Source: Actinomycetes bacterium (GTDB lineage Bacteria > Actinomycetota > Acidimicrobiia > Acidimicrobiales > Ilumatobacteraceae). From it: a stretch of DNA of 64,000 bases. The translations under genes were made by a program, and so were the position numbers. Of this stretch, positions 1-64,000 are shown piece after piece. The notes under the pieces were generated by a model, which ran no database searches, was not told the origin of the DNA, and saw nothing but the letters and a program-made list of their open reading frames with translations. Numbering within the stretch: the stretch's first letter is position 1; each line of letters opens with the position of its first letter. The stretch is taken from contig JANLPV010000110.1 of the NCBI GenBank assembly GCA_031367435.1, positions 3,561-67,560 on the forward strand, read 5' to 3'.

Positions 1-1
1 G

Positions 2-1552
2 GTGGCGCAGTTCGCGGCGCGGAGCGCGTCGTCGTTGGTGGCGCGCAACGACGCGCAACGAGCCCTTGGCATGATTCGTGCTCAGCGCGCCGGGGGCATT
101 GCTCTGGTCATGGCCCCTGCCGTTGTCATCGGTGTCGTCGCCGCGGGTATCACGGCGTTTCTGATGAGCGGACTCTTTCCACGTGGATTGGCTTTGCGGG
201 CCGAACCCCAGCCTGGCTTGCGGCTCGATCGGGTCGTGCTCGGGTGGGGAGGTCTTGCGTTGTTCGTGGCGTTGGCGCTGATGGTGGCCGTTGTGTCATG
301 GCGAAGCACCGCTGTGCCTCAACCAAGATCACCAATACCAGATCGGGTATTCATGCGTCTACTGTCGAATCGCCCGCAGCGGTCCATGGGTGGCAACTTT
401 GCCCTCGACCCCACGGGTGGTCGACCTACTCCGTTGGCCGCGCTCGTCACGCTGGTCGGTGTGGCATTCGCGGCAGGCGGGATCGTTGCGGTAGCGACGA
501 TCGAGTACTCACGCGACGATGCGCGGTCGGATCACCGTATCTTCGGAGCGCCAGCCGATTACTGGTTCAATGACAACGGCTCGGCGGGTGCGCCCGGTGC
601 GGTGGAGTTCGCCATGGCACAGCCCGGCATTACTGCCGTCACGAGAACCGTCGCCATCGACGACTCCACTACTCCGGCTCTGGGGCCGAGTGGTAGCGAG
701 TCGCAGGTGGAGCCGACGTCGTTCGAGGCCCTGCGTGGCGGCGCCCTTCCGACGCTCAGCAAAGGGTCGATGCCGCGTGGAGATGATGAGGTGACCGTGG
801 GAGCCGCGACGGCAAGGGAGCTTGGCGTCGGCGTCGGTGATTCCGTGTCGATAGTCGATGTCGGCAAAGTGACGCGCAGCTTCCGTGTCGTTGGTTTGGT
901 TGTGTCGTGGGGTCAGGACGACCCCGGTCACGCGTTCATCGTGAACCCGAGTTCGCTTCTCGGCCTTCTTTGTGTCGGGGGTGTCGAGAGTGGATGCAAT
1001 GTTCAGGTGTCGGTGTGGGCGCAACCCGTCGCCGCCGTCAACGACGCCGCTACCTCCAACGCCAACGCCTCCACCGCCACCATCGACGGTTTGACATCGG
1101 CAGGCTTCGTGCGGATTCAGCCGCCCGCCAACCTCGATCGCCTGCAGCAGGTTGGCAACATTCCGTGGTATCTCGCCGTCGTACTTGGTGCCCTCGGTTT
1201 GGCGGGCGTCGGCCACGCGGTGGCAACAGCGTTGCGGCGCCGTGGGGTAGACCTCGCCATTGGCCGCGCCCTCGGATGGACCCCTCGGCAATCGGCGGCC
1301 GTGCTCATCTGGCAGGCTGCGCTGATCAGTCTCGCTGGGGGCGTCGTCGGCGCGGCCCTCGGTCTGCTTGTGGGAAGAGGGATATGGACCGTGATCGCCG
1401 ATGGACTCGACATCGTGGTCAGACCAGCAACACCCCTTGGCATCGCTGCGCTGTCGGTGGCAGGCATCGTCGTGGCCTCTGTCGTGGTTTCCCTGCCGGC
1501 CTACATACGAGCTTGTCGTCTAGGCACGGCTCAGATCCTGCGCACCGACTGA
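2..1552 (+). CDS. ABC transporter permease, FtsX/MacB family (5' end outside window)
   Basis: The ORF is open at the window edge. A long extracytoplasmic region is followed by a C-terminal FtsX-type TM bundle ending ...LPAYIRACRLGTAQILRTD. The tail style matches the paralogs at 4643, 7020 and 13833. Confidence 0.8.
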   Translation: MAQFAARSASSLVARNDAQRALGMIRAQRAGGIALVMAPAVVIGVVAAGITAFLMSGLFPRGLALRAEPQPGLRLDRVVLGWGGLALFVALALMVAVVSWRSTAVPQPRSPIPDRVFMRLLSNRPQRSMGGNFALDPTGGRPTPLAALVTLVGVAFAAGGIVAVATIEYSRDDARSDHRIFGAPADYWFNDNGSAGAPGAVEFAMAQPGITAVTRTVAIDDSTTPALGPSGSESQVEPTSFEALRGGALPTLSKGSMPRGDDEVTVGAATARELGVGVGDSVSIVDVGKVTRSFRVVGLVVSWGQDDPGHAFIVNPSSLLGLLCVGGVESGCNVQVSVWAQPVAAVNDAATSNANASTATIDGLTSAGFVRIQPPANLDRLQQVGNIPWYLAVVLGALGLAGVGHAVATALRRRGVDLAIGRALGWTPRQSAAVLIWQAALISLAGGVVGAALGLLVGRGIWTVIADGLDIVVRPATPLGIAALSVAGIVVASVVVSLPAYIRACRLGTAQILRTD

Positions 1553-1590
1553 CGTTGCTGGCGACTGCAAGCACGCTGGGGACCTTGCCA

Positions 1591-1818
1591 TCAGTGGGGA
1601 TCGACCGCATGAGCGCGTAGATCAGACAGGGAGGCGTACTCCAAGGCTGATAAGTGTGTCGATGCCAGGCGCACAAACGGAGCAGCCCCGGCTTCGCCGA
1701 GCCACCAACTCTTGCCCGCACCGCGCGGACCGTGCAGATGTAAGGCCGTCGCAGTACGGCGTTTGGCAGTGCTGATGGCGGCCTCAATCTGTTCGTCGAG
1801 GATGCTCATCGCCAGCAA
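1591..1818 (-). pseudogene. truncated N-terminal fragment of a P-loop (AAA/LuxR-type large ATPase regulator-like) protein
   Basis: The 75-aa ORF carries a Walker A-like motif (LHLHGPRGAGKSWWL) about 30 aa from its start. It stops after about 70 aa with no continuation in any frame before the neighbouring permease stop. Confidence 0.3.
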
Positions 1819-1942
1819 CTCGGGCTCTCATGACCCCGTTCGAATCGGATTTGTGAACCCACCGGTAGACGCCTTTCTGTGTTCAGAACACTAGACGCCA
1901 TCCGTCATCTCTCTCGTGGGTCGAACGGTGTCTTGTGCGGGT

Positions 1943-3379
1943 TCACGACACCGGCCGAAGCGGTCCTGCAAGGGCCTTGCCGGCAGCATGCCATCCGCAC
2001 ATTCCATGCACGCCGGCACCTGGGGGTGTCGAGGCTGAGCACAGCAACAGCGCGGGGTTCGGTGTCACGTACGACCGAAGAGCGACCGTTGGTCGAAATA
2101 TCAGCTGGACGCCGTTGTGTGCGCCACCGGCGATGTCGCCCCCGACATAATTCGGATTGTACGTCTGCAAATCGGCAGGCGACGACGTGTGCCGCGCCAG
2201 TACAAGGTCTCGAAAGCCTGGTGCAAATCGCTCGATTTGCGACTCGATCGCAGACGTGGCGTCGCCGGTGTAGCCGTGGGGCACATGCGCGTAGGCCCAA
2301 AGTGTGTGCTTGCCAGCGGGCGCGCGAGTGGGATCGAACAACGAGGACTGCACTACCAGCACAAGTGGACGCGGCGGCATGCGCCCGGCCGCTACGTCGG
2401 CCTCGGCCGCCACGAGTTCGTTGAACGTGCCCACCACATGCACCGTGCCCGCGCGACGGCACGCTTCGTTCTCCCAGGGAACCGCGCCATCGAGGGCGTA
2501 GTCGATCTTGAACGACCCGGGGCCATGACGAAATCTGCGCAGTCGACTTCTGTAGCTCGCCGGCAATTCGTCGCCAGCGATCGAGGCAAGTTGCGCCGGG
2601 TTTGTATCGAACAGCGCGACGCGATGCGCCGGCAGGTCTGCCATCGAGCGAACCATCATGTTCGTGCGGACGTCGCCGCCGAGCTCCCGCAAACGAGCAA
2701 CGAGCGCGTCGGCCACCGCCTGCGAGCCACCTACTGCAACGGGCCAACCGCCTGCGTGCGCCGAACCCGCAAGCATCAAACCAAACGCCGAGGTGAGCGG
2801 CCTACTGAGTGGCAACATTGCGTGCGCCGCGCAGCCACCGAACAGCGCCGCAGCTTCCTCGGTGGCAAAGAGCCGGGTGAGCCAGGTGGCGGGCTGTAAA
2901 CCGCGCAGCCCAAAGCGGCCCAACACGAGCGGATGACGGGGTACGTTCAGCACCGGACCGAGCAACTGGGGCAATACGAGCGGCCAGTCCTCGACAAGCC
3001 GCCGCATCAACAGTCGCCATGCGCGGCTGTCGCTGCCCAAACCCTGTGCCGTTTCATACACGTCGCGGTAGAGCACACCGGCTTGGCCGCCATCGATCGG
3101 ATGAGCAAGCGGGATCTCGGGAAAGGCCCACTGCAAACCATGCTTGGCAAGGCCGGCCAACTCGAGCGCGGGCGACGAGACACCAAGCGCGTGAACGGCT
3201 GCGCACACGTCGTGCACGAAACCTGGCAACGTCAGCTGTGCCGAACGGGTTCCGCCACCAATCGTGTCGGCCGCTTCGAGCACGAGAACCGAGTGCCCTG
3301 CTTCGGCGAGTCGCACGGCGGCCGACAACCCATTGGGCCCTGAGCCAACGATGACAGCGTCAAATCGTTCGGAGGTCAT
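1943..3379 (-). CDS. FAD/NAD(P)-dependent oxidoreductase, phytoene desaturase (CrtI-like) family
   Basis: N-terminal dinucleotide-binding motif FDAVIVGSGPNGLSAAVRLAEAGHSVLVLEA..IGGG. Its length of about 478 aa is typical of the COG1233 family. I chose the ATG at 3379 over the TTG at 3385. Confidence 0.8.
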   Translation of the reverse strand: MTSERFDAVIVGSGPNGLSAAVRLAEAGHSVLVLEAADTIGGGTRSAQLTLPGFVHDVCAAVHALGVSSPALELAGLAKHGLQWAFPEIPLAHPIDGGQAGVLYRDVYETAQGLGSDSRAWRLLMRRLVEDWPLVLPQLLGPVLNVPRHPLVLGRFGLRGLQPATWLTRLFATEEAAALFGGCAAHAMLPLSRPLTSAFGLMLAGSAHAGGWPVAVGGSQAVADALVARLRELGGDVRTNMMVRSMADLPAHRVALFDTNPAQLASIAGDELPASYRSRLRRFRHGPGSFKIDYALDGAVPWENEACRRAGTVHVVGTFNELVAAEADVAAGRMPPRPLVLVVQSSLFDPTRAPAGKHTLWAYAHVPHGYTGDATSAIESQIERFAPGFRDLVLARHTSSPADLQTYNPNYVGGDIAGGAHNGVQLIFRPTVALRSYVTPNPALLLCSASTPPGAGVHGMCGWHAAGKALAGPLRPVS

Positions 3380-3443
3380 GGACAAGATCCCGTCACCTTG
3401 GGCACGATGGCAACGCGGTCAGCGCACCAATGGCGGATTCGCA

Positions 3444-4460
3444 CTACCCGCTGGCCTCCTCGCGGCGATGCCCGGCGGCAAGTTCAGAGAGTTTGCCGAG
3501 GTCGATTTGTTTCGACGGGACAGCGGCCACCTTGCACTCCGTGACTGCACGAAGCGTGGCCGTTCGGGCACCGGACTCGAACACGGCTCGTTCGCCAAGC
3601 ACCGCACCGGGGCCGAACTCGGCCAGCTTCTCGCCGTCGACCTCGACCACGAGCACGCCGTTCAACAGCAGAAAGATTTCGTCGCTCATCGAGCCCTGCT
3701 CAACGAGCGTCTTGCCCTCCTTCACCCTGCGAATGTCGGGCTTCTTGCCACCGCGCATGATCACATCCTGCAGTTCCTTCTCGAGCAGCGATTCAACCTC
3801 GGTGACCAGAGCGGGCGAATCTTCGTCGCCCCAGGGGGTGCGGCGACCGAAGGAATCGGCCATCCACTTCTTGTATTCGGCAACACTGCTCTTTGCCACG
3901 AGTTCGCCGCTGTGGTCGAATACCCAGTGTCGCGGGAACCCAGAGGCACCAGTCATCGCGGAATCGTGAGTGCCGTCGGCGTGAATGGTCAAGTCGAGTG
4001 TCGTCCACACGATTGGTGCGTGATACTGGACGAACGGCGGGTGCTTGACCGCGCGAGGCATCGGAGCGCCGGTGCGACCACCAACGGTTTGCGTGAACCG
4101 AACAGAGGTGGGCGTGACCTCAGCAGTGGCTTGTTGATCTGGCAGCTTCACGGCGGGGATGGTGATCGAACCCACGCCAAGACCAACCGTGGTCGCGCCG
4201 ATGAGTCCACCACCGCAGTAGCCGTGGCCAACGATGGCGCCCGAGTCGTCGACATCGATATACGCGCGCAGTTCGTTGGCGAAGCGGAAGCGATCGTTCA
4301 GGCGTAGATCCTCAATTGTCGCCGAGATGTCGGAGCCCATCGCGTCAGGCGGCGGTGGATCATGGTGCGCCATCTTCATCCGAGTTGCGATCTTGCCCAT
4401 TCCCTCCAAAAGGTCGGATGGGATCCATGACACCGTCGTGATACTGCGTTCGATCCTCAT
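3444..4460 (-). CDS. cyclic nucleotide-binding domain protein with uncharacterised ~230-aa N-terminal domain
   Basis: C-terminal CNB motifs are present: FGPGAVLGERAV and ARTATLRAV (Gly-Glu and Arg-Thr-Ala phosphate-binding cassette). A strong SD (AAGGAGGA) lies 5 nt upstream of the ATG at 4460. Confidence 0.8.
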   Translation of the reverse strand: MRIERSITTVSWIPSDLLEGMGKIATRMKMAHHDPPPPDAMGSDISATIEDLRLNDRFRFANELRAYIDVDDSGAIVGHGYCGGGLIGATTVGLGVGSITIPAVKLPDQQATAEVTPTSVRFTQTVGGRTGAPMPRAVKHPPFVQYHAPIVWTTLDLTIHADGTHDSAMTGASGFPRHWVFDHSGELVAKSSVAEYKKWMADSFGRRTPWGDEDSPALVTEVESLLEKELQDVIMRGGKKPDIRRVKEGKTLVEQGSMSDEIFLLLNGVLVVEVDGEKLAEFGPGAVLGERAVFESGARTATLRAVTECKVAAVPSKQIDLGKLSELAAGHRREEASG

Positions 4461-4642
4461 GTGTCCTCCTTGCTTCAAAGCTTGCTGTCGTGGATTGCGT
4501 TCGCTTGTTTCACTTCATCGTGCGCCTCGACCACCGCTGCATCCAGTGCGCTGACTGGCGTTTGCCGGTGTTGCTGGCACCCCCTTTCGACGTGAAGCGC
4601 GCACCCTGGCGCCACGGCGGTTTCGGGAGTTGAGTTGTCTTC

Positions 4643-7018
4643 GTGAGGGACGCGACAACGGTGTGGGCGAAGTCCCAGTGGCGACGCCGGTGGGTAGCGC
4701 TCGTCTTTGCAATGTTCGTGCTCGCACTCTCTGGCTCGCTTGCTCTCGCCGCGGCGCAGGGTGCCCGTCATGCCAACGGCGCGTTCGACCGACTCCGTGA
4801 CCAAACGTCCGCATCCGACATCGGAGTCGATGTGAACGACCCGAGCCTCAGGCCCGAAGGCGATGCACTTGCCGCGCGCCTTCTGCCGCTCATTGGGGCC
4901 ACGGGCGCCGCCAAGGAAGATCGATACTGGATGCGGCCGGCCGGAAGCGAGCTGGTCCCGGGATTTGAGATCTACGCCCTGGTCCAGCATCAATTGTTGG
5001 ACCGTCCGGTAGACGTTCCCGCCGTGATCGCTGGGCACCTACCGGACCCAACCAACAGTGGCCAGATCGCCCTCGGTCGACGGTTTGCTGGGCTCCTGGG
5101 CCTGCATGTGGGCGATCAGGTCACGTTCGAATCAGCGCCGGTCGATCTCTCGTTCTCGGGCCCCGATGCCGACAAGTTGAACGGGCCAAAAGTTGAGTTC
5201 ACTGTCACTGCCATCGTCGTGAGTCCCCTCGATTTCGACGCTCCAGCCGGTGTCGCCTATCTCTCTCCGGCCTTCGCCGACACGTACTCCACACAGATCT
5301 ACCGCCAATCCGGTGTTCACATTCAAGTCAGCGACAAGGCTCGTGCCCTCGAGATGGTTCGCAGCGGAACGGCCGGGTCGGGCGATGCGCAACTCGATGG
5401 CGCTCTGGGTGTGCGCCCATCACCATGGAGCAATAGTGAACAGGTGAGCGGTGGGCTGCGCGTTGTGAGCACTGCGTTGTGGCTCTTTGCAGGAGTCGTT
5501 GCCAGCGCCGGTCTGATCACGTTCGCATTGCTCGTGCGACGGCTCGCGCGCTCGACGTCCACCGACTTCGAGGTGCTCTCGGCGATAGGGCTCGATCGGC
5601 GGGGCAAGGCGGTATGTGGAGTGTTGCTTATCGCACCAGTAGTAGCACTTGGCGTGGCGGGCGCCGCGCTTGGTGGAATCGCACTCACCCCGTTCGTGCG
5701 TGTCGGTATCGCCGCACAGGTCGATCCAGAAAGTGGTCCGTTCGTTGTTTGGCAAGTGCTGACACTCGGCATGTTGGTACTCGCCATCTCGGCCTTCGTG
5801 GTGAGCGTGCCCTCTTACATTCTGATGAGGCGCACTTCACCGAGATCGCACGTTGCGGTGCATCACCCGGCTATCAGCCGTCCGATCCCGATTTCGCTGG
5901 GGATCCGTTACACACTAGGCGGCAAAGACGGCGGGGGCACCAGTCGTGCCACTGTCTTCGCCTGTGTGGGTCTGATGACCGCGGTCGTTGCCAGTATGTG
6001 TTTCGGCGCCTCGATGGCACGTCTGCCCACCCGTCCAGAGCTCTGGGGTGGCGGCTCGAACGTAGCGCTTGATTTCGGCGAGGGTGTAGGGGGAGAACCA
6101 AACGAACCCTACGACCAAGCTCTACGAGCCCTGACCCGCGACCCACGCCTCGACGCGCTGGCGGGCAAGATCGTGTTCTACCCACAGGTCGGCGGTCTGG
6201 AACCGAGCGCGCTCGCTCTCGACACCCGACTCGGTGAGCCGATGCTCACCATGCTTGCGGGACGCGCGCCAAGCTCGCCGAGCGAAATCGTTATGGGGCG
6301 AGTCACGATGCGGCGGTTGTCACTGCACCTCGGAGATGTCGTTAACGTGACCTTGGGCGACTCCACTGAGTCGTTTCACCTCGTCGGACAGGCTGCGTTC
6401 CCTCTCCTCGACTTTCCCGTCTTCGGCGACGGGGTCGCTGTCACACTCGATGGTGGCAGCAGGTTCCCCGAGTTCGCTGCAGGCGCGCACCAATATCAAA
6501 TCATGCTGAAGTGGGCCGACGAGGTGGACGAGGTCGCCGCTATGGCCGATCTCGTCGGGCAGCGCTACCACATCGGAGTCCCGCGACCACCAGCTCCGGT
6601 CGCCAACTTGGTGCAAGTGCAACAGCTTCCTTTGCTGCTGGCCGCTTTCTTCGGTGTACTCGCGCTAACAACCGTCGCATATTTGCTTGCAGTTTCCGCT
6701 CGTGCCAGGCGACGCCAGTTCGCTGTGCTTGCCGCGCTCGGGTTGCGTCCCGGCGACCGTGCCGCGATCGTTGGGTGGCAGGCAGCGACCCTCGGCGTCC
6801 TCGCCTGCGCTCTTGGCGTTCCGGCCGGCATTGTCGCCGGACGAGCCGTGTGGACAACCGTCGTACGCCGTATCGGAGTGGCGGCCGAACACGAGCTTCC
6901 GCTCGGCGCGCTCGCGGTCACCGTCGCAATTGCCCTGTTCGGCTCGCTCTCGATCGCCGTGGTGCTGATCCTTTCCGCTCGTCGGCAACCTCTTGCAACC
7001 TCGCTCAGGGCCGACTGA
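4643..7018 (+). CDS. ABC transporter permease, fused double FtsX/MacB-type
   Basis: The 791-aa protein has two TM bundles separated by large extracytoplasmic regions. Its C-terminal tail ...SARRQPLATSLRAD is typical of FtsX. It starts with GTG. Confidence 0.85.
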   Translation: MRDATTVWAKSQWRRRWVALVFAMFVLALSGSLALAAAQGARHANGAFDRLRDQTSASDIGVDVNDPSLRPEGDALAARLLPLIGATGAAKEDRYWMRPAGSELVPGFEIYALVQHQLLDRPVDVPAVIAGHLPDPTNSGQIALGRRFAGLLGLHVGDQVTFESAPVDLSFSGPDADKLNGPKVEFTVTAIVVSPLDFDAPAGVAYLSPAFADTYSTQIYRQSGVHIQVSDKARALEMVRSGTAGSGDAQLDGALGVRPSPWSNSEQVSGGLRVVSTALWLFAGVVASAGLITFALLVRRLARSTSTDFEVLSAIGLDRRGKAVCGVLLIAPVVALGVAGAALGGIALTPFVRVGIAAQVDPESGPFVVWQVLTLGMLVLAISAFVVSVPSYILMRRTSPRSHVAVHHPAISRPIPISLGIRYTLGGKDGGGTSRATVFACVGLMTAVVASMCFGASMARLPTRPELWGGGSNVALDFGEGVGGEPNEPYDQALRALTRDPRLDALAGKIVFYPQVGGLEPSALALDTRLGEPMLTMLAGRAPSSPSEIVMGRVTMRRLSLHLGDVVNVTLGDSTESFHLVGQAAFPLLDFPVFGDGVAVTLDGGSRFPEFAAGAHQYQIMLKWADEVDEVAAMADLVGQRYHIGVPRPPAPVANLVQVQQLPLLLAAFFGVLALTTVAYLLAVSARARRRQFAVLAALGLRPGDRAAIVGWQAATLGVLACALGVPAGIVAGRAVWTTVVRRIGVAAEHELPLGALAVTVAIALFGSLSIAVVLILSARRQPLATSLRAD

Positions 7019-7019
7019 G

Positions 7020-9329
7020 ATGGCAGTGGACTCGGTGAGCGCAATCGCCTTGTGGGTGCGTAGCCACATCCAACGCGACTGGCGCGCCCTCACAGCGTTG
7101 GCGCTGAGTGTTGCCGTCTTCGGCGGATTGGCGATGACCGCAGGCATTGGTGCGCTACGGGCGGGCTCGGCGTGGGAAGAACTGCTGGCTCGAACGAACG
7201 TCCCCGACTTCGCCAAAGAAGTACCAAGCGGCGAATCACAAGCCGTCGTCGACGAGCTTCTCTCCCGCTCAGGCGTGGCCAGCGCCACCCGTATGGCTTT
7301 CATGTTGATTGGTCTGGAGGGGTCGCCTCCTACGGGTGGCTTCACCGGACTCGACGCCGGTTTTGGCACCGACATCTACCGTCCAATCGTGGTCTCGGGG
7401 CGTGCCGCCGATCCCGCACGCGTCGACGAGTTCACGATCAACCCGGTGATGGCACACCTCACCGGCCTTCGCCCGGGCGACCATACGGTGCTCGTGTCCA
7501 CCCCCGACCTCGTTCATCAGCCCGCGACGATGGTGGGTATCGTCGTAGGGCCCTTGGACATCGGCCTCAACGGCGGTCAGCCCTCGGCATGGCTCACACC
7601 TGCGTTCGGAAGCAGGTGGTTCGAGGCGTACCTCGCGGCCAACCCGCCACAGGTGCGTGACACCTATCGCGACGTTGTGATGGTCAACGTGACGTCGCAG
7701 GCCGTGCACGCCCAGCTCAGCGCTGAGAACTACTTGGCCGACTCCGACTTCGCCGGACACGAAATTGCGGCAGCGCTCGACGCAGTAGGAACGGTGTATC
7801 TGATTCTCGCGATCACAACCGCCGTTGGCTTGCTGATTGCTGTTGGCCAACTGACGGGCAGGCGCGTTCGTCGACAATCGGAACAAGCCGTCACCCTCGC
7901 TGCCCTGGGGCTGACACCTGGTGACCGCCGATTGGCCTTGGCCGGATCACACGTCTTCGCGGCATTTCTCGGCACACTACTGGCACCCGCGGTGGCCTAC
8001 TTGGCGAGCCCGCTCACCGGTCGCGGCCTCATCAGTCAGGTCGATCCCAACGGGTATCACGTCACTGACTTGTTCATTCTGTCTCTCGGTGCCCTTACTG
8101 GCTTCGTCGTACTCTCGGCGACAGCACTCGGCGCTGCATGGGGGACGCACACCACGTCGTCGACCGCGTCGCGACCGACGCCGTTGGCATCAGTAGCTCT
8201 TCCTGGCCCGGCGGGGTTGTTCGGGAGCAAGGTCGCGGCTGGCTGGACGACACGATCAGGACGGTCGGCAGCCCGAGGCCAGGTCGGAGTGCTGACCTTG
8301 GGAATCGCGGCCGCGGTCGCCGTGTTGGTGTGGTCGAGCGCGGCACGTCACGTGGTGAGCGCACCTGAACTGTACGGCGCGAATTGGGATGCAGCCGTCG
8401 TCGTCAACGACGACGGCTCCGACGTCGATCTTGTTGTCGCTGCAAACACGGCGCGTGATCGCATCGCATCGAGACCCGACATCGGATCTGTGCTCGGAAC
8501 CGGCATAGCCGGCATGGTCGAGACACAGGTGGGCCGAGCAGAGGTTCTACAGATCGACAAGAACGCCGGGCCGTGGTGGCCAACGTTGTTGGCCGGCCGA
8601 GTCCCGAACGATCCGCACGAGATAACCGTCGGCGGGGCTGCGCTTGTCGGCCAATTACACATCGATAGCACGGTCACCATCGACGATCAGCAATACACCA
8701 TCGTTGGCGAGCACGTCACGACAACCTGGTCGAACGGCGAGTTCGGGCAGACGGTCGCGATGTACACCGGCACCATCCAAGATGCACACGTCGGGGCGCC
8801 GACCGCGGTGGTTTGGACAGAACTCGCAGGGGACGCAACCACCGATGACCTCGCCGCGCTGGTGGGCGATGCGTACGCCGTAACAAGCCCGCAGCAGGTG
8901 CGTCCGAGCGACGTCACGAACCTCGAGCTGATCGGCGGGCTTGATGAACTGCTGTTGTTGACGTGTGCGTTGCTCGCAGCGGCGACGTTGGCAAACGGCA
9001 TCATTCTGGCAACCCGCGCCCGCCGGCGCGATCACGCAACGATTCGAGCGCTGGGCGCCCGACCCTCGACGATTGCAGGCTCGGTTCGTTGGCATGTAGC
9101 CATCGTGAGCACGGTCAGCGCGGCTGTGGGTATTCCACTTGGTTTGCTTGCTGGAGCATCCGTGTGGCGTCGAACCGCACATACGGTGTACGTCGACGAT
9201 GTGCTTCGTCGACCAGCCGGAGTTGCGATCTCAGTGCTCGCCGCGTTGCTGTTGACCAGCGCACTGGTCGCCGCGGCAAACGGGGTGTCGGCAACCCGAC
9301 GCAGCCGCGCCCAAGTGACGCCAGAGTGA
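7020..9329 (+). CDS. ABC transporter permease, fused double FtsX/MacB-type
   Basis: The ATG lies 1 nt after the stop of the previous permease. The N-terminus SAIALWVRSHIQRDW is paralogous to the 13833 gene (PAIALWVRSVLRRRW). It has two FtsX-like TM bundles. Confidence 0.85.
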   Translation: MAVDSVSAIALWVRSHIQRDWRALTALALSVAVFGGLAMTAGIGALRAGSAWEELLARTNVPDFAKEVPSGESQAVVDELLSRSGVASATRMAFMLIGLEGSPPTGGFTGLDAGFGTDIYRPIVVSGRAADPARVDEFTINPVMAHLTGLRPGDHTVLVSTPDLVHQPATMVGIVVGPLDIGLNGGQPSAWLTPAFGSRWFEAYLAANPPQVRDTYRDVVMVNVTSQAVHAQLSAENYLADSDFAGHEIAAALDAVGTVYLILAITTAVGLLIAVGQLTGRRVRRQSEQAVTLAALGLTPGDRRLALAGSHVFAAFLGTLLAPAVAYLASPLTGRGLISQVDPNGYHVTDLFILSLGALTGFVVLSATALGAAWGTHTTSSTASRPTPLASVALPGPAGLFGSKVAAGWTTRSGRSAARGQVGVLTLGIAAAVAVLVWSSAARHVVSAPELYGANWDAAVVVNDDGSDVDLVVAANTARDRIASRPDIGSVLGTGIAGMVETQVGRAEVLQIDKNAGPWWPTLLAGRVPNDPHEITVGGAALVGQLHIDSTVTIDDQQYTIVGEHVTTTWSNGEFGQTVAMYTGTIQDAHVGAPTAVVWTELAGDATTDDLAALVGDAYAVTSPQQVRPSDVTNLELIGGLDELLLLTCALLAAATLANGIILATRARRRDHATIRALGARPSTIAGSVRWHVAIVSTVSAAVGIPLGLLAGASVWRRTAHTVYVDDVLRRPAGVAISVLAALLLTSALVAAANGVSATRRSRAQVTPE

Positions 9330-9421
9330 CCACGTCATGGCGCGACAGTGTGGCTGGCACCACCTTGCGACACAGGCTCGCGCCCTCGCCCCAGAGGCGC
9401 GAATGGTGTTGAATCACTGAC

Positions 9422-10768
9422 ATGGGAGCGATAACGGTATTTATCGCGGATGACAGTGTCTTCATTCGCGAGGGGGTCAAGGCAATGCTTTCGCGCCAGC
9501 CCGACCTCGAGATCGTGGGTGAGGCAGAAGACCATGATGGTCTCGTGAACGGCGCCGAGGCAGCAGCGCCAAACGTTGTCGTGAGCGACATCCGCATGCC
9601 GCCAAACTTTCTCCGCGAGGGCATCGAGGCCTGCAAGCTCATTCGCAAACGCCATCCCGGCACCGGCATCGTGATTCTCAGTCAGTACGACGACCCTGAC
9701 TATGCGATCGCACTCTTGTCCGAAGGCGCCGCCGGGTACGCGTATCTCCTGAAAGATCGGATTGCCGAGGGCGACCAGCTCGCGAGGGCAATTCGCGAAG
9801 TTGCGTCCGGCGGATCGATGCTTGATCCTGCTGTGGTGAGTGCGCTCATGAACCCGGTACGTCGTACCGGGGGGCTCAATGCCGACGACGACGCTCTACT
9901 CGAGATGGTCGCCGAAGGCAAGCCGATCAAGGCCATCGCCGTGGCCACCCAATCGACGCCCGCCGCGGTGGAGACGCGGGTCGAGGGTTTGTTCCTACGC
10001 CTCGCCGAGGGCGTTTCTGCTGGAACCGCTGGATCGCTCGACCGACTCAAGCGCATGCATACGGCCATCGTGTCGCGCGAGGAGCAGGGCGAATCGCTGT
10101 CGCGACTGTTACCCACGGGAGTAGCCGAACGAATCCGTGCCCGAGGCGCGCATGCGGGCGACACCGAACAACTCAATGTCACGGTATTGATGAGTGACAT
10201 TCGCGGATACTCCACGATCAGCGAACACACAGACCCCTCGCTTCTCGCCCAGCAACTCAACCGCCATCGGGCCGAGATGAACAGAGCAATTCTCGACGCC
10301 GGCGGCACGGTCATGCAGTACGTCGGCGACGCCGTGATGGCCGTCTTCGGCGCACCCGAGCCAACCACCGATCACGCCGACCGCGCTCTCGTGGCAGCTG
10401 TCGCGATGCACGCAGCGCAAGTCGCTGTCAACACGAAGTGGACCGCTGAAGGACTCGAACCGTTCCCCCTCGGCATCGGATTGTCCACCGGCGATGTGGC
10501 TGCCGCGATGCTCGGGTCAGACGAACGCCTCGAGTACACAATGGTCGGTGATGCGGTCAACCTCTGCCAACGGCTTCAGCAGTTCGCTGCCGACGGAGAG
10601 ATCGTGGCAAGCGACGCCACATGGGCACAACTCACTGTGAAACCGCCCGCCGAAGATCTCGGTGAACATCTCGTCAAGGGCCGATCCACACCGGTGCGGC
10701 CACGCAAGATCGCATCCGTCAATCAACACACGACCAGCACGGTCGCGAAGCAGGAGGAAGCATCATGA
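9422..10768 (+). CDS. response regulator receiver - degenerate LuxR-type HTH - class III adenylate/guanylate cyclase fusion
   Basis: REC motifs are FIADDS, VVVSDIRMPP and AYLLKD. An HTH-like stretch reads LLEMVAEGKPIKAIAVATQSTPAAVETRV. Cyclase motifs are VLMSDIRGYS, YVGDAVMAVFG and GDAVNLCQRL. Confidence 0.85.
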   Translation: MGAITVFIADDSVFIREGVKAMLSRQPDLEIVGEAEDHDGLVNGAEAAAPNVVVSDIRMPPNFLREGIEACKLIRKRHPGTGIVILSQYDDPDYAIALLSEGAAGYAYLLKDRIAEGDQLARAIREVASGGSMLDPAVVSALMNPVRRTGGLNADDDALLEMVAEGKPIKAIAVATQSTPAAVETRVEGLFLRLAEGVSAGTAGSLDRLKRMHTAIVSREEQGESLSRLLPTGVAERIRARGAHAGDTEQLNVTVLMSDIRGYSTISEHTDPSLLAQQLNRHRAEMNRAILDAGGTVMQYVGDAVMAVFGAPEPTTDHADRALVAAVAMHAAQVAVNTKWTAEGLEPFPLGIGLSTGDVAAAMLGSDERLEYTMVGDAVNLCQRLQQFAADGEIVASDATWAQLTVKPPAEDLGEHLVKGRSTPVRPRKIASVNQHTTSTVAKQEEAS

Positions 10769-11502
10769 CCGTCAGTGAATCCTTGATCGACGGCACCGCG
10801 GTCGATCACGATCTTGCTGTTGACGCACAACAGTTATTCCGAACCTTCGAGCAAGATATCGCGCCGGTACGCGCCTTGCGCGGCGCAGACTTGTATATCG
10901 GGCGCGGCGAGTTCGTGGCCGTGATGGGCCCGTCGGGCTGCGGCAAATCCACCCTCTTGAACATCATCGCTGGGCTGGAAGTTCCCGACGAGGGCGACGT
11001 CTCCGTGGCCGGGTATGCCCTTGTTGGCAAGTCCGAGAGCGAGCTCGCAATCATGCGACGTCAACACATTGGGATCGTGTTCCAGTTCTTCAACCTGCTC
11101 GAAGGTATGACCTCATTGGAAAACGTGCTCATGCCTGCACTGATCGCCGGACAAAAGCGGCGTGCCGCCGAAACACGAGCGCGCGACCTACTCGATCTGC
11201 TCGGAATCGGAGACAAGGCGAAGCAATCGCCGGCGGCGCTCTCGGGCGGCCAACGTCAGCGCCTCGCCATCGCCAGGGCGTTGGCCAATGAGCCCACCCT
11301 GCTGCTCGCAGACGAGCCAACGGGCGCGCTCGACTCCGAGGGCGGCGAAGAGGTACTCGAACTCTTCACCCGACTTCATTCGAGTGGGCAGACCATCTTG
11401 CTGGTCACTCACGACCAGCCCGTTGCCGACGCAGCCCAACGCGTTGTACGTATGAAGGATGGTCGCGTTGTCGACGACGGCCGTACGCCCACCCGCGATT
11501 GA
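10765..11502 (+). CDS. ABC transporter ATP-binding protein (MacB/LolD-like)
   Basis: Walker A is GPSGCGKST, the signature is LSGGQRQRLAIARAL and Walker B is LLLADEPTGALD. An AGGAGG SD is present, and the start overlaps the stop of the cyclase gene (ATGA). Confidence 0.95.
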   Translation: MTVSESLIDGTAVDHDLAVDAQQLFRTFEQDIAPVRALRGADLYIGRGEFVAVMGPSGCGKSTLLNIIAGLEVPDEGDVSVAGYALVGKSESELAIMRRQHIGIVFQFFNLLEGMTSLENVLMPALIAGQKRRAAETRARDLLDLLGIGDKAKQSPAALSGGQRQRLAIARALANEPTLLLADEPTGALDSEGGEEVLELFTRLHSSGQTILLVTHDQPVADAAQRVVRMKDGRVVDDGRTPTRD

Positions 11503-11512
11503 CCGAGCCACA

Positions 11513-13597
11513 ATGAGCGCATCGAGACGTCCCCTCGCGGGCAAGCTCGGAGTGGCAGTGTGTGTGATCAGTGTGCTCGCGGCCGGAGCGGTGCTCGTCG
11601 CTGTTCGCGCCGACGCCACCGTCGGAATGGTCGTGCTCACGTTTCTGGTCGGGGCCTGGGCATTGGCCGGCGTGGCCATCACGATCCGCGAGCAGTGCCC
11701 GGCAGCGTTGATCGTGCACGCATTCACGGCCGCTGCGGCGATCGGTGCGGTGTCGTGGGACCTGAACGCGACTCGCGATCTACACAACCTGAGCGGTCTG
11801 CTCGCCGACATCGGCCAGCGTCTCGCTGTAACGGTCACGCCGGCGCTGGTGTTTCACTTGTTGATGACGCTGCCCGATGGACATTTCTCGCGCTCCAGCC
11901 ATCGTCGAATTGTCGCTGTTGCCTACACGACGGCGCTGCTCACGATGTTGGCACTGCTCACTGATCGCGACAAGATCATCGTCTGGCCGGTGGCGGTGCT
12001 TTGGATTGCAGCGCTATCGGCCGCTCCGACGGCGCATACGAACTATCGGGCCGCCGGCGTGATCGACCAGCGACGAATGCAATGGATTGGTTGGGCCGCA
12101 CTGGTGGCCACCGAAGTGACGTTGGTGTCAGTTGCGCTGTCGTTCGTGGCTGATTGGCCACATCACATTGCCGAGATCGCGCTCGCTGGATCGGGTTTGG
12201 TGCCCTTGGCTATCGCCGCCAGCACAGCTTCGCGCCTTCTGGCGCGTGTCGATCGGCTGCTGACCCACACTGTGTCTCTCGCTGGGCTGACAGCGCTGAT
12301 CACAGTCGCGTATGTGCTGGCACTGGTAGCATTCGGTCGCAAGCCGAACGACGGCGAACGATCGCTGTTGTTGCTCTCGATGGTGGCCGCCGCGGCTGCC
12401 GCGATTGCGTATCAGCCGGCGCGGGTGTGGCTGACCGAGCGAGCCAACCGGGTGGTGTACGGCGAACGGGTGTCGCCCGATGAGGCATTGCGTACATGGG
12501 GTTCGCGGCTCACCCGCGCGATTCCGCTCGACGAGCTGTTGCTGCAGCTGGCCGAGACATTGCGAAAATCGATGCGGCTCAGCAGCGCCCAGATCTGGAC
12601 CGGAGCCGATGGTCATTACGAGGTGGCGGCGATGGTGCCGCACCGTTCGTTGCGTCCGTTTGTGGTGGGCGACAAGGAACGGACCGTTGCCAGCCGAGCA
12701 GGCGTATCCGGCGGAACGTGGATCAATATTTGGTTGCCCGGACTCATCGACTCATCGACAGCAGCCATCAGCCGAGTAGCTCCGATCGCGCACAGTGGCG
12801 AGCTTCTCGGCCTGATCGTGTGTGAGCGGCCGGCGGACAGAGCGGCCTTCACGGACGAGGACGACCGAGTGCTCACCGAGCTAGCTCGCCAGGTTGGCCT
12901 AGCCCTGCACAACGTGCAGCTCGACACGGCGCTGCAAGCCTCGCTCGACGAGCTGCGACACACCAACGACGAACTACGCGCCTCACGCGTGCGCATCGTC
13001 GCTGCGGGCGATGCCGAGCGGCGCAAGCTCGAACGCAATCTGCACGACGGCGCCCAGCAGCATCTGGTGGCTCTCGCCGTGAAACTACGTCTGGCCAAAG
13101 ACTCCGTCGTTGACGATCCGGCCGATGCCGAGGCGATGATCGACGAAATCCGTGGAAACTTACGAGAGGCCATCACCGAGTTGCGCTCTCTCGCCCACGG
13201 CATCTTCCCCCCACTGCTGATGTCCGGTGGCCTTGGCGAAGCGCTCCCCGCTGCGGCGGCTCGAGCCGCATTGCCAACCGCCACCGACATCACGGTGGGC
13301 CGGCACACCCAAGAGGTGGAGGCCGCCGTCTACTTTTGTTGCATGGAGGCGATGCAGAACTCGGGCAAACACGCTGGCGACGGGGCCTCCGCTCTGGTGC
13401 GAGTGTGGGAGGACGCCGATGCGTTGCGCTGGGAGGTGACCGACGACGGGCCGGGCTTCGATCCAATCGATATCGCCGGCGAGGGCCACGGCTTCGTCAA
13501 CATGCGCGACCGCATGGGTTCGTTCGGTGGCACGCTCGAGGTTGTCAGCGCCGCCGGTGCCGGCACCACCGTCCGCGGCCACATCCCGCTCGGCTAG
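11513..13597 (+). CDS. sensor histidine kinase, multi-TM N-domain + GAF-like + HisKA_3 + HATPase_c
   Basis: The H-box is ERRKLERNLHDGAQQHLVAL. A GAF-like segment reads GELLGLIVCERPADRAAF, and the ATPase G-box region reads GHGFVNMRDRMGSFGG. The start is uncertain; an alternative ATG at 11459 overlaps the ATPase gene. Confidence 0.85.
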   Translation: MSASRRPLAGKLGVAVCVISVLAAGAVLVAVRADATVGMVVLTFLVGAWALAGVAITIREQCPAALIVHAFTAAAAIGAVSWDLNATRDLHNLSGLLADIGQRLAVTVTPALVFHLLMTLPDGHFSRSSHRRIVAVAYTTALLTMLALLTDRDKIIVWPVAVLWIAALSAAPTAHTNYRAAGVIDQRRMQWIGWAALVATEVTLVSVALSFVADWPHHIAEIALAGSGLVPLAIAASTASRLLARVDRLLTHTVSLAGLTALITVAYVLALVAFGRKPNDGERSLLLLSMVAAAAAAIAYQPARVWLTERANRVVYGERVSPDEALRTWGSRLTRAIPLDELLLQLAETLRKSMRLSSAQIWTGADGHYEVAAMVPHRSLRPFVVGDKERTVASRAGVSGGTWINIWLPGLIDSSTAAISRVAPIAHSGELLGLIVCERPADRAAFTDEDDRVLTELARQVGLALHNVQLDTALQASLDELRHTNDELRASRVRIVAAGDAERRKLERNLHDGAQQHLVALAVKLRLAKDSVVDDPADAEAMIDEIRGNLREAITELRSLAHGIFPPLLMSGGLGEALPAAAARAALPTATDITVGRHTQEVEAAVYFCCMEAMQNSGKHAGDGASALVRVWEDADALRWEVTDDGPGFDPIDIAGEGHGFVNMRDRMGSFGGTLEVVSAAGAGTTVRGHIPLG

Positions 13598-13832
13598 ATA
13601 CACCGGCGCCCGCCCCTTGGGCGTCACCCGTCGCACCTGCACCTGGGTATGGGCAGACCTGGTGTGGGCAGCAACCCACGCCACCGGTAGCGAATCCACC
13701 ATCCCGCATCCCCGCGGAAGGCCTCGGATCTCCCGGATTTGGAGCACACAACAGGTCGGCGGATTCAATCGGTCGGCGCAACAAGGAGGGCGACCGGGGC
13801 GGACTGGGCGACCAGGGGCGGCGGAGTCGGTG

Positions 13833-16346
13833 CTATTCGGTACGGAGCTGAGCGGCTGGTGTGCGTCGGGTAACCCAACGAGCGGCGACAGCGGCGACGC
13901 CAACCGTCACGACCAGCGCAACGAGGGGTGGAATCATCGTTGGCAGCAACGGCATCACCGGGCCCGACGGAATGAACACGCGAAGTGCCACAATCCGCCA
14001 GACCGACCGACCGAGCACCAACCCAAGCGGCACACCGACGGCGGCAGTTGCTGCGACGAGAAACACTCCAGCCGTCAGGCCGACTCGACGACGCTGGCGC
14101 GACGTCATCCCCAGCGCGGCCAGCACAGCAAGATCACCTGCATGACGCTGCAGCAGGGTGATGAGAGCATGAATCAGCGACGCGAGCGCGAGGACGCCAA
14201 TCAGCGCGGCGATCAGCCAAGGTACTGAACGAAGCCGTTCGAGGTTGCCGAGGTCGATCTGGGGCACTGCCTCCCGCGCCGACGCCGGGAAGTCGTGCAC
14301 CACCGAATCTGTGGCGGCTTGACGGTCTGCTGTGGGCTTGAAACGAATGACAATCGACTGGGCAACCGGATTACCCCCGCCATCTCCGATCAGGGTGTGA
14401 GCGAGATCCGGCGACACGACGATGCCTTCTCCTGCGCTCGCCCTGTTTGTCACTGGTTCACTGACGACCGCGATGCCGGTGACGTGCAAGGTTTTGGTGA
14501 GGGCGTCACCCGAGAAGTTCTGCCAGGTGAGCGCCACCGTGTCGCCGATCCGTTTCTTCAAATTCTTGGCAGTTTCAGCTCCCAATGCGACCTCGTCTTC
14601 GGCGCGTGGTGCTTGTCCTGTCTCCATGACGGTGGGAGCTGATCCAACGATGGGCTCTACAGCGAGATACAGCACATCGAGCCCATCGATTTTGGTAACG
14701 TCGGTGGCGGTCAGAATCGCGGCGGCATCGGCCACATTGGGATTGCTCCTGATGAGATCGACGCCATGTTGGTATTGCACCGGGTCCGAGTATTCGCCGA
14801 TCGCTACGTCCCACAGCGCCCCGTACCGCGCTGGCTGTTCGACCACCCGGTTGAAACTGGCCACAAGTGTTCCTGCGCCGACTGCCACAGCCACGGCCGC
14901 AGCACCCGCGGCTATGGCAAGTCTAAATGACACCCCGCGGGTGAACGCCAGGGCTACACGTGGCACCGGTCCGAGTGGCGCCGCCAAACTCGATGCTGCT
15001 TGCCGAACCCGCGGCCTGTCAGATCTATCGGCTGCGATCACGGCGGCCGCAGCAACGGCGGCGAAGAACAACGCGAGCGCAACGGCGACGACCTCGAGGA
15101 CGGGCCAATCAAATCTGATCGGATGCGAGTATTCGAGGCGCCGCGCAAGGCCAACGGGGCCCAACGGTGACAGGCCAACGATCGCGATCACGGCGATACC
15201 GATTGCCATCAACGCCGCGAAGAGCGAACGCACAACCGAGCCGATGATCAGGCCCGAACGCGTGAACCCAAGTGCGGCGAGCGCCGCCCTGTCGCCCTGC
15301 TCACGCCGTAGCTGGCGCGCCAAGGTGAGACCGACAAAAACCACTGCCGCGACCATTGCGATCATGGCAAATACGAGGACGCCTTGACGCTCGGTATCCA
15401 CTCCGCGTCTCAGCGCGGGGAGATCGACGTCCTCAACCGATCCTGTGTTGATGTTCCACCCAGGCGTACCTTCGGCGAGGGACGATCCGAATTCGCTGAC
15501 CGCCGACGGGCCACCGCGCAGCCGCACGGCCGCCCCGTAGCCCCACGTCGCAAAGTCATCACCATGGGCAGCCGTCCAACCCGGACCGGCGTACAGTCCG
15601 TCGGGAAGAAATAGACCCGTGAGATCGCCGCTTGGGCGTCGTTGAAGGTCGCCGGGGCCTCGCAGAATGCCTACGACTCGACACTCGATCGGAGCCGTTT
15701 CCGGTGTGCCCGCACTGGAGGTTGGTATATCGATGTGGGCTTGGCTCCACGATGCAAGACGTATCGTGTCGCCGACATGGATGTTGCCGGCGGCCGCGGC
15801 CCCTTCTCCGATCATGACCTCGTCGGTGGCAGCTTGGTCGGCCCACCGTCCGGCGAGCAAGATCTGACGACTGACGATTGCACCGACGTCGGGCTTGGCC
15901 ATCGCCATCATCTGCACCCCACGCCCCCACCCGGTTTTGGCCGTGGGGTCGAGAATGCCCGCCATCAGAAACCCCGCCGTGGTCCAACTCTCCACATCGG
16001 GTCTGTTCGCCAAGATGTCTTGTGCCATCGATTCGGTCGTGTGCCTGTTGACGCACAGCCTCACGCCTTCTTCCTGCGACAGCGCCTGAGGGTCAACGAC
16101 AGCGGCGGGGCAGCCCTGCACGATTACGTCGTAGGAACGGCTACGCGCTCTGTGCCGCTCGACGGCCCCGTCGGCGCGGCGGGCAGCCTGCAGCGACGCG
16201 CCGATGAGGCCGGCAGACAAACCAGCAAAGAGACCAAGCGTTACCGTGGCGACCCAACGGCGGCGCAAGACCGACCGCACCCAAAGCGCGATTGCAGGCA
16301 CTGTTGTTAGCTCAGCCGTCAAGCCAGGCTGGGTCGCCGCCGGCAT
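13833..16346 (-). CDS. ABC transporter permease, fused double FtsX/MacB-type
   Basis: The 837-aa protein has two TM bundles and the C-terminal tail RWVTRRTPAAQLRTE. The ATG at 16346 overlaps the upstream receiver gene by 35 nt. A GTG about 45 nt downstream is an alternative start. Confidence 0.85.
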   Translation of the reverse strand: MPAATQPGLTAELTTVPAIALWVRSVLRRRWVATVTLGLFAGLSAGLIGASLQAARRADGAVERHRARSRSYDVIVQGCPAAVVDPQALSQEEGVRLCVNRHTTESMAQDILANRPDVESWTTAGFLMAGILDPTAKTGWGRGVQMMAMAKPDVGAIVSRQILLAGRWADQAATDEVMIGEGAAAAGNIHVGDTIRLASWSQAHIDIPTSSAGTPETAPIECRVVGILRGPGDLQRRPSGDLTGLFLPDGLYAGPGWTAAHGDDFATWGYGAAVRLRGGPSAVSEFGSSLAEGTPGWNINTGSVEDVDLPALRRGVDTERQGVLVFAMIAMVAAVVFVGLTLARQLRREQGDRAALAALGFTRSGLIIGSVVRSLFAALMAIGIAVIAIVGLSPLGPVGLARRLEYSHPIRFDWPVLEVVAVALALFFAAVAAAAVIAADRSDRPRVRQAASSLAAPLGPVPRVALAFTRGVSFRLAIAAGAAAVAVAVGAGTLVASFNRVVEQPARYGALWDVAIGEYSDPVQYQHGVDLIRSNPNVADAAAILTATDVTKIDGLDVLYLAVEPIVGSAPTVMETGQAPRAEDEVALGAETAKNLKKRIGDTVALTWQNFSGDALTKTLHVTGIAVVSEPVTNRASAGEGIVVSPDLAHTLIGDGGGNPVAQSIVIRFKPTADRQAATDSVVHDFPASAREAVPQIDLGNLERLRSVPWLIAALIGVLALASLIHALITLLQRHAGDLAVLAALGMTSRQRRRVGLTAGVFLVAATAAVGVPLGLVLGRSVWRIVALRVFIPSGPVMPLLPTMIPPLVALVVTVGVAAVAARWVTRRTPAAQLRTE

Positions 16347-16764
16347 CCCACAGGCTGCGAATGACCCGCGGCGAGAGCTCGTCTTTGTTCACGTATGCGG
16401 CGGCGCCACACGTACGCGCGGCAGCCGGCATGTCGGCCTCGGTGTATGTGGACACAAGAATGACGAGAGTTTCGGGGTGTTGAGCGGTGATGATGCGCGT
16501 GGCTTCGAGACCATCCATCGCACCCATATTGATGTCCATCAACACCAGGCCCGGATGCAAAACACCGACCAACTCGACGGCTTCTTCACCCGAAGTTGCC
16601 TCCGCCACCAGTTCGAAACCCTTCACACGTGTGATGACGGCGCGCGCGGCTGCGCGAAATGGCGCCTGATCGTCGACGACGAGTACTCGCACAACGTCGG
16701 TTTCCGCATCCATCGAGTCGGCACCTACCGATTCGCTCGCCTGTTCCATCAACAACGCCTCCAT
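16312..16764 (-). CDS. single-domain response regulator (receiver only)
   Basis: REC motifs are VLVVDDQ, LVLMDINMGAMDG and AAAYVNKD. No output domain is present. Confidence 0.8.
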   Translation of the reverse strand: MEALLMEQASESVGADSMDAETDVVRVLVVDDQAPFRAAARAVITRVKGFELVAEATSGEEAVELVGVLHPGLVLMDINMGAMDGLEATRIITAQHPETLVILVSTYTEADMPAAARTCGAAAYVNKDELSPRVIRSLWDAGGDPAWLDG

Positions 16765-16784
16765 GACCCTGTCATGGTCGCACC

Positions 16785-17498
16785 TCAGGCCCGATCGGGG
16801 AATCGTACTGATACGTCGCCGGTGGTGTGGCCAGCATCACCAGCGGTGAGATACATGAGTACGGCCGCGACTCGGCGATTGACATCGGGTTCCTCGCTGA
16901 GGTGCAGTTTGGAGAAGATCGCATTGATGTGCTTCTCGACTGCTCGCTCGGAAAGCACCAGAGCTGCGGCGATCGCAGCGTTCGACTTTCCTGTTGCCAT
17001 CTCGCCAAGAACTTCTCGCTCGCGCGGGGTCAGGAAGTCGAGTGGCTTCTTGGCCACGCGGCTCGACGAGGCAACGAGCTGTTCGACGACCTTTGGGTCG
17101 ATGACCGCTCCCCCATCGGCCACAACCCGAATCGCATCGACAAGATCGTCGACGTGAGCAACACGATCCTTCAACAAGTAACCACGTCGGGCGGAACCCT
17201 CGGCCAGCAGCGCCACTGCGAAATTGGGCGACACATATTGGCTCAACACGATCACACCGGTCTCGGGATGACTGATGCGTAACGCGGCAGCAGCCCGAAT
17301 GCCCTCGTCGGTGCTTGTAGGAGGCATGCGAATGTCGGTGACGACCAAGTCGGGGGTGGTGTCAGCAACCAGCGCGAGTAATTCGTCGAGGTCGCCCGCG
17401 GTACCCACGAGTTCAAAGTCTGACGTCGAGGAGATCAACCGCGCTAGGCCATCGCGTAGAAGCGCGTTGTCCTCGGCGATCACGATACGAATCGGCAC
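16785..17498 (-). CDS. NarL/LuxR-family DNA-binding response regulator
   Basis: REC motifs are IVIAEDN, LVVTDIRMPP and YLLKD. The C-terminal LuxR HTH reads LTPREREVLGEMATGKSNAAIAAALVLSERAVEKHINAIFSKL. It starts with GTG. Confidence 0.9.
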   Translation of the reverse strand: MPIRIVIAEDNALLRDGLARLISSTSDFELVGTAGDLDELLALVADTTPDLVVTDIRMPPTSTDEGIRAAAALRISHPETGVIVLSQYVSPNFAVALLAEGSARRGYLLKDRVAHVDDLVDAIRVVADGGAVIDPKVVEQLVASSSRVAKKPLDFLTPREREVLGEMATGKSNAAIAAALVLSERAVEKHINAIFSKLHLSEEPDVNRRVAAVLMYLTAGDAGHTTGDVSVRFPDRA

Positions 17499-17518
17499 GC
17501 TGCGATCTTAGTTGGCGC

Positions 17519-17920
17519 TCAGCGACACGCCGGACCAGGCAACCGGAGCGACCCCGCAAAGATGGCCGCTGGCAACAACACCTCGAGTGCGACGCAGGCG
17601 GTGCCGAGTGGATCTGCTCGTGGCCGGCGCAGAGCCGTTGGTGTGTCTGCCTCGCCAAGGACTCCGCAGATGAACATCATCGACAGAATTCGCACGATGT
17701 CGCGCCGCCCACGACTCTCGGCGACGAGCAACGCGGCCAGCATCGTATACGGCGCGCTGATAGCCGTGCCGATGGTCAACGCTTGAGCCGCGACGCTGCC
17801 GGGAAAGTGCAGACCAAAGAGTCGAGCTGGTTTGCCCCTCCTGATCGAGTGGACCGCACCGATCAACGAGACTGCGACATATAGCTTGACGAGAATGCGC
17901 ACGCCAATAGTGGACCTCAA
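17519..17920 (-). CDS. hypothetical membrane protein
   Basis: The 133-aa ORF has several hydrophobic segments. It lies directly upstream of, and co-oriented with, the NarL regulator. No motif was recognised. Confidence 0.45.
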   Translation of the reverse strand: MRSTIGVRILVKLYVAVSLIGAVHSIRRGKPARLFGLHFPGSVAAQALTIGTAISAPYTMLAALLVAESRGRRDIVRILSMMFICGVLGEADTPTALRRPRADPLGTACVALEVLLPAAIFAGSLRLPGPACR

Positions 17921-18115
17921 CCGAGCGACTTGGACCAGCGTGCTAGCACGAATTGAACAGTGGTGACATCACGCGATGCGGACCCGTCTTCGACGTGGGC
18001 ACACGTGCATGACGTCGCCGTCGTGTAGCGACACGTCACTTGCCGACAACTGCGATCGGCGCGACCACAGGCCGCATGGCTCGACAGTCACGGGCAGGGA
18101 GCGATCTCAACCAGG

Positions 18116-18469
18116 ATGGACAGGTTCTCGCCGACGACGCCTGCTGCTCGGTACCCGATCCCGATGTTGTCGATCGTGCTCCGTAACATTGGGAACATGG
18201 GCGTTGAAGTAACGCAGGTTGCTGTCAGTTCAGATGCCCGGTTCTCATATGCGACCATCAAGCCGCACGTCGGGCCAGCCTGTCCGTTCATACTCGCACC
18301 GCACAGCAGCGCCACTTACTTTGTCGAGATGCACGAGGTCGTGACCGCAGCGCAGACATTCACCGAAGTGATGCACGCTTCGACGAACAAGATTCGGTCC
18401 TTTGTGGAGCTTGGATCTGGTCTCGAAATCACCGGCAAGTGGGAGACGGTCTCTCCGGAAGCAAAGTGA
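18116..18469 (+). CDS. hypothetical protein (orphan, in lower-GC islet)
   Basis: The 117-aa ORF starts with ATG and has protein-like, non-repetitive composition. Its visibly lower GC differs from the flanks. No family was recognised. Confidence 0.45.
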   Translation: MDRFSPTTPAARYPIPMLSIVLRNIGNMGVEVTQVAVSSDARFSYATIKPHVGPACPFILAPHSSATYFVEMHEVVTAAQTFTEVMHASTNKIRSFVELGSGLEITGKWETVSPEAK

Positions 18470-18578
18470 CACAGGTGCGATTCTCGAGCGCATAGCGTTG
18501 CCGTCGTGTGTTTCACCCGACTTCATGAACTTGAATTTTGTACAAACGGCCTGCGTATGTAGGGCATATACCGCTGGG

Positions 18579-18624
18579 TCACCCTCTCAAGGTAGCGGCA
18601 CGGGTTCGAATCCCGTTGGGGCTG
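18579..18624 (+). pseudogene. tRNA-Glu(CUC)-like 3' fragment (anticodon loop to acceptor 3' strand), not a foldable tRNA
   Basis: The fragment has CCCTCTCAAGG (anticodon-loop-like, CTC) followed by a perfect T-arm (ACGGG-TTCGAAT-CCCGT) and TGGGGCT. No complementary 5' acceptor strand lies upstream, and the anticodon stem is defective. Confidence 0.5.
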
Positions 18625-18659
18625 CTCATTCCGTCTGTATCGGCAACGATTCGATCGTC

Positions 18660-18962
18660 TCAGTCGTTGGGTGACAGGTCGATGGTGATCCAGAAAGCCT
18701 CTACGCCGCCGTCTTCTCCGAGGGTTACGAAAACTGCGATGTGCCTAACGAGGATTCCGCCGCCGATGTAGACCCGCACCTGGGCATCGTCGGTTGGGAG
18801 CGTTTCGGCCTCGAAGTGGCGGGCGAGCTTGTCGCGAATAGGCGGGATGTCGAAGACCAAGAAGTCTGTGACGGAGGGCGTGCCGTCGTCATCTCGTTCC
18901 TCCGGAAGCAGGAGCTCAAGCCGTGCAAAGAAATCCTCCGTGAATCGGACGGACCTATTCAT
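18660..18962 (-). CDS. hypothetical protein, possible ParE/RelE-like toxin
   Basis: The 100-aa ORF has a 4-nt ATGA overlap with the upstream small ORF. Its C-terminal beta-like segment IAVFVTLGEDGGVEAFWITID is reminiscent of ParE/RelE C-termini. This evidence is weak. Confidence 0.35.
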   Translation of the reverse strand: MNRSVRFTEDFFARLELLLPEERDDDGTPSVTDFLVFDIPPIRDKLARHFEAETLPTDDAQVRVYIGGGILVRHIAVFVTLGEDGGVEAFWITIDLSPND

Positions 18963-19144
18963 CCACGATTACGAAGTCGCTCGCCCAGTTCCTTCGCAGT
19001 CGCCAGAACCTCAGACCGGAACGGTTCCGGCACGTCATCCCACGAGCGAATCGTCGCTGAGTCGACGGCGTCGGCGCGTTGCTGCGGCGTCATCTTGTCC
19101 ATCTCGGCAGCGGTGATGATCTTTCGCGGCGTTGGCATGCCCAT
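18959..19144 (-). CDS. hypothetical small protein, possible antitoxin
   Basis: The 61-aa helical, charged ORF is translationally coupled to the 100-aa ORF downstream. Its start is uncertain; the ORF track begins at a TTG at 19204. Confidence 0.3.
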   Translation of the reverse strand: MGMPTPRKIITAAEMDKMTPQQRADAVDSATIRSWDDVPEPFRSEVLATAKELGERLRNRG

Positions 19145-19228
19145 GAGTCTACTTCGCAAGCGCTTCGGCGTGGAGGTTTCTGAGGTTCGAAAGCGATCCC
19201 ACAAGGGCTGCTCAGTTGTCGCCGGCGA

Positions 19229-20161
19229 TCAGGCGAAGGTGCCGCCTGCGGCGAGCCATCGGCTGATTACTTGCTGGGCCTCGCGGGGCGAGTAAACATC
19301 CTCTTCGTAGCTCCACTTTCCGTTGCCTGCGTAGTGAAGGATCGTGTGTACGTCGAAGCCGTAGTAACCCTCGCTGTCACCGGCGGGAGCCGGGAGAATG
19401 TTGGGAATCAGAGCGTTCACTCGGTTGCCTTCGATGAGCGACCACGTAACGGGGAACGTCATTGTTGGGAATGGCTGCATCACGGACGTGATCCAGGCGC
19501 GGATCTGGTCCTGACTCGTGAAGTAGCCGTAATGGTGCTCGCGATACTGCGCGTTTGGCGTGAATTGGTCGGACCATTGATCCCAGTCGCCGGTAGCAAC
19601 CGCGATTTGTCCGCGCTCGCGGTACTTGACGAACTCGGCCTCTATTTCGTCGCGTGGAAAGGCCGGAGTCGGGACGTTCGGGGCCCAACCATCGATGCCT
19701 CGGAGCGTGTGATCCTGCGGCGTGTGTTTGCGCCCGCCTGCCTGTATCCACTCACCGAAGACGCGTTCGGCATCGGCCGGATTATAGAAGTCGGCTTCGA
19801 AGCTGAACTTACCATCGCCGCCGTACTCGAGGAATGTGGTGTTCGGGAAGCCGAATCGTTTGCCAGTACCGGTGGGATCGGGCAGGTTGTTCCAGATGTA
19901 GAACGCGATGCGGTCGCCGTCGATGGCGGCCCACTCGATCCACAGTGTCATCGATGGGTACTCCTTCATCGTTGGCACAATGAAGGATTCGATGGCGGCC
20001 TGCCCTTGGAAAACGCCAAGGTTGTGTTCCTCGTAACGTGCGTCGACGGTGAACATTCTCGCCCACGCTGGCCAATCCTCGTTCTGTACACCGTGCCGCT
20101 GGAACTCGGCCCATCCGGCCTCGACTTCGGCGATTTCGTATTTCCCCATGTCGTCGTGCAT
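19229..20161 (-). CDS. tandem NTF2/SnoaL-like domain protein
   Basis: Two internally homologous halves are visible: W..F..DARYEEH..G.F.G..AI and the matching segment NAQYREHHYGYF. Each half ends in ..W(I/L)(Q/A)AGG. Confidence 0.7.
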   Translation of the reverse strand: MHDDMGKYEIAEVEAGWAEFQRHGVQNEDWPAWARMFTVDARYEEHNLGVFQGQAAIESFIVPTMKEYPSMTLWIEWAAIDGDRIAFYIWNNLPDPTGTGKRFGFPNTTFLEYGGDGKFSFEADFYNPADAERVFGEWIQAGGRKHTPQDHTLRGIDGWAPNVPTPAFPRDEIEAEFVKYRERGQIAVATGDWDQWSDQFTPNAQYREHHYGYFTSQDQIRAWITSVMQPFPTMTFPVTWSLIEGNRVNALIPNILPAPAGDSEGYYGFDVHTILHYAGNGKWSYEEDVYSPREAQQVISRWLAAGGTFA

Positions 20162-20295
20162 CCCTTCTGGAGCGGAGCTGTGCGTTCAGCGATCGAACGT
20201 GCCGCCGGTACGCAAGGCGATCGAAAGCTACCCCACCCGACTGTGTCTCTTCGCGGAATCTGTTGCACCGAGGCGAGGACGTGACAGATTGGTGC

Positions 20296-21459
20296 ATGGA
20301 CTTCACGCCCGACGAGGATCATCTCGCAATCATCGAGGCTGTCGATCGAGCCTGCAGTGGCTTCGACGATCAGTATTGGTCGGACTGCGACACGGAGCAT
20401 CGATTTCCGTGGGACTTCTATCGGGTGATGGCCGAAGGGGGCTGGGTAGGCATCGCGATTCCCGAGGAATATGGCGGTGGCGGACGCGGCATCACCGAGG
20501 CGGCGTTGGTTCTCAACCGCGTTGCGGCGTCGGGCGCGGCCATGAATGGCTCGACTGCATTGCACCTCACCATGTTCGGTCTGAATCCCGTTGTGAAGTT
20601 CGGCAACGAGCGACTGAAGCGCACCTTCCTTCCCCGAGCTGCTTCGGGTGAACTGCATGTTGCCTTCGGGGTTACCGAGCCAGATGCCGGCACCGACACC
20701 GGCCGGATCACCACCCGGGCCGTTGAGGACGGTGCAGGTGGATGGATCATCACGGGTCGCAAGATCTGGACATCGAAAGCGCTCGAGTCCGAAGTGGTGT
20801 TGCTCTTGGTGCGCACCGATCACGATGAAACCAATCGGCTGAACGGGCTCAGTCTTTTTCTTGCCGACCTCGACCCGGCATACGTCGACATTCGTCCGAT
20901 TCCCAAACTCGGCCGCAATGCAGTTGCGTCATGCGAGGTGGCCTACGACAGTCTGCCCGTGGAGGGTTGGCGGCTCGTCGGCGAACGCGGGCGTGGCTTT
21001 CAACACATTCTGCACGGCATCAATCCGGAACGAATCCTGTTGTCGGCAATGGCGTGTGGCATTGGCGAAGTCGCGATTCGTCGAGCGGTGCGATACGCGA
21101 ACGAGCGGATTGTGTTCGACCGACCGATCGGCGCAAATCAAGCGATCGCCCACCCGTTGGCCAAGGCCCATATGGACCTGAGCGCGGCCTATCAGATGAT
21201 GATGCTCGCGGCCTGGCGATACGACAACGATCTGAGCTGCGCAGAACAGGCCAACACCGCCAAGTACCTCGCGGCCGAGGCCAGCTTCTTTGCAGCCGAT
21301 CAAGCGATGCAGACGTTCGGCGGGCTCGGCTACGCAACCGAGTATCACGTCGAGCGATATTGGCGCGAGGCCCGCCTGCAACGGCTCGCACCGGTGAGTC
21401 AGGAGATGACGTGCAACTTCATTGCACAACACGTGCTGGGGTTGCCGCGTAGCTACTGA
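20296..21459 (+). CDS. acyl-CoA dehydrogenase
   Basis: The ACAD architecture is typical: N-terminal helical domain, a GVTEPDAGTD motif and C-terminal QTFGGLGY..E..VERYWREARL. I chose the ATG at 20296. Confidence 0.9.
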   Translation: MDFTPDEDHLAIIEAVDRACSGFDDQYWSDCDTEHRFPWDFYRVMAEGGWVGIAIPEEYGGGGRGITEAALVLNRVAASGAAMNGSTALHLTMFGLNPVVKFGNERLKRTFLPRAASGELHVAFGVTEPDAGTDTGRITTRAVEDGAGGWIITGRKIWTSKALESEVVLLLVRTDHDETNRLNGLSLFLADLDPAYVDIRPIPKLGRNAVASCEVAYDSLPVEGWRLVGERGRGFQHILHGINPERILLSAMACGIGEVAIRRAVRYANERIVFDRPIGANQAIAHPLAKAHMDLSAAYQMMMLAAWRYDNDLSCAEQANTAKYLAAEASFFAADQAMQTFGGLGYATEYHVERYWREARLQRLAPVSQEMTCNFIAQHVLGLPRSY

Positions 21460-21474
21460 TATAGCAGCGTTACA

Positions 21475-22017
21475 TTGGCGTGCGTGGGTCTCACAGTTGC
21501 ATTGCTTCGCGCGGTGAATGTCGGCGCGGCAAACCGTATGCGGATGGATGCGCTGCGCGGGGTGTTCGTGTCCGCTGGCTACGACGATGCGGTTACCTAT
21601 ATCCAGACCGGAAATGTGGTCTTCACATCGACCGACGCTGAGCATGTCATTCGCACCACGATCGAGCGCCAGATCAACACGGAGTTGGGGTTGGCGATCA
21701 CGGCCATCGTCCGTACAGGCGCTCAGATGGCCGACGTTGTTGCGAGCAATCCCTTCGTGACAGACACGGCCGACAGCACACGGTTGTACGTTGGGTTCCT
21801 GACGGGCGAGCCGTCTCGCGATGACATTGCTGCGCTTGAAGTAATGGATTTCGGAGACGATGCCTTCCGTGTGGTCGGTCGAGAGATCTACCTGCGCTAT
21901 GCCGTTCGTTCGAGTCAATCAAAGCTCACGGGCGCTCTCATTGAACGCAAGCTGCGTCAACAGGCGACGGTGCGTAATTGGGCAGTAACGATGAAACTCG
22001 CGGACATGACCCGGTAA
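21475..22017 (+). CDS. DUF1697 family protein
   Basis: The N-terminus LLRAVNVGAANRMRMDALRGVFVSAGYDDAVTYIQTGNVVF matches the characteristic DUF1697 start. The start codon is uncertain (TTG at 21475 or GTG at 21484). Confidence 0.75.
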   Translation: MACVGLTVALLRAVNVGAANRMRMDALRGVFVSAGYDDAVTYIQTGNVVFTSTDAEHVIRTTIERQINTELGLAITAIVRTGAQMADVVASNPFVTDTADSTRLYVGFLTGEPSRDDIAALEVMDFGDDAFRVVGREIYLRYAVRSSQSKLTGALIERKLRQQATVRNWAVTMKLADMTR

Positions 22018-22620
22018 CTACGACTCGGGCGGCACCGGCGACCCGATGAGTTGTCGGAGCGCGTCGACCAACAGCGCGTGTTCGGCGGCATGCACCCGAG
22101 CCTCGAGCGATGCAAGGCTCTCGTTGAGTTCGATTGGCACCTCGATTGTGGCGATTACGGGGCCGTCGTCGACACCTTCATCGGGTACGAAGTGCACCAT
22201 CACGCCAGTGCGCTCAAGGCCAAGGTGCTGATGGGCTTCGAGCGCGTGTTCAATCGCGTGCGTACCTGGAAACTCACCGGGTAGCGCTGGATGCAGGTTG
22301 ATGACTTGGTGTGGATAGCGCGCAAGAAACGCCATCGATAGCAGACGCATCCATCCCGCGAGCACAATGAAGTCGGGGGCGAACTCGGCGACACAATCCG
22401 CGAGGCGGGTGTCGTACTGCTCGCGAGTTTCGTTGGCGATGCGGGCGATCGTGATGCTCGGCACGTCTGCGGCGGCTGCGCGAGTGTGCGCGTACGCGTC
22501 GGCATTGTTCGACATCAGCGCGACCACACGTGCATCGAGGGTGCGGTCTCGGGATGCATCAAGGATGGCCTGTAGGTTGCTGCCGTTTCCTGATGCGAGC
22601 ACGACGATCCGCGCGGTCAC
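22018..22620 (-). CDS. purN: phosphoribosylglycinamide formyltransferase
   Basis: Motifs are RIVVLASGNGSNLQAI, NLHPALPGEFPG and DEGVDDGPVIA. The GTG start overlaps the TGA of the purD::purM gene (GTGA). The longer track ORF (22851) is an upstream extension. Confidence 0.9.
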   Translation of the reverse strand: MTARIVVLASGNGSNLQAILDASRDRTLDARVVALMSNNADAYAHTRAAAADVPSITIARIANETREQYDTRLADCVAEFAPDFIVLAGWMRLLSMAFLARYPHQVINLHPALPGEFPGTHAIEHALEAHQHLGLERTGVMVHFVPDEGVDDGPVIATIEVPIELNESLASLEARVHAAEHALLVDALRQLIGSPVPPES

Positions 22621-24869
22621 TCGAGTCGCACTCGCTTGGTGCCCTCGACGATTGAGCCGATGACGAACGTGGATTCGGGGATAACGCTGCGCAGTTCCTC
22701 GACGCGCGCTTTGTCGACCACGATGACCATGCCGATACCCATGTTGACGGTGCGGTACAGCTCTTCGATCGGTAGCCCTGTGGCGACCTCGCGCACGAGT
22801 TGGAAGAGCGGCGGCATCGGCCATGAGCCCAATGTGATCGAGGCATCGCAATGTGCGGGGAGGATGCGCGGCACGTTATCGATGAGGCCGCCGCCGGTGA
22901 TGTGGGCGAGTCCTTTGATGAGACCGTGATCGCCGAGCGCGCGTTCGAGGGCGCTGAGATAGCTGCGGTGTGGAACAAGTAGCGCCTCGCCGATCGGCCG
23001 GTCGAGCGGTTCGGGTTGCGCATCGAGCGGCAACCAGTCGAACAGCTTGCGCAGAAGCGAGTAGCCGTTCGTGTGCGGGCCAGACGACGCAAGACCGACG
23101 AGCACATTGCCTGGAGCGATGTTGGCGAGTGGCAGCAGACGATCGCGTTCGACCACACCCACGAGGGTTCCTGCGACGTCGAACGCGCCGGGCATGTACA
23201 CGCCTGGCATCTCCGCAGTCTCTCCGCCGAGCAGCACACAGCCAGCAGCGGCGCACGCCGTGGACATGCCATTGACGACGGCCGCGACCTGCTCAGCACG
23301 AATCTCTGACGACGCGAAGTAATCGAGAAAGAACAATGGCCGCGCCCCCTGTACGAGCACATCGTTGATGCAGTGGTTGACGATGTCCTGGCCTGGTACG
23401 TCGTAGCGGCCGGCGCGCGCGGCGAGCTCAACCTTGGTGCCCACACCATCGGTGGAGGCAACGAGCACAGGATTCTTCATCGTCATGATGTCGGTGAGAT
23501 CGAAGGTGCCGCCAAATGCACCAATGCCGCCAAGGACAGAACTGGTGTGGGTTCGTTCGACGCTTGCTTTCAATTGATCGACGGCACGCGTACCTTCGTC
23601 GATGTCGACGCCAGCTGCGGCGTACGACGTGAGCATGGCTCCGTGAGCGCGCCAGCCAATATCGCCTCGATAGCGAGAGTTGGCCGGGGCCACAGCGTGG
23701 ACGAGCGCATATGCGGCGGTGCGAGCCTGGACGAGCGACGGTGCGAGGCCGACACTGGTGTACTCGCGGCCGCGTGCGGAGCCGCGAAAGAGCAGCTGCG
23801 TATCGTTGGGCGTCGGGGCGACTTTGAGCGGACCCAACGCGGGGCCTGGCGACGGGTAGTTGGGTGCGGCGATTACCACGCCGACAGCGAACGAGTCGCG
23901 GGTGACGATCGGTGTGTCGGCGAGCCTGCCCTCGCATGACGCCAAGGTGATGTCGACAAGGTCGGAATCGATGAGCGGAATGAGTACCTGCGCTTCGGGG
24001 TCTCCGAAACGACAGTTGAACTCGAGCAACTTAGGCCCGTCGCTCGTGAGCATCAGACCGGCGTAAAGCATGCCGACGTACGGCGTGCCGCGCTCACGCA
24101 TGTAGTCGACAACGGGCTGTATGAACTGCGCCGTCAATGCATCGATGTCGTAGGGCACGGGGGCCGGAGCGTATGCGCCCATTCCGCCGGTGTTGGGCCC
24201 GGTGTCGCCCTCACCGAGTCGTTTGTGATCTTGGGCGAACGGCAATGGGCGGGCCGTGTGGCCGTCGCAGAAGGCCAACAACGAGCATTCGGGGCCGCGA
24301 AGGCGTTGCTCGAGCACGACGGGGCCCGTGGTGAAAAATGAGCGTATGGCAGCCTCGCAGCTGTCGTCGTCGAGGGGGACGACAACACCTTTGCCCCCGG
24401 CGAGGCCAGCCTGTTTCACGACGATCTTGTCGCCGAGGTTTTTCCACCAGGCAATGGCAGCGTCGATCTCGGTGTGCGATTCGAACGCGGCCCACGCCGG
24501 CGAGGGCAGCTGTAACTCGGCAGCAACTTGGCGAGTAAACGACTTGGACCATTCGAGCTGCGATGCGGCGCGGGTGGGACCGAAGACGGAGACTCCAGCA
24601 GCGAGCAGTTGATCGGCCAGTCCAGCGGCGAGGGAGATCTCGGGTCCAACGATGACCAAGCCAATTGAGCGCTCGGTGGCAAACGCGGTGAGTGCCGCGA
24701 CGTCGTCGGCAGCGATGTCGACGCGTTGGCCCGGTGTGGCGTCGTTACCGGGGGCGACGAACAACGTGGCGCAAAGTGGCGAACGTCGCACGGCCCACGC
24801 GAGCGCATGTTCGCGCGCGCCGCCGCCCACGATCAGAATGTCGAGGGGTGAGCGTGTGGCTTCGCTCAT
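22617..24869 (-). CDS. purD-purM: fused phosphoribosylamine-glycine ligase / phosphoribosylformylglycinamidine cyclo-ligase (GARS-AIRS)
   Basis: The N-terminal half is PurD-like (ILIVGGGAREHALAWA..., ATP-grasp). The junction reads ...YRGDIGWRAHGAMLTSYAAAGVDIDEGTRAV. The C-terminal half is PurM-like (GGIGAFGG, STDGVGTK, HITGGG). It is a single uninterrupted 750-aa frame. Confidence 0.9.
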   Translation of the reverse strand: MSEATRSPLDILIVGGGAREHALAWAVRRSPLCATLFVAPGNDATPGQRVDIAADDVAALTAFATERSIGLVIVGPEISLAAGLADQLLAAGVSVFGPTRAASQLEWSKSFTRQVAAELQLPSPAWAAFESHTEIDAAIAWWKNLGDKIVVKQAGLAGGKGVVVPLDDDSCEAAIRSFFTTGPVVLEQRLRGPECSLLAFCDGHTARPLPFAQDHKRLGEGDTGPNTGGMGAYAPAPVPYDIDALTAQFIQPVVDYMRERGTPYVGMLYAGLMLTSDGPKLLEFNCRFGDPEAQVLIPLIDSDLVDITLASCEGRLADTPIVTRDSFAVGVVIAAPNYPSPGPALGPLKVAPTPNDTQLLFRGSARGREYTSVGLAPSLVQARTAAYALVHAVAPANSRYRGDIGWRAHGAMLTSYAAAGVDIDEGTRAVDQLKASVERTHTSSVLGGIGAFGGTFDLTDIMTMKNPVLVASTDGVGTKVELAARAGRYDVPGQDIVNHCINDVLVQGARPLFFLDYFASSEIRAEQVAAVVNGMSTACAAAGCVLLGGETAEMPGVYMPGAFDVAGTLVGVVERDRLLPLANIAPGNVLVGLASSGPHTNGYSLLRKLFDWLPLDAQPEPLDRPIGEALLVPHRSYLSALERALGDHGLIKGLAHITGGGLIDNVPRILPAHCDASITLGSWPMPPLFQLVREVATGLPIEELYRTVNMGIGMVIVVDKARVEELRSVIPESTFVIGSIVEGTKRVRLE

Positions 24870-26326
24870 GCAAGAACGCCCTCGAACTTGAGTTTGCCTT
24901 GTGCATCGCCGACGCTGATGGGGTAGCGACCCGTGAAGCACGCGTTGCAGTAGCCCGACTCGCGGTCGATGGCGCGCATCATCCGGTCGAGCGACAGGAA
25001 CGCCAGTGAATCGGCGCCGATGTGCGCGCGAATCTCTTCAACTGACTTCTGCGCGGCGATCAACTCGTTGTCGTGGCCCATATCGACACCGAAGTGGCAG
25101 GCGTGCGTGATGGGGGGACACGTGATGCGCATGTGCACTTCGCGTGCGCCAGCCTCACGCAGCAACGTCACAAGCGGACCCGCGGTTGTACCGCGTACCA
25201 ACGAGTCGTCAATGAGCACCACACGTTGACCGGCAAGGTTTGCGCTGAGTGCATTGAACTTCATCGCCACACCGCGCTCGCGCATTGCCTGGGTGGGCTC
25301 TATAAACGTACGACCGATATAGCGATTCTTGATCAGGCCGTCGTTGTAGGGAATACCGCTGCGACGGGAGTAACCGATAGCGGCTGGGATGGATGAGTCG
25401 GGCACTGGTACAACCACATCGGCATCCGCGCCCCACTCGTCGGCCAGTTCCTCACCCAATCGCTGACGCACCTGATGCACGCTGCGCGAGTCCCACTCAC
25501 TGTCAGGGCGGCTGAAGTACACGAACTCGAACGAGCACAGCGCACGTTGCGCAGCGGGCGCAACGGCTTGGCGGCGGTGGATCTCGGCGCCCATCAGTGT
25601 GACGATCTCGCCGGGCTCGACCTCGCTGATCTCCACACAACCAAGCGTCGTGAGGGCGCACGTTTCGGAGGCAACGGCGTAGCCGCCGCGTGGGAGACGC
25701 CCGACCGACAGCGGCCGGAAACCCCACGGGTCGCGCACGGCCAAGACTCGATCGTTGGCAAGGATCACCATCGAATAGGCGCCCTTCCAAGCCGGCATCG
25801 TGCGTTCGATGCGTTCTTCCCAGGTGCGACCACCGGCGGCGGCGAGCATGAGGGTGAACACCTCGGTGTCGCTGGTAGCGGTGAGACCGAAGCCGCGACT
25901 GAGCAGTTCGTCGCGGAGGTCGGTCGCGTTGACAAGGTTGCCGTTATGCGCGACTGCGAGTGTGCCGTGCATGGTCTCCACAAGAAACGGTTGGATGTTG
26001 CGCAGACTCGAACTGCCTGTGGTGCTGTAGCGCGTATGTCCGATGGCGTGATAGCCCGCGAGGGGTGCGAGAGCCTCGGGAGTGAACACGGTTGAGACGA
26101 GGCCCGCGTCCTTATGAACGCGTGCGCGCTGGCCGTCGCTCACCGCAATGCCAGCAGCCTCCTGGCCGCGGTGTTGCAGCGCGAACAAACCGAAGAAGGC
26201 AAGTTGCGCGACGCCCTCACCGTGTGGAGTGGAGATCCCGAGAACACCGCATTCATCCTTGGGTGAGTCGTCATCGGCGAGCGCGGGGTGGATCATGACG
26301 GTGTGCGGAATGGATCGGTGGTTCAT
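24866..26326 (-). CDS. purF: amidophosphoribosyltransferase
   Basis: A propeptide is followed by CGVLGI (the Ntn Cys), with a PRTase motif region and a C-terminal cysteine cluster. The ATG at 26326 overlaps the purC stop (ATGA). Confidence 0.92.
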   Translation of the reverse strand: MNHRSIPHTVMIHPALADDDSPKDECGVLGISTPHGEGVAQLAFFGLFALQHRGQEAAGIAVSDGQRARVHKDAGLVSTVFTPEALAPLAGYHAIGHTRYSTTGSSSLRNIQPFLVETMHGTLAVAHNGNLVNATDLRDELLSRGFGLTATSDTEVFTLMLAAAGGRTWEERIERTMPAWKGAYSMVILANDRVLAVRDPWGFRPLSVGRLPRGGYAVASETCALTTLGCVEISEVEPGEIVTLMGAEIHRRQAVAPAAQRALCSFEFVYFSRPDSEWDSRSVHQVRQRLGEELADEWGADADVVVPVPDSSIPAAIGYSRRSGIPYNDGLIKNRYIGRTFIEPTQAMRERGVAMKFNALSANLAGQRVVLIDDSLVRGTTAGPLVTLLREAGAREVHMRITCPPITHACHFGVDMGHDNELIAAQKSVEEIRAHIGADSLAFLSLDRMMRAIDRESGYCNACFTGRYPISVGDAQGKLKFEGVLA

Positions 26327-27276
26327 AGCACTCCTGCTCGATGCAGCGCTTCGATGAGCCGTGGCTCGACGGGATAGCTGCCAGGTTGAAAGGGACGACA
26401 TGTGAGCCGTTCGAAGGCATTGATGTAGCGCGCGCTGGTTTCGGCCACCACGACGGGGCCGAGATCGGGTGACGGACCGTTTCCGGCGTAACCAGCGGCG
26501 ATGAGGGCTCGACGGATTGGTTCTTTGTCGAGGCTCTCGGGATCTTCGTCGTGCTGCAAGCGCTCATCGTAGGTTGCTGCGACCCAGAAGCGCGACGAGT
26601 CGGGCGTATGCATCTCGTCGATCAGGATCAGTTCGCCCTGCGGATCGAGGCCGAACTCGTACTTGGTGTCGGCCAAGATGAGTCCTGCCGCGGCTGCCAC
26701 CTGCTGGCCGCGTGCGAAGAGTTCGAGCGCAGCTCGCTCGACTCGCTCCCAGACCTTGGCGGGCACATGGCCACCGGCGACAACCTCGGCACAGGTAATC
26801 GGTTCGTCGTGCGCGCCCGCATGGGCTTTGGTGGTGGGCGTGATCAGCGCAGTGTCGAGCGCCTGGTGTTGGCGAAGGCCTTCAGCAAACTGGTAGCCGT
26901 AGATGGACCGCTCGCCCTGGCCGTAGCGGTGCCACAGCGACGTGGAAGTGACGCCAGTGATGTAGCCGCGTACGACGACTTCCACTGGCAACGGCGTGGC
27001 CTCGACACCGATGGTGACATTGGGGTCAGGCACACCGCGCACGTGATTGGCGATGATGTCGGCGGTGTTCGAAAACCACCATGCTGCAAGTTCGTTGAGC
27101 ACCTGACCCTTGTATGGCACCGCGGCCACCACACGATCGAACGCCGACAGCCGATCGGTGGTGACAAAGAGTCGCTCGGATTCGGGTAGCGCATACGAGA
27201 TGCGAACCTTGCCGACGCGTCGGTCGGCAAGTTCGAGATTGATGTCGGTGAACGGCGACGGAAGTGTTGTACTCAT
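26323..27276 (-). CDS. purC: phosphoribosylaminoimidazole-succinocarboxamide synthase
   Basis: This is the long-type SAICAR synthetase, with GKVRISY, TDRLSAFD and LILADTKYEFG. Confidence 0.92.
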   Translation of the reverse strand: MSTTLPSPFTDINLELADRRVGKVRISYALPESERLFVTTDRLSAFDRVVAAVPYKGQVLNELAAWWFSNTADIIANHVRGVPDPNVTIGVEATPLPVEVVVRGYITGVTSTSLWHRYGQGERSIYGYQFAEGLRQHQALDTALITPTTKAHAGAHDEPITCAEVVAGGHVPAKVWERVERAALELFARGQQVAAAAGLILADTKYEFGLDPQGELILIDEMHTPDSSRFWVAATYDERLQHDEDPESLDKEPIRRALIAAGYAGNGPSPDLGPVVVAETSARYINAFERLTCRPFQPGSYPVEPRLIEALHRAGVL

Positions 27277-28022
27277 CAGAGTTGCCTCGCGTGACGAACG
27301 CCCGCTTCGAACAACCCCAACCCGATACCACCGCGGTGACCGCGAAGGAACTGGGGATGTTGACGGGCAATGATGTGATCCTCCGGGTGTGGCATCAGAC
27401 CCAACACCAAACCCGTGGTGTCGCAGATGCCGGCAATGTCGGCGACGGATCCATTGGGGTTGTTACTTGCGTAGCGAACGGCGATTTGGTCATGGGCGCG
27501 CAGCGTCTGCAGCGTGGTCTCGTCGCACACGAACCGACCCTCACCATGAGCGATTGGGCATTCGATCTCAGCATCGAGGCCGGCCGTCCAGATGCACAGT
27601 TGTGAGGTGGGTTGCAGCTTCACCCAGTCGCACACGAAGCGGCCATGATCGTTGCCGCCCAATGCCACGGAAAGGTTTCCGCCCGGCAACAACCCCGTAC
27701 GTATAAGTGCCTGAAAGCCATTACAGATGCCGATGACCGGCTTACCGCTGGCGACAAACGCGTTGAGCTGCTCGCTCAGACGCACCGCCAACTCGAGCGC
27801 GAAGAGCCGTCCTGCCCCGAGTGCGTCGGCGAATGAGAAACCTCCGGGGAGCAGCAACATTTGCGCGCTGTGCAGCAATACCGGATGTGCGAGCATCTCG
27901 CTGAGCAGCACGACCTGAGTGTCGGCGCCAGCGTGATCGAGCGCGAACGCGGCTTCGCCGTCGCGGTTGGTGCCCGGTGCGCGCACGATCAGCGCCCGAG
28001 GGCGACTCGTCACCGAGCTCAT
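27276..28022 (-). CDS. purQ: phosphoribosylformylglycinamidine synthase, glutaminase subunit
   Basis: The class I amidotransferase nucleophile elbow is GICNGFQAL, with PIAHGEGRF. The start overlaps the purL stop (ATGA). Confidence 0.9.
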   Translation of the reverse strand: MSSVTSRPRALIVRAPGTNRDGEAAFALDHAGADTQVVLLSEMLAHPVLLHSAQMLLLPGGFSFADALGAGRLFALELAVRLSEQLNAFVASGKPVIGICNGFQALIRTGLLPGGNLSVALGGNDHGRFVCDWVKLQPTSQLCIWTAGLDAEIECPIAHGEGRFVCDETTLQTLRAHDQIAVRYASNNPNGSVADIAGICDTTGLVLGLMPHPEDHIIARQHPQFLRGHRGGIGLGLFEAGVRHARQL

Positions 28023-30844
28023 CGAGCGGGTCCGTTGAAGGCGTCGACGAGCGCTTGCACAGTGACGTTGATATGTGCGCCGACGATCAGCTGACCCGTG
28101 TCGTTGACGGTGCCGATGACCGCCGTACGTTGCGAAGCGCTGGCATCGTTGACAAGTGCGATGAGCGCGTCGACGTTGTGGGGTTGAACTTCGCAGATGA
28201 TTCGGCCGGTGCTCTCACTGAACAAGGCCGTGATCGCGTCGTCGTGGATCACCGGTGTGTCGATCGTTGCGCCGAGTCGGCCCGCGATAGCCATCTCGGC
28301 CAGGGCGACAGCTAGCCCGCCTTCGCTGCAATCATGCGCCGACTCGACAAGTCCGTTCTTCAGCGCGTGGTGCAACGCGCGGTACAGCCCGGGCGATGCG
28401 GAATCGGGAGCAGGGACGGCGCGTGGCGTCGTGTCACTGCTGAGCATCGACAGATGACTGCCACCAAATTCGCAACAGGTGCGACCGAGCAGGACCAACA
28501 CGTTGCCGGCCGATTTGAGATCGGGAGTGATCGCCAACTCCACATTGCCGATCGGTGCCACCGCGGTAATCACGAGTGTGGGAGGAATGGCGTGGCGCTT
28601 GCCGTCGGCCGCCAAGTATTCGTTGTTCAGCGAGTCCTTGCCCGACACAAACGGCGCACCGTATGCGCGAGCCGCGGCGCAACACCCGCGCACGGCGACG
28701 ACAAGTTCGCCAAACGTGGTCGCACGCGTTGGGTTGCCCCACGAGAAGTTGTCCATCAGCGCGACGGCTGCGGGATCACCGCCCGCGACGACGACGTTAC
28801 GGATTGCCTCATCGACCACGGCCCACGCCATGTGTTCAGGGTCGTAGAGCCCGAACCACGGGTTCACGCCAATGCCGATGACGATGCCGTCTGCATCGGT
28901 GGGATGGGCAAGTACGACACCGTCTGCGGGACCATCGTTATGGACGCCTGTAAGTGGGCGAATCACTGTCGAACCAAGAACTTCATGGTCGTAGCGGCGG
29001 ATGATGTCGGCCTTACTCGCGATATTGGGGTGAGCGAGTAATGCAAGCAAGGCGGCTTGCGCATCGTTGCACTCTGGCGCTGACTGATCGCGCGTGGGCC
29101 GGGGAACGATTGCCTGCAGTCGTCGGCGCGGCCGACCTTTGTGCAAAAAGTGCGTCGGCAGGTCGATGACTTTGGTGCCGTTGTGGCGGACCACCAACTG
29201 GCCATCACCGGTGAATGAGCCGAGGTCGCTGAGCTCCACGCCATGTTTGGTAGCGAGCTCGACGAGTGCTGGCATCTGTTCAGGTGCAACAGCAACGACC
29301 ATGCGCTCTTGAGCCTCGCTGAGCCAGATCTCCCATGGGGCGAGTCCGGCGTACTTGAGTGGCACACGAGTCAATTCGACCTCGGCACCTACGCCGTCGG
29401 CGAGTTCACCAATTGCCGACGACAATCCGCCCGCACCACAATCGGTAATCGCGCTATACAAATGCCAAGCCTGCGCGAGGAGGTCGGTGACGAGCTTTTC
29501 GGTGATGGGATCGCCGATCTGCACGCTCGCGCCTGCCACGTCGCCCGTGGTGGCATCCATCTCCATTGAGGAAAATGTTGCACCACGAATGCCGTCGCGT
29601 CCGGTGCGTCCGCCAAAGACCACTACTCGGTCGTGCGGGTGTGGGCCCGTCAGCGGTGGGCGATCGGCGGGGGCGACGCCGACACAACCGGCAAACACCA
29701 ACGGGTTGGAGATGTAAGCCGGGTCGTACAGCACGCTGCCCGCCACGGTTGGCAACCCGATCTTGTTGCCGTAATCGGCAATACCTGCGACGACCCCATC
29801 GATGATGCGGTCGGGACTGAGCACTCCTTCAGGAAGTTGATCGTCTGGGGTTCCGGCTGGCCCGAAGCACAGAATGTCGGTGCAAGCAATCGGCTGATGC
29901 GCGGCGCCAAGAATGTCGCGGATGACGCCACCGACACCGGTGTTTGCGCCGCCGAACGGCTCGATGGCGGAAGGGTGATTGTGTGTCTCGCACTTGAGGG
30001 CGTACGTGCGCGCGGGGCTGAACTGCACGATGCCAGCGTTGCCGTCGAATGCCGACACCACGAATGGTGCAGCGATATCGGTGGTCGATCGGCGGAGCTG
30101 ATCAAGCAGCGACTCGAGCACCGTGCCGTCGTCGAGCACGATGTCGGCGCGAAAGCTCTTGTGTGCGCAGTGTTCGCTCCAGGTTTGCGCGAGCGTCTCA
30201 AGCTCGGCGTCGGTAGGAACGCGACCAGCGGCTGCGAAGTGGTCACGAATTACGTGCAGTTCGGCGAGGTCGAGGGCGAGACCACGTTGCGTACCGAGTT
30301 GAGCGAGGCCGTCATCCGTGAGCGGTAACGCAACGAGCTCAGTCGGTGACGCATCTGTTTCGCGAAGCGCGTATCCAGGTTCGACGGCAATGCCGCATGC
30401 CCAACGCTCGATGACCGCGTTGGTGTGATGACGCCGGATCTCGCGATCGTCGAGCGCGGAGAGGCCGAGGTTGATCACCCGACCGACGGCGGCCTCGGTG
30501 ACGGTGATGCCAAGCAGACCAGCGGCGTGAATCACCTGCGCCGCGGCGGTGTCGGTGACGCCGGGGATGAGGCCGACATCGAGTTGATTCGTCGCGACGG
30601 GTTCGTCCCACGTCGCGGTTTCGAGCAATGGATCGACCAGGACCGACTGGAGGCGGGCACGATCAACGTCGGAGAGGTCGCATTCGAACGTGATGGTCGT
30701 CGCCGTGATGGTCGTCGCCGTGATGGTCGTGGCAACACCGTGCGAGGTCGGGCTCGTCGTTGCAGCGCGATTCGACTCGTCGAGATGGTGCGCGCGAAGG
30801 GTGAGGCGGTGGCGTCCGCTCGTGGAAGCATCCGCGTCAGCCAT
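28019..30844 (-). CDS. purL: phosphoribosylformylglycinamidine synthase subunit PurL with ~190-aa N-terminal extension resembling the large-PurL N-domain/linker
   Basis: The WSEHCAHKSF motif sits at about residue 240 instead of about 50, and two PurM-like repeats follow. I chose the ATG at 30844 (MADADAS...) over the TTG at 30871. Confidence 0.9.
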   Translation of the reverse strand: MADADASTSGRHRLTLRAHHLDESNRAATTSPTSHGVATTITATTITATTITFECDLSDVDRARLQSVLVDPLLETATWDEPVATNQLDVGLIPGVTDTAAAQVIHAAGLLGITVTEAAVGRVINLGLSALDDREIRRHHTNAVIERWACGIAVEPGYALRETDASPTELVALPLTDDGLAQLGTQRGLALDLAELHVIRDHFAAAGRVPTDAELETLAQTWSEHCAHKSFRADIVLDDGTVLESLLDQLRRSTTDIAAPFVVSAFDGNAGIVQFSPARTYALKCETHNHPSAIEPFGGANTGVGGVIRDILGAAHQPIACTDILCFGPAGTPDDQLPEGVLSPDRIIDGVVAGIADYGNKIGLPTVAGSVLYDPAYISNPLVFAGCVGVAPADRPPLTGPHPHDRVVVFGGRTGRDGIRGATFSSMEMDATTGDVAGASVQIGDPITEKLVTDLLAQAWHLYSAITDCGAGGLSSAIGELADGVGAEVELTRVPLKYAGLAPWEIWLSEAQERMVVAVAPEQMPALVELATKHGVELSDLGSFTGDGQLVVRHNGTKVIDLPTHFLHKGRPRRRLQAIVPRPTRDQSAPECNDAQAALLALLAHPNIASKADIIRRYDHEVLGSTVIRPLTGVHNDGPADGVVLAHPTDADGIVIGIGVNPWFGLYDPEHMAWAVVDEAIRNVVVAGGDPAAVALMDNFSWGNPTRATTFGELVVAVRGCCAAARAYGAPFVSGKDSLNNEYLAADGKRHAIPPTLVITAVAPIGNVELAITPDLKSAGNVLVLLGRTCCEFGGSHLSMLSSDTTPRAVPAPDSASPGLYRALHHALKNGLVESAHDCSEGGLAVALAEMAIAGRLGATIDTPVIHDDAITALFSESTGRIICEVQPHNVDALIALVNDASASQRTAVIGTVNDTGQLIVGAHINVTVQALVDAFNGPAR
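30690..30734. repeat. 3 x 15-bp tandem repeat (GTGATGGTCGTCGCC) in frame within purL
   Basis: Read directly: two perfect copies plus a third with 2 mismatches. On the minus strand it encodes ...ATTITATTITATTIT.... Confidence 0.9.
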
Positions 30845-30909
30845 GGCGATGACCTTAGGAGCGACGCCCAAAAGAGCCCGCTTCCGGTGAACGAAAAATC
30901 AAGTGAAAA

Positions 30910-32037
30910 TCAGGTCGGGTTGGTGATTTCACGTCGTTCGAAGGTGATCTCCTCGACGAAGTCTGTGTCGACGGCGACACCGAAACCGACACCGGTGGGT
31001 ACCTCGATCTCGCCGTTGGTCAGGTGGAACGGCGCAGTGATGTCGCGTGACCAGTAGCGCCTGGTCGCCGAGATATCACCGGGCAGGGTAAAACCCGCCA
31101 ATGAGGCCAGGGCGAGGTTCGCGGCGCGACCGATGCCGGTCTCCAACATGCCGCCACACCACACCGGAATGCCTTCACGGACGCAGAGATCGTGAATCTC
31201 GACGGCAGCGAGATAGCCGCCGACACGCGCTGGCTTGATGTTGATGATGTCGACGGCCTGCAACGCCAATGCCGATCGCACGTGATCGATCGACCGAATC
31301 GCTTCATCGAGACACACGGGTGTGGTGATATGACGACGGAGTTCGGCATGACCAACCAGATCGTCTTCGCCGAATGGCTGCTCGATCAGCAGCAACCCGA
31401 ACGCGTCGAGTTGGCGCAGGTGATCGATGTCGGAGGTTGAGTAGGCAGTGTTGGCATCCACCTGCAACAAGATGTCGGGGTTCGCCTCGCGTACCCTCCG
31501 CACGGGTTCGATGTCGAAGCCCGGCTCAATCTTGAGCTTGATCCGCGCGTAGCCCTCAGCGACGTATTCGCCGACGAGGTCGACGAGCTCATCGACGGTG
31601 TCGGTGATGCCCACCGAAACGCCCACGGGCACCGCCACGCGAGTCGCGCCGAGCCACTGTTGGAACGACTGCGGCTCGGCGCGTAGCTGAGCATCGAGCA
31701 GCGCCATCTCGAGCGCGCTCTTGGCCATGCGGTGTCCCTTTACCGGTTCGAGGATCTTGGCAACGTCGTCGGCACGCAGCGGTCCGGCGGCGAAGAGACG
31801 TGGAATGAGATGTTCAGCGAACACGTAGTCGGCCGCATTGTGGAACTCGCTGAGATAGAGCGGTTCGGACTCGATCGCCGATTCACCCCAGCCCTCGCCG
31901 AGATCGGTGATGACGCGCACGATCATGATCTCGCGGACGGACTCGGTGCCGAAACTGGTTCGAAATGGGCGCACGAGAGGCATGCGCAATTTGCGCAGCT
32001 CGAACAGCTCGGGTGTCAACGTCGGCGGGGATTGCAT
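30910..32037 (-). CDS. enolase-superfamily enzyme, o-succinylbenzoate synthase / N-acylamino acid racemase-like
   Basis: The N-terminus is LRKLRMPLVRPFRTSFG, with metal-ligand regions QVDANTAY, LIEQP and CLDE. I chose the ATG at 32037; the upstream part of the track ORF is Arg/Ser-rich and not protein-like. Confidence 0.8.
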   Translation of the reverse strand: MQSPPTLTPELFELRKLRMPLVRPFRTSFGTESVREIMIVRVITDLGEGWGESAIESEPLYLSEFHNAADYVFAEHLIPRLFAAGPLRADDVAKILEPVKGHRMAKSALEMALLDAQLRAEPQSFQQWLGATRVAVPVGVSVGITDTVDELVDLVGEYVAEGYARIKLKIEPGFDIEPVRRVREANPDILLQVDANTAYSTSDIDHLRQLDAFGLLLIEQPFGEDDLVGHAELRRHITTPVCLDEAIRSIDHVRSALALQAVDIINIKPARVGGYLAAVEIHDLCVREGIPVWCGGMLETGIGRAANLALASLAGFTLPGDISATRRYWSRDITAPFHLTNGEIEVPTGVGFGVAVDTDFVEEITFERREITNPT

Positions 32038-32092
32038 TAGTGCAACTGTGACACGCGCAGGCAACGACGGGCGACAGATTGATCGTTGCCGC

Positions 32093-32998
32093 TCAGGTCT
32101 GGCGGGGGAGTAGCACCGCGGAGGCCGCCTCGAGCTCGTGGACCCACGCCTCGGCGTCTGTCGGCTCGGAGATCGGCAACACAACAAACTTCGTGGTCCC
32201 GACATCCACGAAGCGGTCGATGAGCGCGAGGAGCTGGTCCCAACCCTGCGGCACGAGTGCGCCGACATCGTCAATGTCGGGTCGACGTGCGGCGAGTCCT
32301 GCCATCAATGCGTCGGGCAACGGTCGATGGGCGTACGGGATCAGCGCGCCAAAGTGATCGTCGGGCACTATGCGGTCGTGTTCTCGTGCGACTTGCTCGA
32401 TCAGCGGACGCGCCGTGGCGATGTCGGCTGGCGTGACAAACGATGGCAGCCACCCGTCGGCGAGCCGGCCCACTCGCTTCAGTTCTGAGGGTGCAATACC
32501 GCCGAGCCACACCTCGAGTGGCTGTTGTTTTGGCTTCGGTTGTACACGCAGGCCCTCGTAGTGAAATCTGTCGCCGTGAAAGGTGACCGCTGCGTCGCTC
32601 CAACACGAACGCATCACGGTGAGAGCTTCGTCGAAGATTTTGGCGCGGTCTTTACGTTCGACTCCGAACGCTTGTTGCTCATGGGGATCAGCCACACCGA
32701 GACCGAAGGCCGGAAGGAGGCGGCCGTTGGAGAGTCGGTCGAGAGTGGCCAACTCTTTTGCGAGAACCACCGGGTTCCGACCGGGCAGCACCATCACGCT
32801 CATCCCGAACTTGAGGCGCGTCGTCCGTCCCGCAGCGAACGACATCGCAACCAGTGGGTCTGGGGCCTCGCCACCGATGCGCTCGCTCAACCAGAGACTG
32901 TCGAAGCGCAGACGTTCAAGTGCGTCGACCACGATGCCGAAGCCGTCGTCATTGAGCTTGGTACGAACGCCCAACCCGTAGCCGATACGAACCTTCAC
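32093..32998 (-). CDS. LLM-class (luciferase-like) F420/flavin-dependent oxidoreductase
   Basis: The protein starts VKVRIGYGLG....FDSLWLSERIGG and has the RLLPAFGLG pattern typical of LLM F420-dependent enzymes. The GTG at 32998 fits downstream of the stop of the neighbouring hydrolase gene (33022). Confidence 0.8.
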   Translation of the reverse strand: MKVRIGYGLGVRTKLNDDGFGIVVDALERLRFDSLWLSERIGGEAPDPLVAMSFAAGRTTRLKFGMSVMVLPGRNPVVLAKELATLDRLSNGRLLPAFGLGVADPHEQQAFGVERKDRAKIFDEALTVMRSCWSDAAVTFHGDRFHYEGLRVQPKPKQQPLEVWLGGIAPSELKRVGRLADGWLPSFVTPADIATARPLIEQVAREHDRIVPDDHFGALIPYAHRPLPDALMAGLAARRPDIDDVGALVPQGWDQLLALIDRFVDVGTTKFVVLPISEPTDAEAWVHELEAASAVLLPRQT

Positions 32999-33021
32999 GA
33001 TGCGCTCACGAACGGTGCTGC

Positions 33022-33741
33022 CTATCCGCGCACGATGCGTTCGAGGATGTCGGCTGTCTGCGCTGGCTGCGATGCAAACGGCGAGTGATCGGTCGCGAGC
33101 GTTTCGACATGCGTGCATCGTTGGGCCATGTGATCTTGATGCGCCAGCGCGATCGCCTGATCGTCGGTGCAGCGCACGTAGGTGGAGTCGATGTCGTGCC
33201 ATGCAGCCGCCGTCAGCGCCTGCATGAACGTGGCGAAGGGCTGCGCACAGAGCCGGGCAACGTTGGCTGGCGTAGCCGCAGGGTTGCAATGTTCGTAGAA
33301 GGCGGCTCGGGCCCGCTCGGGGTTGATGGTGCTCAGTCCACCCTCTCCGAGGACGATTGCTGCACCCAGTGCGGTTGGCGCGGCCGGCATCGACTGGAGA
33401 ACACTCGTGACGCTTTCACCAACGTCGGGGACGAAGGCGGTGAGGTAGACAAGATGCGTGACGTTCGTCGCGGTCACACCGGCCTGGCTGATGACGGCAC
33501 CACCGTAGGAGTGGCCGACGAGAATCACGGGCTGGGCGAGCTTGGCCAGTACCAGTGACACGTGCGCCGCGTCTGCGATGAGATCGCCGAATGGTTCGAG
33601 AGAGACGCCGTGTCCGGGCAGGTCAATGGCCAGCGATGGGATACCGCGTGTGTCGAGTTCGGCCTGCAAGCTTGACCAGCACCATGCTCCATGCCACGCG
33701 CCGTGCACGAGAACCACGATTGGATCCTTGGACGTGTTCAC
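33022..33741 (-). CDS. alpha/beta hydrolase
   Basis: An oxyanion region VVLVHGAWHGAWCW and a nucleophile elbow VGHSYGG are present. Confidence 0.8.
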   Translation of the reverse strand: MNTSKDPIVVLVHGAWHGAWCWSSLQAELDTRGIPSLAIDLPGHGVSLEPFGDLIADAAHVSLVLAKLAQPVILVGHSYGGAVISQAGVTATNVTHLVYLTAFVPDVGESVTSVLQSMPAAPTALGAAIVLGEGGLSTINPERARAAFYEHCNPAATPANVARLCAQPFATFMQALTAAAWHDIDSTYVRCTDDQAIALAHQDHMAQRCTHVETLATDHSPFASQPAQTADILERIVRG

Positions 33742-33783
33742 TCTCGCATCGTGTCACACGACGCAACAGTGTTGACGAGGCGA

Positions 33784-34038
33784 TCAGCGAATGCGGTGAT
33801 GCAGAGCGTGCATCGCGATGTGATGACGACCCGAGTGATAGCCCGAGTGATGGTTGGTCACGATCCAGCTCGCGGCAAAGGAGGTGAGCATCACGGTGAG
33901 CACCACGCTTGGCTCAGAGAGATGCGCGACCGACGACAGCAGCCAGGCAGACAGCGCGGCCAAGGCTGTGACGAGGATCGCGAGGAACGCGGTGCGGACC
34001 CAAAGGTGGCTGCGATGTGTTGTCATGAAGCTGTTCAT
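33784..34038 (-). CDS. small hypothetical membrane protein with His-rich C-terminus
   Basis: There are two hydrophobic segments and then NHHSGYHSGRHHIAMHALHH. The start is uncertain. Confidence 0.3.
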   Translation of the reverse strand: MNSFMTTHRSHLWVRTAFLAILVTALAALSAWLLSSVAHLSEPSVVLTVMLTSFAASWIVTNHHSGYHSGRHHIAMHALHHRIR

Positions 34039-34133
34039 ATCACTCAAACTTTCGTCGTGGGGCGTGCCCTCTCTTATGTCGGCAGTAATTCGTCGAACCG
34101 AAATGTTTGTCGTGTGGTCGTAACGTAAATGCC

Positions 34134-34919
34134 ATGTCTCAGACACTTGCACTGCCGCTCGACCCGCTCTCGCTGTTCCGCCTCGATGGCCAAGTCGCCA
34201 TTGTCACGGGGGCGTCGTCTGGACTCGGTCATAGGTTCTCGCGGGTTCTGCACGCCGCTGGCGCGACCGTAGTGGTGGCTGCACGACGCGCCGATCGCCT
34301 CGCCGATCTACTTACCGAACTGCCCGGCGCAGTTGCCGTCAGCGCTGATCTGACTCGCGATGACGAACGCGAACGTCTTGTCGGCGAAACAATCGAACGC
34401 TTTGGCACGGTGCATGTGCTGATCAACAACGCCGGTGTCGGTCGCAAGGTTGCCGTCGAGCACGAGGATCTCGACACGTTCCGTGGCGCAATGGAATTGA
34501 ACGTGACGGCCGTCTGGCATCTCAGCAAGTTGGTGGCGGCGCCGATGGTGGCACAGGGTTACGGCAGCATCGTCAACATTGCGTCGATGCTTGGCCACGT
34601 GGGGTCAGCGCCCGTGAAGCAGGCTCACTACTGTGCATCGAAGGGCGCGGTGGTGAACCTCACTCGTGAACTGGCGTTGCAATGGGCGCGCAAGGGCGTG
34701 CGCGTGAACGCGCTGTGTCCCGGTTGGTTCGACAGCGAGATGACCGCGGGCATGGACACCGACGAAGGCAGCCAGCGCTTCATTGCCAGCAACTCGCCCA
34801 TTCCGCGCATGGGTGAGGCACACGAACTTGACGGTGCCCTGTTGCTACTTGCGAGTGCTGCCAGCAGCTTTATGACCGGTCAATCGGTGATCGTCGATGG
34901 TGGTTGGACGGCGCGTTGA
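34134..34919 (+). CDS. SDR-family oxidoreductase
   Basis: Cofactor motif TGASSGLG, NNAG, and catalytic YCASKGA (YxxxK). Confidence 0.9.
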   Translation: MSQTLALPLDPLSLFRLDGQVAIVTGASSGLGHRFSRVLHAAGATVVVAARRADRLADLLTELPGAVAVSADLTRDDERERLVGETIERFGTVHVLINNAGVGRKVAVEHEDLDTFRGAMELNVTAVWHLSKLVAAPMVAQGYGSIVNIASMLGHVGSAPVKQAHYCASKGAVVNLTRELALQWARKGVRVNALCPGWFDSEMTAGMDTDEGSQRFIASNSPIPRMGEAHELDGALLLLASAASSFMTGQSVIVDGGWTAR

Positions 34920-34956
34920 GAAGTGGCGGCAAGCCGCCGTATGTGTCGCGCACGCT

Positions 34957-36396
34957 TCACAGTGGCGGAGTGCGCTGGGCCCACGGCTGTGCCCGTTCGA
35001 GTTGGCTGGCGATACGAATGAGCACGTCCTCGCGCCCGTAACCCGCCACTAACTGCACGCCAACCGGTAGGCCCGCTGCGGTCCAGTGCAATGGCACGCT
35101 GATCGCGGGCTGCCCGGAGGTGTTCCAAGCCGGCGTGAACGGCACGAACGCGCCAGCCCGCGCGAGCGGTGCCATTGGCTGGTCAGCGTTGTTGGCGAAC
35201 GTGCCGAGCGGCGGGGGAACCTGCGCGAGTGTCGGGGTGAGGAGCAGATCCCATCCCTGTGTCCACCATGCCTGCACAGCGCGCCTGAACTGAGCCACTG
35301 CCTGCTGAGCGCGGGCGTAGTCGATGGAGGTGAACAGCTTGGCAAAGTCGGCCTGGGCGCGGTTCATTGGTTCGAATTCATCGGCCGTGAGCGGTCGCCC
35401 GATCGTTTCCTCGAAGCGGCTCAACGACACCCCCATGTTGGTACTCCAGAGGGCACCGAACTGCGAGGCGAAGCTCGCGTCCTCGAGCGCGGCGGGCCAC
35501 GCCGGTTCCACATGGTGACCGAGCGATTCGAGCAATGCCGCGGCCGCCTGTGCAGCTTCGACGCACTCGTGGTCGACGTGACCACCTTGAGGATGATGAT
35601 CGAGTAGCCCGATTCTCAACCGGCCGGGCTCGGCCCCGAGTTCGTCGATGTACGGACGTGTCGGGGCGGGGGCCATGACCGTGTCGCCGATGCCGGGCCC
35701 ACGGGTGGCGTCGAGCAGTGCAGCGGTATCGCGCACAGTTCTGCTCACGCAGTGCTCCACCCCGAGACCGCTTTCGTCGCGAGCTGGGCCGAACGTGATG
35801 CGACCTTGGCTCGGTTTGAGACCGACGAGGCCGCAGCAGGACGCGGGAATGCGAATCGATCCGCCGCCGTCGCTGGCGTGGGCGAATGGAACCATGCCCG
35901 CCGCGACTGCGGCAGCGGATCCGCCGCTCGAGCCTCCCGGCGTGCGTGACGTGTCCCACGGGTTGCGTGTTGGCCCCCAGGCCAAAGGTTCGGTTGTGGG
36001 CACACTGCCGAGTTCAGGGCTGTTCGTGCGGCCAGCGATGACAAGGCCGGCGCCACGGTAGCGAGCGACGAGCGTGGTGTCGATGGGAGAGATGGTGTTC
36101 GCGTTCTTCAACGCAACGTTGCCGTTGGAGATGCGCTGACCCGCATAGGTGGCGAAGAGATCCTTGAGCAAGAACGGTACGCCACGAAATGGACCTGACG
36201 GCAGGTCAGGGTCGGTAGCTACATCGCGCGCGTGATCGAACCAGCGAATCACCACGGCGTTCAGTGCGGGGTCGAGCCGTTCGATCCGTTCGATCGCCGC
36301 GTCCAGCAGCTCAACCGGTGTGGCGTCACGCTTGGCAACAAGACTCGCCTGGTCTGTCGCGTCCATCCATTGTGTGTCATCGGCCAAAGAAGTCAT
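34957..36396 (-). CDS. amidase (amidase-signature family)
   Basis: The amidase signature [14 protein letters not shown] is present and the length is about 479 aa. I chose the ATG at 36396 (MTSLADD...). Confidence 0.9.
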
Positions 36397-36460
36397 CTGG
36401 CTTGTGTAACACAGATTGAGGTCCCGTTTCCGTAGTGGGTTTCTGTAGGGTCGTCGTTCT

Positions 36461-37756
36461 GTGACTGAATCCCGACCCGTCACCTCCGTGCCATCCGGCC
36501 GTGCGGTGCTCGCTGACCGTGACGTACGTATTCTGCTTGGCTCATATCTGCTGATCTCGTTGGGCATTGCGCTGCAGGCCGCAGTGCTGGGCAAGCAGAT
36601 CTACGACATCACCGGACGCGCGATCGATCTGGCGTGGTTGGGACTCGCCGAGTTTGCTCCGGCACCCGTGTTGGTGTTGCTCACCGGTTCACTCGCTGAC
36701 CGTTTCAATCGCAAGAAGATCGCAGGCCTTGCATTAGCAGGCGAACTCGCGTGCGCGCTCGCACTGATGTTGTACTCGATCAGTGATCCCACCGCGGTCT
36801 GGCCGTTCTTCGTGATCGCTGTTGCGTTCGGGGTGTTTCGGGCGTTCAACGCGCCGGCAATTCGCGCCCTGCCTCCGATGGTTGCGCCAGATGGTGCATT
36901 GCCGCGAGTCGTTGCGTTGTTCAGCGCCACCTGGACCAGCGCAATCATCGTGGGTCCTGCACTGTCGGGATGGTTGTACTCAATCAATACGTGGGTGCCG
37001 TATGCAGTGGTGAGTTTCACCATCTTCGTCGGGCTGATCTGGCTGCTGACCCTGCAGTTCCGGCGCGAACCCATCGCTCCCGACCCCGACGAGAAGCCAT
37101 CACTCCGAAGTGCTGTCGAGGGCCTGCGTTTCATCCGGCATACGCCCATCGTGCTCGGCGCAATCACGCTCGATCTGTTTGCCGTGTTGTTCGGCGGTGC
37201 CGTGGCACTGCTACCGGTGATCGCAAAAGATCGTCTGCACGTGGGTGACGTTGCCTACGGTTGGCTGCGCGCTGCTGGCGGTATCGGGGCCGCGTCGATG
37301 GCGCTGTTCCTCTCGATCAGACCGTTGCGTCGTCACGTTGGCAAAGCGCTGTTGATCGCTGTGGCCGTGTTTGGGGCTGCCACGGTGTTGCTCGGTGTCA
37401 CGCACAACTACGCGATCGCGTTTGTGGCACTCGTCGTACTCGCCGGAGCCGACATGGTGAGCGTGTTCGTACGAGGCTCACTCGTGCCGCTGGTGACGCC
37501 CGACGAAAAGCGGGGACGAGTACTCGCTGTTGAGAACGTGTTCATCGGCGCATCAAACGAATTGGGTGCGTTCGAAAGTGGTATCGCCGCGCAGTATTTG
37601 GGTTTACCCATTGCCATTATCGGTGGTGGCATCGCCACCATCGCGGTCGTTGGTGCGTGCATCTTCGTCTTTCCGTCGTTGCGCAACGTCGACCGATTCG
37701 AAGACCTCGATCACACGAAGCAGCCGCCGAACACCGCGCATCCCGACCTCACGTAG
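36461..37756 (+). CDS. MFS transporter
   Basis: About 12 hydrophobic segments and the loop motif GSLADRFNRKK between TM2 and TM3. It starts with GTG. Confidence 0.85.
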   Translation: MTESRPVTSVPSGRAVLADRDVRILLGSYLLISLGIALQAAVLGKQIYDITGRAIDLAWLGLAEFAPAPVLVLLTGSLADRFNRKKIAGLALAGELACALALMLYSISDPTAVWPFFVIAVAFGVFRAFNAPAIRALPPMVAPDGALPRVVALFSATWTSAIIVGPALSGWLYSINTWVPYAVVSFTIFVGLIWLLTLQFRREPIAPDPDEKPSLRSAVEGLRFIRHTPIVLGAITLDLFAVLFGGAVALLPVIAKDRLHVGDVAYGWLRAAGGIGAASMALFLSIRPLRRHVGKALLIAVAVFGAATVLLGVTHNYAIAFVALVVLAGADMVSVFVRGSLVPLVTPDEKRGRVLAVENVFIGASNELGAFESGIAAQYLGLPIAIIGGGIATIAVVGACIFVFPSLRNVDRFEDLDHTKQPPNTAHPDLT

Positions 37757-39241
37757 CCCGACCTCACGTAGCCCGACATCGCGCGGACTCGTGTCGCGCG
37801 AACTGGCATCGTCAGGCGAGGTTTCACCTGGGCGACGCATGAGCCATCGCAGCTTTTGCGCCTTTTCGAACGCGCTTTCATATGCGACCTGGCCAATACC
37901 CGTTGCATACGTGGGATAGATGTGTACGAGATTGCTGATATCGCTGATCTTCATCTCGTGATGGATCGCAAGCGCCAACTCGTGGATCATCTCACCCGCG
38001 CTCGGAGCGAGGATGTGCGCACCAACGATGCGGCCCTTGGTCGTCACCACCACGATTGCGCCGTTCGTTGAACTGTCGGTACGCGCTCGATCGTTGTGAG
38101 CGAGATCGAGTTGCCACACGTCGACGTCATCGCCGAAGGCGGCCTCGGCCTCGGTGATGGTGAGGCCCGCATGGGCGAGCTCGGGATCGGTGAACGTGCA
38201 CCACGGCATGAAGTCATCGACGTTGCCCTTGCCTGGGAAGAACATGTCGCGAATGGCTCGCACGCCTTCATACGCGGCGGAGTGTGTGAAATGTGATCGT
38301 CCAGCGACATCGCCCACTGCGTAGATCGATCGCACGTTGGTGCGGCCGCGGCCATCGACCACCACTCCAGACGGTCCGATCTCGATGCCGAGTTGCTCGA
38401 GCCCGAGCGCGTCGGCGTTCGCTCGCCGGCCCGTGGCGACGAGGATGCCCTCAGCAGAAAACGAATGCTCTTTGCCGTCGATGCTGGCGTGCACCGTGCG
38501 GATTGAACCATCGGTCGTCACCCGCAACGGCTCAGCCCCGAGGCGCACATCAACGCCTTCGGCGCGCAGCGTCGAGGTCAACATCTGCACGAGCGCGGGT
38601 TCGTCACGCGGCAAAATGCTGTGATCGCGCTGCAACATAGTGGTACCGATGCCGAGCCTCACAAAGGCCTGCGCCATCTCCACGCCCACCGGGCCGCCAC
38701 CGAGAATGATCATGGTGGCCGGGGGCGCCTCAAGATCGAATAGCTGGTCGCTGGTGAGGAACCCCGCATCGAGAAGGCCTTCGATCTCTGGAACTACCGG
38801 GGAGCTGCCGGTGCACAACATGATGAAGCTGCCCTCAAGTACGAGCGTGTGATCAGCGCTTGCAACCGTGACCTCGTTAGGTCCGGTGATCGTGCCATTG
38901 CCGCTCACAATCGTGATGCCCATGTTGCGATAGCGGCTTGGGTCGTCATCGGTGCGACCGATCTCGGCCTGCACTGATCGCACCCGACGCCACACCATCG
39001 CCAGATCGATCTGTGGCTCGACGCTGTGCAAACCGAACTCGTCGGCGTGACGGATGGTGTGCGCAGCCTTGGCCGAGGCGAGCAATGCCTTCGATGGTAC
39101 GCATCCGGCCCAGAGGCGGGTGCCGCCAACCCGACCGCGTTCGATGACGGCGACGTCGAGATCAAGCGTGGCTGCAAACTCGGCAGCTGCGATCCCACCT
39201 GATCCCATGCCGATGATGATCAGGTCGTAGTGCTCGGTCAT
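37604..39241 (-). CDS. flavoprotein disulfide reductase-family oxidoreductase lacking the CxxxxC pair (LpdA/quinone reductase-like)
   Basis: The FAD motif is YDLIIIGMGSGGIAAA. GGTRLWAGCVPSK has Arg where the first redox Cys normally sits, and the C-terminal HIYPTYA replaces the canonical HAHPTxxE. The ATG at 39241 overlaps the upstream stop (ATGA). Confidence 0.85.
   Translation of the reverse strand: MTEHYDLIIIGMGSGGIAAAEFAATLDLDVAVIERGRVGGTRLWAGCVPSKALLASAKAAHTIRHADEFGLHSVEPQIDLAMVWRRVRSVQAEIGRTDDDPSRYRNMGITIVSGNGTITGPNEVTVASADHTLVLEGSFIMLCTGSSPVVPEIEGLLDAGFLTSDQLFDLEAPPATMIILGGGPVGVEMAQAFVRLGIGTTMLQRDHSILPRDEPALVQMLTSTLRAEGVDVRLGAEPLRVTTDGSIRTVHASIDGKEHSFSAEGILVATGRRANADALGLEQLGIEIGPSGVVVDGRGRTNVRSIYAVGDVAGRSHFTHSAAYEGVRAIRDMFFPGKGNVDDFMPWCTFTDPELAHAGLTITEAEAAFGDDVDVWQLDLAHNDRARTDSSTNGAIVVVTTKGRIVGAHILAPSAGEMIHELALAIHHEMKISDISNLVHIYPTYATGIGQVAYESAFEKAQKLRWLMRRPGETSPDDASSRDTSPRDVGLREVGLREVGMRGVRRLLRVIEVFESVDVAQRRKDEDARTNDRDGGDATTDNGNG
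37742..37786. repeat. 15-bp tandem duplication CCCGACCTCACGTAG x2 plus a degenerate third copy, containing the MFS stop codon
   Basis: Read directly. The first copy ends with the MFS TAG (37754-37756), and the second copy repeats PDLT-stop. Confidence 0.85.
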
Positions 39242-40176
39242 CTCGAGCCGTTGTGACGAAAGACGAGCCACGCGACCAACGGGATCACGATCCAAGCGAG
39301 AAAGGTGAGCACGATTGCATACAACGCGAAGTTGAAGCTCGCGTCACGCGGTGGATTTCCTGCAGCGCCGATCGTCTCCCACAATGCCTTCATTGGTTGA
39401 TCGGTGCAGAGACGGATCCTCCTTCGTGACACGGCCGCGCCGTAGAGAGCCGCCCAAGCAATCGCGGCGAGAACGAGCACGAGCACCGCACCGAAGATCA
39501 CTGTCGCTGGCCCTGATTTGATCGCGCTTCGGAGCAGGTTCTGGATCGCAGAAAGGATTGTTGTGAGAAAGGCCCCACCCAAGAGAAACGTCGGTAGACC
39601 AAGCGTTTGACCCTTGAAGCCCTGCTCTACCTGAATTGCGTTGATGCGCGCACGTCTGAGCATGTGGTGTTCGTCCGAGCCCCACACTGAGTTCGCTTCG
39701 CGCCGTTCGTACAACTTGCGAATTCGGGTGATGAGCGTGTTCTGATGACCTCTCACGATCCATTGTGTGATGAGTCCAACCATCCACGATGCCACCGGTT
39801 TGAGCGGTCCAATGCGTGGCAGCGTTGCCGCTCGGGCGCCATTGCGATCGAGTACTTCGATCGAGCGCATCGCCATTCGATGCGCCTCTTCGAATCGATC
39901 GGGGCGCCACAAGGGGAGTGTCTTCGACAACTCGTTGACGATGTCCTGCTCGACCTTGCCGCGACCTCCAATCTCTTCAAGCAGCTGCCCCTTCTCCTCG
40001 GGTGTGTTCGCGCGGAGCACGCGCAACGCATCGATTCGGTCGAGGATGAGTTCGTCAAGTACCTTGCCGCCCACTTCGGCGACTTGGCGCGGCAGCCTGT
40101 GGTCGACTCGAGACGAGGCCGTACCGGACGAGTCTTGGGAGTCCGGCTCGTTCTCATTCGACGGCGTTGCGCTCAC
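39238..40176 (-). CDS. hypothetical membrane protein
   Basis: A soluble charged N-terminal half is followed by 3-4 TM segments. It is translationally coupled to the flavoprotein gene. The start is uncertain; I chose the GTG at 40176. Confidence 0.55.
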   Translation of the reverse strand: MSATPSNENEPDSQDSSGTASSRVDHRLPRQVAEVGGKVLDELILDRIDALRVLRANTPEEKGQLLEEIGGRGKVEQDIVNELSKTLPLWRPDRFEEAHRMAMRSIEVLDRNGARAATLPRIGPLKPVASWMVGLITQWIVRGHQNTLITRIRKLYERREANSVWGSDEHHMLRRARINAIQVEQGFKGQTLGLPTFLLGGAFLTTILSAIQNLLRSAIKSGPATVIFGAVLVLVLAAIAWAALYGAAVSRRRIRLCTDQPMKALWETIGAAGNPPRDASFNFALYAIVLTFLAWIVIPLVAWLVFRHNGSR

Positions 40177-40237
40177 ACCAACACGGTAGTTGTGCTTCTC
40201 GCTGGCCGTGTGCACTGCGGCAGGGCAGACTGGGGTC

Positions 40238-42226
40238 ATGCGCAAAGTGCTCACTACGGCCTGCCCGCTCGACTGCCCGGACACATGCTCGTTGGCAGTG
40301 ACTGTCGACGACGGACGCATCGTTGCGATCGGTGCCGACACGAGCGACACGGCCAGCCGGTTCACGCAGGGCTTCATCTGTCAGAAGGTGAAGCACCACG
40401 CAAAGCGCGTCTACGCGCCCGAGCGCGTGCTTACGCCACTGATACGCAACGGACCAAAAGGTTCCGGCGAGTTCGCCGCCGCCTCGTGGCCAGACGTCGA
40501 GCAACTCATTGCAACGCGAATCCGTGGCGCAATTCGTGAACACGGAGCGAACAGCGTCGTGCCGTATCTGTACAGCTCGTCGGGTGGCGTCTTTGCCAAC
40601 TCGGCGCTCGGTCCAATGTTGTTCGAACGACTTGGTTGCCCCGATGTAGAACACACCATCTGTGCGTCAACCGTTGGTGCAGCGTGGTCGCAGGTTTTCG
40701 GAACGATGCTCGGTGCCGATCCATTCGACCTCGAACATTCCGAACTGATCGTGGTGTGGGGCGCGAATCCAATCGCGTCCAATACCCATCTGTTGCCGTT
40801 GCTCACAGCAGCGACCAAGCGTGGCGCGAAATTGGTTGTGATTGATCCACGCAAGACGGCGGTTGGTTCTCGAGCCGACCTTCACCTCGCGATCAGACCC
40901 GGAACCGACGTCGTGCTCGCGTACGCCGCCGCGCGTTGGTTGAGCGAACACAACCAACTTGCCACTGACTTCATCGCCGCGAACACTCAGGGCGCCGATG
41001 CATTTCTTGCAGAGGCAGAGCAGTGGACAATCGAGCGCGCGTCCCAAACATGCGGTGTGGCCGCAGCCGATATCGAATCGTTCGCGTCGATGATCGCAAC
41101 TCAGCGGCCTGCCATGATGCGTCTCGGGTACGGCCTCGAGCGCAATCGCAACGGTGGCGCCGGGTGTGTCGCTGCTGTTGGCCTGTGGCTGCTGGCCGGG
41201 CACTTCGGTCGGCTTGGCAGCGGGGTGATTGCATCCACATCGTCTGGTGCACCGTTGTCGCCGAAGGGGCTGTGGCCCGAGAACGTTGATCGCGTCGCTC
41301 AGGCGCAGATGAGCATGAACGACGTTGGTCTCGCACTCAACGGAGAGCTTGCCGAGTGGCCCCTGACCCGCGTGCTATTTGTGCAAGGTGCCAATCCAGC
41401 GGTGACCGCCATGGATCAGACAACGATGCTGCGCGGTCTCGCACGCGACGACCTGTTCACCGTCGTGCACGAGCAGGTGATGACCGACACGGCAATGTTT
41501 GCCGATGTCGTGCTGCCCGCCACAACACACTTCGAGGTCAGCGATATCGCCAATTCGTATGGCTCGTACTCGATGCAGGCCATTACGCCGGTGATCGAAC
41601 GTGTCGGTGAGAGTCGTTCAAACGATGAGGTATGCGCCGCTCTTGCGGCTTCGCTCGGCCTTCCACCAGAGGACTTCGATCCGAACCCGGCGCGCCTTGG
41701 TGCACTCATGCGCACCGATGCAAACAGCGCGCCGCTCACGACTCGGCGGGCCCCCAACGAAACAGTTCAGTTCGTCCACACAGTGCCCACGTTCGCCGAC
41801 GGTTCGGGTCGCGCGCGCCTCACCGACCCGACGAGTGAGATGCCGGTTCCGCGGTTCACCGCCGCGTTGGGGTCTGGGTCAGGGCTCACCTTGCTCACCC
41901 CCGCAACGAATCGCACGATCAACTCGATGTTCGCCGAATTCGCCCCACCCGACGTCGTCGTGTCGATAAGTCCGGCCGATGCCAACGCGCGCGAGCTGAC
42001 CACCGGCGAGGAGGTGCGTGTGTTCAACGAGCTTGGCGCACTGACGCTGCCCGTGTTGGTCGACGCGACGATGCGAACCGGTGTTGTGTCGATTCCAAAG
42101 GGACTCTGGCGTCGTCATTTCAGTAACGCGTGTACTGCTAATGTCCTCATACCGCGCGGCGTCAATGACCTCGGCGCGGGTGCGTGTTTCAACGACGCAA
42201 TCGTTGAGATCGAAAAGATCTCATGA
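40238..42226 (+). CDS. molybdopterin-dependent oxidoreductase (MopB family, N-terminal 4Fe-4S motif)
   Basis: The N-terminus has CPLDCPDTCSL. The body is MopB-like (VVWGANP) and the C-terminus has a molydopterin-dinucleotide-binding-like barrel. Confidence 0.85.
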   Translation: MRKVLTTACPLDCPDTCSLAVTVDDGRIVAIGADTSDTASRFTQGFICQKVKHHAKRVYAPERVLTPLIRNGPKGSGEFAAASWPDVEQLIATRIRGAIREHGANSVVPYLYSSSGGVFANSALGPMLFERLGCPDVEHTICASTVGAAWSQVFGTMLGADPFDLEHSELIVVWGANPIASNTHLLPLLTAATKRGAKLVVIDPRKTAVGSRADLHLAIRPGTDVVLAYAAARWLSEHNQLATDFIAANTQGADAFLAEAEQWTIERASQTCGVAAADIESFASMIATQRPAMMRLGYGLERNRNGGAGCVAAVGLWLLAGHFGRLGSGVIASTSSGAPLSPKGLWPENVDRVAQAQMSMNDVGLALNGELAEWPLTRVLFVQGANPAVTAMDQTTMLRGLARDDLFTVVHEQVMTDTAMFADVVLPATTHFEVSDIANSYGSYSMQAITPVIERVGESRSNDEVCAALAASLGLPPEDFDPNPARLGALMRTDANSAPLTTRRAPNETVQFVHTVPTFADGSGRARLTDPTSEMPVPRFTAALGSGSGLTLLTPATNRTINSMFAEFAPPDVVVSISPADANARELTTGEEVRVFNELGALTLPVLVDATMRTGVVSIPKGLWRRHFSNACTANVLIPRGVNDLGAGACFNDAIVEIEKIS

Positions 42227-42300
42227 CGCGTCGATAGCTAACCCGCTCGAACACTTCCCGCTACATCAATCCACTACATCAATGAACCAGGAGTCAACGA

Positions 42301-42732
42301 ATGAATGAGAACGCGCCCCAGAAAAAGGGGCTCATCCAGGAGTTCAAGGAGTTCATTGCGACCGGTGACCTCATGACAGTTGCCGTCGCGTTCATCATGG
42401 GTTTGGCGATCAAGGCCGTCATCGATTCGTTCGTGAAGGATATTTTCACGGGAGCGGTCGGCCTGTTCATTAAATGCACCGACATCATCGATCCGGCCAC
42501 GCAGAAGCCGAGCGGCAAGCAGGACTGCTCCGGGCTCGCCGGTAAGGCATACAAGTCGTTGCAGTGGGGTAACTTCGCGAACCAGGTCTTTACCTTCCTT
42601 CTGACGGCGATCGTCGTCTTCATCTTGGTGAAGGTGTATACGAAGGTGACTCGGCGCAGCTTGGCGCAGGACGGACCCTCTGACAACGACCTGCTCAAGG
42701 GCATTCTCGACGAGTTGAAGTCGAAGAATTAA
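42301..42732 (+). CDS. mscL: large-conductance mechanosensitive channel
   Basis: The N-terminus is GLIQEFKEFIATGDLMTVAVAFIMGLAI. An AGGAG SD lies 8 nt upstream. Confidence 0.9.
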   Translation: MNENAPQKKGLIQEFKEFIATGDLMTVAVAFIMGLAIKAVIDSFVKDIFTGAVGLFIKCTDIIDPATQKPSGKQDCSGLAGKAYKSLQWGNFANQVFTFLLTAIVVFILVKVYTKVTRRSLAQDGPSDNDLLKGILDELKSKN

Positions 42733-42812
42733 GCACCTCGTTGCCGGGTTGCGATCACGGGTGTGAGCCGGGGCGACTTGCTTCTTTGGTGCGCGCTCGC
42801 TCCAATAGAGCC

Positions 42813-43844
42813 ATGACGGCTGACAGAAATCGGGTACTTCTTTGCGTCAGCGCGGCTGTCGTCGTCGCCGTATCGGGCCTCGCCGCATGCACGAGCCGTT
42901 CGCTCACGGGTACCAACGCGGCCACGCCGCTCACCGTCAGCGGAGTTGGCGCAATGCCTGGCTCCACCTTCGCCGAGCCTTCGGCGAGCGCGGTGGTCAC
43001 GGTCTCGTTGCCACACGCGAACGCAGGTCCCATTGGTGAGCGTGTCACGGGCAATCGGGTGATCATCATCGGTGACTCCGTGATGACCTCGATCTCCCGG
43101 CGCTACGGAAATCAGGCGTGCACCGCGCTCGTGCCACTTGGTTGGCAGGTGGAGGTCGACGCAGAGACTGGGCGATTCATTCCGTTTGGATTGAAGGTGC
43201 TCGACAAACGATTGTCCGCTGGATGGGATGCAGCGGTCATCTTGTTGGGCAACAACTACCTCAACGACAAGACGTCATTTCAGAAGCAGTTGCACATGAT
43301 GCTGACGCGTTTGTCGCCGCGTCCGACGGTGCTACTCACCACCAGCATGTTCCGCTCAAAGCAGGCCGAGGTCAACAAAGCAATCATCGCTGAAGCCGGT
43401 CTGTTCCCCAATGTGAGCGTCGTTGATTGGGCGATCATCACCGAAGACACCAGCCTCACCGGTGCCGACGGCTTGCATCTCACCGACCGGGGTCGCGTGT
43501 TCTTGGCTGGGGGTATCGGGACGGCGCTCGGACACGTTGCCGGAACGGGTAAGTGCCTCAAGACCAACTTCAGTGACGATTCGATGGGCAGCCCAACTGG
43601 CACCAACGGCTCCACCGGTACCGTTGCCAAACCATCCAGCAGCGACACGACAACGACGACGAAGCCAACGTCTGGCGCAACCACAACCACGGTGCCGATT
43701 TCATCAACGACCATTGCGCCAAAGGTGAGTCCCCCACCAGTGACGTCCACAACCACACCAACCACCACTGGTTCCAAGCCAACGACGCCTCCGCCGCCGA
43801 CAGCGACGACGCCGCCGACAGCGGTCCCTACCCCGGTTGGCTAA
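42813..43844 (+). CDS. secreted SGNH/GDSL-like hydrolase lipoprotein with Thr/Pro-rich C-terminal tail
   Basis: There is a lipobox-like signal (VSGLAAC), a block I-like GDSV (VIIIGDSVMTS) and DGLHLT near the catalytic His. The C-terminal ~90 aa are low complexity (T/P). Confidence 0.7.
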   Translation: MTADRNRVLLCVSAAVVVAVSGLAACTSRSLTGTNAATPLTVSGVGAMPGSTFAEPSASAVVTVSLPHANAGPIGERVTGNRVIIIGDSVMTSISRRYGNQACTALVPLGWQVEVDAETGRFIPFGLKVLDKRLSAGWDAAVILLGNNYLNDKTSFQKQLHMMLTRLSPRPTVLLTTSMFRSKQAEVNKAIIAEAGLFPNVSVVDWAIITEDTSLTGADGLHLTDRGRVFLAGGIGTALGHVAGTGKCLKTNFSDDSMGSPTGTNGSTGTVAKPSSSDTTTTTKPTSGATTTTVPISSTTIAPKVSPPPVTSTTTPTTTGSKPTTPPPPTATTPPTAVPTPVG

Positions 43845-43905
43845 GACTGGTTGGTTAGTTCCTTGTCGGCTAGTTTCCGGCCGGCTAGGTCCGGACCGCG
43901 CGCCC

Positions 43906-44388
43906 TTACGGAGCGAGGACAGCGAATGTGTCGGTGTTGCGCAACACCGCGAACACGATCAGTGCACTACCTGCCGCGATCGGCATCCACAGTGGCAGCT
44001 TGATCAGCCACGCGATCGGTGCACGGTCGCGAGCTCTACGCATCCACGCCCACCAGCCCACCACGAAGCCCCCGAGGAAGAGCGGGAAGAACAGATTGAA
44101 CCCGAATGCGGCGGCGACGTCGCCCCGCAGCAATGCGTGTGTGGCGCGGGTGAGCCCGCATCCGGGGCACCACAAACCTGTCATCAGATAGAACGGGCAC
44201 GCCGGTAGATGCGTGCCGGACGCAGTCGGATCGTTGACGGCGACGTACACGGCAGCAGCGACAGCCGCACAACCACATGCGATTGGTGCGACGAGCGCCC
44301 GCCGCGAGAACGAGCCAATGCCATCCGTTGGCGAGGCGACAACGAGCGGGGCCGTCGCCTGACTTGTCCCGATGTGCATGTGACGCAT
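43906..44388 (-). CDS. DUF2752 family membrane protein
   Basis: It carries CPFYLMTGLWCPGCGLTRA, the hallmark of DUF2752. I chose the ATG at 44388. Confidence 0.7.
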   Translation of the reverse strand: MRHMHIGTSQATAPLVVASPTDGIGSFSRRALVAPIACGCAAVAAAVYVAVNDPTASGTHLPACPFYLMTGLWCPGCGLTRATHALLRGDVAAAFGFNLFFPLFLGGFVVGWWAWMRRARDRAPIAWLIKLPLWMPIAAGSALIVFAVLRNTDTFAVLAP

Positions 44389-44448
44389 ATTAGGCAGCAA
44401 TGGTCGCGTGCGGTTGCGGTTCGGGGGAGGTGGTGCCACCCTTGACGG

Positions 44449-46068
44449 ATGCTTCAAGTGCAGGGTGTATCGGTAGAGATTGGCGGTCGACTCGTTGTCG
44501 ATCAAGCCTCTTTCACGATCATGCCCCGCGACAAGGTGGGCCTCGTCGGTCGTAACGGCGCTGGCAAGACCACGTTCTTTCGCGTGCTCGGTGGCGAGAC
44601 CGAACCCATCGCGGGCAAAATCCTGCGCAAGGGGGGCTTCGGATATCTGCCGCAAGATCCGCGCATCGCTGGCGTGCTCGATGGTCGTACGGCAATCACG
44701 CACGTGTTGTCGGGCCGAGGTATCGACGATCAGATCAACCGCATCGAGAAGCTGCGTATCGCGATGGAAGAAGAAACGAGCGATCGCAATGTCGCCCGAT
44801 ACAGCCGCGCGCAAGATGAATTTGCGACCTCCGGCGGATACGCGGCCGACAGCGAGGCGCGCTCGATCGCGGCGGGTCTTGGGTTGCAGGCCGATCGCCT
44901 CGATCTACCGCTCGGTGTTTTGTCCGGTGGCGAACGTCGCCGCGTAGAACTCTCGCGGATTCTGTTCGCCGGCAGTGATGCGCTGTTGCTTGACGAACCA
45001 ACGAACCACCTCGACATCGATGCCAAGAACTGGCTGCTCGATTTCTTACGCAAGTACCGCGGCGCGATGTTGGTGATCAGTCACGACCTCGACCTGCTCG
45101 ACGAAGCAATTACGCGCGTGTTGCATCTCGACCGTCCCGCCGAAGATGCCACCGGCCACCTCGTGGAGTACCGCGGCACGTATAGCCAATATCGTGCGGC
45201 CCGCGCCGCCGACGAAGAACGAACGGCGCGCCAGGCCGTCTTGCAGGGCAAAGAGATCGCGCGTCTGCAATCAGTCGTCGATCGTTTCGGTGCCAAGGCA
45301 ACGAAGGCCGCGATGGCGCACAGCAAGGAAAAGCAAATTGCCCGTCTCGAGTCACAGCGCGTGCACGTTGGCGCTGGCGACAAACAGATCAAGGTGCGGT
45401 TCCCCGATCCACCACCGTCGGGTGCCACCGTCATCACGGCAACTCAATTGTCGAAAGGGTACGGCACCGGCGTGCCGGTGTTCGAAGATGTCTCGTTCGA
45501 TATCGGTCGTGGCGAACGTCTGTTAGTTCTCGGTCTCAACGGTGCAGGCAAGACGAGCCTGCTGCGAATTTTGGCCGGCGAGACCGACGCCACCATTGGC
45601 GACTTCAAGTTCGGCCACAGCGTCAATGTTGGGTATTACGCGCAAGAACACGACAACTTGCGGATCAACGAGTCGCTGCTGAACAACATCCGTTCTGAGG
45701 TGCCCTCAAACGTGATGCTCACCGAAACGCAACTGCGCGGCATGCTTGGCATGTTCGGTCTCATGGGCGAGAAGGTGTTCCAGGACAGCGGCACGCTGAG
45801 CGGCGGCGAGAAGACCAAGTTGGCTCTCGCGATGTTGATGGTTGGTCGCAACAACCTGCTGTTGCTCGACGAACCCACCAACAACCTCGACCCGCCGAGC
45901 CGGCAGGCAGTTGCCGACGCACTCAGCAACTGGAAGGGCACGATCGTCTTCGTGAGCCACGATGCCGAGTTCGTCGAGCAGCTCAAGCCCACCAAGGTAC
46001 TGCTCATGCCCGATGGGCAAGTCGACTACTTCAGTCCCGACTGGCTCGAGTTGGTCAGCCTGGCCTAA
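44449..46068 (+). CDS. ABC-F family ATPase (two ABC cassettes, no TM domain)
   Basis: There are two Walker A motifs (GRNGAGKTT and GLNGAGKTS), two signature motifs (LSGGERRR and LSGGEKTK) and an inter-domain linker. Confidence 0.92.
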   Translation: MLQVQGVSVEIGGRLVVDQASFTIMPRDKVGLVGRNGAGKTTFFRVLGGETEPIAGKILRKGGFGYLPQDPRIAGVLDGRTAITHVLSGRGIDDQINRIEKLRIAMEEETSDRNVARYSRAQDEFATSGGYAADSEARSIAAGLGLQADRLDLPLGVLSGGERRRVELSRILFAGSDALLLDEPTNHLDIDAKNWLLDFLRKYRGAMLVISHDLDLLDEAITRVLHLDRPAEDATGHLVEYRGTYSQYRAARAADEERTARQAVLQGKEIARLQSVVDRFGAKATKAAMAHSKEKQIARLESQRVHVGAGDKQIKVRFPDPPPSGATVITATQLSKGYGTGVPVFEDVSFDIGRGERLLVLGLNGAGKTSLLRILAGETDATIGDFKFGHSVNVGYYAQEHDNLRINESLLNNIRSEVPSNVMLTETQLRGMLGMFGLMGEKVFQDSGTLSGGEKTKLALAMLMVGRNNLLLLDEPTNNLDPPSRQAVADALSNWKGTIVFVSHDAEFVEQLKPTKVLLMPDGQVDYFSPDWLELVSLA

Positions 46069-46415
46069 AGCAGCGTCACCAGCCCGGCGACTGCAAGCCC
46101 CGTGCCGGCGAGACCGAGTAAGCGCCTCCACGGGTTCACACCGCGAATGAGTTCGTCGAGCGCCCACCACCCGAGTGCGACGACGCCACACCAGTCGACA
46201 GCTGTGCGAAACGTGCTGCCGTCGGAGGCGAAGCGCTTCAGTACCACCGCCGCGAGATAGATCCACAGCGCAAGGTTCGGGAACTGCGCAATCGTGATCT
46301 CGCCCGTCGCACGATTGCGGAACAACCAGTCGATTACCAACGAGATGCGCCGGCCGCGTCGCGTGTGTTGCCTGGGCGGCTGGTGTTGTCCGGTCGGTCG
46401 CGATTGGTCATCCAC
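46065..46415 (-). CDS. hypothetical membrane protein
   Basis: The 116-aa ORF has three hydrophobic segments and a GTG start. It overlaps the ABC-F stop convergently by 4 nt. Confidence 0.4.
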   Translation of the reverse strand: MDDQSRPTGQHQPPRQHTRRGRRISLVIDWLFRNRATGEITIAQFPNLALWIYLAAVVLKRFASDGSTFRTAVDWCGVVALGWWALDELIRGVNPWRRLLGLAGTGLAVAGLVTLL

Positions 46416-46433
46416 GCCGAGCAGTGTGCCCGA

Positions 46434-48812
46434 TTAGTTCTTGCTTGCCGTTGATGAGCTGAGAATGACGTCAGAGATGGGTTTGCTGAGCAGTCCGAGC
46501 GGCTGCGCTGCCTCGATGAGGTACTGATGCAGCTTGGCCGCTGTCAGCGGTCGTGCGATCTGATAACCCTGCGCGACGTCGGTGCCGAGACGCTGCAGCA
46601 GCGCAAGGCTATGCGCACTCTCCACTCCCTTAGCCACGATAGTGAGGTTCAGTGCGCGTCCCAGTTCTACTGCCGAGCTGATGATTGCTCCGGCGCGCTT
46701 GTCGGTCTGGAGCGCGAGAATGAACGACTTGTCGATTTTGAGCTCATCGATCGGCAGCTCCAGCAGCTGAGACATCGACGAATGGCCGACCCCGAAGTCA
46801 TCGATCGAAATCCGAACGCCGCGCATGCGCAGGTTCCTGATGCTCCGCGATACGTGTTCGGGATCCGCGGCGAGACATGATTCGGTGACCTCGAGGGTCA
46901 ATCGGTGATGAGCAACGTGGTATCGATCGAGGAGCTCATCAATGAAGCTGGGGAGCGCTTCATCAACGAGGTCGTAACGCGAAATGTTGACGCTCATCTG
47001 CAAGACATGACCGAGGCTGTCGAGTTCTGCTGCCTCCTCGATCGCAAGCTCGAGCACGGCTCGGGTGAGTTCGGGGATGAGACCCGTGCGTTCGGCGAGC
47101 GATACGAACGACTCTGGATACAGCAGGCCACGAGTGGGGTGTTGCCAGCGTACAAGTGCCTCCACCCCGTAGACCTTCCCGCTGCGCATGTCGAGCGTGG
47201 GTTGAAAGTTCAGCATCAGCGATCGTTCGTCGATCGCGATGCGCAGTTCGTAGATCGTCGTGAGCTGCTCGCGACTGTTGACGTCGTGTTTGGGTTGGTA
47301 GGTGCATACCGCAGTTTGAGTTCGCTTGGCCTCGTACATGGCAACGTCCGCGCTGCGGAGCAAGTCGGCAGCCGTTGCACCGTCGTCAGGGGAGATGGCG
47401 ACGCCGATGCTGGCACCAACTCTCACCGTCACGCCTTCGAGAGTGATCGGGTCAGCGAGACTTGCCACGAGTTCGTGGGCCAATTCGATCATGGCCTCGC
47501 GAGTTGTCGTCGCGAACGAACTCGCGAATTCGTCGCCGCCGATTCGGGCGAGGGCACCACGTTTTCCGATGCACTGTTGAAAGCGTTGGGCAACGATGCG
47601 CAGTAAATCGTCGCCGACGTGATGGCCGAGGCTGTCGTTCACCTCTTTGAAGTGGTCGAGATCGATGAGCAGCACCCCGAGGCTTTGCTCGTTAGCCAGT
47701 CCGACGCTTTCGACATCGAGGGTCTCCATGAACGCGCGTCGATTTCGCAGCCCGGTCAGGGGATCAGTTCGGGCATCGCTGAAACTGCGTGACGTCGCCT
47801 CGCGGACCTCACGCAAGGTGAGCGCCATGCGGATGATCATGATGGCGAGCGCGGCTAAGGCCATACCGACTGTCACGGGTGAGGTTGTCTTGATCAGGGA
47901 GATGGCCACAACGATGAGCGACACGAAACCAAAGACCACTGGCACGAGGGCCACTCCAGCGGGTGTCGCGCGTCCGTCGTCTCGCGAACGCGACCGCCGC
48001 TCGCCTCGCGGCCAAGCGGCAAGACCGATGAGAAATGTGCCGACGGTCCACGTTGCGTCGAGCGCTGTTCCACCCACGTATGTCTGCGCGGCGGTTTGAT
48101 TCAAATACACGATGTCGCCGACGACGAAGAACAACACGCCACCTATCAGCAACGCCACGGGTAGCGACGGTCGAAATCGTGCGGGTGCTATTCCCGCAAC
48201 CAAGAGCACGAGCAACACGAGATCGCAGAGCGGATACGCCATGCCGACGGCGACCTGCAGCGGCTGTCCGCTGACCTGCAGAATTGGCTCGAACCACAGC
48301 ATCACTGCAATCGAGCCGATCGCGAGTCCGGCTACCAAACCATCGAGACGAATGCTCACGTGTCCCGCGCCGAATGCCTTTTGCGTCATCGTCGCGACAC
48401 CGATTGCGAACATCACATACGACATCAGATACAGCACATCGCTCGTTGCTGGACTCGGAATCGGGTTCAGGTTCTGATCGTGGAACAGATAGAGCAGATT
48501 CGCTGCACCAGTGAGCGCAATACCGGCAGCCATCGCGGCCCACGCCCACCGCAGCGGGGAGCGTGCGCGGGAGCGCATAAGCACCGGTATGAGCGGCAAC
48601 GTAGATGCCACGTTTCCGATCCAGCCGTCCCACAACGACGAGTACCCCGATGCGGGTCGGGTCAGCAAGATGAGCGATGCGCAGTACGCGATCACGAGAG
48701 CGCCGCTCGCCATTTGCCACCACAGCTGAGCACCGTTGGCTCGGCCGCGCGCAGATCTGCCCAGGGTGGGCTGCGCGCGCCGAACCGAGACAGTTTCCAT
48801 ACGAATGTTCAT
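46434..48812 (-). CDS. membrane-anchored diguanylate cyclase/phosphodiesterase (GGDEF-EAL)
   Basis: The N-terminal domain is multi-TM. Motifs are RTDPLTGLRNRR, GGDEFA, EALVRWQHP and DDFGVGHSS. Confidence 0.9.
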   Translation of the reverse strand: MNIRMETVSVRRAQPTLGRSARGRANGAQLWWQMASGALVIAYCASLILLTRPASGYSSLWDGWIGNVASTLPLIPVLMRSRARSPLRWAWAAMAAGIALTGAANLLYLFHDQNLNPIPSPATSDVLYLMSYVMFAIGVATMTQKAFGAGHVSIRLDGLVAGLAIGSIAVMLWFEPILQVSGQPLQVAVGMAYPLCDLVLLVLLVAGIAPARFRPSLPVALLIGGVLFFVVGDIVYLNQTAAQTYVGGTALDATWTVGTFLIGLAAWPRGERRSRSRDDGRATPAGVALVPVVFGFVSLIVVAISLIKTTSPVTVGMALAALAIMIIRMALTLREVREATSRSFSDARTDPLTGLRNRRAFMETLDVESVGLANEQSLGVLLIDLDHFKEVNDSLGHHVGDDLLRIVAQRFQQCIGKRGALARIGGDEFASSFATTTREAMIELAHELVASLADPITLEGVTVRVGASIGVAISPDDGATAADLLRSADVAMYEAKRTQTAVCTYQPKHDVNSREQLTTIYELRIAIDERSLMLNFQPTLDMRSGKVYGVEALVRWQHPTRGLLYPESFVSLAERTGLIPELTRAVLELAIEEAAELDSLGHVLQMSVNISRYDLVDEALPSFIDELLDRYHVAHHRLTLEVTESCLAADPEHVSRSIRNLRMRGVRISIDDFGVGHSSMSQLLELPIDELKIDKSFILALQTDKRAGAIISSAVELGRALNLTIVAKGVESAHSLALLQRLGTDVAQGYQIARPLTAAKLHQYLIEAAQPLGLLSKPISDVILSSSTASKN

Positions 48813-48896
48813 CGGTCCCGGGAGTTCCAGGCTTGAGCCTTCCCTGTCGTACTCGACGTGCCCCAGAGCCGACGCTGAGTCAGAGCGGAAGGCATC

Positions 48897-49904
48897 TCAC
48901 GTAGGCGCGTACCGAACCAGGGTTGACCACAACGGGTCATCGTGGCGTTGCCAATACCGATCACGGAGCTCAGTGGTGTGCGTTCCGACGATGCCAGCAC
49001 CAACGGAGTGGCCGTTGATGAGCGATACGGGCATCACACCGCCAGCGGTAGTGCATGCAAAGATCTCGTCGGCGCGGAGTAGATCGTCGGCGGTCAGAAC
49101 ACCCTGCTCGACCTGTTGACCAGACTCGCCACACAGTTCGAGCACGGTTTTTCGGGTGATGCCCATCAGTGTGCCTGCAGCTGGCGTGAGCCAACGTCCG
49201 TCGACGAACGCAAAAACGTTGTATCCGGGCCCCTCGGTAATTGTCCCACGCATGTCGCGCAGCACGACGAGTTGCGCGTCGTGGTCGTATGCGTCGAGTT
49301 GAGCCATATCCATGTCGAGCCAGTGATAGTTCTTCACGGATGGATCAACACTTTCTGGTGGGATGCGTGGGATGTCACTGATCCACATGCTCGCGCCGAC
49401 TGCTTGTTGTGCTTGGGCGCTCACCCACACATACGGGATGGCGAAGCAATAGAAGTTGTTGCGGCAGGTGCGCAGATCGCGACTGCCGGGCGCAGGTCGG
49501 CCGCGAGTACATGTCATCGACACGTAGGCGCTGCGGAGCGAGGCCCGGCTGACGCACTCGTGGAGAAGGTCTTCGAGATCGTGTCGGCTTCGGCCAACGT
49601 CGAGCCTCAGTCTGGCGACGCTGTTGAGGAAACGATCGAGGTGAGCATCAAGACGAAAGAAGCGACCTTCCCACACGCCGACGACGTCGTAGGTGCAATC
49701 CGAGCGGGTGACGCCCATGTCGAGCACGGAAATCTTGGCCTCGGCGATTGGACAGAAGGCGCCGTCGACAAACGCTGCGCCCGCGGCCCACGGATCGGGG
49801 TTGAGAGGTTCGATGTTGAGAGGTTCGATGTTAAGAGGTTCGAGGTTGAGAGGTTCGATGTTGAGAGGTTCGAGGTTGAGAGGGGCTGCGTCGGCATTGG
49901 TCAT
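48897..49904 (-). CDS. class IV (fold type IV) aminotransferase resembling (R)-selective amine transaminases, with N-terminal pentapeptide repeats
   Basis: Motifs are SDCTYDVVGVWEGRFFRLDAHLDRF, PYVWV, DPSVKNYHW and EIFACTTAGGVMPV. The N-terminus is PLNLEPLNIEPLNLEPLNIEPLNIEPLNP. Confidence 0.88.
   Translation of the reverse strand: MTNADAAPLNLEPLNIEPLNLEPLNIEPLNIEPLNPDPWAAGAAFVDGAFCPIAEAKISVLDMGVTRSDCTYDVVGVWEGRFFRLDAHLDRFLNSVARLRLDVGRSRHDLEDLLHECVSRASLRSAYVSMTCTRGRPAPGSRDLRTCRNNFYCFAIPYVWVSAQAQQAVGASMWISDIPRIPPESVDPSVKNYHWLDMDMAQLDAYDHDAQLVVLRDMRGTITEGPGYNVFAFVDGRWLTPAAGTLMGITRKTVLELCGESGQQVEQGVLTADDLLRADEIFACTTAGGVMPVSLINGHSVGAGIVGTHTTELRDRYWQRHDDPLWSTLVRYAPT
49801..49883. repeat. 5.5 x 15-bp tandem repeat (TTGAGAGGTTCGATG) inside the aminotransferase 5' end
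   Basis: Read directly. Copies differ at 1-2 positions (G/A, T/G). The repeat is in frame and encodes (L-N-I/L-E-P)n. Confidence 0.95.
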
Positions 49905-50069
49905 TCGACAGTCATATCACCGTCGAGCGTTGCGCGAATCGGACGGAGCAGGATCGGCAGCGATGGTCGTAACACTAAAGTCCAATCACGCGCGCGCGAT
50001 GACCCGCCGATGGATTCATGACGACAACTTGCCGGCACCGCTGGCGAGATCAACGAATGGGATGTAACC

Positions 50070-50867
50070 ATGCGCGCACGAACGAACCGAGCCCTTATCG
50101 CCGTACTTGCGATCTCGGCTATCTCCACCATCGCCCTCGCCTCGGGCACCTTTGCCCAAGGCGGCACAAGCGGTGGCGGCACATCAACCGGCGGGGGCAC
50201 ATCAACCGGCGGGGGCACCGCAACTGGCGGTGGAACCGGTGGCGGCGGGAAGGCCGTGTGTATTCCAGTCACGTCATTCACTGCTTCGGCGGCATACCGT
50301 CCCGGGGCGATGGGCATTACGGCTGCGTATTCGCTCGCGACATGTGTCGGCCGCAACCGGGCAACGATCACGGCCAAGAATCTTGTGACCGGCGCCGTGG
50401 AATATCAGTCGCCGTTCGACTTTCCTGGCGCGTCGGTCACGTGGGATCTTCCTGCATTCAGCACTGACTATCGCGTCGACCTCACGATTGTCGATGTAAA
50501 TACGAATGCCACCCTTGACCGCCGTTCGGTCCTGGTCTCCACTCCGGCGCCTGCTGCGAACTGTGCCACGCTGAACAAGTTCAACCTGAGCGCCGGCTAT
50601 TGGATCAACTGGGCGGCGATTTGGACCGACTACACGGCGAATGATTGCGGTTACGGCCGTGAGACCGTCGAGATTCGTATCACGAACCTCGATACGGGCC
50701 TCGTGGAATCCGATCTTATCAACACGCCCATGTCGTGGCTGTATGACTACGAAGGTGCCGTCACCAAGTACAACACCACCTATCAAATCGATGTCGAAGT
50801 GCATGGTGTATCGGGAGAACTGCTCGATTCACGGTCCTCGACAGTGCTCACGCCGCCGATGAAGTAG
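50070..50867 (+). CDS. secreted hypothetical protein with Gly/Thr-rich linker and two internal ~100-aa repeats
   Basis: The signal peptide is MRARTNRALIAVLAISAISTIALASGTFAQG, followed by (GGGTST)n. Two similar Cys-containing modules each end ...S(V/T)L(V/T).P. Confidence 0.6.
   Translation: MRARTNRALIAVLAISAISTIALASGTFAQGGTSGGGTSTGGGTSTGGGTATGGGTGGGGKAVCIPVTSFTASAAYRPGAMGITAAYSLATCVGRNRATITAKNLVTGAVEYQSPFDFPGASVTWDLPAFSTDYRVDLTIVDVNTNATLDRRSVLVSTPAPAANCATLNKFNLSAGYWINWAAIWTDYTANDCGYGRETVEIRITNLDTGLVESDLINTPMSWLYDYEGAVTKYNTTYQIDVEVHGVSGELLDSRSSTVLTPPMK
50164..50250. repeat. degenerate 18-bp tandem repeat (GGCACATCAACCGGCGGG) encoding GGGTST units
   Basis: Read directly: two perfect adjacent copies (50179-50214) flanked by diverged copies. 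Confidence 0.8.
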
Positions 50868-50980
50868 CCACACGGCGCCCGTGAGGGACTGAACCGGTTA
50901 CGCCGATGAGCGCCACTCGTTGTCGTAGCCGGTTCTTGCGCGTTTCGGATCTGAAATCGGATCGGTCGCCGAGGGCAGCG

Positions 50981-51976
50981 TCAGACCACCAACGTTGCGC
51001 GTTGGCGAGATGTCACCACTGGGACAGTAGGTAGTCCAATGCGTTCGGCGGCGCTCACGGCCGTTTCGATGAATGCTTCTGCGGCCCGTGAGCGATCGCG
51101 GTCTTGATGCCACACGATCGCAATTCGTCGGGTGAGGTGATGTCGCGACGCAAGTGGAAGCACCGTGACCGCGGCGTCCGGAACGAACAGCTCGACAGCG
51201 AGGAGCGGCACGATGGCCACGCCCAGGCCCGACGCGACCAGTCGTTGCGTGGTGAGGTTGTCGTCGCTGCGAAAGACTGTGTGGGGACGCACGCCGGCGC
51301 GTTCGAGCGCTTCGAAGACGCGTGCCTCGCATCGATCGTCAGACGACGCGGAGATGAGATGGGCGCCGTCGAGGGTATTGAGGTCGATCTCGTTGAGTTC
51401 TGCCAGGGGACTACTTGGTGGCAACATCACGACGTACGGGTCCTCGATCAGCGCTCGGCTCGAGAGTGGTGCCGCGTGCAGCGGCGTGTCGGAGAATGCG
51501 AGATCGAGTTGTCCGCCGCGCACGAGTTCGTCGAGCACGGCACCGGGACGCTCGTTGCGTAGCTCGACGGTGACGCGCGGCCAATCGTCGCGGAACTGGG
51601 TGATGGTGGACGGCAGCAGTCGTGCGCTGGCTGACTGGAATGTGCCGACGCGTAAGACACCGGCCTCGCCAGCGGTGAGCGCATCGAGGTCGGCCTTGGC
51701 CGCGCCGAGGCGTGCAGTGATGTGCACGGCGTGACGAAGCAACACCTCGCCGGCTGCGGTGAGCGAGACGGGTCTTGGCCCACCCGGTCGCTGCACCAGT
51801 TTGTGGCCTACAGCGCGTTCGAGCGTCGCGATCTGCTGCGACACAGCGCTTTGCGCGTAGCCAAGCTGAACTGCCGCCTGCGAGAACGAGTGGGTACGCG
51901 CAATGGCCTCGAGTGCGGCGAGATGTCGCACCTCCACGCCGAGCGGTAAATCTTGGTTTGTGATTGATTTGTTCAT
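50981..51976 (-). CDS. LysR-family transcriptional regulator
   Basis: The N-terminal HTH is VRHLAALEAIARTHSFSQAAVQLGYAQSAVSQQIATLE. The C-terminal half is a substrate-binding fold. Confidence 0.92.
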   Translation of the reverse strand: MNKSITNQDLPLGVEVRHLAALEAIARTHSFSQAAVQLGYAQSAVSQQIATLERAVGHKLVQRPGGPRPVSLTAAGEVLLRHAVHITARLGAAKADLDALTAGEAGVLRVGTFQSASARLLPSTITQFRDDWPRVTVELRNERPGAVLDELVRGGQLDLAFSDTPLHAAPLSSRALIEDPYVVMLPPSSPLAELNEIDLNTLDGAHLISASSDDRCEARVFEALERAGVRPHTVFRSDDNLTTQRLVASGLGVAIVPLLAVELFVPDAAVTVLPLASRHHLTRRIAIVWHQDRDRSRAAEAFIETAVSAAERIGLPTVPVVTSRQRATLVV

Positions 51977-51977
51977 G

Positions 51978-52024
51978 AATATGCGTGACCGTTATTGATA
52001 GGAGTATGCGATACTTATTGCATA
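51978..52024. promoter_or_regulatory. AT-rich divergent promoter region with LysR-type half-sites (ATGCG ... TATGC-N10-GCATA)
   Basis: The dyad TATGCgatacttattGCATA at 52005-52024 and an extra ATATGCG at 51979-51985 sit in the only strongly AT-rich stretch nearby. The region lies between the lysR gene and the divergent LLM operon. Confidence 0.35.
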
Positions 52025-52041
52025 TCTAATCACTGGAGAGA

Positions 52042-52167
52042 ATGATTATGTTTGTTGTGCTGACATTTGTGCTGGCGGGTGTGCTCGCTGTTGTGGCGCC
52101 TCGCTTCGGAACGGATAGCCGTCCCGACTTCAATCGGCCGCCGAACTCGCGCCCACACGGCATCTGA
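52042..52167 (+). CDS. candidate 41-aa small membrane peptide
   Basis: The sequence ATGATTATG... encodes MIMFVVLTFVLAGVLAVVAPRFGTDSRPDFNRPPNSRPHGI, with a GGAGAG SD 5-6 nt upstream. It is below the 60-aa cutoff of the ORF track and has one hydrophobic helix. Confidence 0.3.
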   Translation: MIMFVVLTFVLAGVLAVVAPRFGTDSRPDFNRPPNSRPHGI

Positions 52168-52235
52168 CGCCGCTCGTCTGACCGCATCGCCTCATCGCGA
52201 TACGGTGCGCAGATGCGCATCGAAACGAGCGTGCT

Positions 52236-53213
52236 GTGAGCGACGTACTGCTGTCCGTCGCGTTGCCGCCCACACCTGAATCGCCAGCACTGGCGGCCTA
52301 CGCTGAGCAACTCGGCTTCGCCCGGGTGTGGGTGTATGACACACCGGCGTTGCAGCTTGACGTGTGGATGACATTGGCGCTCTGCGCCCAATCCACGTCG
52401 ACGATCGGGCTTGGCCCAGGCGTGCTCATTCCGAGCCTGCGTCATCCTCTCGTGACTGCCAGTGCGATCGCCTCACTTGAGGTGCTCGCTGCCGGTCGTA
52501 CCGCATATGCGGTCGGCTCTGGCTTCACCGGTCGACGTGCCCTCGGGCAGAAGCCGATGAAGTGGACCGACGTCGTTGCCTACGTACGCACAGTGCAGGC
52601 GTTGCTGCGCGGTGACACGGTCGAGATCGACGGTGCCATGGTGGCCATGTTGCACTCTGCAGGGCAGGCGCCTGCTCGTCCCATTGATGTCCCGTGGCTC
52701 ATTGGCGCCAGCGGTCCAAAAGGCTTGGCCGCAGCTCGCGAATTGGGAGCAGGGGTGTTCAGCACATCGCCCACGTCTGGCTTTGATACGTCCGCGCTGC
52801 TCGCCTTTGGCACGGTGCTCGCGGATGGTGAAGATCCTGAGAGCCCACGCGTGCTTGAAGCCGCTGGCCCCGGTGCCGCCGTGGCGTATCACGCGCTCTA
52901 CGAACAGCACAGCCCGATACTTGCGGCATTGCCGAACGCCGCAGCCTGGGTCGCTGCTATCGAGGCGCAACCGGCACCGACGCGGCACCTCGAGATACAT
53001 CGTGGCCATCTCACCACGCTCAACAGCGTCGACCGACTCGTGATGACGGGCTCGCTTGCGGCAGCGCTTTCGCAGAGCGGGACTGCCGAGCAATGGCGGC
53101 AGCGCATCGCTGCGGCCGCAGCTGCAGGTACTACCGAGATTGCGTTCCAGCCCGCTGGCACCAACCCGCGCCATGAACTCGAAGCGTTCATGCACGCCTG
53201 CAAGGGCCGCTGA
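52236..53213 (+). CDS. LLM-class F420/flavin-dependent oxidoreductase
   Basis: The N-terminus has AEQLGFARVWVYDTP and LGPGVLIPSLRHP, an LLM-type TIM-barrel pattern. It starts with GTG. Confidence 0.85.
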   Translation: MSDVLLSVALPPTPESPALAAYAEQLGFARVWVYDTPALQLDVWMTLALCAQSTSTIGLGPGVLIPSLRHPLVTASAIASLEVLAAGRTAYAVGSGFTGRRALGQKPMKWTDVVAYVRTVQALLRGDTVEIDGAMVAMLHSAGQAPARPIDVPWLIGASGPKGLAAARELGAGVFSTSPTSGFDTSALLAFGTVLADGEDPESPRVLEAAGPGAAVAYHALYEQHSPILAALPNAAAWVAAIEAQPAPTRHLEIHRGHLTTLNSVDRLVMTGSLAAALSQSGTAEQWRQRIAAAAAAGTTEIAFQPAGTNPRHELEAFMHACKGR

Positions 53214-54052
53214 TGAGTTACGACAGCTTCAACACGCTACGCGTCGAAGTGAGCAACGGCATCGCCCACGTCACCATCGACAACGGCGAGATCAATCTGT
53301 TCGACGGCCCGATGTTCATGGAGATGCTCACGCTCGCAGGTGAGCTTGCTGTGGACGACGACGTGCGCGTCGTGATCTTGCAATCCGCAAACCCGAACTT
53401 CTTCATTGCGCACTTCGACGTTGGCCTGATCCTGCAGTTTCCCACCGGGCAAACGGTGTCCTCTACCGAACTCAATCCGTTTCACGCGATGTGCGAGGCG
53501 TTCCGCACGATGCCCAAAGCCACAATCGCAGTCATCGAGGGTCGCGTAGGTGGCGGCGGAAGCGAACTCGCGTTGAGTTGTGACATGCGGTTCGCGCTGC
53601 GCGGCAAGGCCGTGTTCAATCAACCCGAAGTAGCCCTCGGGATTATCCCGGGTGGTTCGGGCACGGTCCGGCTCTCGCGGCTCGTCGGACGTTCTCGCGC
53701 ACTCGAGGTCGTGCTTGGTTGCGACGACGTCTCCGCCGATCTCGCGGAATCGTGGGGCTGGATCAACCGCTCGATGGGCTCAGATGAGCTGTGGCCGCAC
53801 GTGAACCGCCTTGCCGCGCGTATCGCGTCGTTTCCCGCGCATGCCGTTGCGGCAGGCAAGGCGAGCGTGTTGCGTGCAGACAAAGACGTCGTTGCCGATC
53901 TCATTGCCGAGGGTGGCGCGTTTCAGGCAACACTCGGCGGAGCAGGGACGCGAGAGGCCATGGAGCGTTTCATGGCGTCGGGCGGTCAAACGCCGGAAGG
54001 CGAGTTGCGGCTTGGCGACCTTGCCGGAGAAATGGGTCAGCCGCTCGCCTGA
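53213..54052 (+). CDS. enoyl-CoA hydratase/isomerase (crotonase) family protein
   Basis: It has VVILQSANPNFFIAHFD and an oxyanion-hole region (IEGRVGGGGSELALSCDMRFA). Its start overlaps the LLM stop by 1 nt. Confidence 0.9.
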   Translation: MSYDSFNTLRVEVSNGIAHVTIDNGEINLFDGPMFMEMLTLAGELAVDDDVRVVILQSANPNFFIAHFDVGLILQFPTGQTVSSTELNPFHAMCEAFRTMPKATIAVIEGRVGGGGSELALSCDMRFALRGKAVFNQPEVALGIIPGGSGTVRLSRLVGRSRALEVVLGCDDVSADLAESWGWINRSMGSDELWPHVNRLAARIASFPAHAVAAGKASVLRADKDVVADLIAEGGAFQATLGGAGTREAMERFMASGGQTPEGELRLGDLAGEMGQPLA

Positions 54053-54090
54053 GCGCACGCTCGTGCATACTCAGTGCATCTCAGCGCGCC

Positions 54091-55737
54091 TCAGCGCAAC
54101 TGCACCGGGGTGCCGGGCATTGGCTTGTTCACGAGGTCGAAGAAGTCGTTGCCTTTATCGTCGACGACGATGAACGCCGGGAAGTCGTGCACCTCGATCT
54201 TCCAGATGGCCTCCATGCCCAATTCGGCGTATTCGAGTACCTCGACCTTGGTGATGCAGTCTTGCGCGAGTCGCGCCGCAGGGCCGCCGATCGAGCCGAG
54301 GTAGAAGCCGCCGTGCGACTTGCACGCGTCTGTTACCTGTCGACTGCGATTGCCCTTGGCGAGCATCACCATGCTGGCGCCGGCGGCCTGAAATTCGTCG
54401 ACATAGCTATCCATGCGACCCGCTGTCGTGGGACCGAATGAGCCCGACGCGTAACCGGCTGGCGTCTTGGCCGGACCCGCGTAATACACGCAGTAGTCCT
54501 TCATGTACTGAGGCATTGGCTGCCCGGCGTCGAGCAGTTCCTTGAGTTTCGCGTGGGCGATGTCGCGGGCCACGACCATGGGTCCCGACAGCATCACCCG
54601 GGTCTTCACCGGGTACTTGGTGAGCTCGGCGCGGATCTCGTCCATCGGCCGATTGAGATCGATCTGCACGACGCTTTCGTGGAGATCAACGTGGGTGACC
54701 TCGGGGAGATACTGCGCCGGATCGATCTCGAGCTGTTCGAGAAAGATGCCATCCTTGGTGATCTTGCCGAGTGCTTGGCGGTCGGCGGAACAACTCACCG
54801 CCATGGCCACCGGGCAGCTCGCCCCGTGGCGGGGTAGGCGCACCACGCGCACGTCGTGACAGAAATACTTGCCACCGAACTGCGCTCCGATACCGGTCTG
54901 CTGAGACAGCGTGAGCACCTTTGCCTCAAGGTCGAGATCTCGAAATGCATGACCATCACGACCGCCGGTGGTGGGCAGGGTGTCGAGGTATTTGGTGCTG
55001 GCCAGCTTGGCGGTTTCTACTGCGAACTCGGCCGACGTGCCACCGATGACGACTGAAAGGTGATACGGGGGACACGCCGCCGTGCCGAGCGTCTTCATCT
55101 TGTCGAACAACCACGGCAACAGCGTCCGTTCATTGAGGAGCGCCTTGGTCTCTTGAAACAGGTAGCTCTTGTTCGCGCTGCCGCCGCCCTTGGCGATGAA
55201 CAAGAACTTGTACGCGTCGCCGTCGACTGCACTGATCTTGATCTCGGCGGGAAGGTTGTTGCCGGTGTTGACCTCGTCGTACATGTTGAGTGGTGCCATC
55301 TGGCTATAACGAAGGTTGCTGGTGAGGTAGGTGTTGTACACGCCGCGAGCGATGGCGGCTTCGTCGCCCCCACCTGTGAACACGAATTGGCCTTTCTTGG
55401 CCTTGATGATCGCGGTGCCCGTGTCCTGACACATCGGCAGTACACCACCCGCCGCGATGTTGGCGTTCTTGAGCAGATCGAGCGCGACGAATCGATCGTT
55501 GTCGCTCGCTTCGGGGTCGTCGAGAATGCTGGCCAACTGCTTGAGGTGCGCTGGCCTGAGCAGATGCGCGATGTCCTTCATCGCCTGCTCGGTGAGCATT
55601 GTGATTGCCTCAGGCGACACGCGCACGAACACGCCATCGGGTGTCTCAAAGGTTGTGACGCCCTCGGTGCTGAGCAGGCGGTACGTGGTCTCGTCGGGAC
55701 CCAGTGGAAGCAACTCGGTGAACTCGAAGTCCGGCAT
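54091..55737 (-). CDS. fumA-like: fumarate hydratase, class I (Fe-S dependent)
   Basis: The 548-aa protein has fused alpha and beta regions. It carries [18 protein letters not shown] and GGPAARL, which are characteristic of class I fumarases. Confidence 0.93.
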
Positions 55738-55995
55738 AGCGCAACCGTATCGGCGGTTCGAACCGGCGTGAAATTCACATCATCAAAGGTGATGGTGGGA
55801 TGGACTCGCAATCAGCCGGTGCGGGGGAAAACTCTGTTGTGTATCCAGAGCTCATTGCAAAACCGGTAAGCCACGCACGAAGGTTATTGCGCCGCCGCCA
55901 CCCTGTTGCGTGGATGCGATGTCCAACAGGTGCTGGCGTACATCGCGCTCGTGCACATCCGTAGGGCGTGTTGGTGAGTTGACCGAGTCGGTGGA

Positions 55996-56676
55996 TCAGG
56001 GTGGGTCCGCTCGCGGTGTCGCTCGCGGCACCACGACGCCGGATTCGTATGCGGCGATCACCGCCTGCACCCGGTCGCGCAGACCCAGCTTCTGCAAGAT
56101 GTGGGTCACGTGGCTCTTCACTGTGGCCTCCGACACAATCAGCGACGCGGCGATCTCGACGTTCGAGCACCCTTGGGCCAAGTTGCGCAACACGTCGAGC
56201 TCGCGTTCGGTGAGCTCGGCGAACCGCCCGCGCAACGTACCGTCGGGCCGCGGACGGTCAACGTAGTGCTCAATAAGGCGCCGGGTGACCGTTGCGCTGA
56301 ACAGCGTTTCGCCAGCAGCAGCGAGCAGCACGGCCTCGACGAGCAGCGCCGGAGGCGTGGACTTCACGAGGAAACCACTGGCCCCCGCCACGAGCGCGTC
56401 GTACACATGCTCGTCCTGATCAAAGGTGGTCAGCATCACGATTCGCGAGGCACAGCCCGCCCTGACCAGCCGCCTGGTTGCTTCGACGCCATTGACCCGC
56501 GGCATTCGGATGTCCATGAGTACGAGATCGGGCGCGAGACCGTTGACGAGGGCTATTGCACGCTCGCCATCCTCGGCCTCGCCCACGACCTCGATCTCAT
56601 TGGACACCTCGAGGATCATGCGAATGCCACTTCGTACTAACGCTTGGTCATCGGCCAGGACAACGCGAACGGTCAT
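55996..56676 (-). CDS. NarL/LuxR-family response regulator
   Basis: It has MTVRVVLADDQALVRSG, LVLMDIRMP and the HTH LTERELDVLRNLAQGCSNVEIAASLIVSEATVKSHV. The ATG overlaps the kinase stop (ATGA). Confidence 0.9.
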   Translation of the reverse strand: MTVRVVLADDQALVRSGIRMILEVSNEIEVVGEAEDGERAIALVNGLAPDLVLMDIRMPRVNGVEATRRLVRAGCASRIVMLTTFDQDEHVYDALVAGASGFLVKSTPPALLVEAVLLAAAGETLFSATVTRRLIEHYVDRPRPDGTLRGRFAELTERELDVLRNLAQGCSNVEIAASLIVSEATVKSHVTHILQKLGLRDRVQAVIAAYESGVVVPRATPRADPP

Positions 56677-57833
56677 ACGGCACCGATTGGAACGCTCGCC
56701 CGCACCGAGTAACCGCCATCGGCAGTCGCCCCACAGTGCAGGCGCCCTCCGCACACGCTGATGCGCTCGCGCATCCCGACGAGACCGTGACTGTGCCCCG
56801 ACGGCTTCTCGGCGGATGCGGTGCCCCCGGCGGCATTCAGCACCTCGAGATCCAGACGGTCGGGCCCATAGCGCAGGGACACCTGGGTGTGTGCGAACTG
56901 AGCATGCTTCACAACGTTGGTGAGCGCCTCTTGCAGAACGCGATAGACACACACATCGAGTCCTGGCGGCAAGGGTCGCGTAGGCCCGTCGATGGTGAGC
57001 TCGACGGGCAGTCCGGCCTTGCGAACCTGATCGACGAGGTTGTCGAGCGTGTCGAGCGATGGCTGTGGAACCAGACTGTCGTGATCGCCGGACCAACGCA
57101 ACAGGCCCAGCAGGCGTTGCATATCGCCGAGCGCCGAGCGGCCCGCGTCCTGCACGGCGCGCAACGATGCTGCTGTCCTTCGCGGATCGATATCGAGCGC
57201 CTGCTCGGCCGCACCCGCCTGCACGATCATCAGGCTCAGACCGTGGGAAACGATGTCGTGGAGCTCGCGCGCGATGCGCATCCGCTCGTGCGTCACGGCA
57301 TCGCGAGTTGCCATGGCGGCTTCGGCTCTCACATCGCCGAGGCGACGTTCAGCTTCGACAGCATCACTCAACCGCCGTTGCACAAGCCGGCCGGCACTCC
57401 ATGCCCCAATCAGCTGGAGCGATGCCATCGCGAAGTCACCGATCAGCGTCAATCCACCGACGATGGCGATCGTCGTCCAGACCGACACCAACGAGAGCCC
57501 CAGCGCCACCAACGCGCGGCGCCGATCGCAGTACAGGCCCACGCTGTACATAGCCACCATGAACGCCAGTACCGGGACGAACATCTCGTGCATCGGAACG
57601 CCCGAGAGCAGCGCCGCGCAGCCACAAACAACTGTGCCGAGCCCAGACGAAAATGGTCGGCTCCTGCGTCCGACAAGGCACAGCGCCATCAGGGCATAGA
57701 GCGGAGCACCCGCCGAGGCGTGATTGCGTATAGCGCTGTTGCCCCAGATCTCGGCCTGACCCAATGCGAGAGCCACGAAGGCAACCGCCACATCGAATCG
57801 TTTGTGTCTCACCGACGAATCCGGCCCTGCCAT
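56673..57833 (-). CDS. sensor histidine kinase (HisKA_3 type)
   Basis: The N-terminal half is multi-TM. The H-box is ERMRIARELHDIVSHGL and the ATPase region is GHGLVGMRERISVCGG. I chose the ATG at 57833. Confidence 0.85.
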   Translation of the reverse strand: MAGPDSSVRHKRFDVAVAFVALALGQAEIWGNSAIRNHASAGAPLYALMALCLVGRRSRPFSSGLGTVVCGCAALLSGVPMHEMFVPVLAFMVAMYSVGLYCDRRRALVALGLSLVSVWTTIAIVGGLTLIGDFAMASLQLIGAWSAGRLVQRRLSDAVEAERRLGDVRAEAAMATRDAVTHERMRIARELHDIVSHGLSLMIVQAGAAEQALDIDPRRTAASLRAVQDAGRSALGDMQRLLGLLRWSGDHDSLVPQPSLDTLDNLVDQVRKAGLPVELTIDGPTRPLPPGLDVCVYRVLQEALTNVVKHAQFAHTQVSLRYGPDRLDLEVLNAAGGTASAEKPSGHSHGLVGMRERISVCGGRLHCGATADGGYSVRASVPIGAV

Positions 57834-57994
57834 GTCGGCAACTCTACGTCGGGCAAAATGACTGAGGAATCCCCCAAAGGTATGAAGCCACTCCTCCAAA
57901 GGTGGGCCGTAGGTTCACCCTTATGGCCGATGCCAGCACGTCGACCGATCCGTACTCTGTCCCTAGCCCGACGAGGGACAGAGAGAAGGCTGAC

Positions 57995-58639
57995 ATGCAC
58001 CGTTGCACCGTACTCGCGGCAATGGCATCCACAATGACACTTCTGTTCGCAGGCGGCATCACCGCATGCTCGTCGACGAGCAAGTCGGCATCAACGATCA
58101 CCGCGCCAGGCACCACGCCCGCCGCATCGGGGACGATCGACACGTCGCCTGCAACCGTGGCCACCACTCCGGCAACGACACCGACTACTGCCACAGCGGC
58201 AGCCGATGGCGCGGTCACGTTGGTCGCCCGATTCCTCGGACAGAATAGCAACGAGGACACCATCACGGTTTCTCTCACCGGAGCGATCGAGGACAAAGGC
58301 ACAGCCACGCAGTCCGCGACAAATGGAAGCGATGGCGAGTCTGGCACGATGGCCCTCACCCTGGCCAAGGGAGCGATCACGGCCTCGTTCGAAGAGCACA
58401 ACTATCAGATCAACTTCGATCAGGCCGCGTGTAGTGCCAACCCCACCAGTACCGCGATCATCACGATCACCAGCGGGACAGGTGCTTACGCCGGATTGAG
58501 CGGAACGCTGCAGGCCACAACGGCCGGGCACCAGGTGGGAGCGACCGACGCCGCCGGTAAGTGCATCGCCCTTGAGAAGCCCCCCGTGTCGTCAGACATC
58601 ACGCTGACCGCGACCGGCGCCGTGCACGTCGGGTCCTGA
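57995..58639 (+). CDS. hypothetical lipoprotein
   Basis: A lipobox-like LFAGGITAC follows a signal helix, and a GAGAAGG SD lies upstream. A Thr/Ala-rich linker precedes a beta-rich domain. Confidence 0.55.
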   Translation: MHRCTVLAAMASTMTLLFAGGITACSSTSKSASTITAPGTTPAASGTIDTSPATVATTPATTPTTATAAADGAVTLVARFLGQNSNEDTITVSLTGAIEDKGTATQSATNGSDGESGTMALTLAKGAITASFEEHNYQINFDQAACSANPTSTAIITITSGTGAYAGLSGTLQATTAGHQVGATDAAGKCIALEKPPVSSDITLTATGAVHVGS

Positions 58640-58706
58640 CCCCTAACCACACGTACCGTCACGACGGCTGCTGTATGCCCCACCCGGTCGCGTGAGCGCA
58701 ATGTGA

Positions 58707-58990
58707 GCCAGCCGCCGGCTGGTGAATCAGGCGGTCAACGCGTTCAAGATGCTCCTGGCTGATTTGGTACCGGTCAACCTGGTGCCCGAATCGCACGAGG
58801 ATGGCCGTGTGTACGTGTCGACGTATCAGACGATGGTCGCCAAGGTCGACGAGTATCGCAGTGACGGCACCCGTCACTGCGGGGTCGGTCACTTCGATTT
58901 GGGGTGGTGATCGACGAGGCGCACCGGTCCATGTATCGCAAGTACGGCGGATCTTCGAGTATTTCGACAACGCAGCCAGCTCACGATCGG
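58707..58990 (+). pseudogene. remnant of a type I restriction HsdR / DEAD-DEAH helicase gene (motif I-II region only, frameshifted)
   Basis: Frame 1 reads ...RVYVSTYQTMVAKVDEY...GVGHFDLG and hits a stop. Shifting by 1 nt continues it as VVIDEAHRSMYRKYGGIFEYFD. The DEAH box and YFD are typical of HsdR/Res helicases. No N- or C-terminal remainder is present. Confidence 0.5.
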
Positions 58991-59220
58991 CGCTGCCCTC
59001 GCTCTTGTGCACGGCCCCATCGGCGTCCGGGCGAGCCAACGCCACAGACGAGATCGTGACATGGGCCTACGCAGCAGAGACAAGGCATTCAGACCCGCCC
59101 GTCGGCAGTGATGACTTGCGAGGAATCGGTGGCGACGGGTAGGGACCTCGTCGGCGGCTCGCTCCGTCCACGCAGCTGTGGGGATGTTGGCTTGGAACTG
59201 TTGCCAGATGCCGAGTACAG

Positions 59221-59943
59221 CTAGAGCTGTTGCGCAAGCAGAATCAGTGCGCTTGTTGTGGACATACCCAAGATGACCGGCCGCGCGTATCGCGAGCCCA
59301 TCAGACCAACGAGCCACCGCGATGCAACGATGCCCACCACGATGCCCGGTAGTAAAAGCACGGCGAGGTGCCACTGCCGTGCGCCGATCTTGCCACTCAT
59401 CGCCAACACCACAACACTGAAGATCGACCCGATGCAGAAGAACGCGGCCAAGGTTGCCTGGCGAACGCGAGCATCACCGTGTTGATACGCGATCGCCATT
59501 GGTGGTCCGCCGACGGAAGTGATCGTGCCCATAAAGCCGCTGGCCAGGCCGGCGACGCCGAGGTTGGGGTAGCTGGGTTCTATGCGCCAGTTCGTCAGCG
59601 ACACGGCAACGGCAACCAGCACGGCCGCGCCGACTGCGATTGATAAGCCACGTTCACTCAGGTAATGCAATGCGAACGAAGCGGCGAAGATGCCGGGTAC
59701 TCGTCCCGTGAGAGCCCAGGTGAAGCCGCGCCAATCAATCGCGGCCCGTTCGCGAATCGCGACTCCGAATGACAAAGGGATGACGGCGATCAGCACTGCC
59801 CCAGGTACGAAACCATGATCGATCATCTTCAGCAGTGGCGAGGTGAGCATCCCCATGCCGAAACCCATCGCGCCCTGCACTGACGAGCCAACAGCGGCAA
59901 GGACGAAGCAGGCAACAACAATCCAGATCGAAAGTCCGAACAT
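59221..59943 (-). CDS. TauE/SafE-family sulfite/anion exporter membrane protein
   Basis: There are 7-8 TM segments and a G-rich N-terminal helix (AAVGSSVQGAMGFGMG). Its ATG overlaps the hrpB stop by 1 nt. Confidence 0.85.
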   Translation of the reverse strand: MFGLSIWIVVACFVLAAVGSSVQGAMGFGMGMLTSPLLKMIDHGFVPGAVLIAVIPLSFGVAIRERAAIDWRGFTWALTGRVPGIFAASFALHYLSERGLSIAVGAAVLVAVAVSLTNWRIEPSYPNLGVAGLASGFMGTITSVGGPPMAIAYQHGDARVRQATLAAFFCIGSIFSVVVLAMSGKIGARQWHLAVLLLPGIVVGIVASRWLVGLMGSRYARPVILGMSTTSALILLAQQL

Positions 59944-62477
59944 CAACGGTCCTTCATCCGCTTGGGCTGGGCAGTCGCTGGGTCCGTGGGCCACTGGTGC
60001 TTCGGGTACCGACCGGCCATGTCCTTGCGAACATCGGTCCACGACCCCGCCCAGAACCCGGGCAGGTCGGAGGTGATCTGAATGGGACGATCGGCGGGCG
60101 ACAGCAGATGCAGCACGACGGCGACCCCGGCAGCGCTTGGATGGCTACTCGTGCCGAAAAGATCCTGCACTCGCACCGATGCCGCTGGTTGATCGCCGCT
60201 GTAGTCGAGCATGAGCGACCGACCGGACGCAAGCTCGATATGGGTTGGTGCAAGTTCATCGAGCTGCGCGCCGAGTGGCCACTGCAACCCCGCACGCAAC
60301 ACCGTGGCGAGGTTGAGCGCGCCAATGTCAGCGATACTCGTCATGCCGTTGAGGTACGGCGCCAGCCACTCATCGATTGTGCGCACGAGGCCTGAATCGG
60401 ACCAATCCGGCCACTGGTCACGCGGTTGCGCTGAGCCGGATTGTGCGCGTCTGATGAACTCGACGCGCTGGCGCAGTTGTGTGGCGGCGCTTGACCACGT
60501 CAGCGGTGCAAGCCGAGTGACTCGCACACGCTCAACGAGCGCGGCCGTTGTCTCGGGCGACGAACCTGGCCGTCGGGTCCGTTCGTCGAGTTTCATGCTG
60601 CCAAGGCGGCGTTCAATGCGCTCGACGATGTCGGCTCGATCGCGGTCCCACACCAGAAGGTGACGCGTCTCGACCGCAGCCCCAAGTGTCGTTGCGACTT
60701 CGTCGGCGTCGATGCCCGCGGCGAGGCGCAGTCTGGTGCTCTTGCGATTGCCATCGACATCGGCCGCGACAACGAATGTCTCGTTGGCGAGAGGATCGTC
60801 TTTGGCCACCCATGCGCCGGCACCGGTGCGTAGCTGAAACTGCCCGGCCTGTGATCGGCGTACGGCGAGTCGATCGGGATAGGCAAGCAGCAAGACCGCG
60901 CCGGCGCGGTCGGGATTGACGCGATCGAGGTCGAACGTGACACCGACGCGCTGCGCGATATCACGAGCGCGTCTGATCAGTCGATCGACGGCACCTCGAT
61001 CCGCGCGGTCGTGACGCTCTCGCCCCATCACCACGCGGATGCGCAGCGACATGTCGGATGGCAGTTCGTCGGCTCGTCCGCGCAGGATGTCGCGATCGTC
61101 GAGCATGGCTGCGATCACACATGCGAGTGATTGATCGCCGGGTCCAACAGCGTCCACCACCATGCGCGCCAAGCGTGGGTGGGCGGGTACCTGCAACATG
61201 GCGCGACCCGTTGGCGTGATGTGTTGCTCGGCATCGAACGCGCCGAGCAACACGAGTAACTCGGCGCCTTGGGCGAGTGTTCGCGGTGGTGGGGGATCGG
61301 GAAAGCTGAGTTGATCCGCCGAGGTACCCCACGCGGCCAATTCCAGCGCGAGTCCGGCGAGGTCGACTTGCGTGATCTCGGCTTCAAGGTGGGCGCGTCG
61401 TGTTGACTGCTCGAGCTTGCTCCATGCCCGATAGGCCACGCCGGGCTCGGTGCGCCCCGCACGACCAGCGCGTTGATCGGCCGATGCGCGGCTCGTTGCG
61501 ACCGTCGTGAGGCGAGTCATGCCGGTGCGGATGTCGTATCGAGGCACACGCGCTTGGCCGGCATCGACAACGATGCGTACCCCCGCCACGGTGAGCGATG
61601 TCTCGGCGATGTCGGTGCTGAGCACGACGCGTCGGCGCCCAGGCGGCGATGGTGCCAGCGCGCGATCTTGATCGGCCAACGAGAGTGCGCCAGCAAGTGC
61701 GTAGAGATCGACATTCGCGGCCACAAGCGGATCGAGCGCCTGATACACGCGCGTGATCTCGCCGATGCCGGGCAGGAACACGAGCACGTCGCCAATGTCG
61801 TTGCGCAGCGCGAGCAACACGGTCTCGGTGATGGACTGTTCGATGCGTTGTCCCTTTCCTGGCGGCGACCACCGAATCTCGATGGGATGGGTGCGGCCTT
61901 CACTGCTGATGATCGGGCACGGCCCGCGCTCGCCCCCGAGCAGCGCAGCGAGCGTTGCGGCCTGTGGCGTAGCGGACATCGCGAGTATTCGCAGATCGGG
62001 ACGCAGCGTTCGTCGCACGTCGAGTGCAAGGGCGAGGCCGACGTCAGTGGGCAGATTGCGTTCGTGGACTTCATCGAAGATGACGAGTGCTGTGCCCGGT
62101 AGCTCGGGATCGTGCTGGAGTCGGCGCGTCAGCACGCCTTCGGTCACCACTTCGATGCGGGTGTTGCGGCCGATGCGTCGTTCGTCGCGTGTCTGATATC
62201 CGACCGTGTCGCCGATGTCCTCGGCGAGCAAGTAGGCCATGCGTTGGCCAGCGGCCCGTGTCGCCAGACGACGGGGTTCGAGCATCACGATCTTGTTGCC
62301 GGCGAGCCACGGTTCGTTGATCAGCCGCAGCGGAACGAGAGTCGTCTTGCCCGCGCCCGGTGGAGCCACGAGTACCGCCGAACCAAACGTTGCTAATGCC
62401 TGAGCGACATCGCCAATGACCGCCGCAACGGGAAGGTCGCCAGTTACATCGTCGGCAGGGTTGGGCGGCTGGCTCAA
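59943..62477 (-). CDS. hrpB: ATP-dependent RNA helicase HrpB
   Basis: It has APPGAGKTT, DEVHER and TDIAETSLT, with a long HrpB-specific C-terminal region. No in-frame ATG exists after the upstream stop, so I chose the TTG at 62477. Confidence 0.85.
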   Translation of the reverse strand: MSQPPNPADDVTGDLPVAAVIGDVAQALATFGSAVLVAPPGAGKTTLVPLRLINEPWLAGNKIVMLEPRRLATRAAGQRMAYLLAEDIGDTVGYQTRDERRIGRNTRIEVVTEGVLTRRLQHDPELPGTALVIFDEVHERNLPTDVGLALALDVRRTLRPDLRILAMSATPQAATLAALLGGERGPCPIISSEGRTHPIEIRWSPPGKGQRIEQSITETVLLALRNDIGDVLVFLPGIGEITRVYQALDPLVAANVDLYALAGALSLADQDRALAPSPPGRRRVVLSTDIAETSLTVAGVRIVVDAGQARVPRYDIRTGMTRLTTVATSRASADQRAGRAGRTEPGVAYRAWSKLEQSTRRAHLEAEITQVDLAGLALELAAWGTSADQLSFPDPPPPRTLAQGAELLVLLGAFDAEQHITPTGRAMLQVPAHPRLARMVVDAVGPGDQSLACVIAAMLDDRDILRGRADELPSDMSLRIRVVMGRERHDRADRGAVDRLIRRARDIAQRVGVTFDLDRVNPDRAGAVLLLAYPDRLAVRRSQAGQFQLRTGAGAWVAKDDPLANETFVVAADVDGNRKSTRLRLAAGIDADEVATTLGAAVETRHLLVWDRDRADIVERIERRLGSMKLDERTRRPGSSPETTAALVERVRVTRLAPLTWSSAATQLRQRVEFIRRAQSGSAQPRDQWPDWSDSGLVRTIDEWLAPYLNGMTSIADIGALNLATVLRAGLQWPLGAQLDELAPTHIELASGRSLMLDYSGDQPAASVRVQDLFGTSSHPSAAGVAVVLHLLSPADRPIQITSDLPGFWAGSWTDVRKDMAGRYPKHQWPTDPATAQPKRMKDR

Positions 62478-62490
62478 ATGGTCGCGCTGA

Positions 62491-63042
62491 TCACGCCAGC
62501 GCGGGCGTGCCCTTGAACGGCACCGGGTCGGCTGCCGCCGGAATGCCCTGCTTGGCCCATGCGGTAGCGGTCGCGATCTTGTCGGACACGGCGCGCCATT
62601 CGGGGCCGTTCCAACCTTGGGCCGATGCTGCAACGGTGCCGTCCATTGCGACGAACACGAACGCGGGAAGCTCCGTGAGCGCCAACGACTTCACGAAGGC
62701 GCGGTCGGCATCGCAGAACACGAGGAACTCGTCGGTCAATGGTCCGAGGAACGTTTTGGCATCATCGGCACCACAGGTGACCACGAAGTTCACACGTACA
62801 TCGGCACCACGAAATCCAGACAGGATTCGCGCTGCAGTTTTGAGGATCCACGAACTCTCGTTGGTGTACGGGTCGAGCACGACGCACGCAAGATTGAACA
62901 TGGTGAGCCAATCATCGAGCGGGCGACTTTCGCCATCGAGGGAGTTAAGAACGACATCGAGCGATGGATTGCTGGCCACGAGCCACGACGCTAGCGCAGC
63001 ACGCGACGACCGGCACAGCTCACAAAGAACTGCTGCCGTCAC
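62491..63042 (-). CDS. hypothetical protein, possibly thioredoxin-fold (no CxxC)
   Basis: The 183-aa ORF lies immediately upstream of hrpB on the same strand. Its alternating beta/alpha-like pattern (LACVVLDP...FVVTCG...AFVFVAMDG) suggests the fold. It starts with GTG. Confidence 0.5.
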   Translation of the reverse strand: MTAAVLCELCRSSRAALASWLVASNPSLDVVLNSLDGESRPLDDWLTMFNLACVVLDPYTNESSWILKTAARILSGFRGADVRVNFVVTCGADDAKTFLGPLTDEFLVFCDADRAFVKSLALTELPAFVFVAMDGTVAASAQGWNGPEWRAVSDKIATATAWAKQGIPAAADPVPFKGTPALA

Positions 63043-63083
63043 GTCGGTGTCGGTCGGCCGCGTGTACCGCTAGGTTGGCGGCG

Positions 63084-63887
63084 ATGCATCCGATTGAACG
63101 GCTTCGCTACGTTGCTCGGGTAACCGGCGGCGACCAGAGAATGCTTGTCCGCGAAACAGCAGCCGCGATTGCCGCGCTCGACCTCGATCCAGCGGGGTTG
63201 GTCGTAGCCTGCCGGCGCATCGTCGAGCGCCATCCCACGTCGGGCGCGTTGTGGTGGTTGTGCGCAAGCCTGCTGACGGCAAGCGATCCGTTCCGTGAAG
63301 CGTGGGGATTGGCCGATCTGATCGATGACGATCCCACGCCGAATCATCTGATGCAGCTACTCCCCGATGATGCCACCGTGTGCGTTGTTGGCTGGCCCGA
63401 TCTCATCGGCGAGGCACTGCTTCGGCGTGGAGATGCGCGTGTGCTCGTGATCGATGCCAACAACGAGGGTTCACGGTTAGTGCGTCGTCTTGAGCGTGCC
63501 GACGTGCAGGCGCAAACGGTGCCAGCGGCCGGAGTTGCGGCGGCCGTTGCGGCGAGCGATCTGGTACTCATTGAAGCCAGCGCGGCGGCTGTCGACGGTG
63601 CATTGTGCTCGCTCGGGTCGCACGCGGCCGCTGCCGTTGCGTACTGCGCCGAGGTGCCAGTGTGGCTCGTGGCCGGCCACGGCCGAAGGCTTCCGGAGCA
63701 GATGTGGCGAGCAATGGTTCAACGTCTCGGCGAGGCAGGCGACGGTTGGAACCACGATGTCGAGGTCGTTCCGTTGGCCATGATGCTCGCCGTGTTGGGA
63801 CCCAACGGACTCGCCGACGCCGATGCGAATGCGGTGAGTGCGGAGTGCCCAATGACGCACGAGTTGCTCCGCATGAGCGCAATGTAG
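63084..63887 (+). CDS. conserved-looking hypothetical protein (possible eIF-2B/MtnA-like Rossmann-type fold)
   Basis: The ATG at 63084 begins MHPIERLRYVARVTGGD. The C-terminal segment DLVLIEASAAAVDGALCSLGSHAAAAVAYCAEVPVWLVAG is reminiscent of the IF-2B family. This evidence is weak. Confidence 0.5.
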   Translation: MHPIERLRYVARVTGGDQRMLVRETAAAIAALDLDPAGLVVACRRIVERHPTSGALWWLCASLLTASDPFREAWGLADLIDDDPTPNHLMQLLPDDATVCVVGWPDLIGEALLRRGDARVLVIDANNEGSRLVRRLERADVQAQTVPAAGVAAAVAASDLVLIEASAAAVDGALCSLGSHAAAAVAYCAEVPVWLVAGHGRRLPEQMWRAMVQRLGEAGDGWNHDVEVVPLAMMLAVLGPNGLADADANAVSAECPMTHELLRMSAM

Positions 63888-63911
63888 CCAACCCGATTAG
63901 TGTCGCCAACC

Positions 63912-64000
63912 ATGGCAAGCAAGCGCGGCAACATCACCATGACCGACGATGAGGTACACACCTACCTCGCCGAGCAGAAGGTGCTCAACGTCGCCACGAT
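63912..64000 (+). CDS. PPOX-class (pyridoxamine 5'-phosphate oxidase-like, likely F420-dependent) protein, 3' end outside window
   Basis: MASKRGNITMTDDEVHTYLAEQKVLNVAT matches the usual N-terminal pattern (..EI..FL...R.a.LAT). Only 29 codons are visible. Confidence 0.45.
   Translation, partial: MASKRGNITMTDDEVHTYLAEQKVLNVAT

Follow-up and report, generated by a model that had tools for sequence, protein, structure and literature searches.

An Ilumatobacteraceae Gene Cluster as One Copy of a Widely Conserved, So Far Uncharacterised Signalling Module with a Predicted Response-Regulator Cyclase

Sequence and comparative evidence identify the gene cluster analysed here as a copy of a signalling module that is widely conserved and so far uncharacterised. 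In this module, a membrane histidine kinase probably activates a response regulator predicted to make a cyclic nucleotide, and the gene for a dedicated receptor lies next to that of the regulator. The conserved core is formed by a predicted receiver-HTH-cyclase, a divergently encoded cNMP-binding protein, a polytopic GAF/HisKA_3 kinase, a NarL regulator and a stand-alone receiver. By their distribution, the ABC ATPase and FtsX permeases of the cluster are an Acidimicrobiia-specific add-on under a common, putative DNA control element.

Gene Content of the Cluster

The window, i.e., the whole stretch of DNA analysed, spans 64,000 nt of contig JANLPV010000110.1 from an Ilumatobacteraceae genome (Acidimicrobiia; assembly GCA_031367435.1). 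Its plus strand carries FtsX permeases 1 (4643-7018) and 2 (7020-9329), each matching Pfam FtsX in two stretches, followed by a receiver/degenerate LuxR-type HTH/class III nucleotidyl cyclase (9422-10768; Pfam Response_reg and Guanylate_cyc), a MacB/LolD-type ABC ATPase (10765-11502; Pfam/NCBIfam) and a sensor histidine kinase (11513-13597) with about nine membrane helices and GAF, HisKA_3 and HATPase_c domains. The minus strand encodes a NarL-family response regulator (16785-17498; REC and GerE HTH by Pfam/NCBIfam), a stand-alone receiver (16312-16764; Response_reg, 3.7e-22), FtsX permease 3 (13833-16346; MacB_PCD, the periplasmic core domain, and FtsX) and the candidate cNMP receptor (3444-4460; Pfam cNMP_binding, 1.1e-14). 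Together with a small membrane ORF (17519-17920, minus strand), these are the ten ORFs named in the original prediction; all are present, Pfam/NCBIfam domain annotation agrees with it, and its count of one kinase and three receiver proteins was correct. The small ORF matches no family, has homologues only in near-identical contigs and in one related locus (L017), and is not a conserved member of the module.

Two genes that the prediction lacked lie at the start of the window: a fourth FtsX-type permease gene (2-1552, plus strand), an accessory ORF outside the present finding whose 5' end is cut by the window edge, and a CrtI/CrtO-like FAD-dependent oxidoreductase gene (1943-3385, minus strand). 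The cyclase protein is identical on 13 independent contigs, where the gene order is unchanged. Metabolic genes flank the cluster, and a second, unrelated HisKA_3/NarL pair occurs at about 56-57.9 kb of the window.

The Receiver-HTH-Cyclase and Its Candidate Receptor

The receiver-cyclase aligns with NarL and MctR regulator models up to residue ~190, and its residues 4-194 are 41% identical to the adjoining NarL regulator, a similarity that extends through the HTH. The label REC-HTH-cyclase thus holds by homology, with Pfam GerE giving no score on the HTH region. The phospho-acceptor set of the receiver (D10, D11, D56, S87 and K111) is invariant in the family, and the metal and transition-state residues of the cyclase (D259, D303, N380 and R384) are present and equally invariant. 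In class III cyclases, the substrate is determined by Lys (ATP) or Glu (GTP). Since an invariant Gln (Q299) replaces this determinant, with T373 at the second specificity position, the identity of the cNMP is not assignable from sequence.

The candidate receptor has 338 aa, with cNMP_binding confined to residues 250-325, and belongs to a family of 1062 clusters at 50% identity. In its phosphate-binding cassette, the residues GERA...RTA show 90% conservation or more, and both the catalytic site of the cyclase and the cNMP pocket look functional. The N-terminal domain of the receptor (residues 1-235) has no Pfam or PDB match; its best fold relative, BAS0735/3c5p (TM about 0.5), is not convincing and is itself without known function. 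The AF2 models reached moderate confidence only (pLDDT 69 and 75).

The oxidoreductase gene lies 58 bp downstream of the receptor gene, in an operon-like position, and 22 of 41 related loci have a homologue no more than 10 kb away. Its product matches Amino_oxidase, NAD_binding_8 and DAO, along with partial NCBIfam CrtO/CrtI-family matches that fall far under the curated cut-off. At 27 of 82 loci, the gene next after that of the receptor encodes an MBL-fold protein that aligns over its full length to the NCBIfam model of a cyclic nucleotide-degrading phosphodiesterase, well under the curated cut-off; this putative phosphodiesterase was not found within the 64-kb window.

Conservation of the Core Module

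A scan of GTDB species genomes yielded at least 520 confirmed relatives of the receiver-cyclase, whose family maintains at least 64% identity over the full length. Of the related loci, 41 extend 8 kb or more to either side, and partner genes were counted in these; all related loci are MAG contigs, a few of whose taxonomic labels may be binning errors. The kinase and the NarL regulator were each present in 38 loci, the stand-alone receiver in 37 and the receptor, always as a full-length homologue, in 36. The receptor gene is directly divergent from that of the cyclase in 33 of 69 related loci. Reversing the search gave the same picture, as all three receptor-family members taken from another clade, with 53-57% identity, divergently adjoin a REC-Guanylate_cyc gene and have HisKA_3 kinases and regulators nearby. 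The claim that the output of the two-component system includes a nucleotidyl cyclase and an adjacent cNMP receptor is strongly supported by this conservation in both directions, with the catalytic and ligand residues intact.

Thirteen loci from other lineages (Nitriliruptorales, Dormibacterota, Chloroflexota and Nocardioidaceae MAGs) hold the core with neither ATPase nor FtsX genes, and the membrane domain of the kinase is homologous there too. Contrary to the original framing, the permeases are thus not the centre of the system; the predicted pairing of cyclase and receptor was borne out.

A Common Palindromic Box

An 18-bp palindrome, GGTGTGGCTGGCACCACC, lies about 75 bp ahead of the start codons of cyclase, FtsX, kinase and receiver genes. 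The window contains three copies, against 0.08 expected, and all are within the cluster. The copy GGTGTTGCTGGCACCCCC (4567-4584, plus strand) is 76 bp ahead of the FtsX1 start codon, between FtsX1 and the divergently oriented cNMP-binding gene, and AGTGTGGCTGGCACCACC (9347-9364, plus strand) begins 75 bp ahead of the cyclase ATG. Across the window and its relatives, 115 matches were obtained, among them 48 ahead of cyclase, 20 ahead of FtsX, eight ahead of kinase, five ahead of receptor and three ahead of receiver-only genes, with a modal distance of 75-77 bp; for the cyclase, most of the 61 distinct upstream regions compared among relatives have the box at a fixed offset of -74 to -78. The third copy, GGTGTGGCCAGCATCACC (minus strand GGTGATGCTGGCCACACC; 16824-16841), falls within the NarL gene at its 3' end and precedes the receiver-only start by 77 bp. 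Among 16 related loci with this site, three score on the receiver-only strand, 62-77 bp ahead of its start, and coding constraint alone may explain this copy. The NarL regulator is the best candidate binder of the box.

Downstream of the cyclase copy, a conserved CGCCCTCGC is followed by a -10-like TTGAAT 7 nt ahead of the ATG; no Shine-Dalgarno sequence is visible ahead of this ATG, and the upstream region shows no RNA structure and no Rfam family. This promoter-like region (9337-9424) is identical to that of FtsX1 (4557-4645) at 61 of 88 positions (score 20, against -11.5 +/- 4.7 for shuffles). Its position directly ahead of the cyclase suggests that cyclase, ATPase and kinase are transcribed separately from the upstream FtsX1-FtsX2 genes. 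Joint transcription of the cyclase with these transporter genes, as originally envisaged, is thus disfavoured, although the same putative operator stands ahead of both units.

The ABC Genes and Alternative Readings

The ATGA overlap of the cyclase and ATPase genes, part of the original prediction, was read directly, with AGGAGG just upstream, and 49 of 70 related loci have the ATPase gene immediately 3' of that of the cyclase. Hydropathy gives FtsX1 eight predicted helices and two extracytoplasmic domains of ~220 aa, an architecture that FtsX2 repeats. The FtsX2 start is one base past the FtsX1 stop, and the first 35 bp of the FtsX3 gene lie within the 3' end of the stand-alone receiver gene; the fourth FtsX has 819-838 aa on longer contigs and 25-30% identity to FtsX1-3. 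FtsX and ATPase genes occur together in 47 loci, ATPase alone in five, neither in nine and FtsX alone in none. This co-occurrence, the ATPase coupling and the common upstream box uphold the predicted link between the permeases and the system.

These genes invite comparison with BceRS-BceAB, where a two-component system and a MacB/FtsX-superfamily ABC system are likewise linked genetically and apparently regulated together. On such a transport-coupled sensing and detoxification reading, the transporter would be the true sensor acting on the kinase, its induction the main output and the cyclase a side branch. The ATPase gene does sit between those of the cyclase and the kinase, the upstream box of the signalling operon recurs on the FtsX operons, and within Acidimicrobiia FtsX and the ATPase strictly accompany the module. 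However, BceB has 10 helices and one extracytoplasmic domain, Bce kinases are 2-helix intramembrane sensors and Bce regulators are OmpR-type, whereas here the permeases have 8 helices and two such domains, the kinase combines ~9 helices with GAF and HisKA_3, and the regulators are NarL-type. The Bce-like framing of the original prediction fails on these three counts. Moreover, the signalling core is unchanged in the 13 ABC-free loci, FtsX genes number from 0 to 5 per locus, and in some genomes the ATPase is retained although its 10-kb surroundings contain no permease (e.g., locus L066). We consider this reading unlikely.

A Pycsar-like anti-phage function, in which infection would trigger synthesis of a cyclic (pyrimidine) nucleotide and a cNMP-binding effector would kill or arrest the cell, is very unlikely. 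The two-gene layout is the same, a class III-like cyclase gene adjoining one for a cNMP-binding protein with an effector domain; PADLOC PycC models match the cyclase domain (6.8e-24), PycTIR and effector models match the cNMP-binding domain (5.5e-11), and the substrate-specifying Gln is non-canonical. These matches are nevertheless limited to generic domains, and the effector part lacks a TIR or membrane domain. The cyclase is also under predicted receiver control, with a kinase in the same operon, and a putative cNMP phosphodiesterase is present in cis at many loci. Furthermore, the proteins are 64-91% identical over hundreds of species at a syntenic locus, a strong vertical conservation unlike that of mobile, fast-evolving defence genes, and in this housekeeping context of metabolic flanks, defence-island features were not found. 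It is highly improbable that the genes are mere neighbours without a functional connection, with a NarL-type two-component system of the ordinary kind next to ABC exporters and to a cyclase and a cNMP-binding protein unrelated to each other. Signalling genes are abundant in high-GC actinobacterial genomes, the window has its second HisKA_3/NarL pair, and the links between the genes are drawn here from sequence and conservation. The conservation data nevertheless contradict this reading already: the five genes recur together in different classes and phyla, whether the search starts from the cyclase or from the receptor, genes are translationally coupled, and the common cis element is confined to the cluster.

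Proposed Mechanism

Given the observed gene content, intact domains, conserved gene set and common cis element, it appears rather likely that the cluster encodes a self-contained module in which a branched two-component system drives second-messenger signalling by a cyclic nucleotide. The polytopic GAF/HisKA_3 kinase would use its own domain of ~9 helices to sense a signal associated with the membrane or envelope, and would phosphorylate the three receivers. Phosphorylated NarL-family receivers dimerise. Such dimerisation of the receiver-HTH-cyclase would bring two class III domains together to form interfacial active sites and produce a 3',5'-cNMP. In parallel, the NarL regulator would bind the 18-bp box and co-regulate the cyclase-ATPase-kinase, receptor and FtsX operons and the receiver-only/FtsX3 unit, while the stand-alone receiver may serve as a phosphate sink or modulator. 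The adjacent 338-aa protein would read the messenger with its C-terminal cNMP-binding domain, which may control the novel N-terminal domain; in many relatives, the MBL-fold putative phosphodiesterase and the CrtI-like oxidoreductase appear to continue the receptor operon. In Acidimicrobiia, the MacB-type ATPase and double-module FtsX proteins, the latter differing in number between loci, seem to have been recruited to the regulon, as an output or as a kinase modulator.

Comparison with Known Signalling Systems

The nearest counterparts are presumably the receiver-domain class III adenylyl cyclases CyaC (Spirulina/Anabaena) and CyaB (Stigmatella aurantiaca), and Galperin's response-regulator census reportedly includes a REC-cyclase class. 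As in CyaC and CyaB, a phospho-accepting receiver would control a class III cyclase and convert a two-component signal into a cyclic nucleotide. Unlike them, the present protein is a complete NarL-type regulator (receiver and remnant LuxR HTH) with a cyclase appended, a paralogue of the adjoining regulator with Gln at the substrate position, and its gene is accompanied by those for a dedicated receptor, a specific kinase and two further receivers. Literature searches found no characterised receiver-cyclase with this architecture or neighbourhood, and we know of none.

The REC-GGDEF proteins PleD and WspR, with PilZ and other c-di-GMP receptors, offer a parallel in logic: a kinase, a phospho-dimerised receiver-cyclase, a messenger and a dedicated receptor follow one another, and the second-messenger branch runs alongside a DNA-binding regulator. 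The cyclase fold differs, however, as do the messenger, a predicted mononucleotide 3',5'-cNMP here and c-di-GMP there, and the receptor, which here joins a novel domain to a cNMP-binding domain of the CAP/PKA type.

Mycobacterium tuberculosis Rv0386 has the domain order cyclase, NB-ARC ATPase and LuxR HTH, and the 2005 FEBS J study of Castro et al. is said to describe cAMP formation with cGMP as a side activity. Rv0386 differs in domain order and input, having no receiver, and is not known to have a conserved receptor or kinase neighbourhood. Both proteins are actinobacterial class III cyclases with a LuxR-type HTH and Gln in place of the substrate-defining Lys; the second specificity residue is Thr here and Asn in Rv0386.

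Organization of the Locus

The original prediction described an FtsX/MacB permease cluster wired to a branched two-component system; all of its open reading frames were recovered with the same boundaries, and Pfam/NCBIfam annotation bore out its domain assignments. On the minus strand, the gene for the 338-aa cNMP-binding protein, a candidate cNMP receptor (hereafter the receptor; 3444-4460), encodes a cNMP_binding domain at residues 250-325 only. The plus strand carries the permease genes FtsX1 (4643-7018) and FtsX2 (7020-9329), each with two FtsX stretches; the receiver-HTH-cyclase (9422-10768), with Response_reg (residues 6-106) and Guanylate_cyc (residues 252-422) domains; an ABC ATPase (10765-11502), whose top matches are the LolD, MacB, and FtsE models; and a kinase (11513-13597), in which a hydrophobic N-terminal third is followed by GAF, HisKA_3, and HATPase_c. 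On the minus strand again lie FtsX3 (13833-16346; MacB_PCD and FtsX), a stand-alone receiver consisting of that domain only (16312-16764), a NarL regulator with REC and GerE domains (16785-17498), and a small membrane ORF matching no family (17519-17920), which was dropped as a module member because it is not conserved past the closest relatives. An ATGA overlap, read directly, joins the cyclase and ATPase genes, with AGGAGG just upstream. The window derives from an Ilumatobacteraceae (Acidimicrobiia) MAG; thirteen contigs encode an identical cyclase protein, and gene order is the same on all of them.

Two further genes lie just beyond the range of the original prediction. One is a fourth FtsX-type permease gene (2-1552, plus strand), which is cut by the window start and encodes 819-838 aa on longer contigs; the locus therefore has four permease genes per single ATPase gene. 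The other, a CrtI/CrtO-like FAD oxidoreductase gene (1943-3385, minus strand), lies 58 bp downstream of the receptor gene, in an operon-like position.

Conserved Core and Accessory Components

A scan of one genome per GTDB species yielded at least 520 confirmed relatives of the receiver-cyclase, which belongs to a large family, tightly conserved, with more than 120 clusters at ≥70% identity. The best 80 of these relatives are all at least 64% identical over their full length and come from MAGs of Ilumatobacteraceae, other Acidimicrobiales, Nitriliruptorales, Egibacteraceae, Dormibacterota, Chloroflexota, and Nocardioidaceae. Identity reaches 91%, with synteny conserved and metabolic genes on the flanks.

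Homologues of every window protein were mapped by tblastn onto 82 distinct loci, and partner presence was counted in the 41 whose flanks both extend for at least 8 kb. The kinase and the NarL regulator were each present in 38 of these 41 loci, the stand-alone receiver in 37, a full-length receptor homologue in 36, the ABC ATPase in 36, and at least one FtsX gene in 34; a homologue of the CrtI-like oxidoreductase occurred within 10 kb in 22 of 41, Dormibacterota and Chloroflexota loci among them. The receptor gene is directly divergent from the cyclase gene, at less than 400 bp, in 33 of the 69 loci having enough upstream sequence; the window differs in that FtsX1 and FtsX2 separate the two genes.

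The transporter genes follow another pattern. The ATPase is absent from 13 loci, and the nine of these with at least 3 kb of downstream sequence are all devoid of FtsX genes. In the wider locus set, ATPase and FtsX occur together in 47 loci, ATPase only in 5, neither in 9, and FtsX only in none. ATPase-less loci belong mainly to Dormibacterota, Chloroflexota, Nitriliruptorales, and Nocardioidaceae, and they retain the receptor, the cyclase, one to four tandem HisKA_3 kinases, the NarL regulator, and the receiver. Between 0 and 5 FtsX genes lie within 10 kb, depending on the locus; in L066, on a 3.8-Mb contig, the cyclase-ATPase-kinase operon (10001-14261) has no FtsX permease gene in the 10 kb to either side. 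The search was also run in reverse, from three receptor-family proteins of a clade at 53-57% identity that were chosen on contig size alone: all three divergently adjoin a REC-Guanylate_cyc gene, with HisKA_3 kinases and regulators nearby.

Partner counts, ABC-less loci, and the reverse search together indicate that the conserved unit comprises the receptor, the receiver-HTH-cyclase, the kinase, the receiver, and the NarL regulator. The ABC system is an acquisition of the Acidimicrobiia. The earlier idea of a kinase-cyclase-receptor connection stands as the conserved essence of the locus, upheld by gene-neighbourhood comparison in both search directions.

Kinase, Receivers, and Cyclase

The kinase has the features of the NarL/HisKA_3 class (HisKA_3, 7e-15; HATPase_c, 2e-10), and its H-, N-, and G-boxes are readable in the translation (LHD, the N-box, DDGPGF, and GHGF). 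About nine hydrophobic helices spread over some 300 residues precede the GAF and the HisKA_3 dimerisation domain. The membrane domain is homologous in ABC-less lineages too, with 27-42% identity over residues ~106-330. A search of the GAF region for an NKFDE-type motif, which would bear on cNMP feedback, revealed none in the translation. Response_reg was detected in each of the three receiver proteins. Phosphotransfer from the kinase to them is predicted from genetic linkage: the kinase and cyclase genes lie in one operon, and the NarL regulator and stand-alone receiver are conserved neighbours. Some ABC-less lineages have up to four tandem HisKA_3 kinases of ~680-730 aa instead of one (L092, 11296-19545, plus strand; the JGI contig of receptor-family member P0421), one of which shows a weak HisKA_7TM match. 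Such tandem arrays suggest that several inputs converge on the same cyclase.

The label "REC-HTH-cyclase" is justified by homology: residues 4-194 of the cyclase share 41% identity with the adjacent NarL regulator, HTH included, and NCBIfam models for NarL and MctR regulators align as far as residue ~190; Pfam GerE gives no score on the protein. Residues D10, D11, D56, S87, and K111 of the receiver domain, the acidic-pocket, phospho-Asp, Ser/Thr, and Lys set of a receiver, are invariant in the family. A helical segment (~200-250) aligning to the helical/transducer region of mycobacterial cyclases (7yz9, 5o5k) leads into the cyclase domain, which itself aligns best to CyaB of P. aeruginosa (3r5g) and Cya2 of Synechocystis (2w01). 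The class III catalytic set is complete and family-invariant, with metal-binding D259 and D303 and transition-state residues N380 and R384. The protein departs from the canonical substrate-defining pairs (Lys with Asp/Thr for ATP; Glu with Cys/Gly/Ser for GTP): an invariant Gln299 occupies the first position, which is Lys in CyaB and Glu in Cya2, and Thr373 occupies the second. Rv0386 of M. tuberculosis has a Gln at the same substrate position and was reported to make cAMP with some cGMP.

The Receptor and Its Operon Neighbours

The C-terminal part of the receptor is a CAP/PKA-type domain, with a Pfam cNMP_binding match at 1.1e-14 and a phosphate-binding cassette, GERA...RTA, that is at least 90% conserved in the family. 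Foldseek with the full-length model, a search dominated by this domain, returned the cNMP-binding domains of PKG, PKA, CRP, and HCN. The N-domain (residues 1-235) matched neither Pfam nor, by sequence, any PDB entry, even at E = 10. An exhaustive HMMER search placed the receptor in a family of 1062 clusters at 50% identity, most of whose members are ~335 aa long with the same layout of N-domain and cNMP-binding domain. Across members 34-58% identical to the window protein, W12, P14, G127, W152, G163, S173, P176, H178, P209, and W210 are invariant, a pattern that suggests a pocket or active site. An AF2 model of the N-domain from a 54-sequence alignment has a mostly beta fold (pLDDT 75, pTM 0.75); against the PDB, Foldseek matched it only to BAS0735 (3c5p, no assigned function) at a TM of about 0.5, and against viral structures to nothing. 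Very few family members depart from this layout by carrying a second cNMP-binding domain, an Mpo1-like domain, or TrkA_N at the N-terminus (P0258, P0268, P0366), and the N-domain appears to stand alone in some proteins of 230-250 aa.

An MBL-fold gene (Lactamase_B_2) is present in 27 of the 82 loci and absent from the 64-kb window. Where checked, it directly follows the receptor gene (L085, 7980-8813, minus strand; L012, 8017-8853; L093, 11030-11860; L094, 10997-11869), and in some loci the oxidoreductase comes after it. Its product aligns end to end with the NCBIfam model NF041851, "cyclic nucleotide-degrading phosphodiesterase", with an E-value of 2e-9 that is far below the curated cut-off. 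If this assignment is right, the module would combine synthesis, reception, and degradation of the nucleotide.

A Shared Operator-Like Element

About 85 bp upstream of the cyclase start are conserved irrespective of whether the upstream gene is FtsX, receptor, or NarL. This region contains an 18-bp imperfect palindrome, GGTGTGGCTGGCACCACC (hereafter the box), starting at -74 to -78; a second element, CGCCCTCGC, at about -45; and a -10-like hexamer 7-8 nt before the ATG. The position of this hexamer near the ATG and the absence of a Shine-Dalgarno sequence before it suggest a leaderless or near-leaderless transcript.

When up to three mismatches are allowed, the window contains three box copies versus 0.08 expected, and all three lie inside the cluster: before the cyclase (9347-9364); 76 bp before FtsX1, in the region common to the divergent receptor gene (4567-4584); and, at 16824-16841, in the 3'-terminal part of the NarL gene, where the copy precedes the minus-strand receiver-only gene by 77 bp. 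The FtsX1 upstream region (4557-4645) is a diverged duplicate of that of the cyclase (9337-9424), with 61 of 88 positions identical. Across the window and its relatives, 115 hits scored at least 19 bits: 48 before the cyclase, 20 before FtsX genes, 8 before the kinase where permeases separate it from the cyclase, 5 before the receptor, 3 before the receiver-only gene, and 31 before other genes, unclassified ORFs, or no ORF. The spacing from box to start codon has its mode at 75-77 bp. On this distribution, the box defines a predicted local regulon; no other result argues as strongly for a functional tie between the permeases and the signalling system.

The leading candidate for binding the box is the NarL regulator. 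The HTH of the cyclase itself, which shares homology with that of NarL, is the less likely binder, since GerE gives it no score and its recognition-helix positions vary in the family while scaffold positions are kept. A sigma-54 promoter (TGGCAC...TTGC) was rejected on reading the upstream region: the window has a 4-nt spacing in place of the required 5, and relatives do not conserve the TTGC. Actinomycetota are generally not known to have sigma-54. An RNA leader or riboswitch was likewise rejected, as no Rfam family matched at gathering thresholds, matches at E up to 5 were at chance level, and RNAalifold on 44 upstream regions gave -2.3 kcal/mol with no covariation. A sigma-70 consensus scan returned no promoter-like matches and a terminator scan a near-chance number of terminator-like ones, both scans being uninformative for this high-GC organism.

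The ABC Permeases Compared with Bce Modules

The permeases belong to the MacB/FtsX (type VII) superfamily, with an FtsX domain in all of them, MacB_PCD in FtsX3, and a LolD/MacB/FtsE-like ATPase. The permease-centred, Bce-like framing of the original prediction did not hold, failing on permease topology, kinase type, and regulator family. While BceB has 10 helices and one large extracellular domain between helices 7 and 8, FtsX1-3 each have about eight helices and two extracytoplasmic domains of ~220 aa, one after helix 1 and one after helix 5, so that each polypeptide consists of two modules in a fused-dimer layout. The permeases matched no solved BceB by sequence, and the top PDB match was LolC at E = 0.91. 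BceS has two helices with a minimal loop and no other sensor domain, whereas the kinase described here is polytopic and carries GAF and HisKA_3. BceR is an OmpR-family regulator that induces its transporter operon; the regulator here is of the NarL/GerE type, and co-regulation of the permease operons is suggested by their shared box. Indirectly, the persistence of the core in 13 loci that lack the transporter, with the kinase membrane domain conserved there, speaks against a need for the transporter in signalling, as would apply to flux sensing by a kinase-permease complex. The likeness to Bce modules is confined to the linking of a MacB/FtsX-superfamily transporter with a two-component system.

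Proposed Mechanism and Relation to Known Systems

In the mechanism we propose, the kinase would sense through its own polytopic domain and phosphorylate the three receivers. Phosphorylation-induced dimerisation of NarL-type receivers is established for VraR and DesR-type regulators; in the receiver-HTH-cyclase, such dimerisation would assemble the obligately dimeric class III cyclase and thereby trigger cNMP production. The adjacent receptor would bind the nucleotide and switch its N-domain, and the NarL regulator would act on the box, auto-regulating the cyclase-ATPase-kinase, receptor, and permease operons, while the single-domain receiver may buffer or redirect phosphate flow. In Acidimicrobiia, the ATPase would energise the double-module FtsX permeases, each a fused pair of MacB-like half-transporters; the permeases could be a pathway output or could modulate the kinase.

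A bolder joint reading is offered tentatively, as one we consider possible and on balance rather doubtful: the N-domain would be a new effector under cNMP control, acting as an enzyme or as a protein-protein switch, and the Acidimicrobiia module a new type of signalling unit in which mechanical work done at the envelope by a MacB-type transporter is coupled to cyclic nucleotide synthesis in the cytoplasm, with a nucleotide that might be non-canonical. This reading draws on the welding of the ABC ATPase gene to the cyclase gene and on the placement of the FtsX operons under the same operator, and its last element on the invariant Gln at the substrate position.

The proposed circuit would work like REC-cyclase response regulators and REC-GGDEF plus receptor circuits, from which it differs in its NarL-derived three-part architecture, the Gln substrate residue, a dedicated novel receptor, and ABC recruitment. 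Pycsar systems pair a PycC cyclase with an effector that joins a cNMP-binding domain to a TIR or transmembrane killing domain. PADLOC Pycsar models do match the locus, but only at the generic cyclase and cNMP-binding domains. The N-domain of the receptor is soluble and novel, without TIR or membrane helices, and instead of the patchy, mobile, defence-island distribution of Pycsar, the module has at least 520 relatives at 64-91% identity, with a conserved gene order and metabolic genes on either side. A Pycsar-like defence role is made unlikely by control through a receiver, by strong vertical conservation, and by the genomic context.

No account of this module was found in the literature searched. 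Most of what is understood about bacterial cyclic-mononucleotide signalling comes from CRP-type transcription factors and a few pathogens. In the module described here, a single locus brings together a synthesis enzyme, a receptor, an upstream kinase, a transcriptional branch, a cis operator, and, in many cases, a putative degrading enzyme, a set conserved in at least 520 scanned species genomes from the abundant and almost unstudied soil and freshwater Acidimicrobiia and several other lineages. It offers a ready-made, testable pathway of one kinase, three receivers, one cyclase, one receptor with an unannotated domain family, and one 18-bp site. Some lineages have the core together with the transporter and others have it alone, which also makes it a natural experiment on the recruitment of a MacB-type ABC system into an existing signalling circuit.

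Elsewhere in the window, a second HisKA_3 kinase/NarL pair (~56040-57900, minus strand) has no box copy nearby and is unrelated, with 31-35% identity to the receivers of the cluster. The flanks of the cluster itself, free of mobile-element and defence-island features, include genes for a SnoaL_2-like protein (19229-20161, minus strand) and an acyl-CoA dehydrogenase (20263-21459, plus strand), an ordinary metabolic context.
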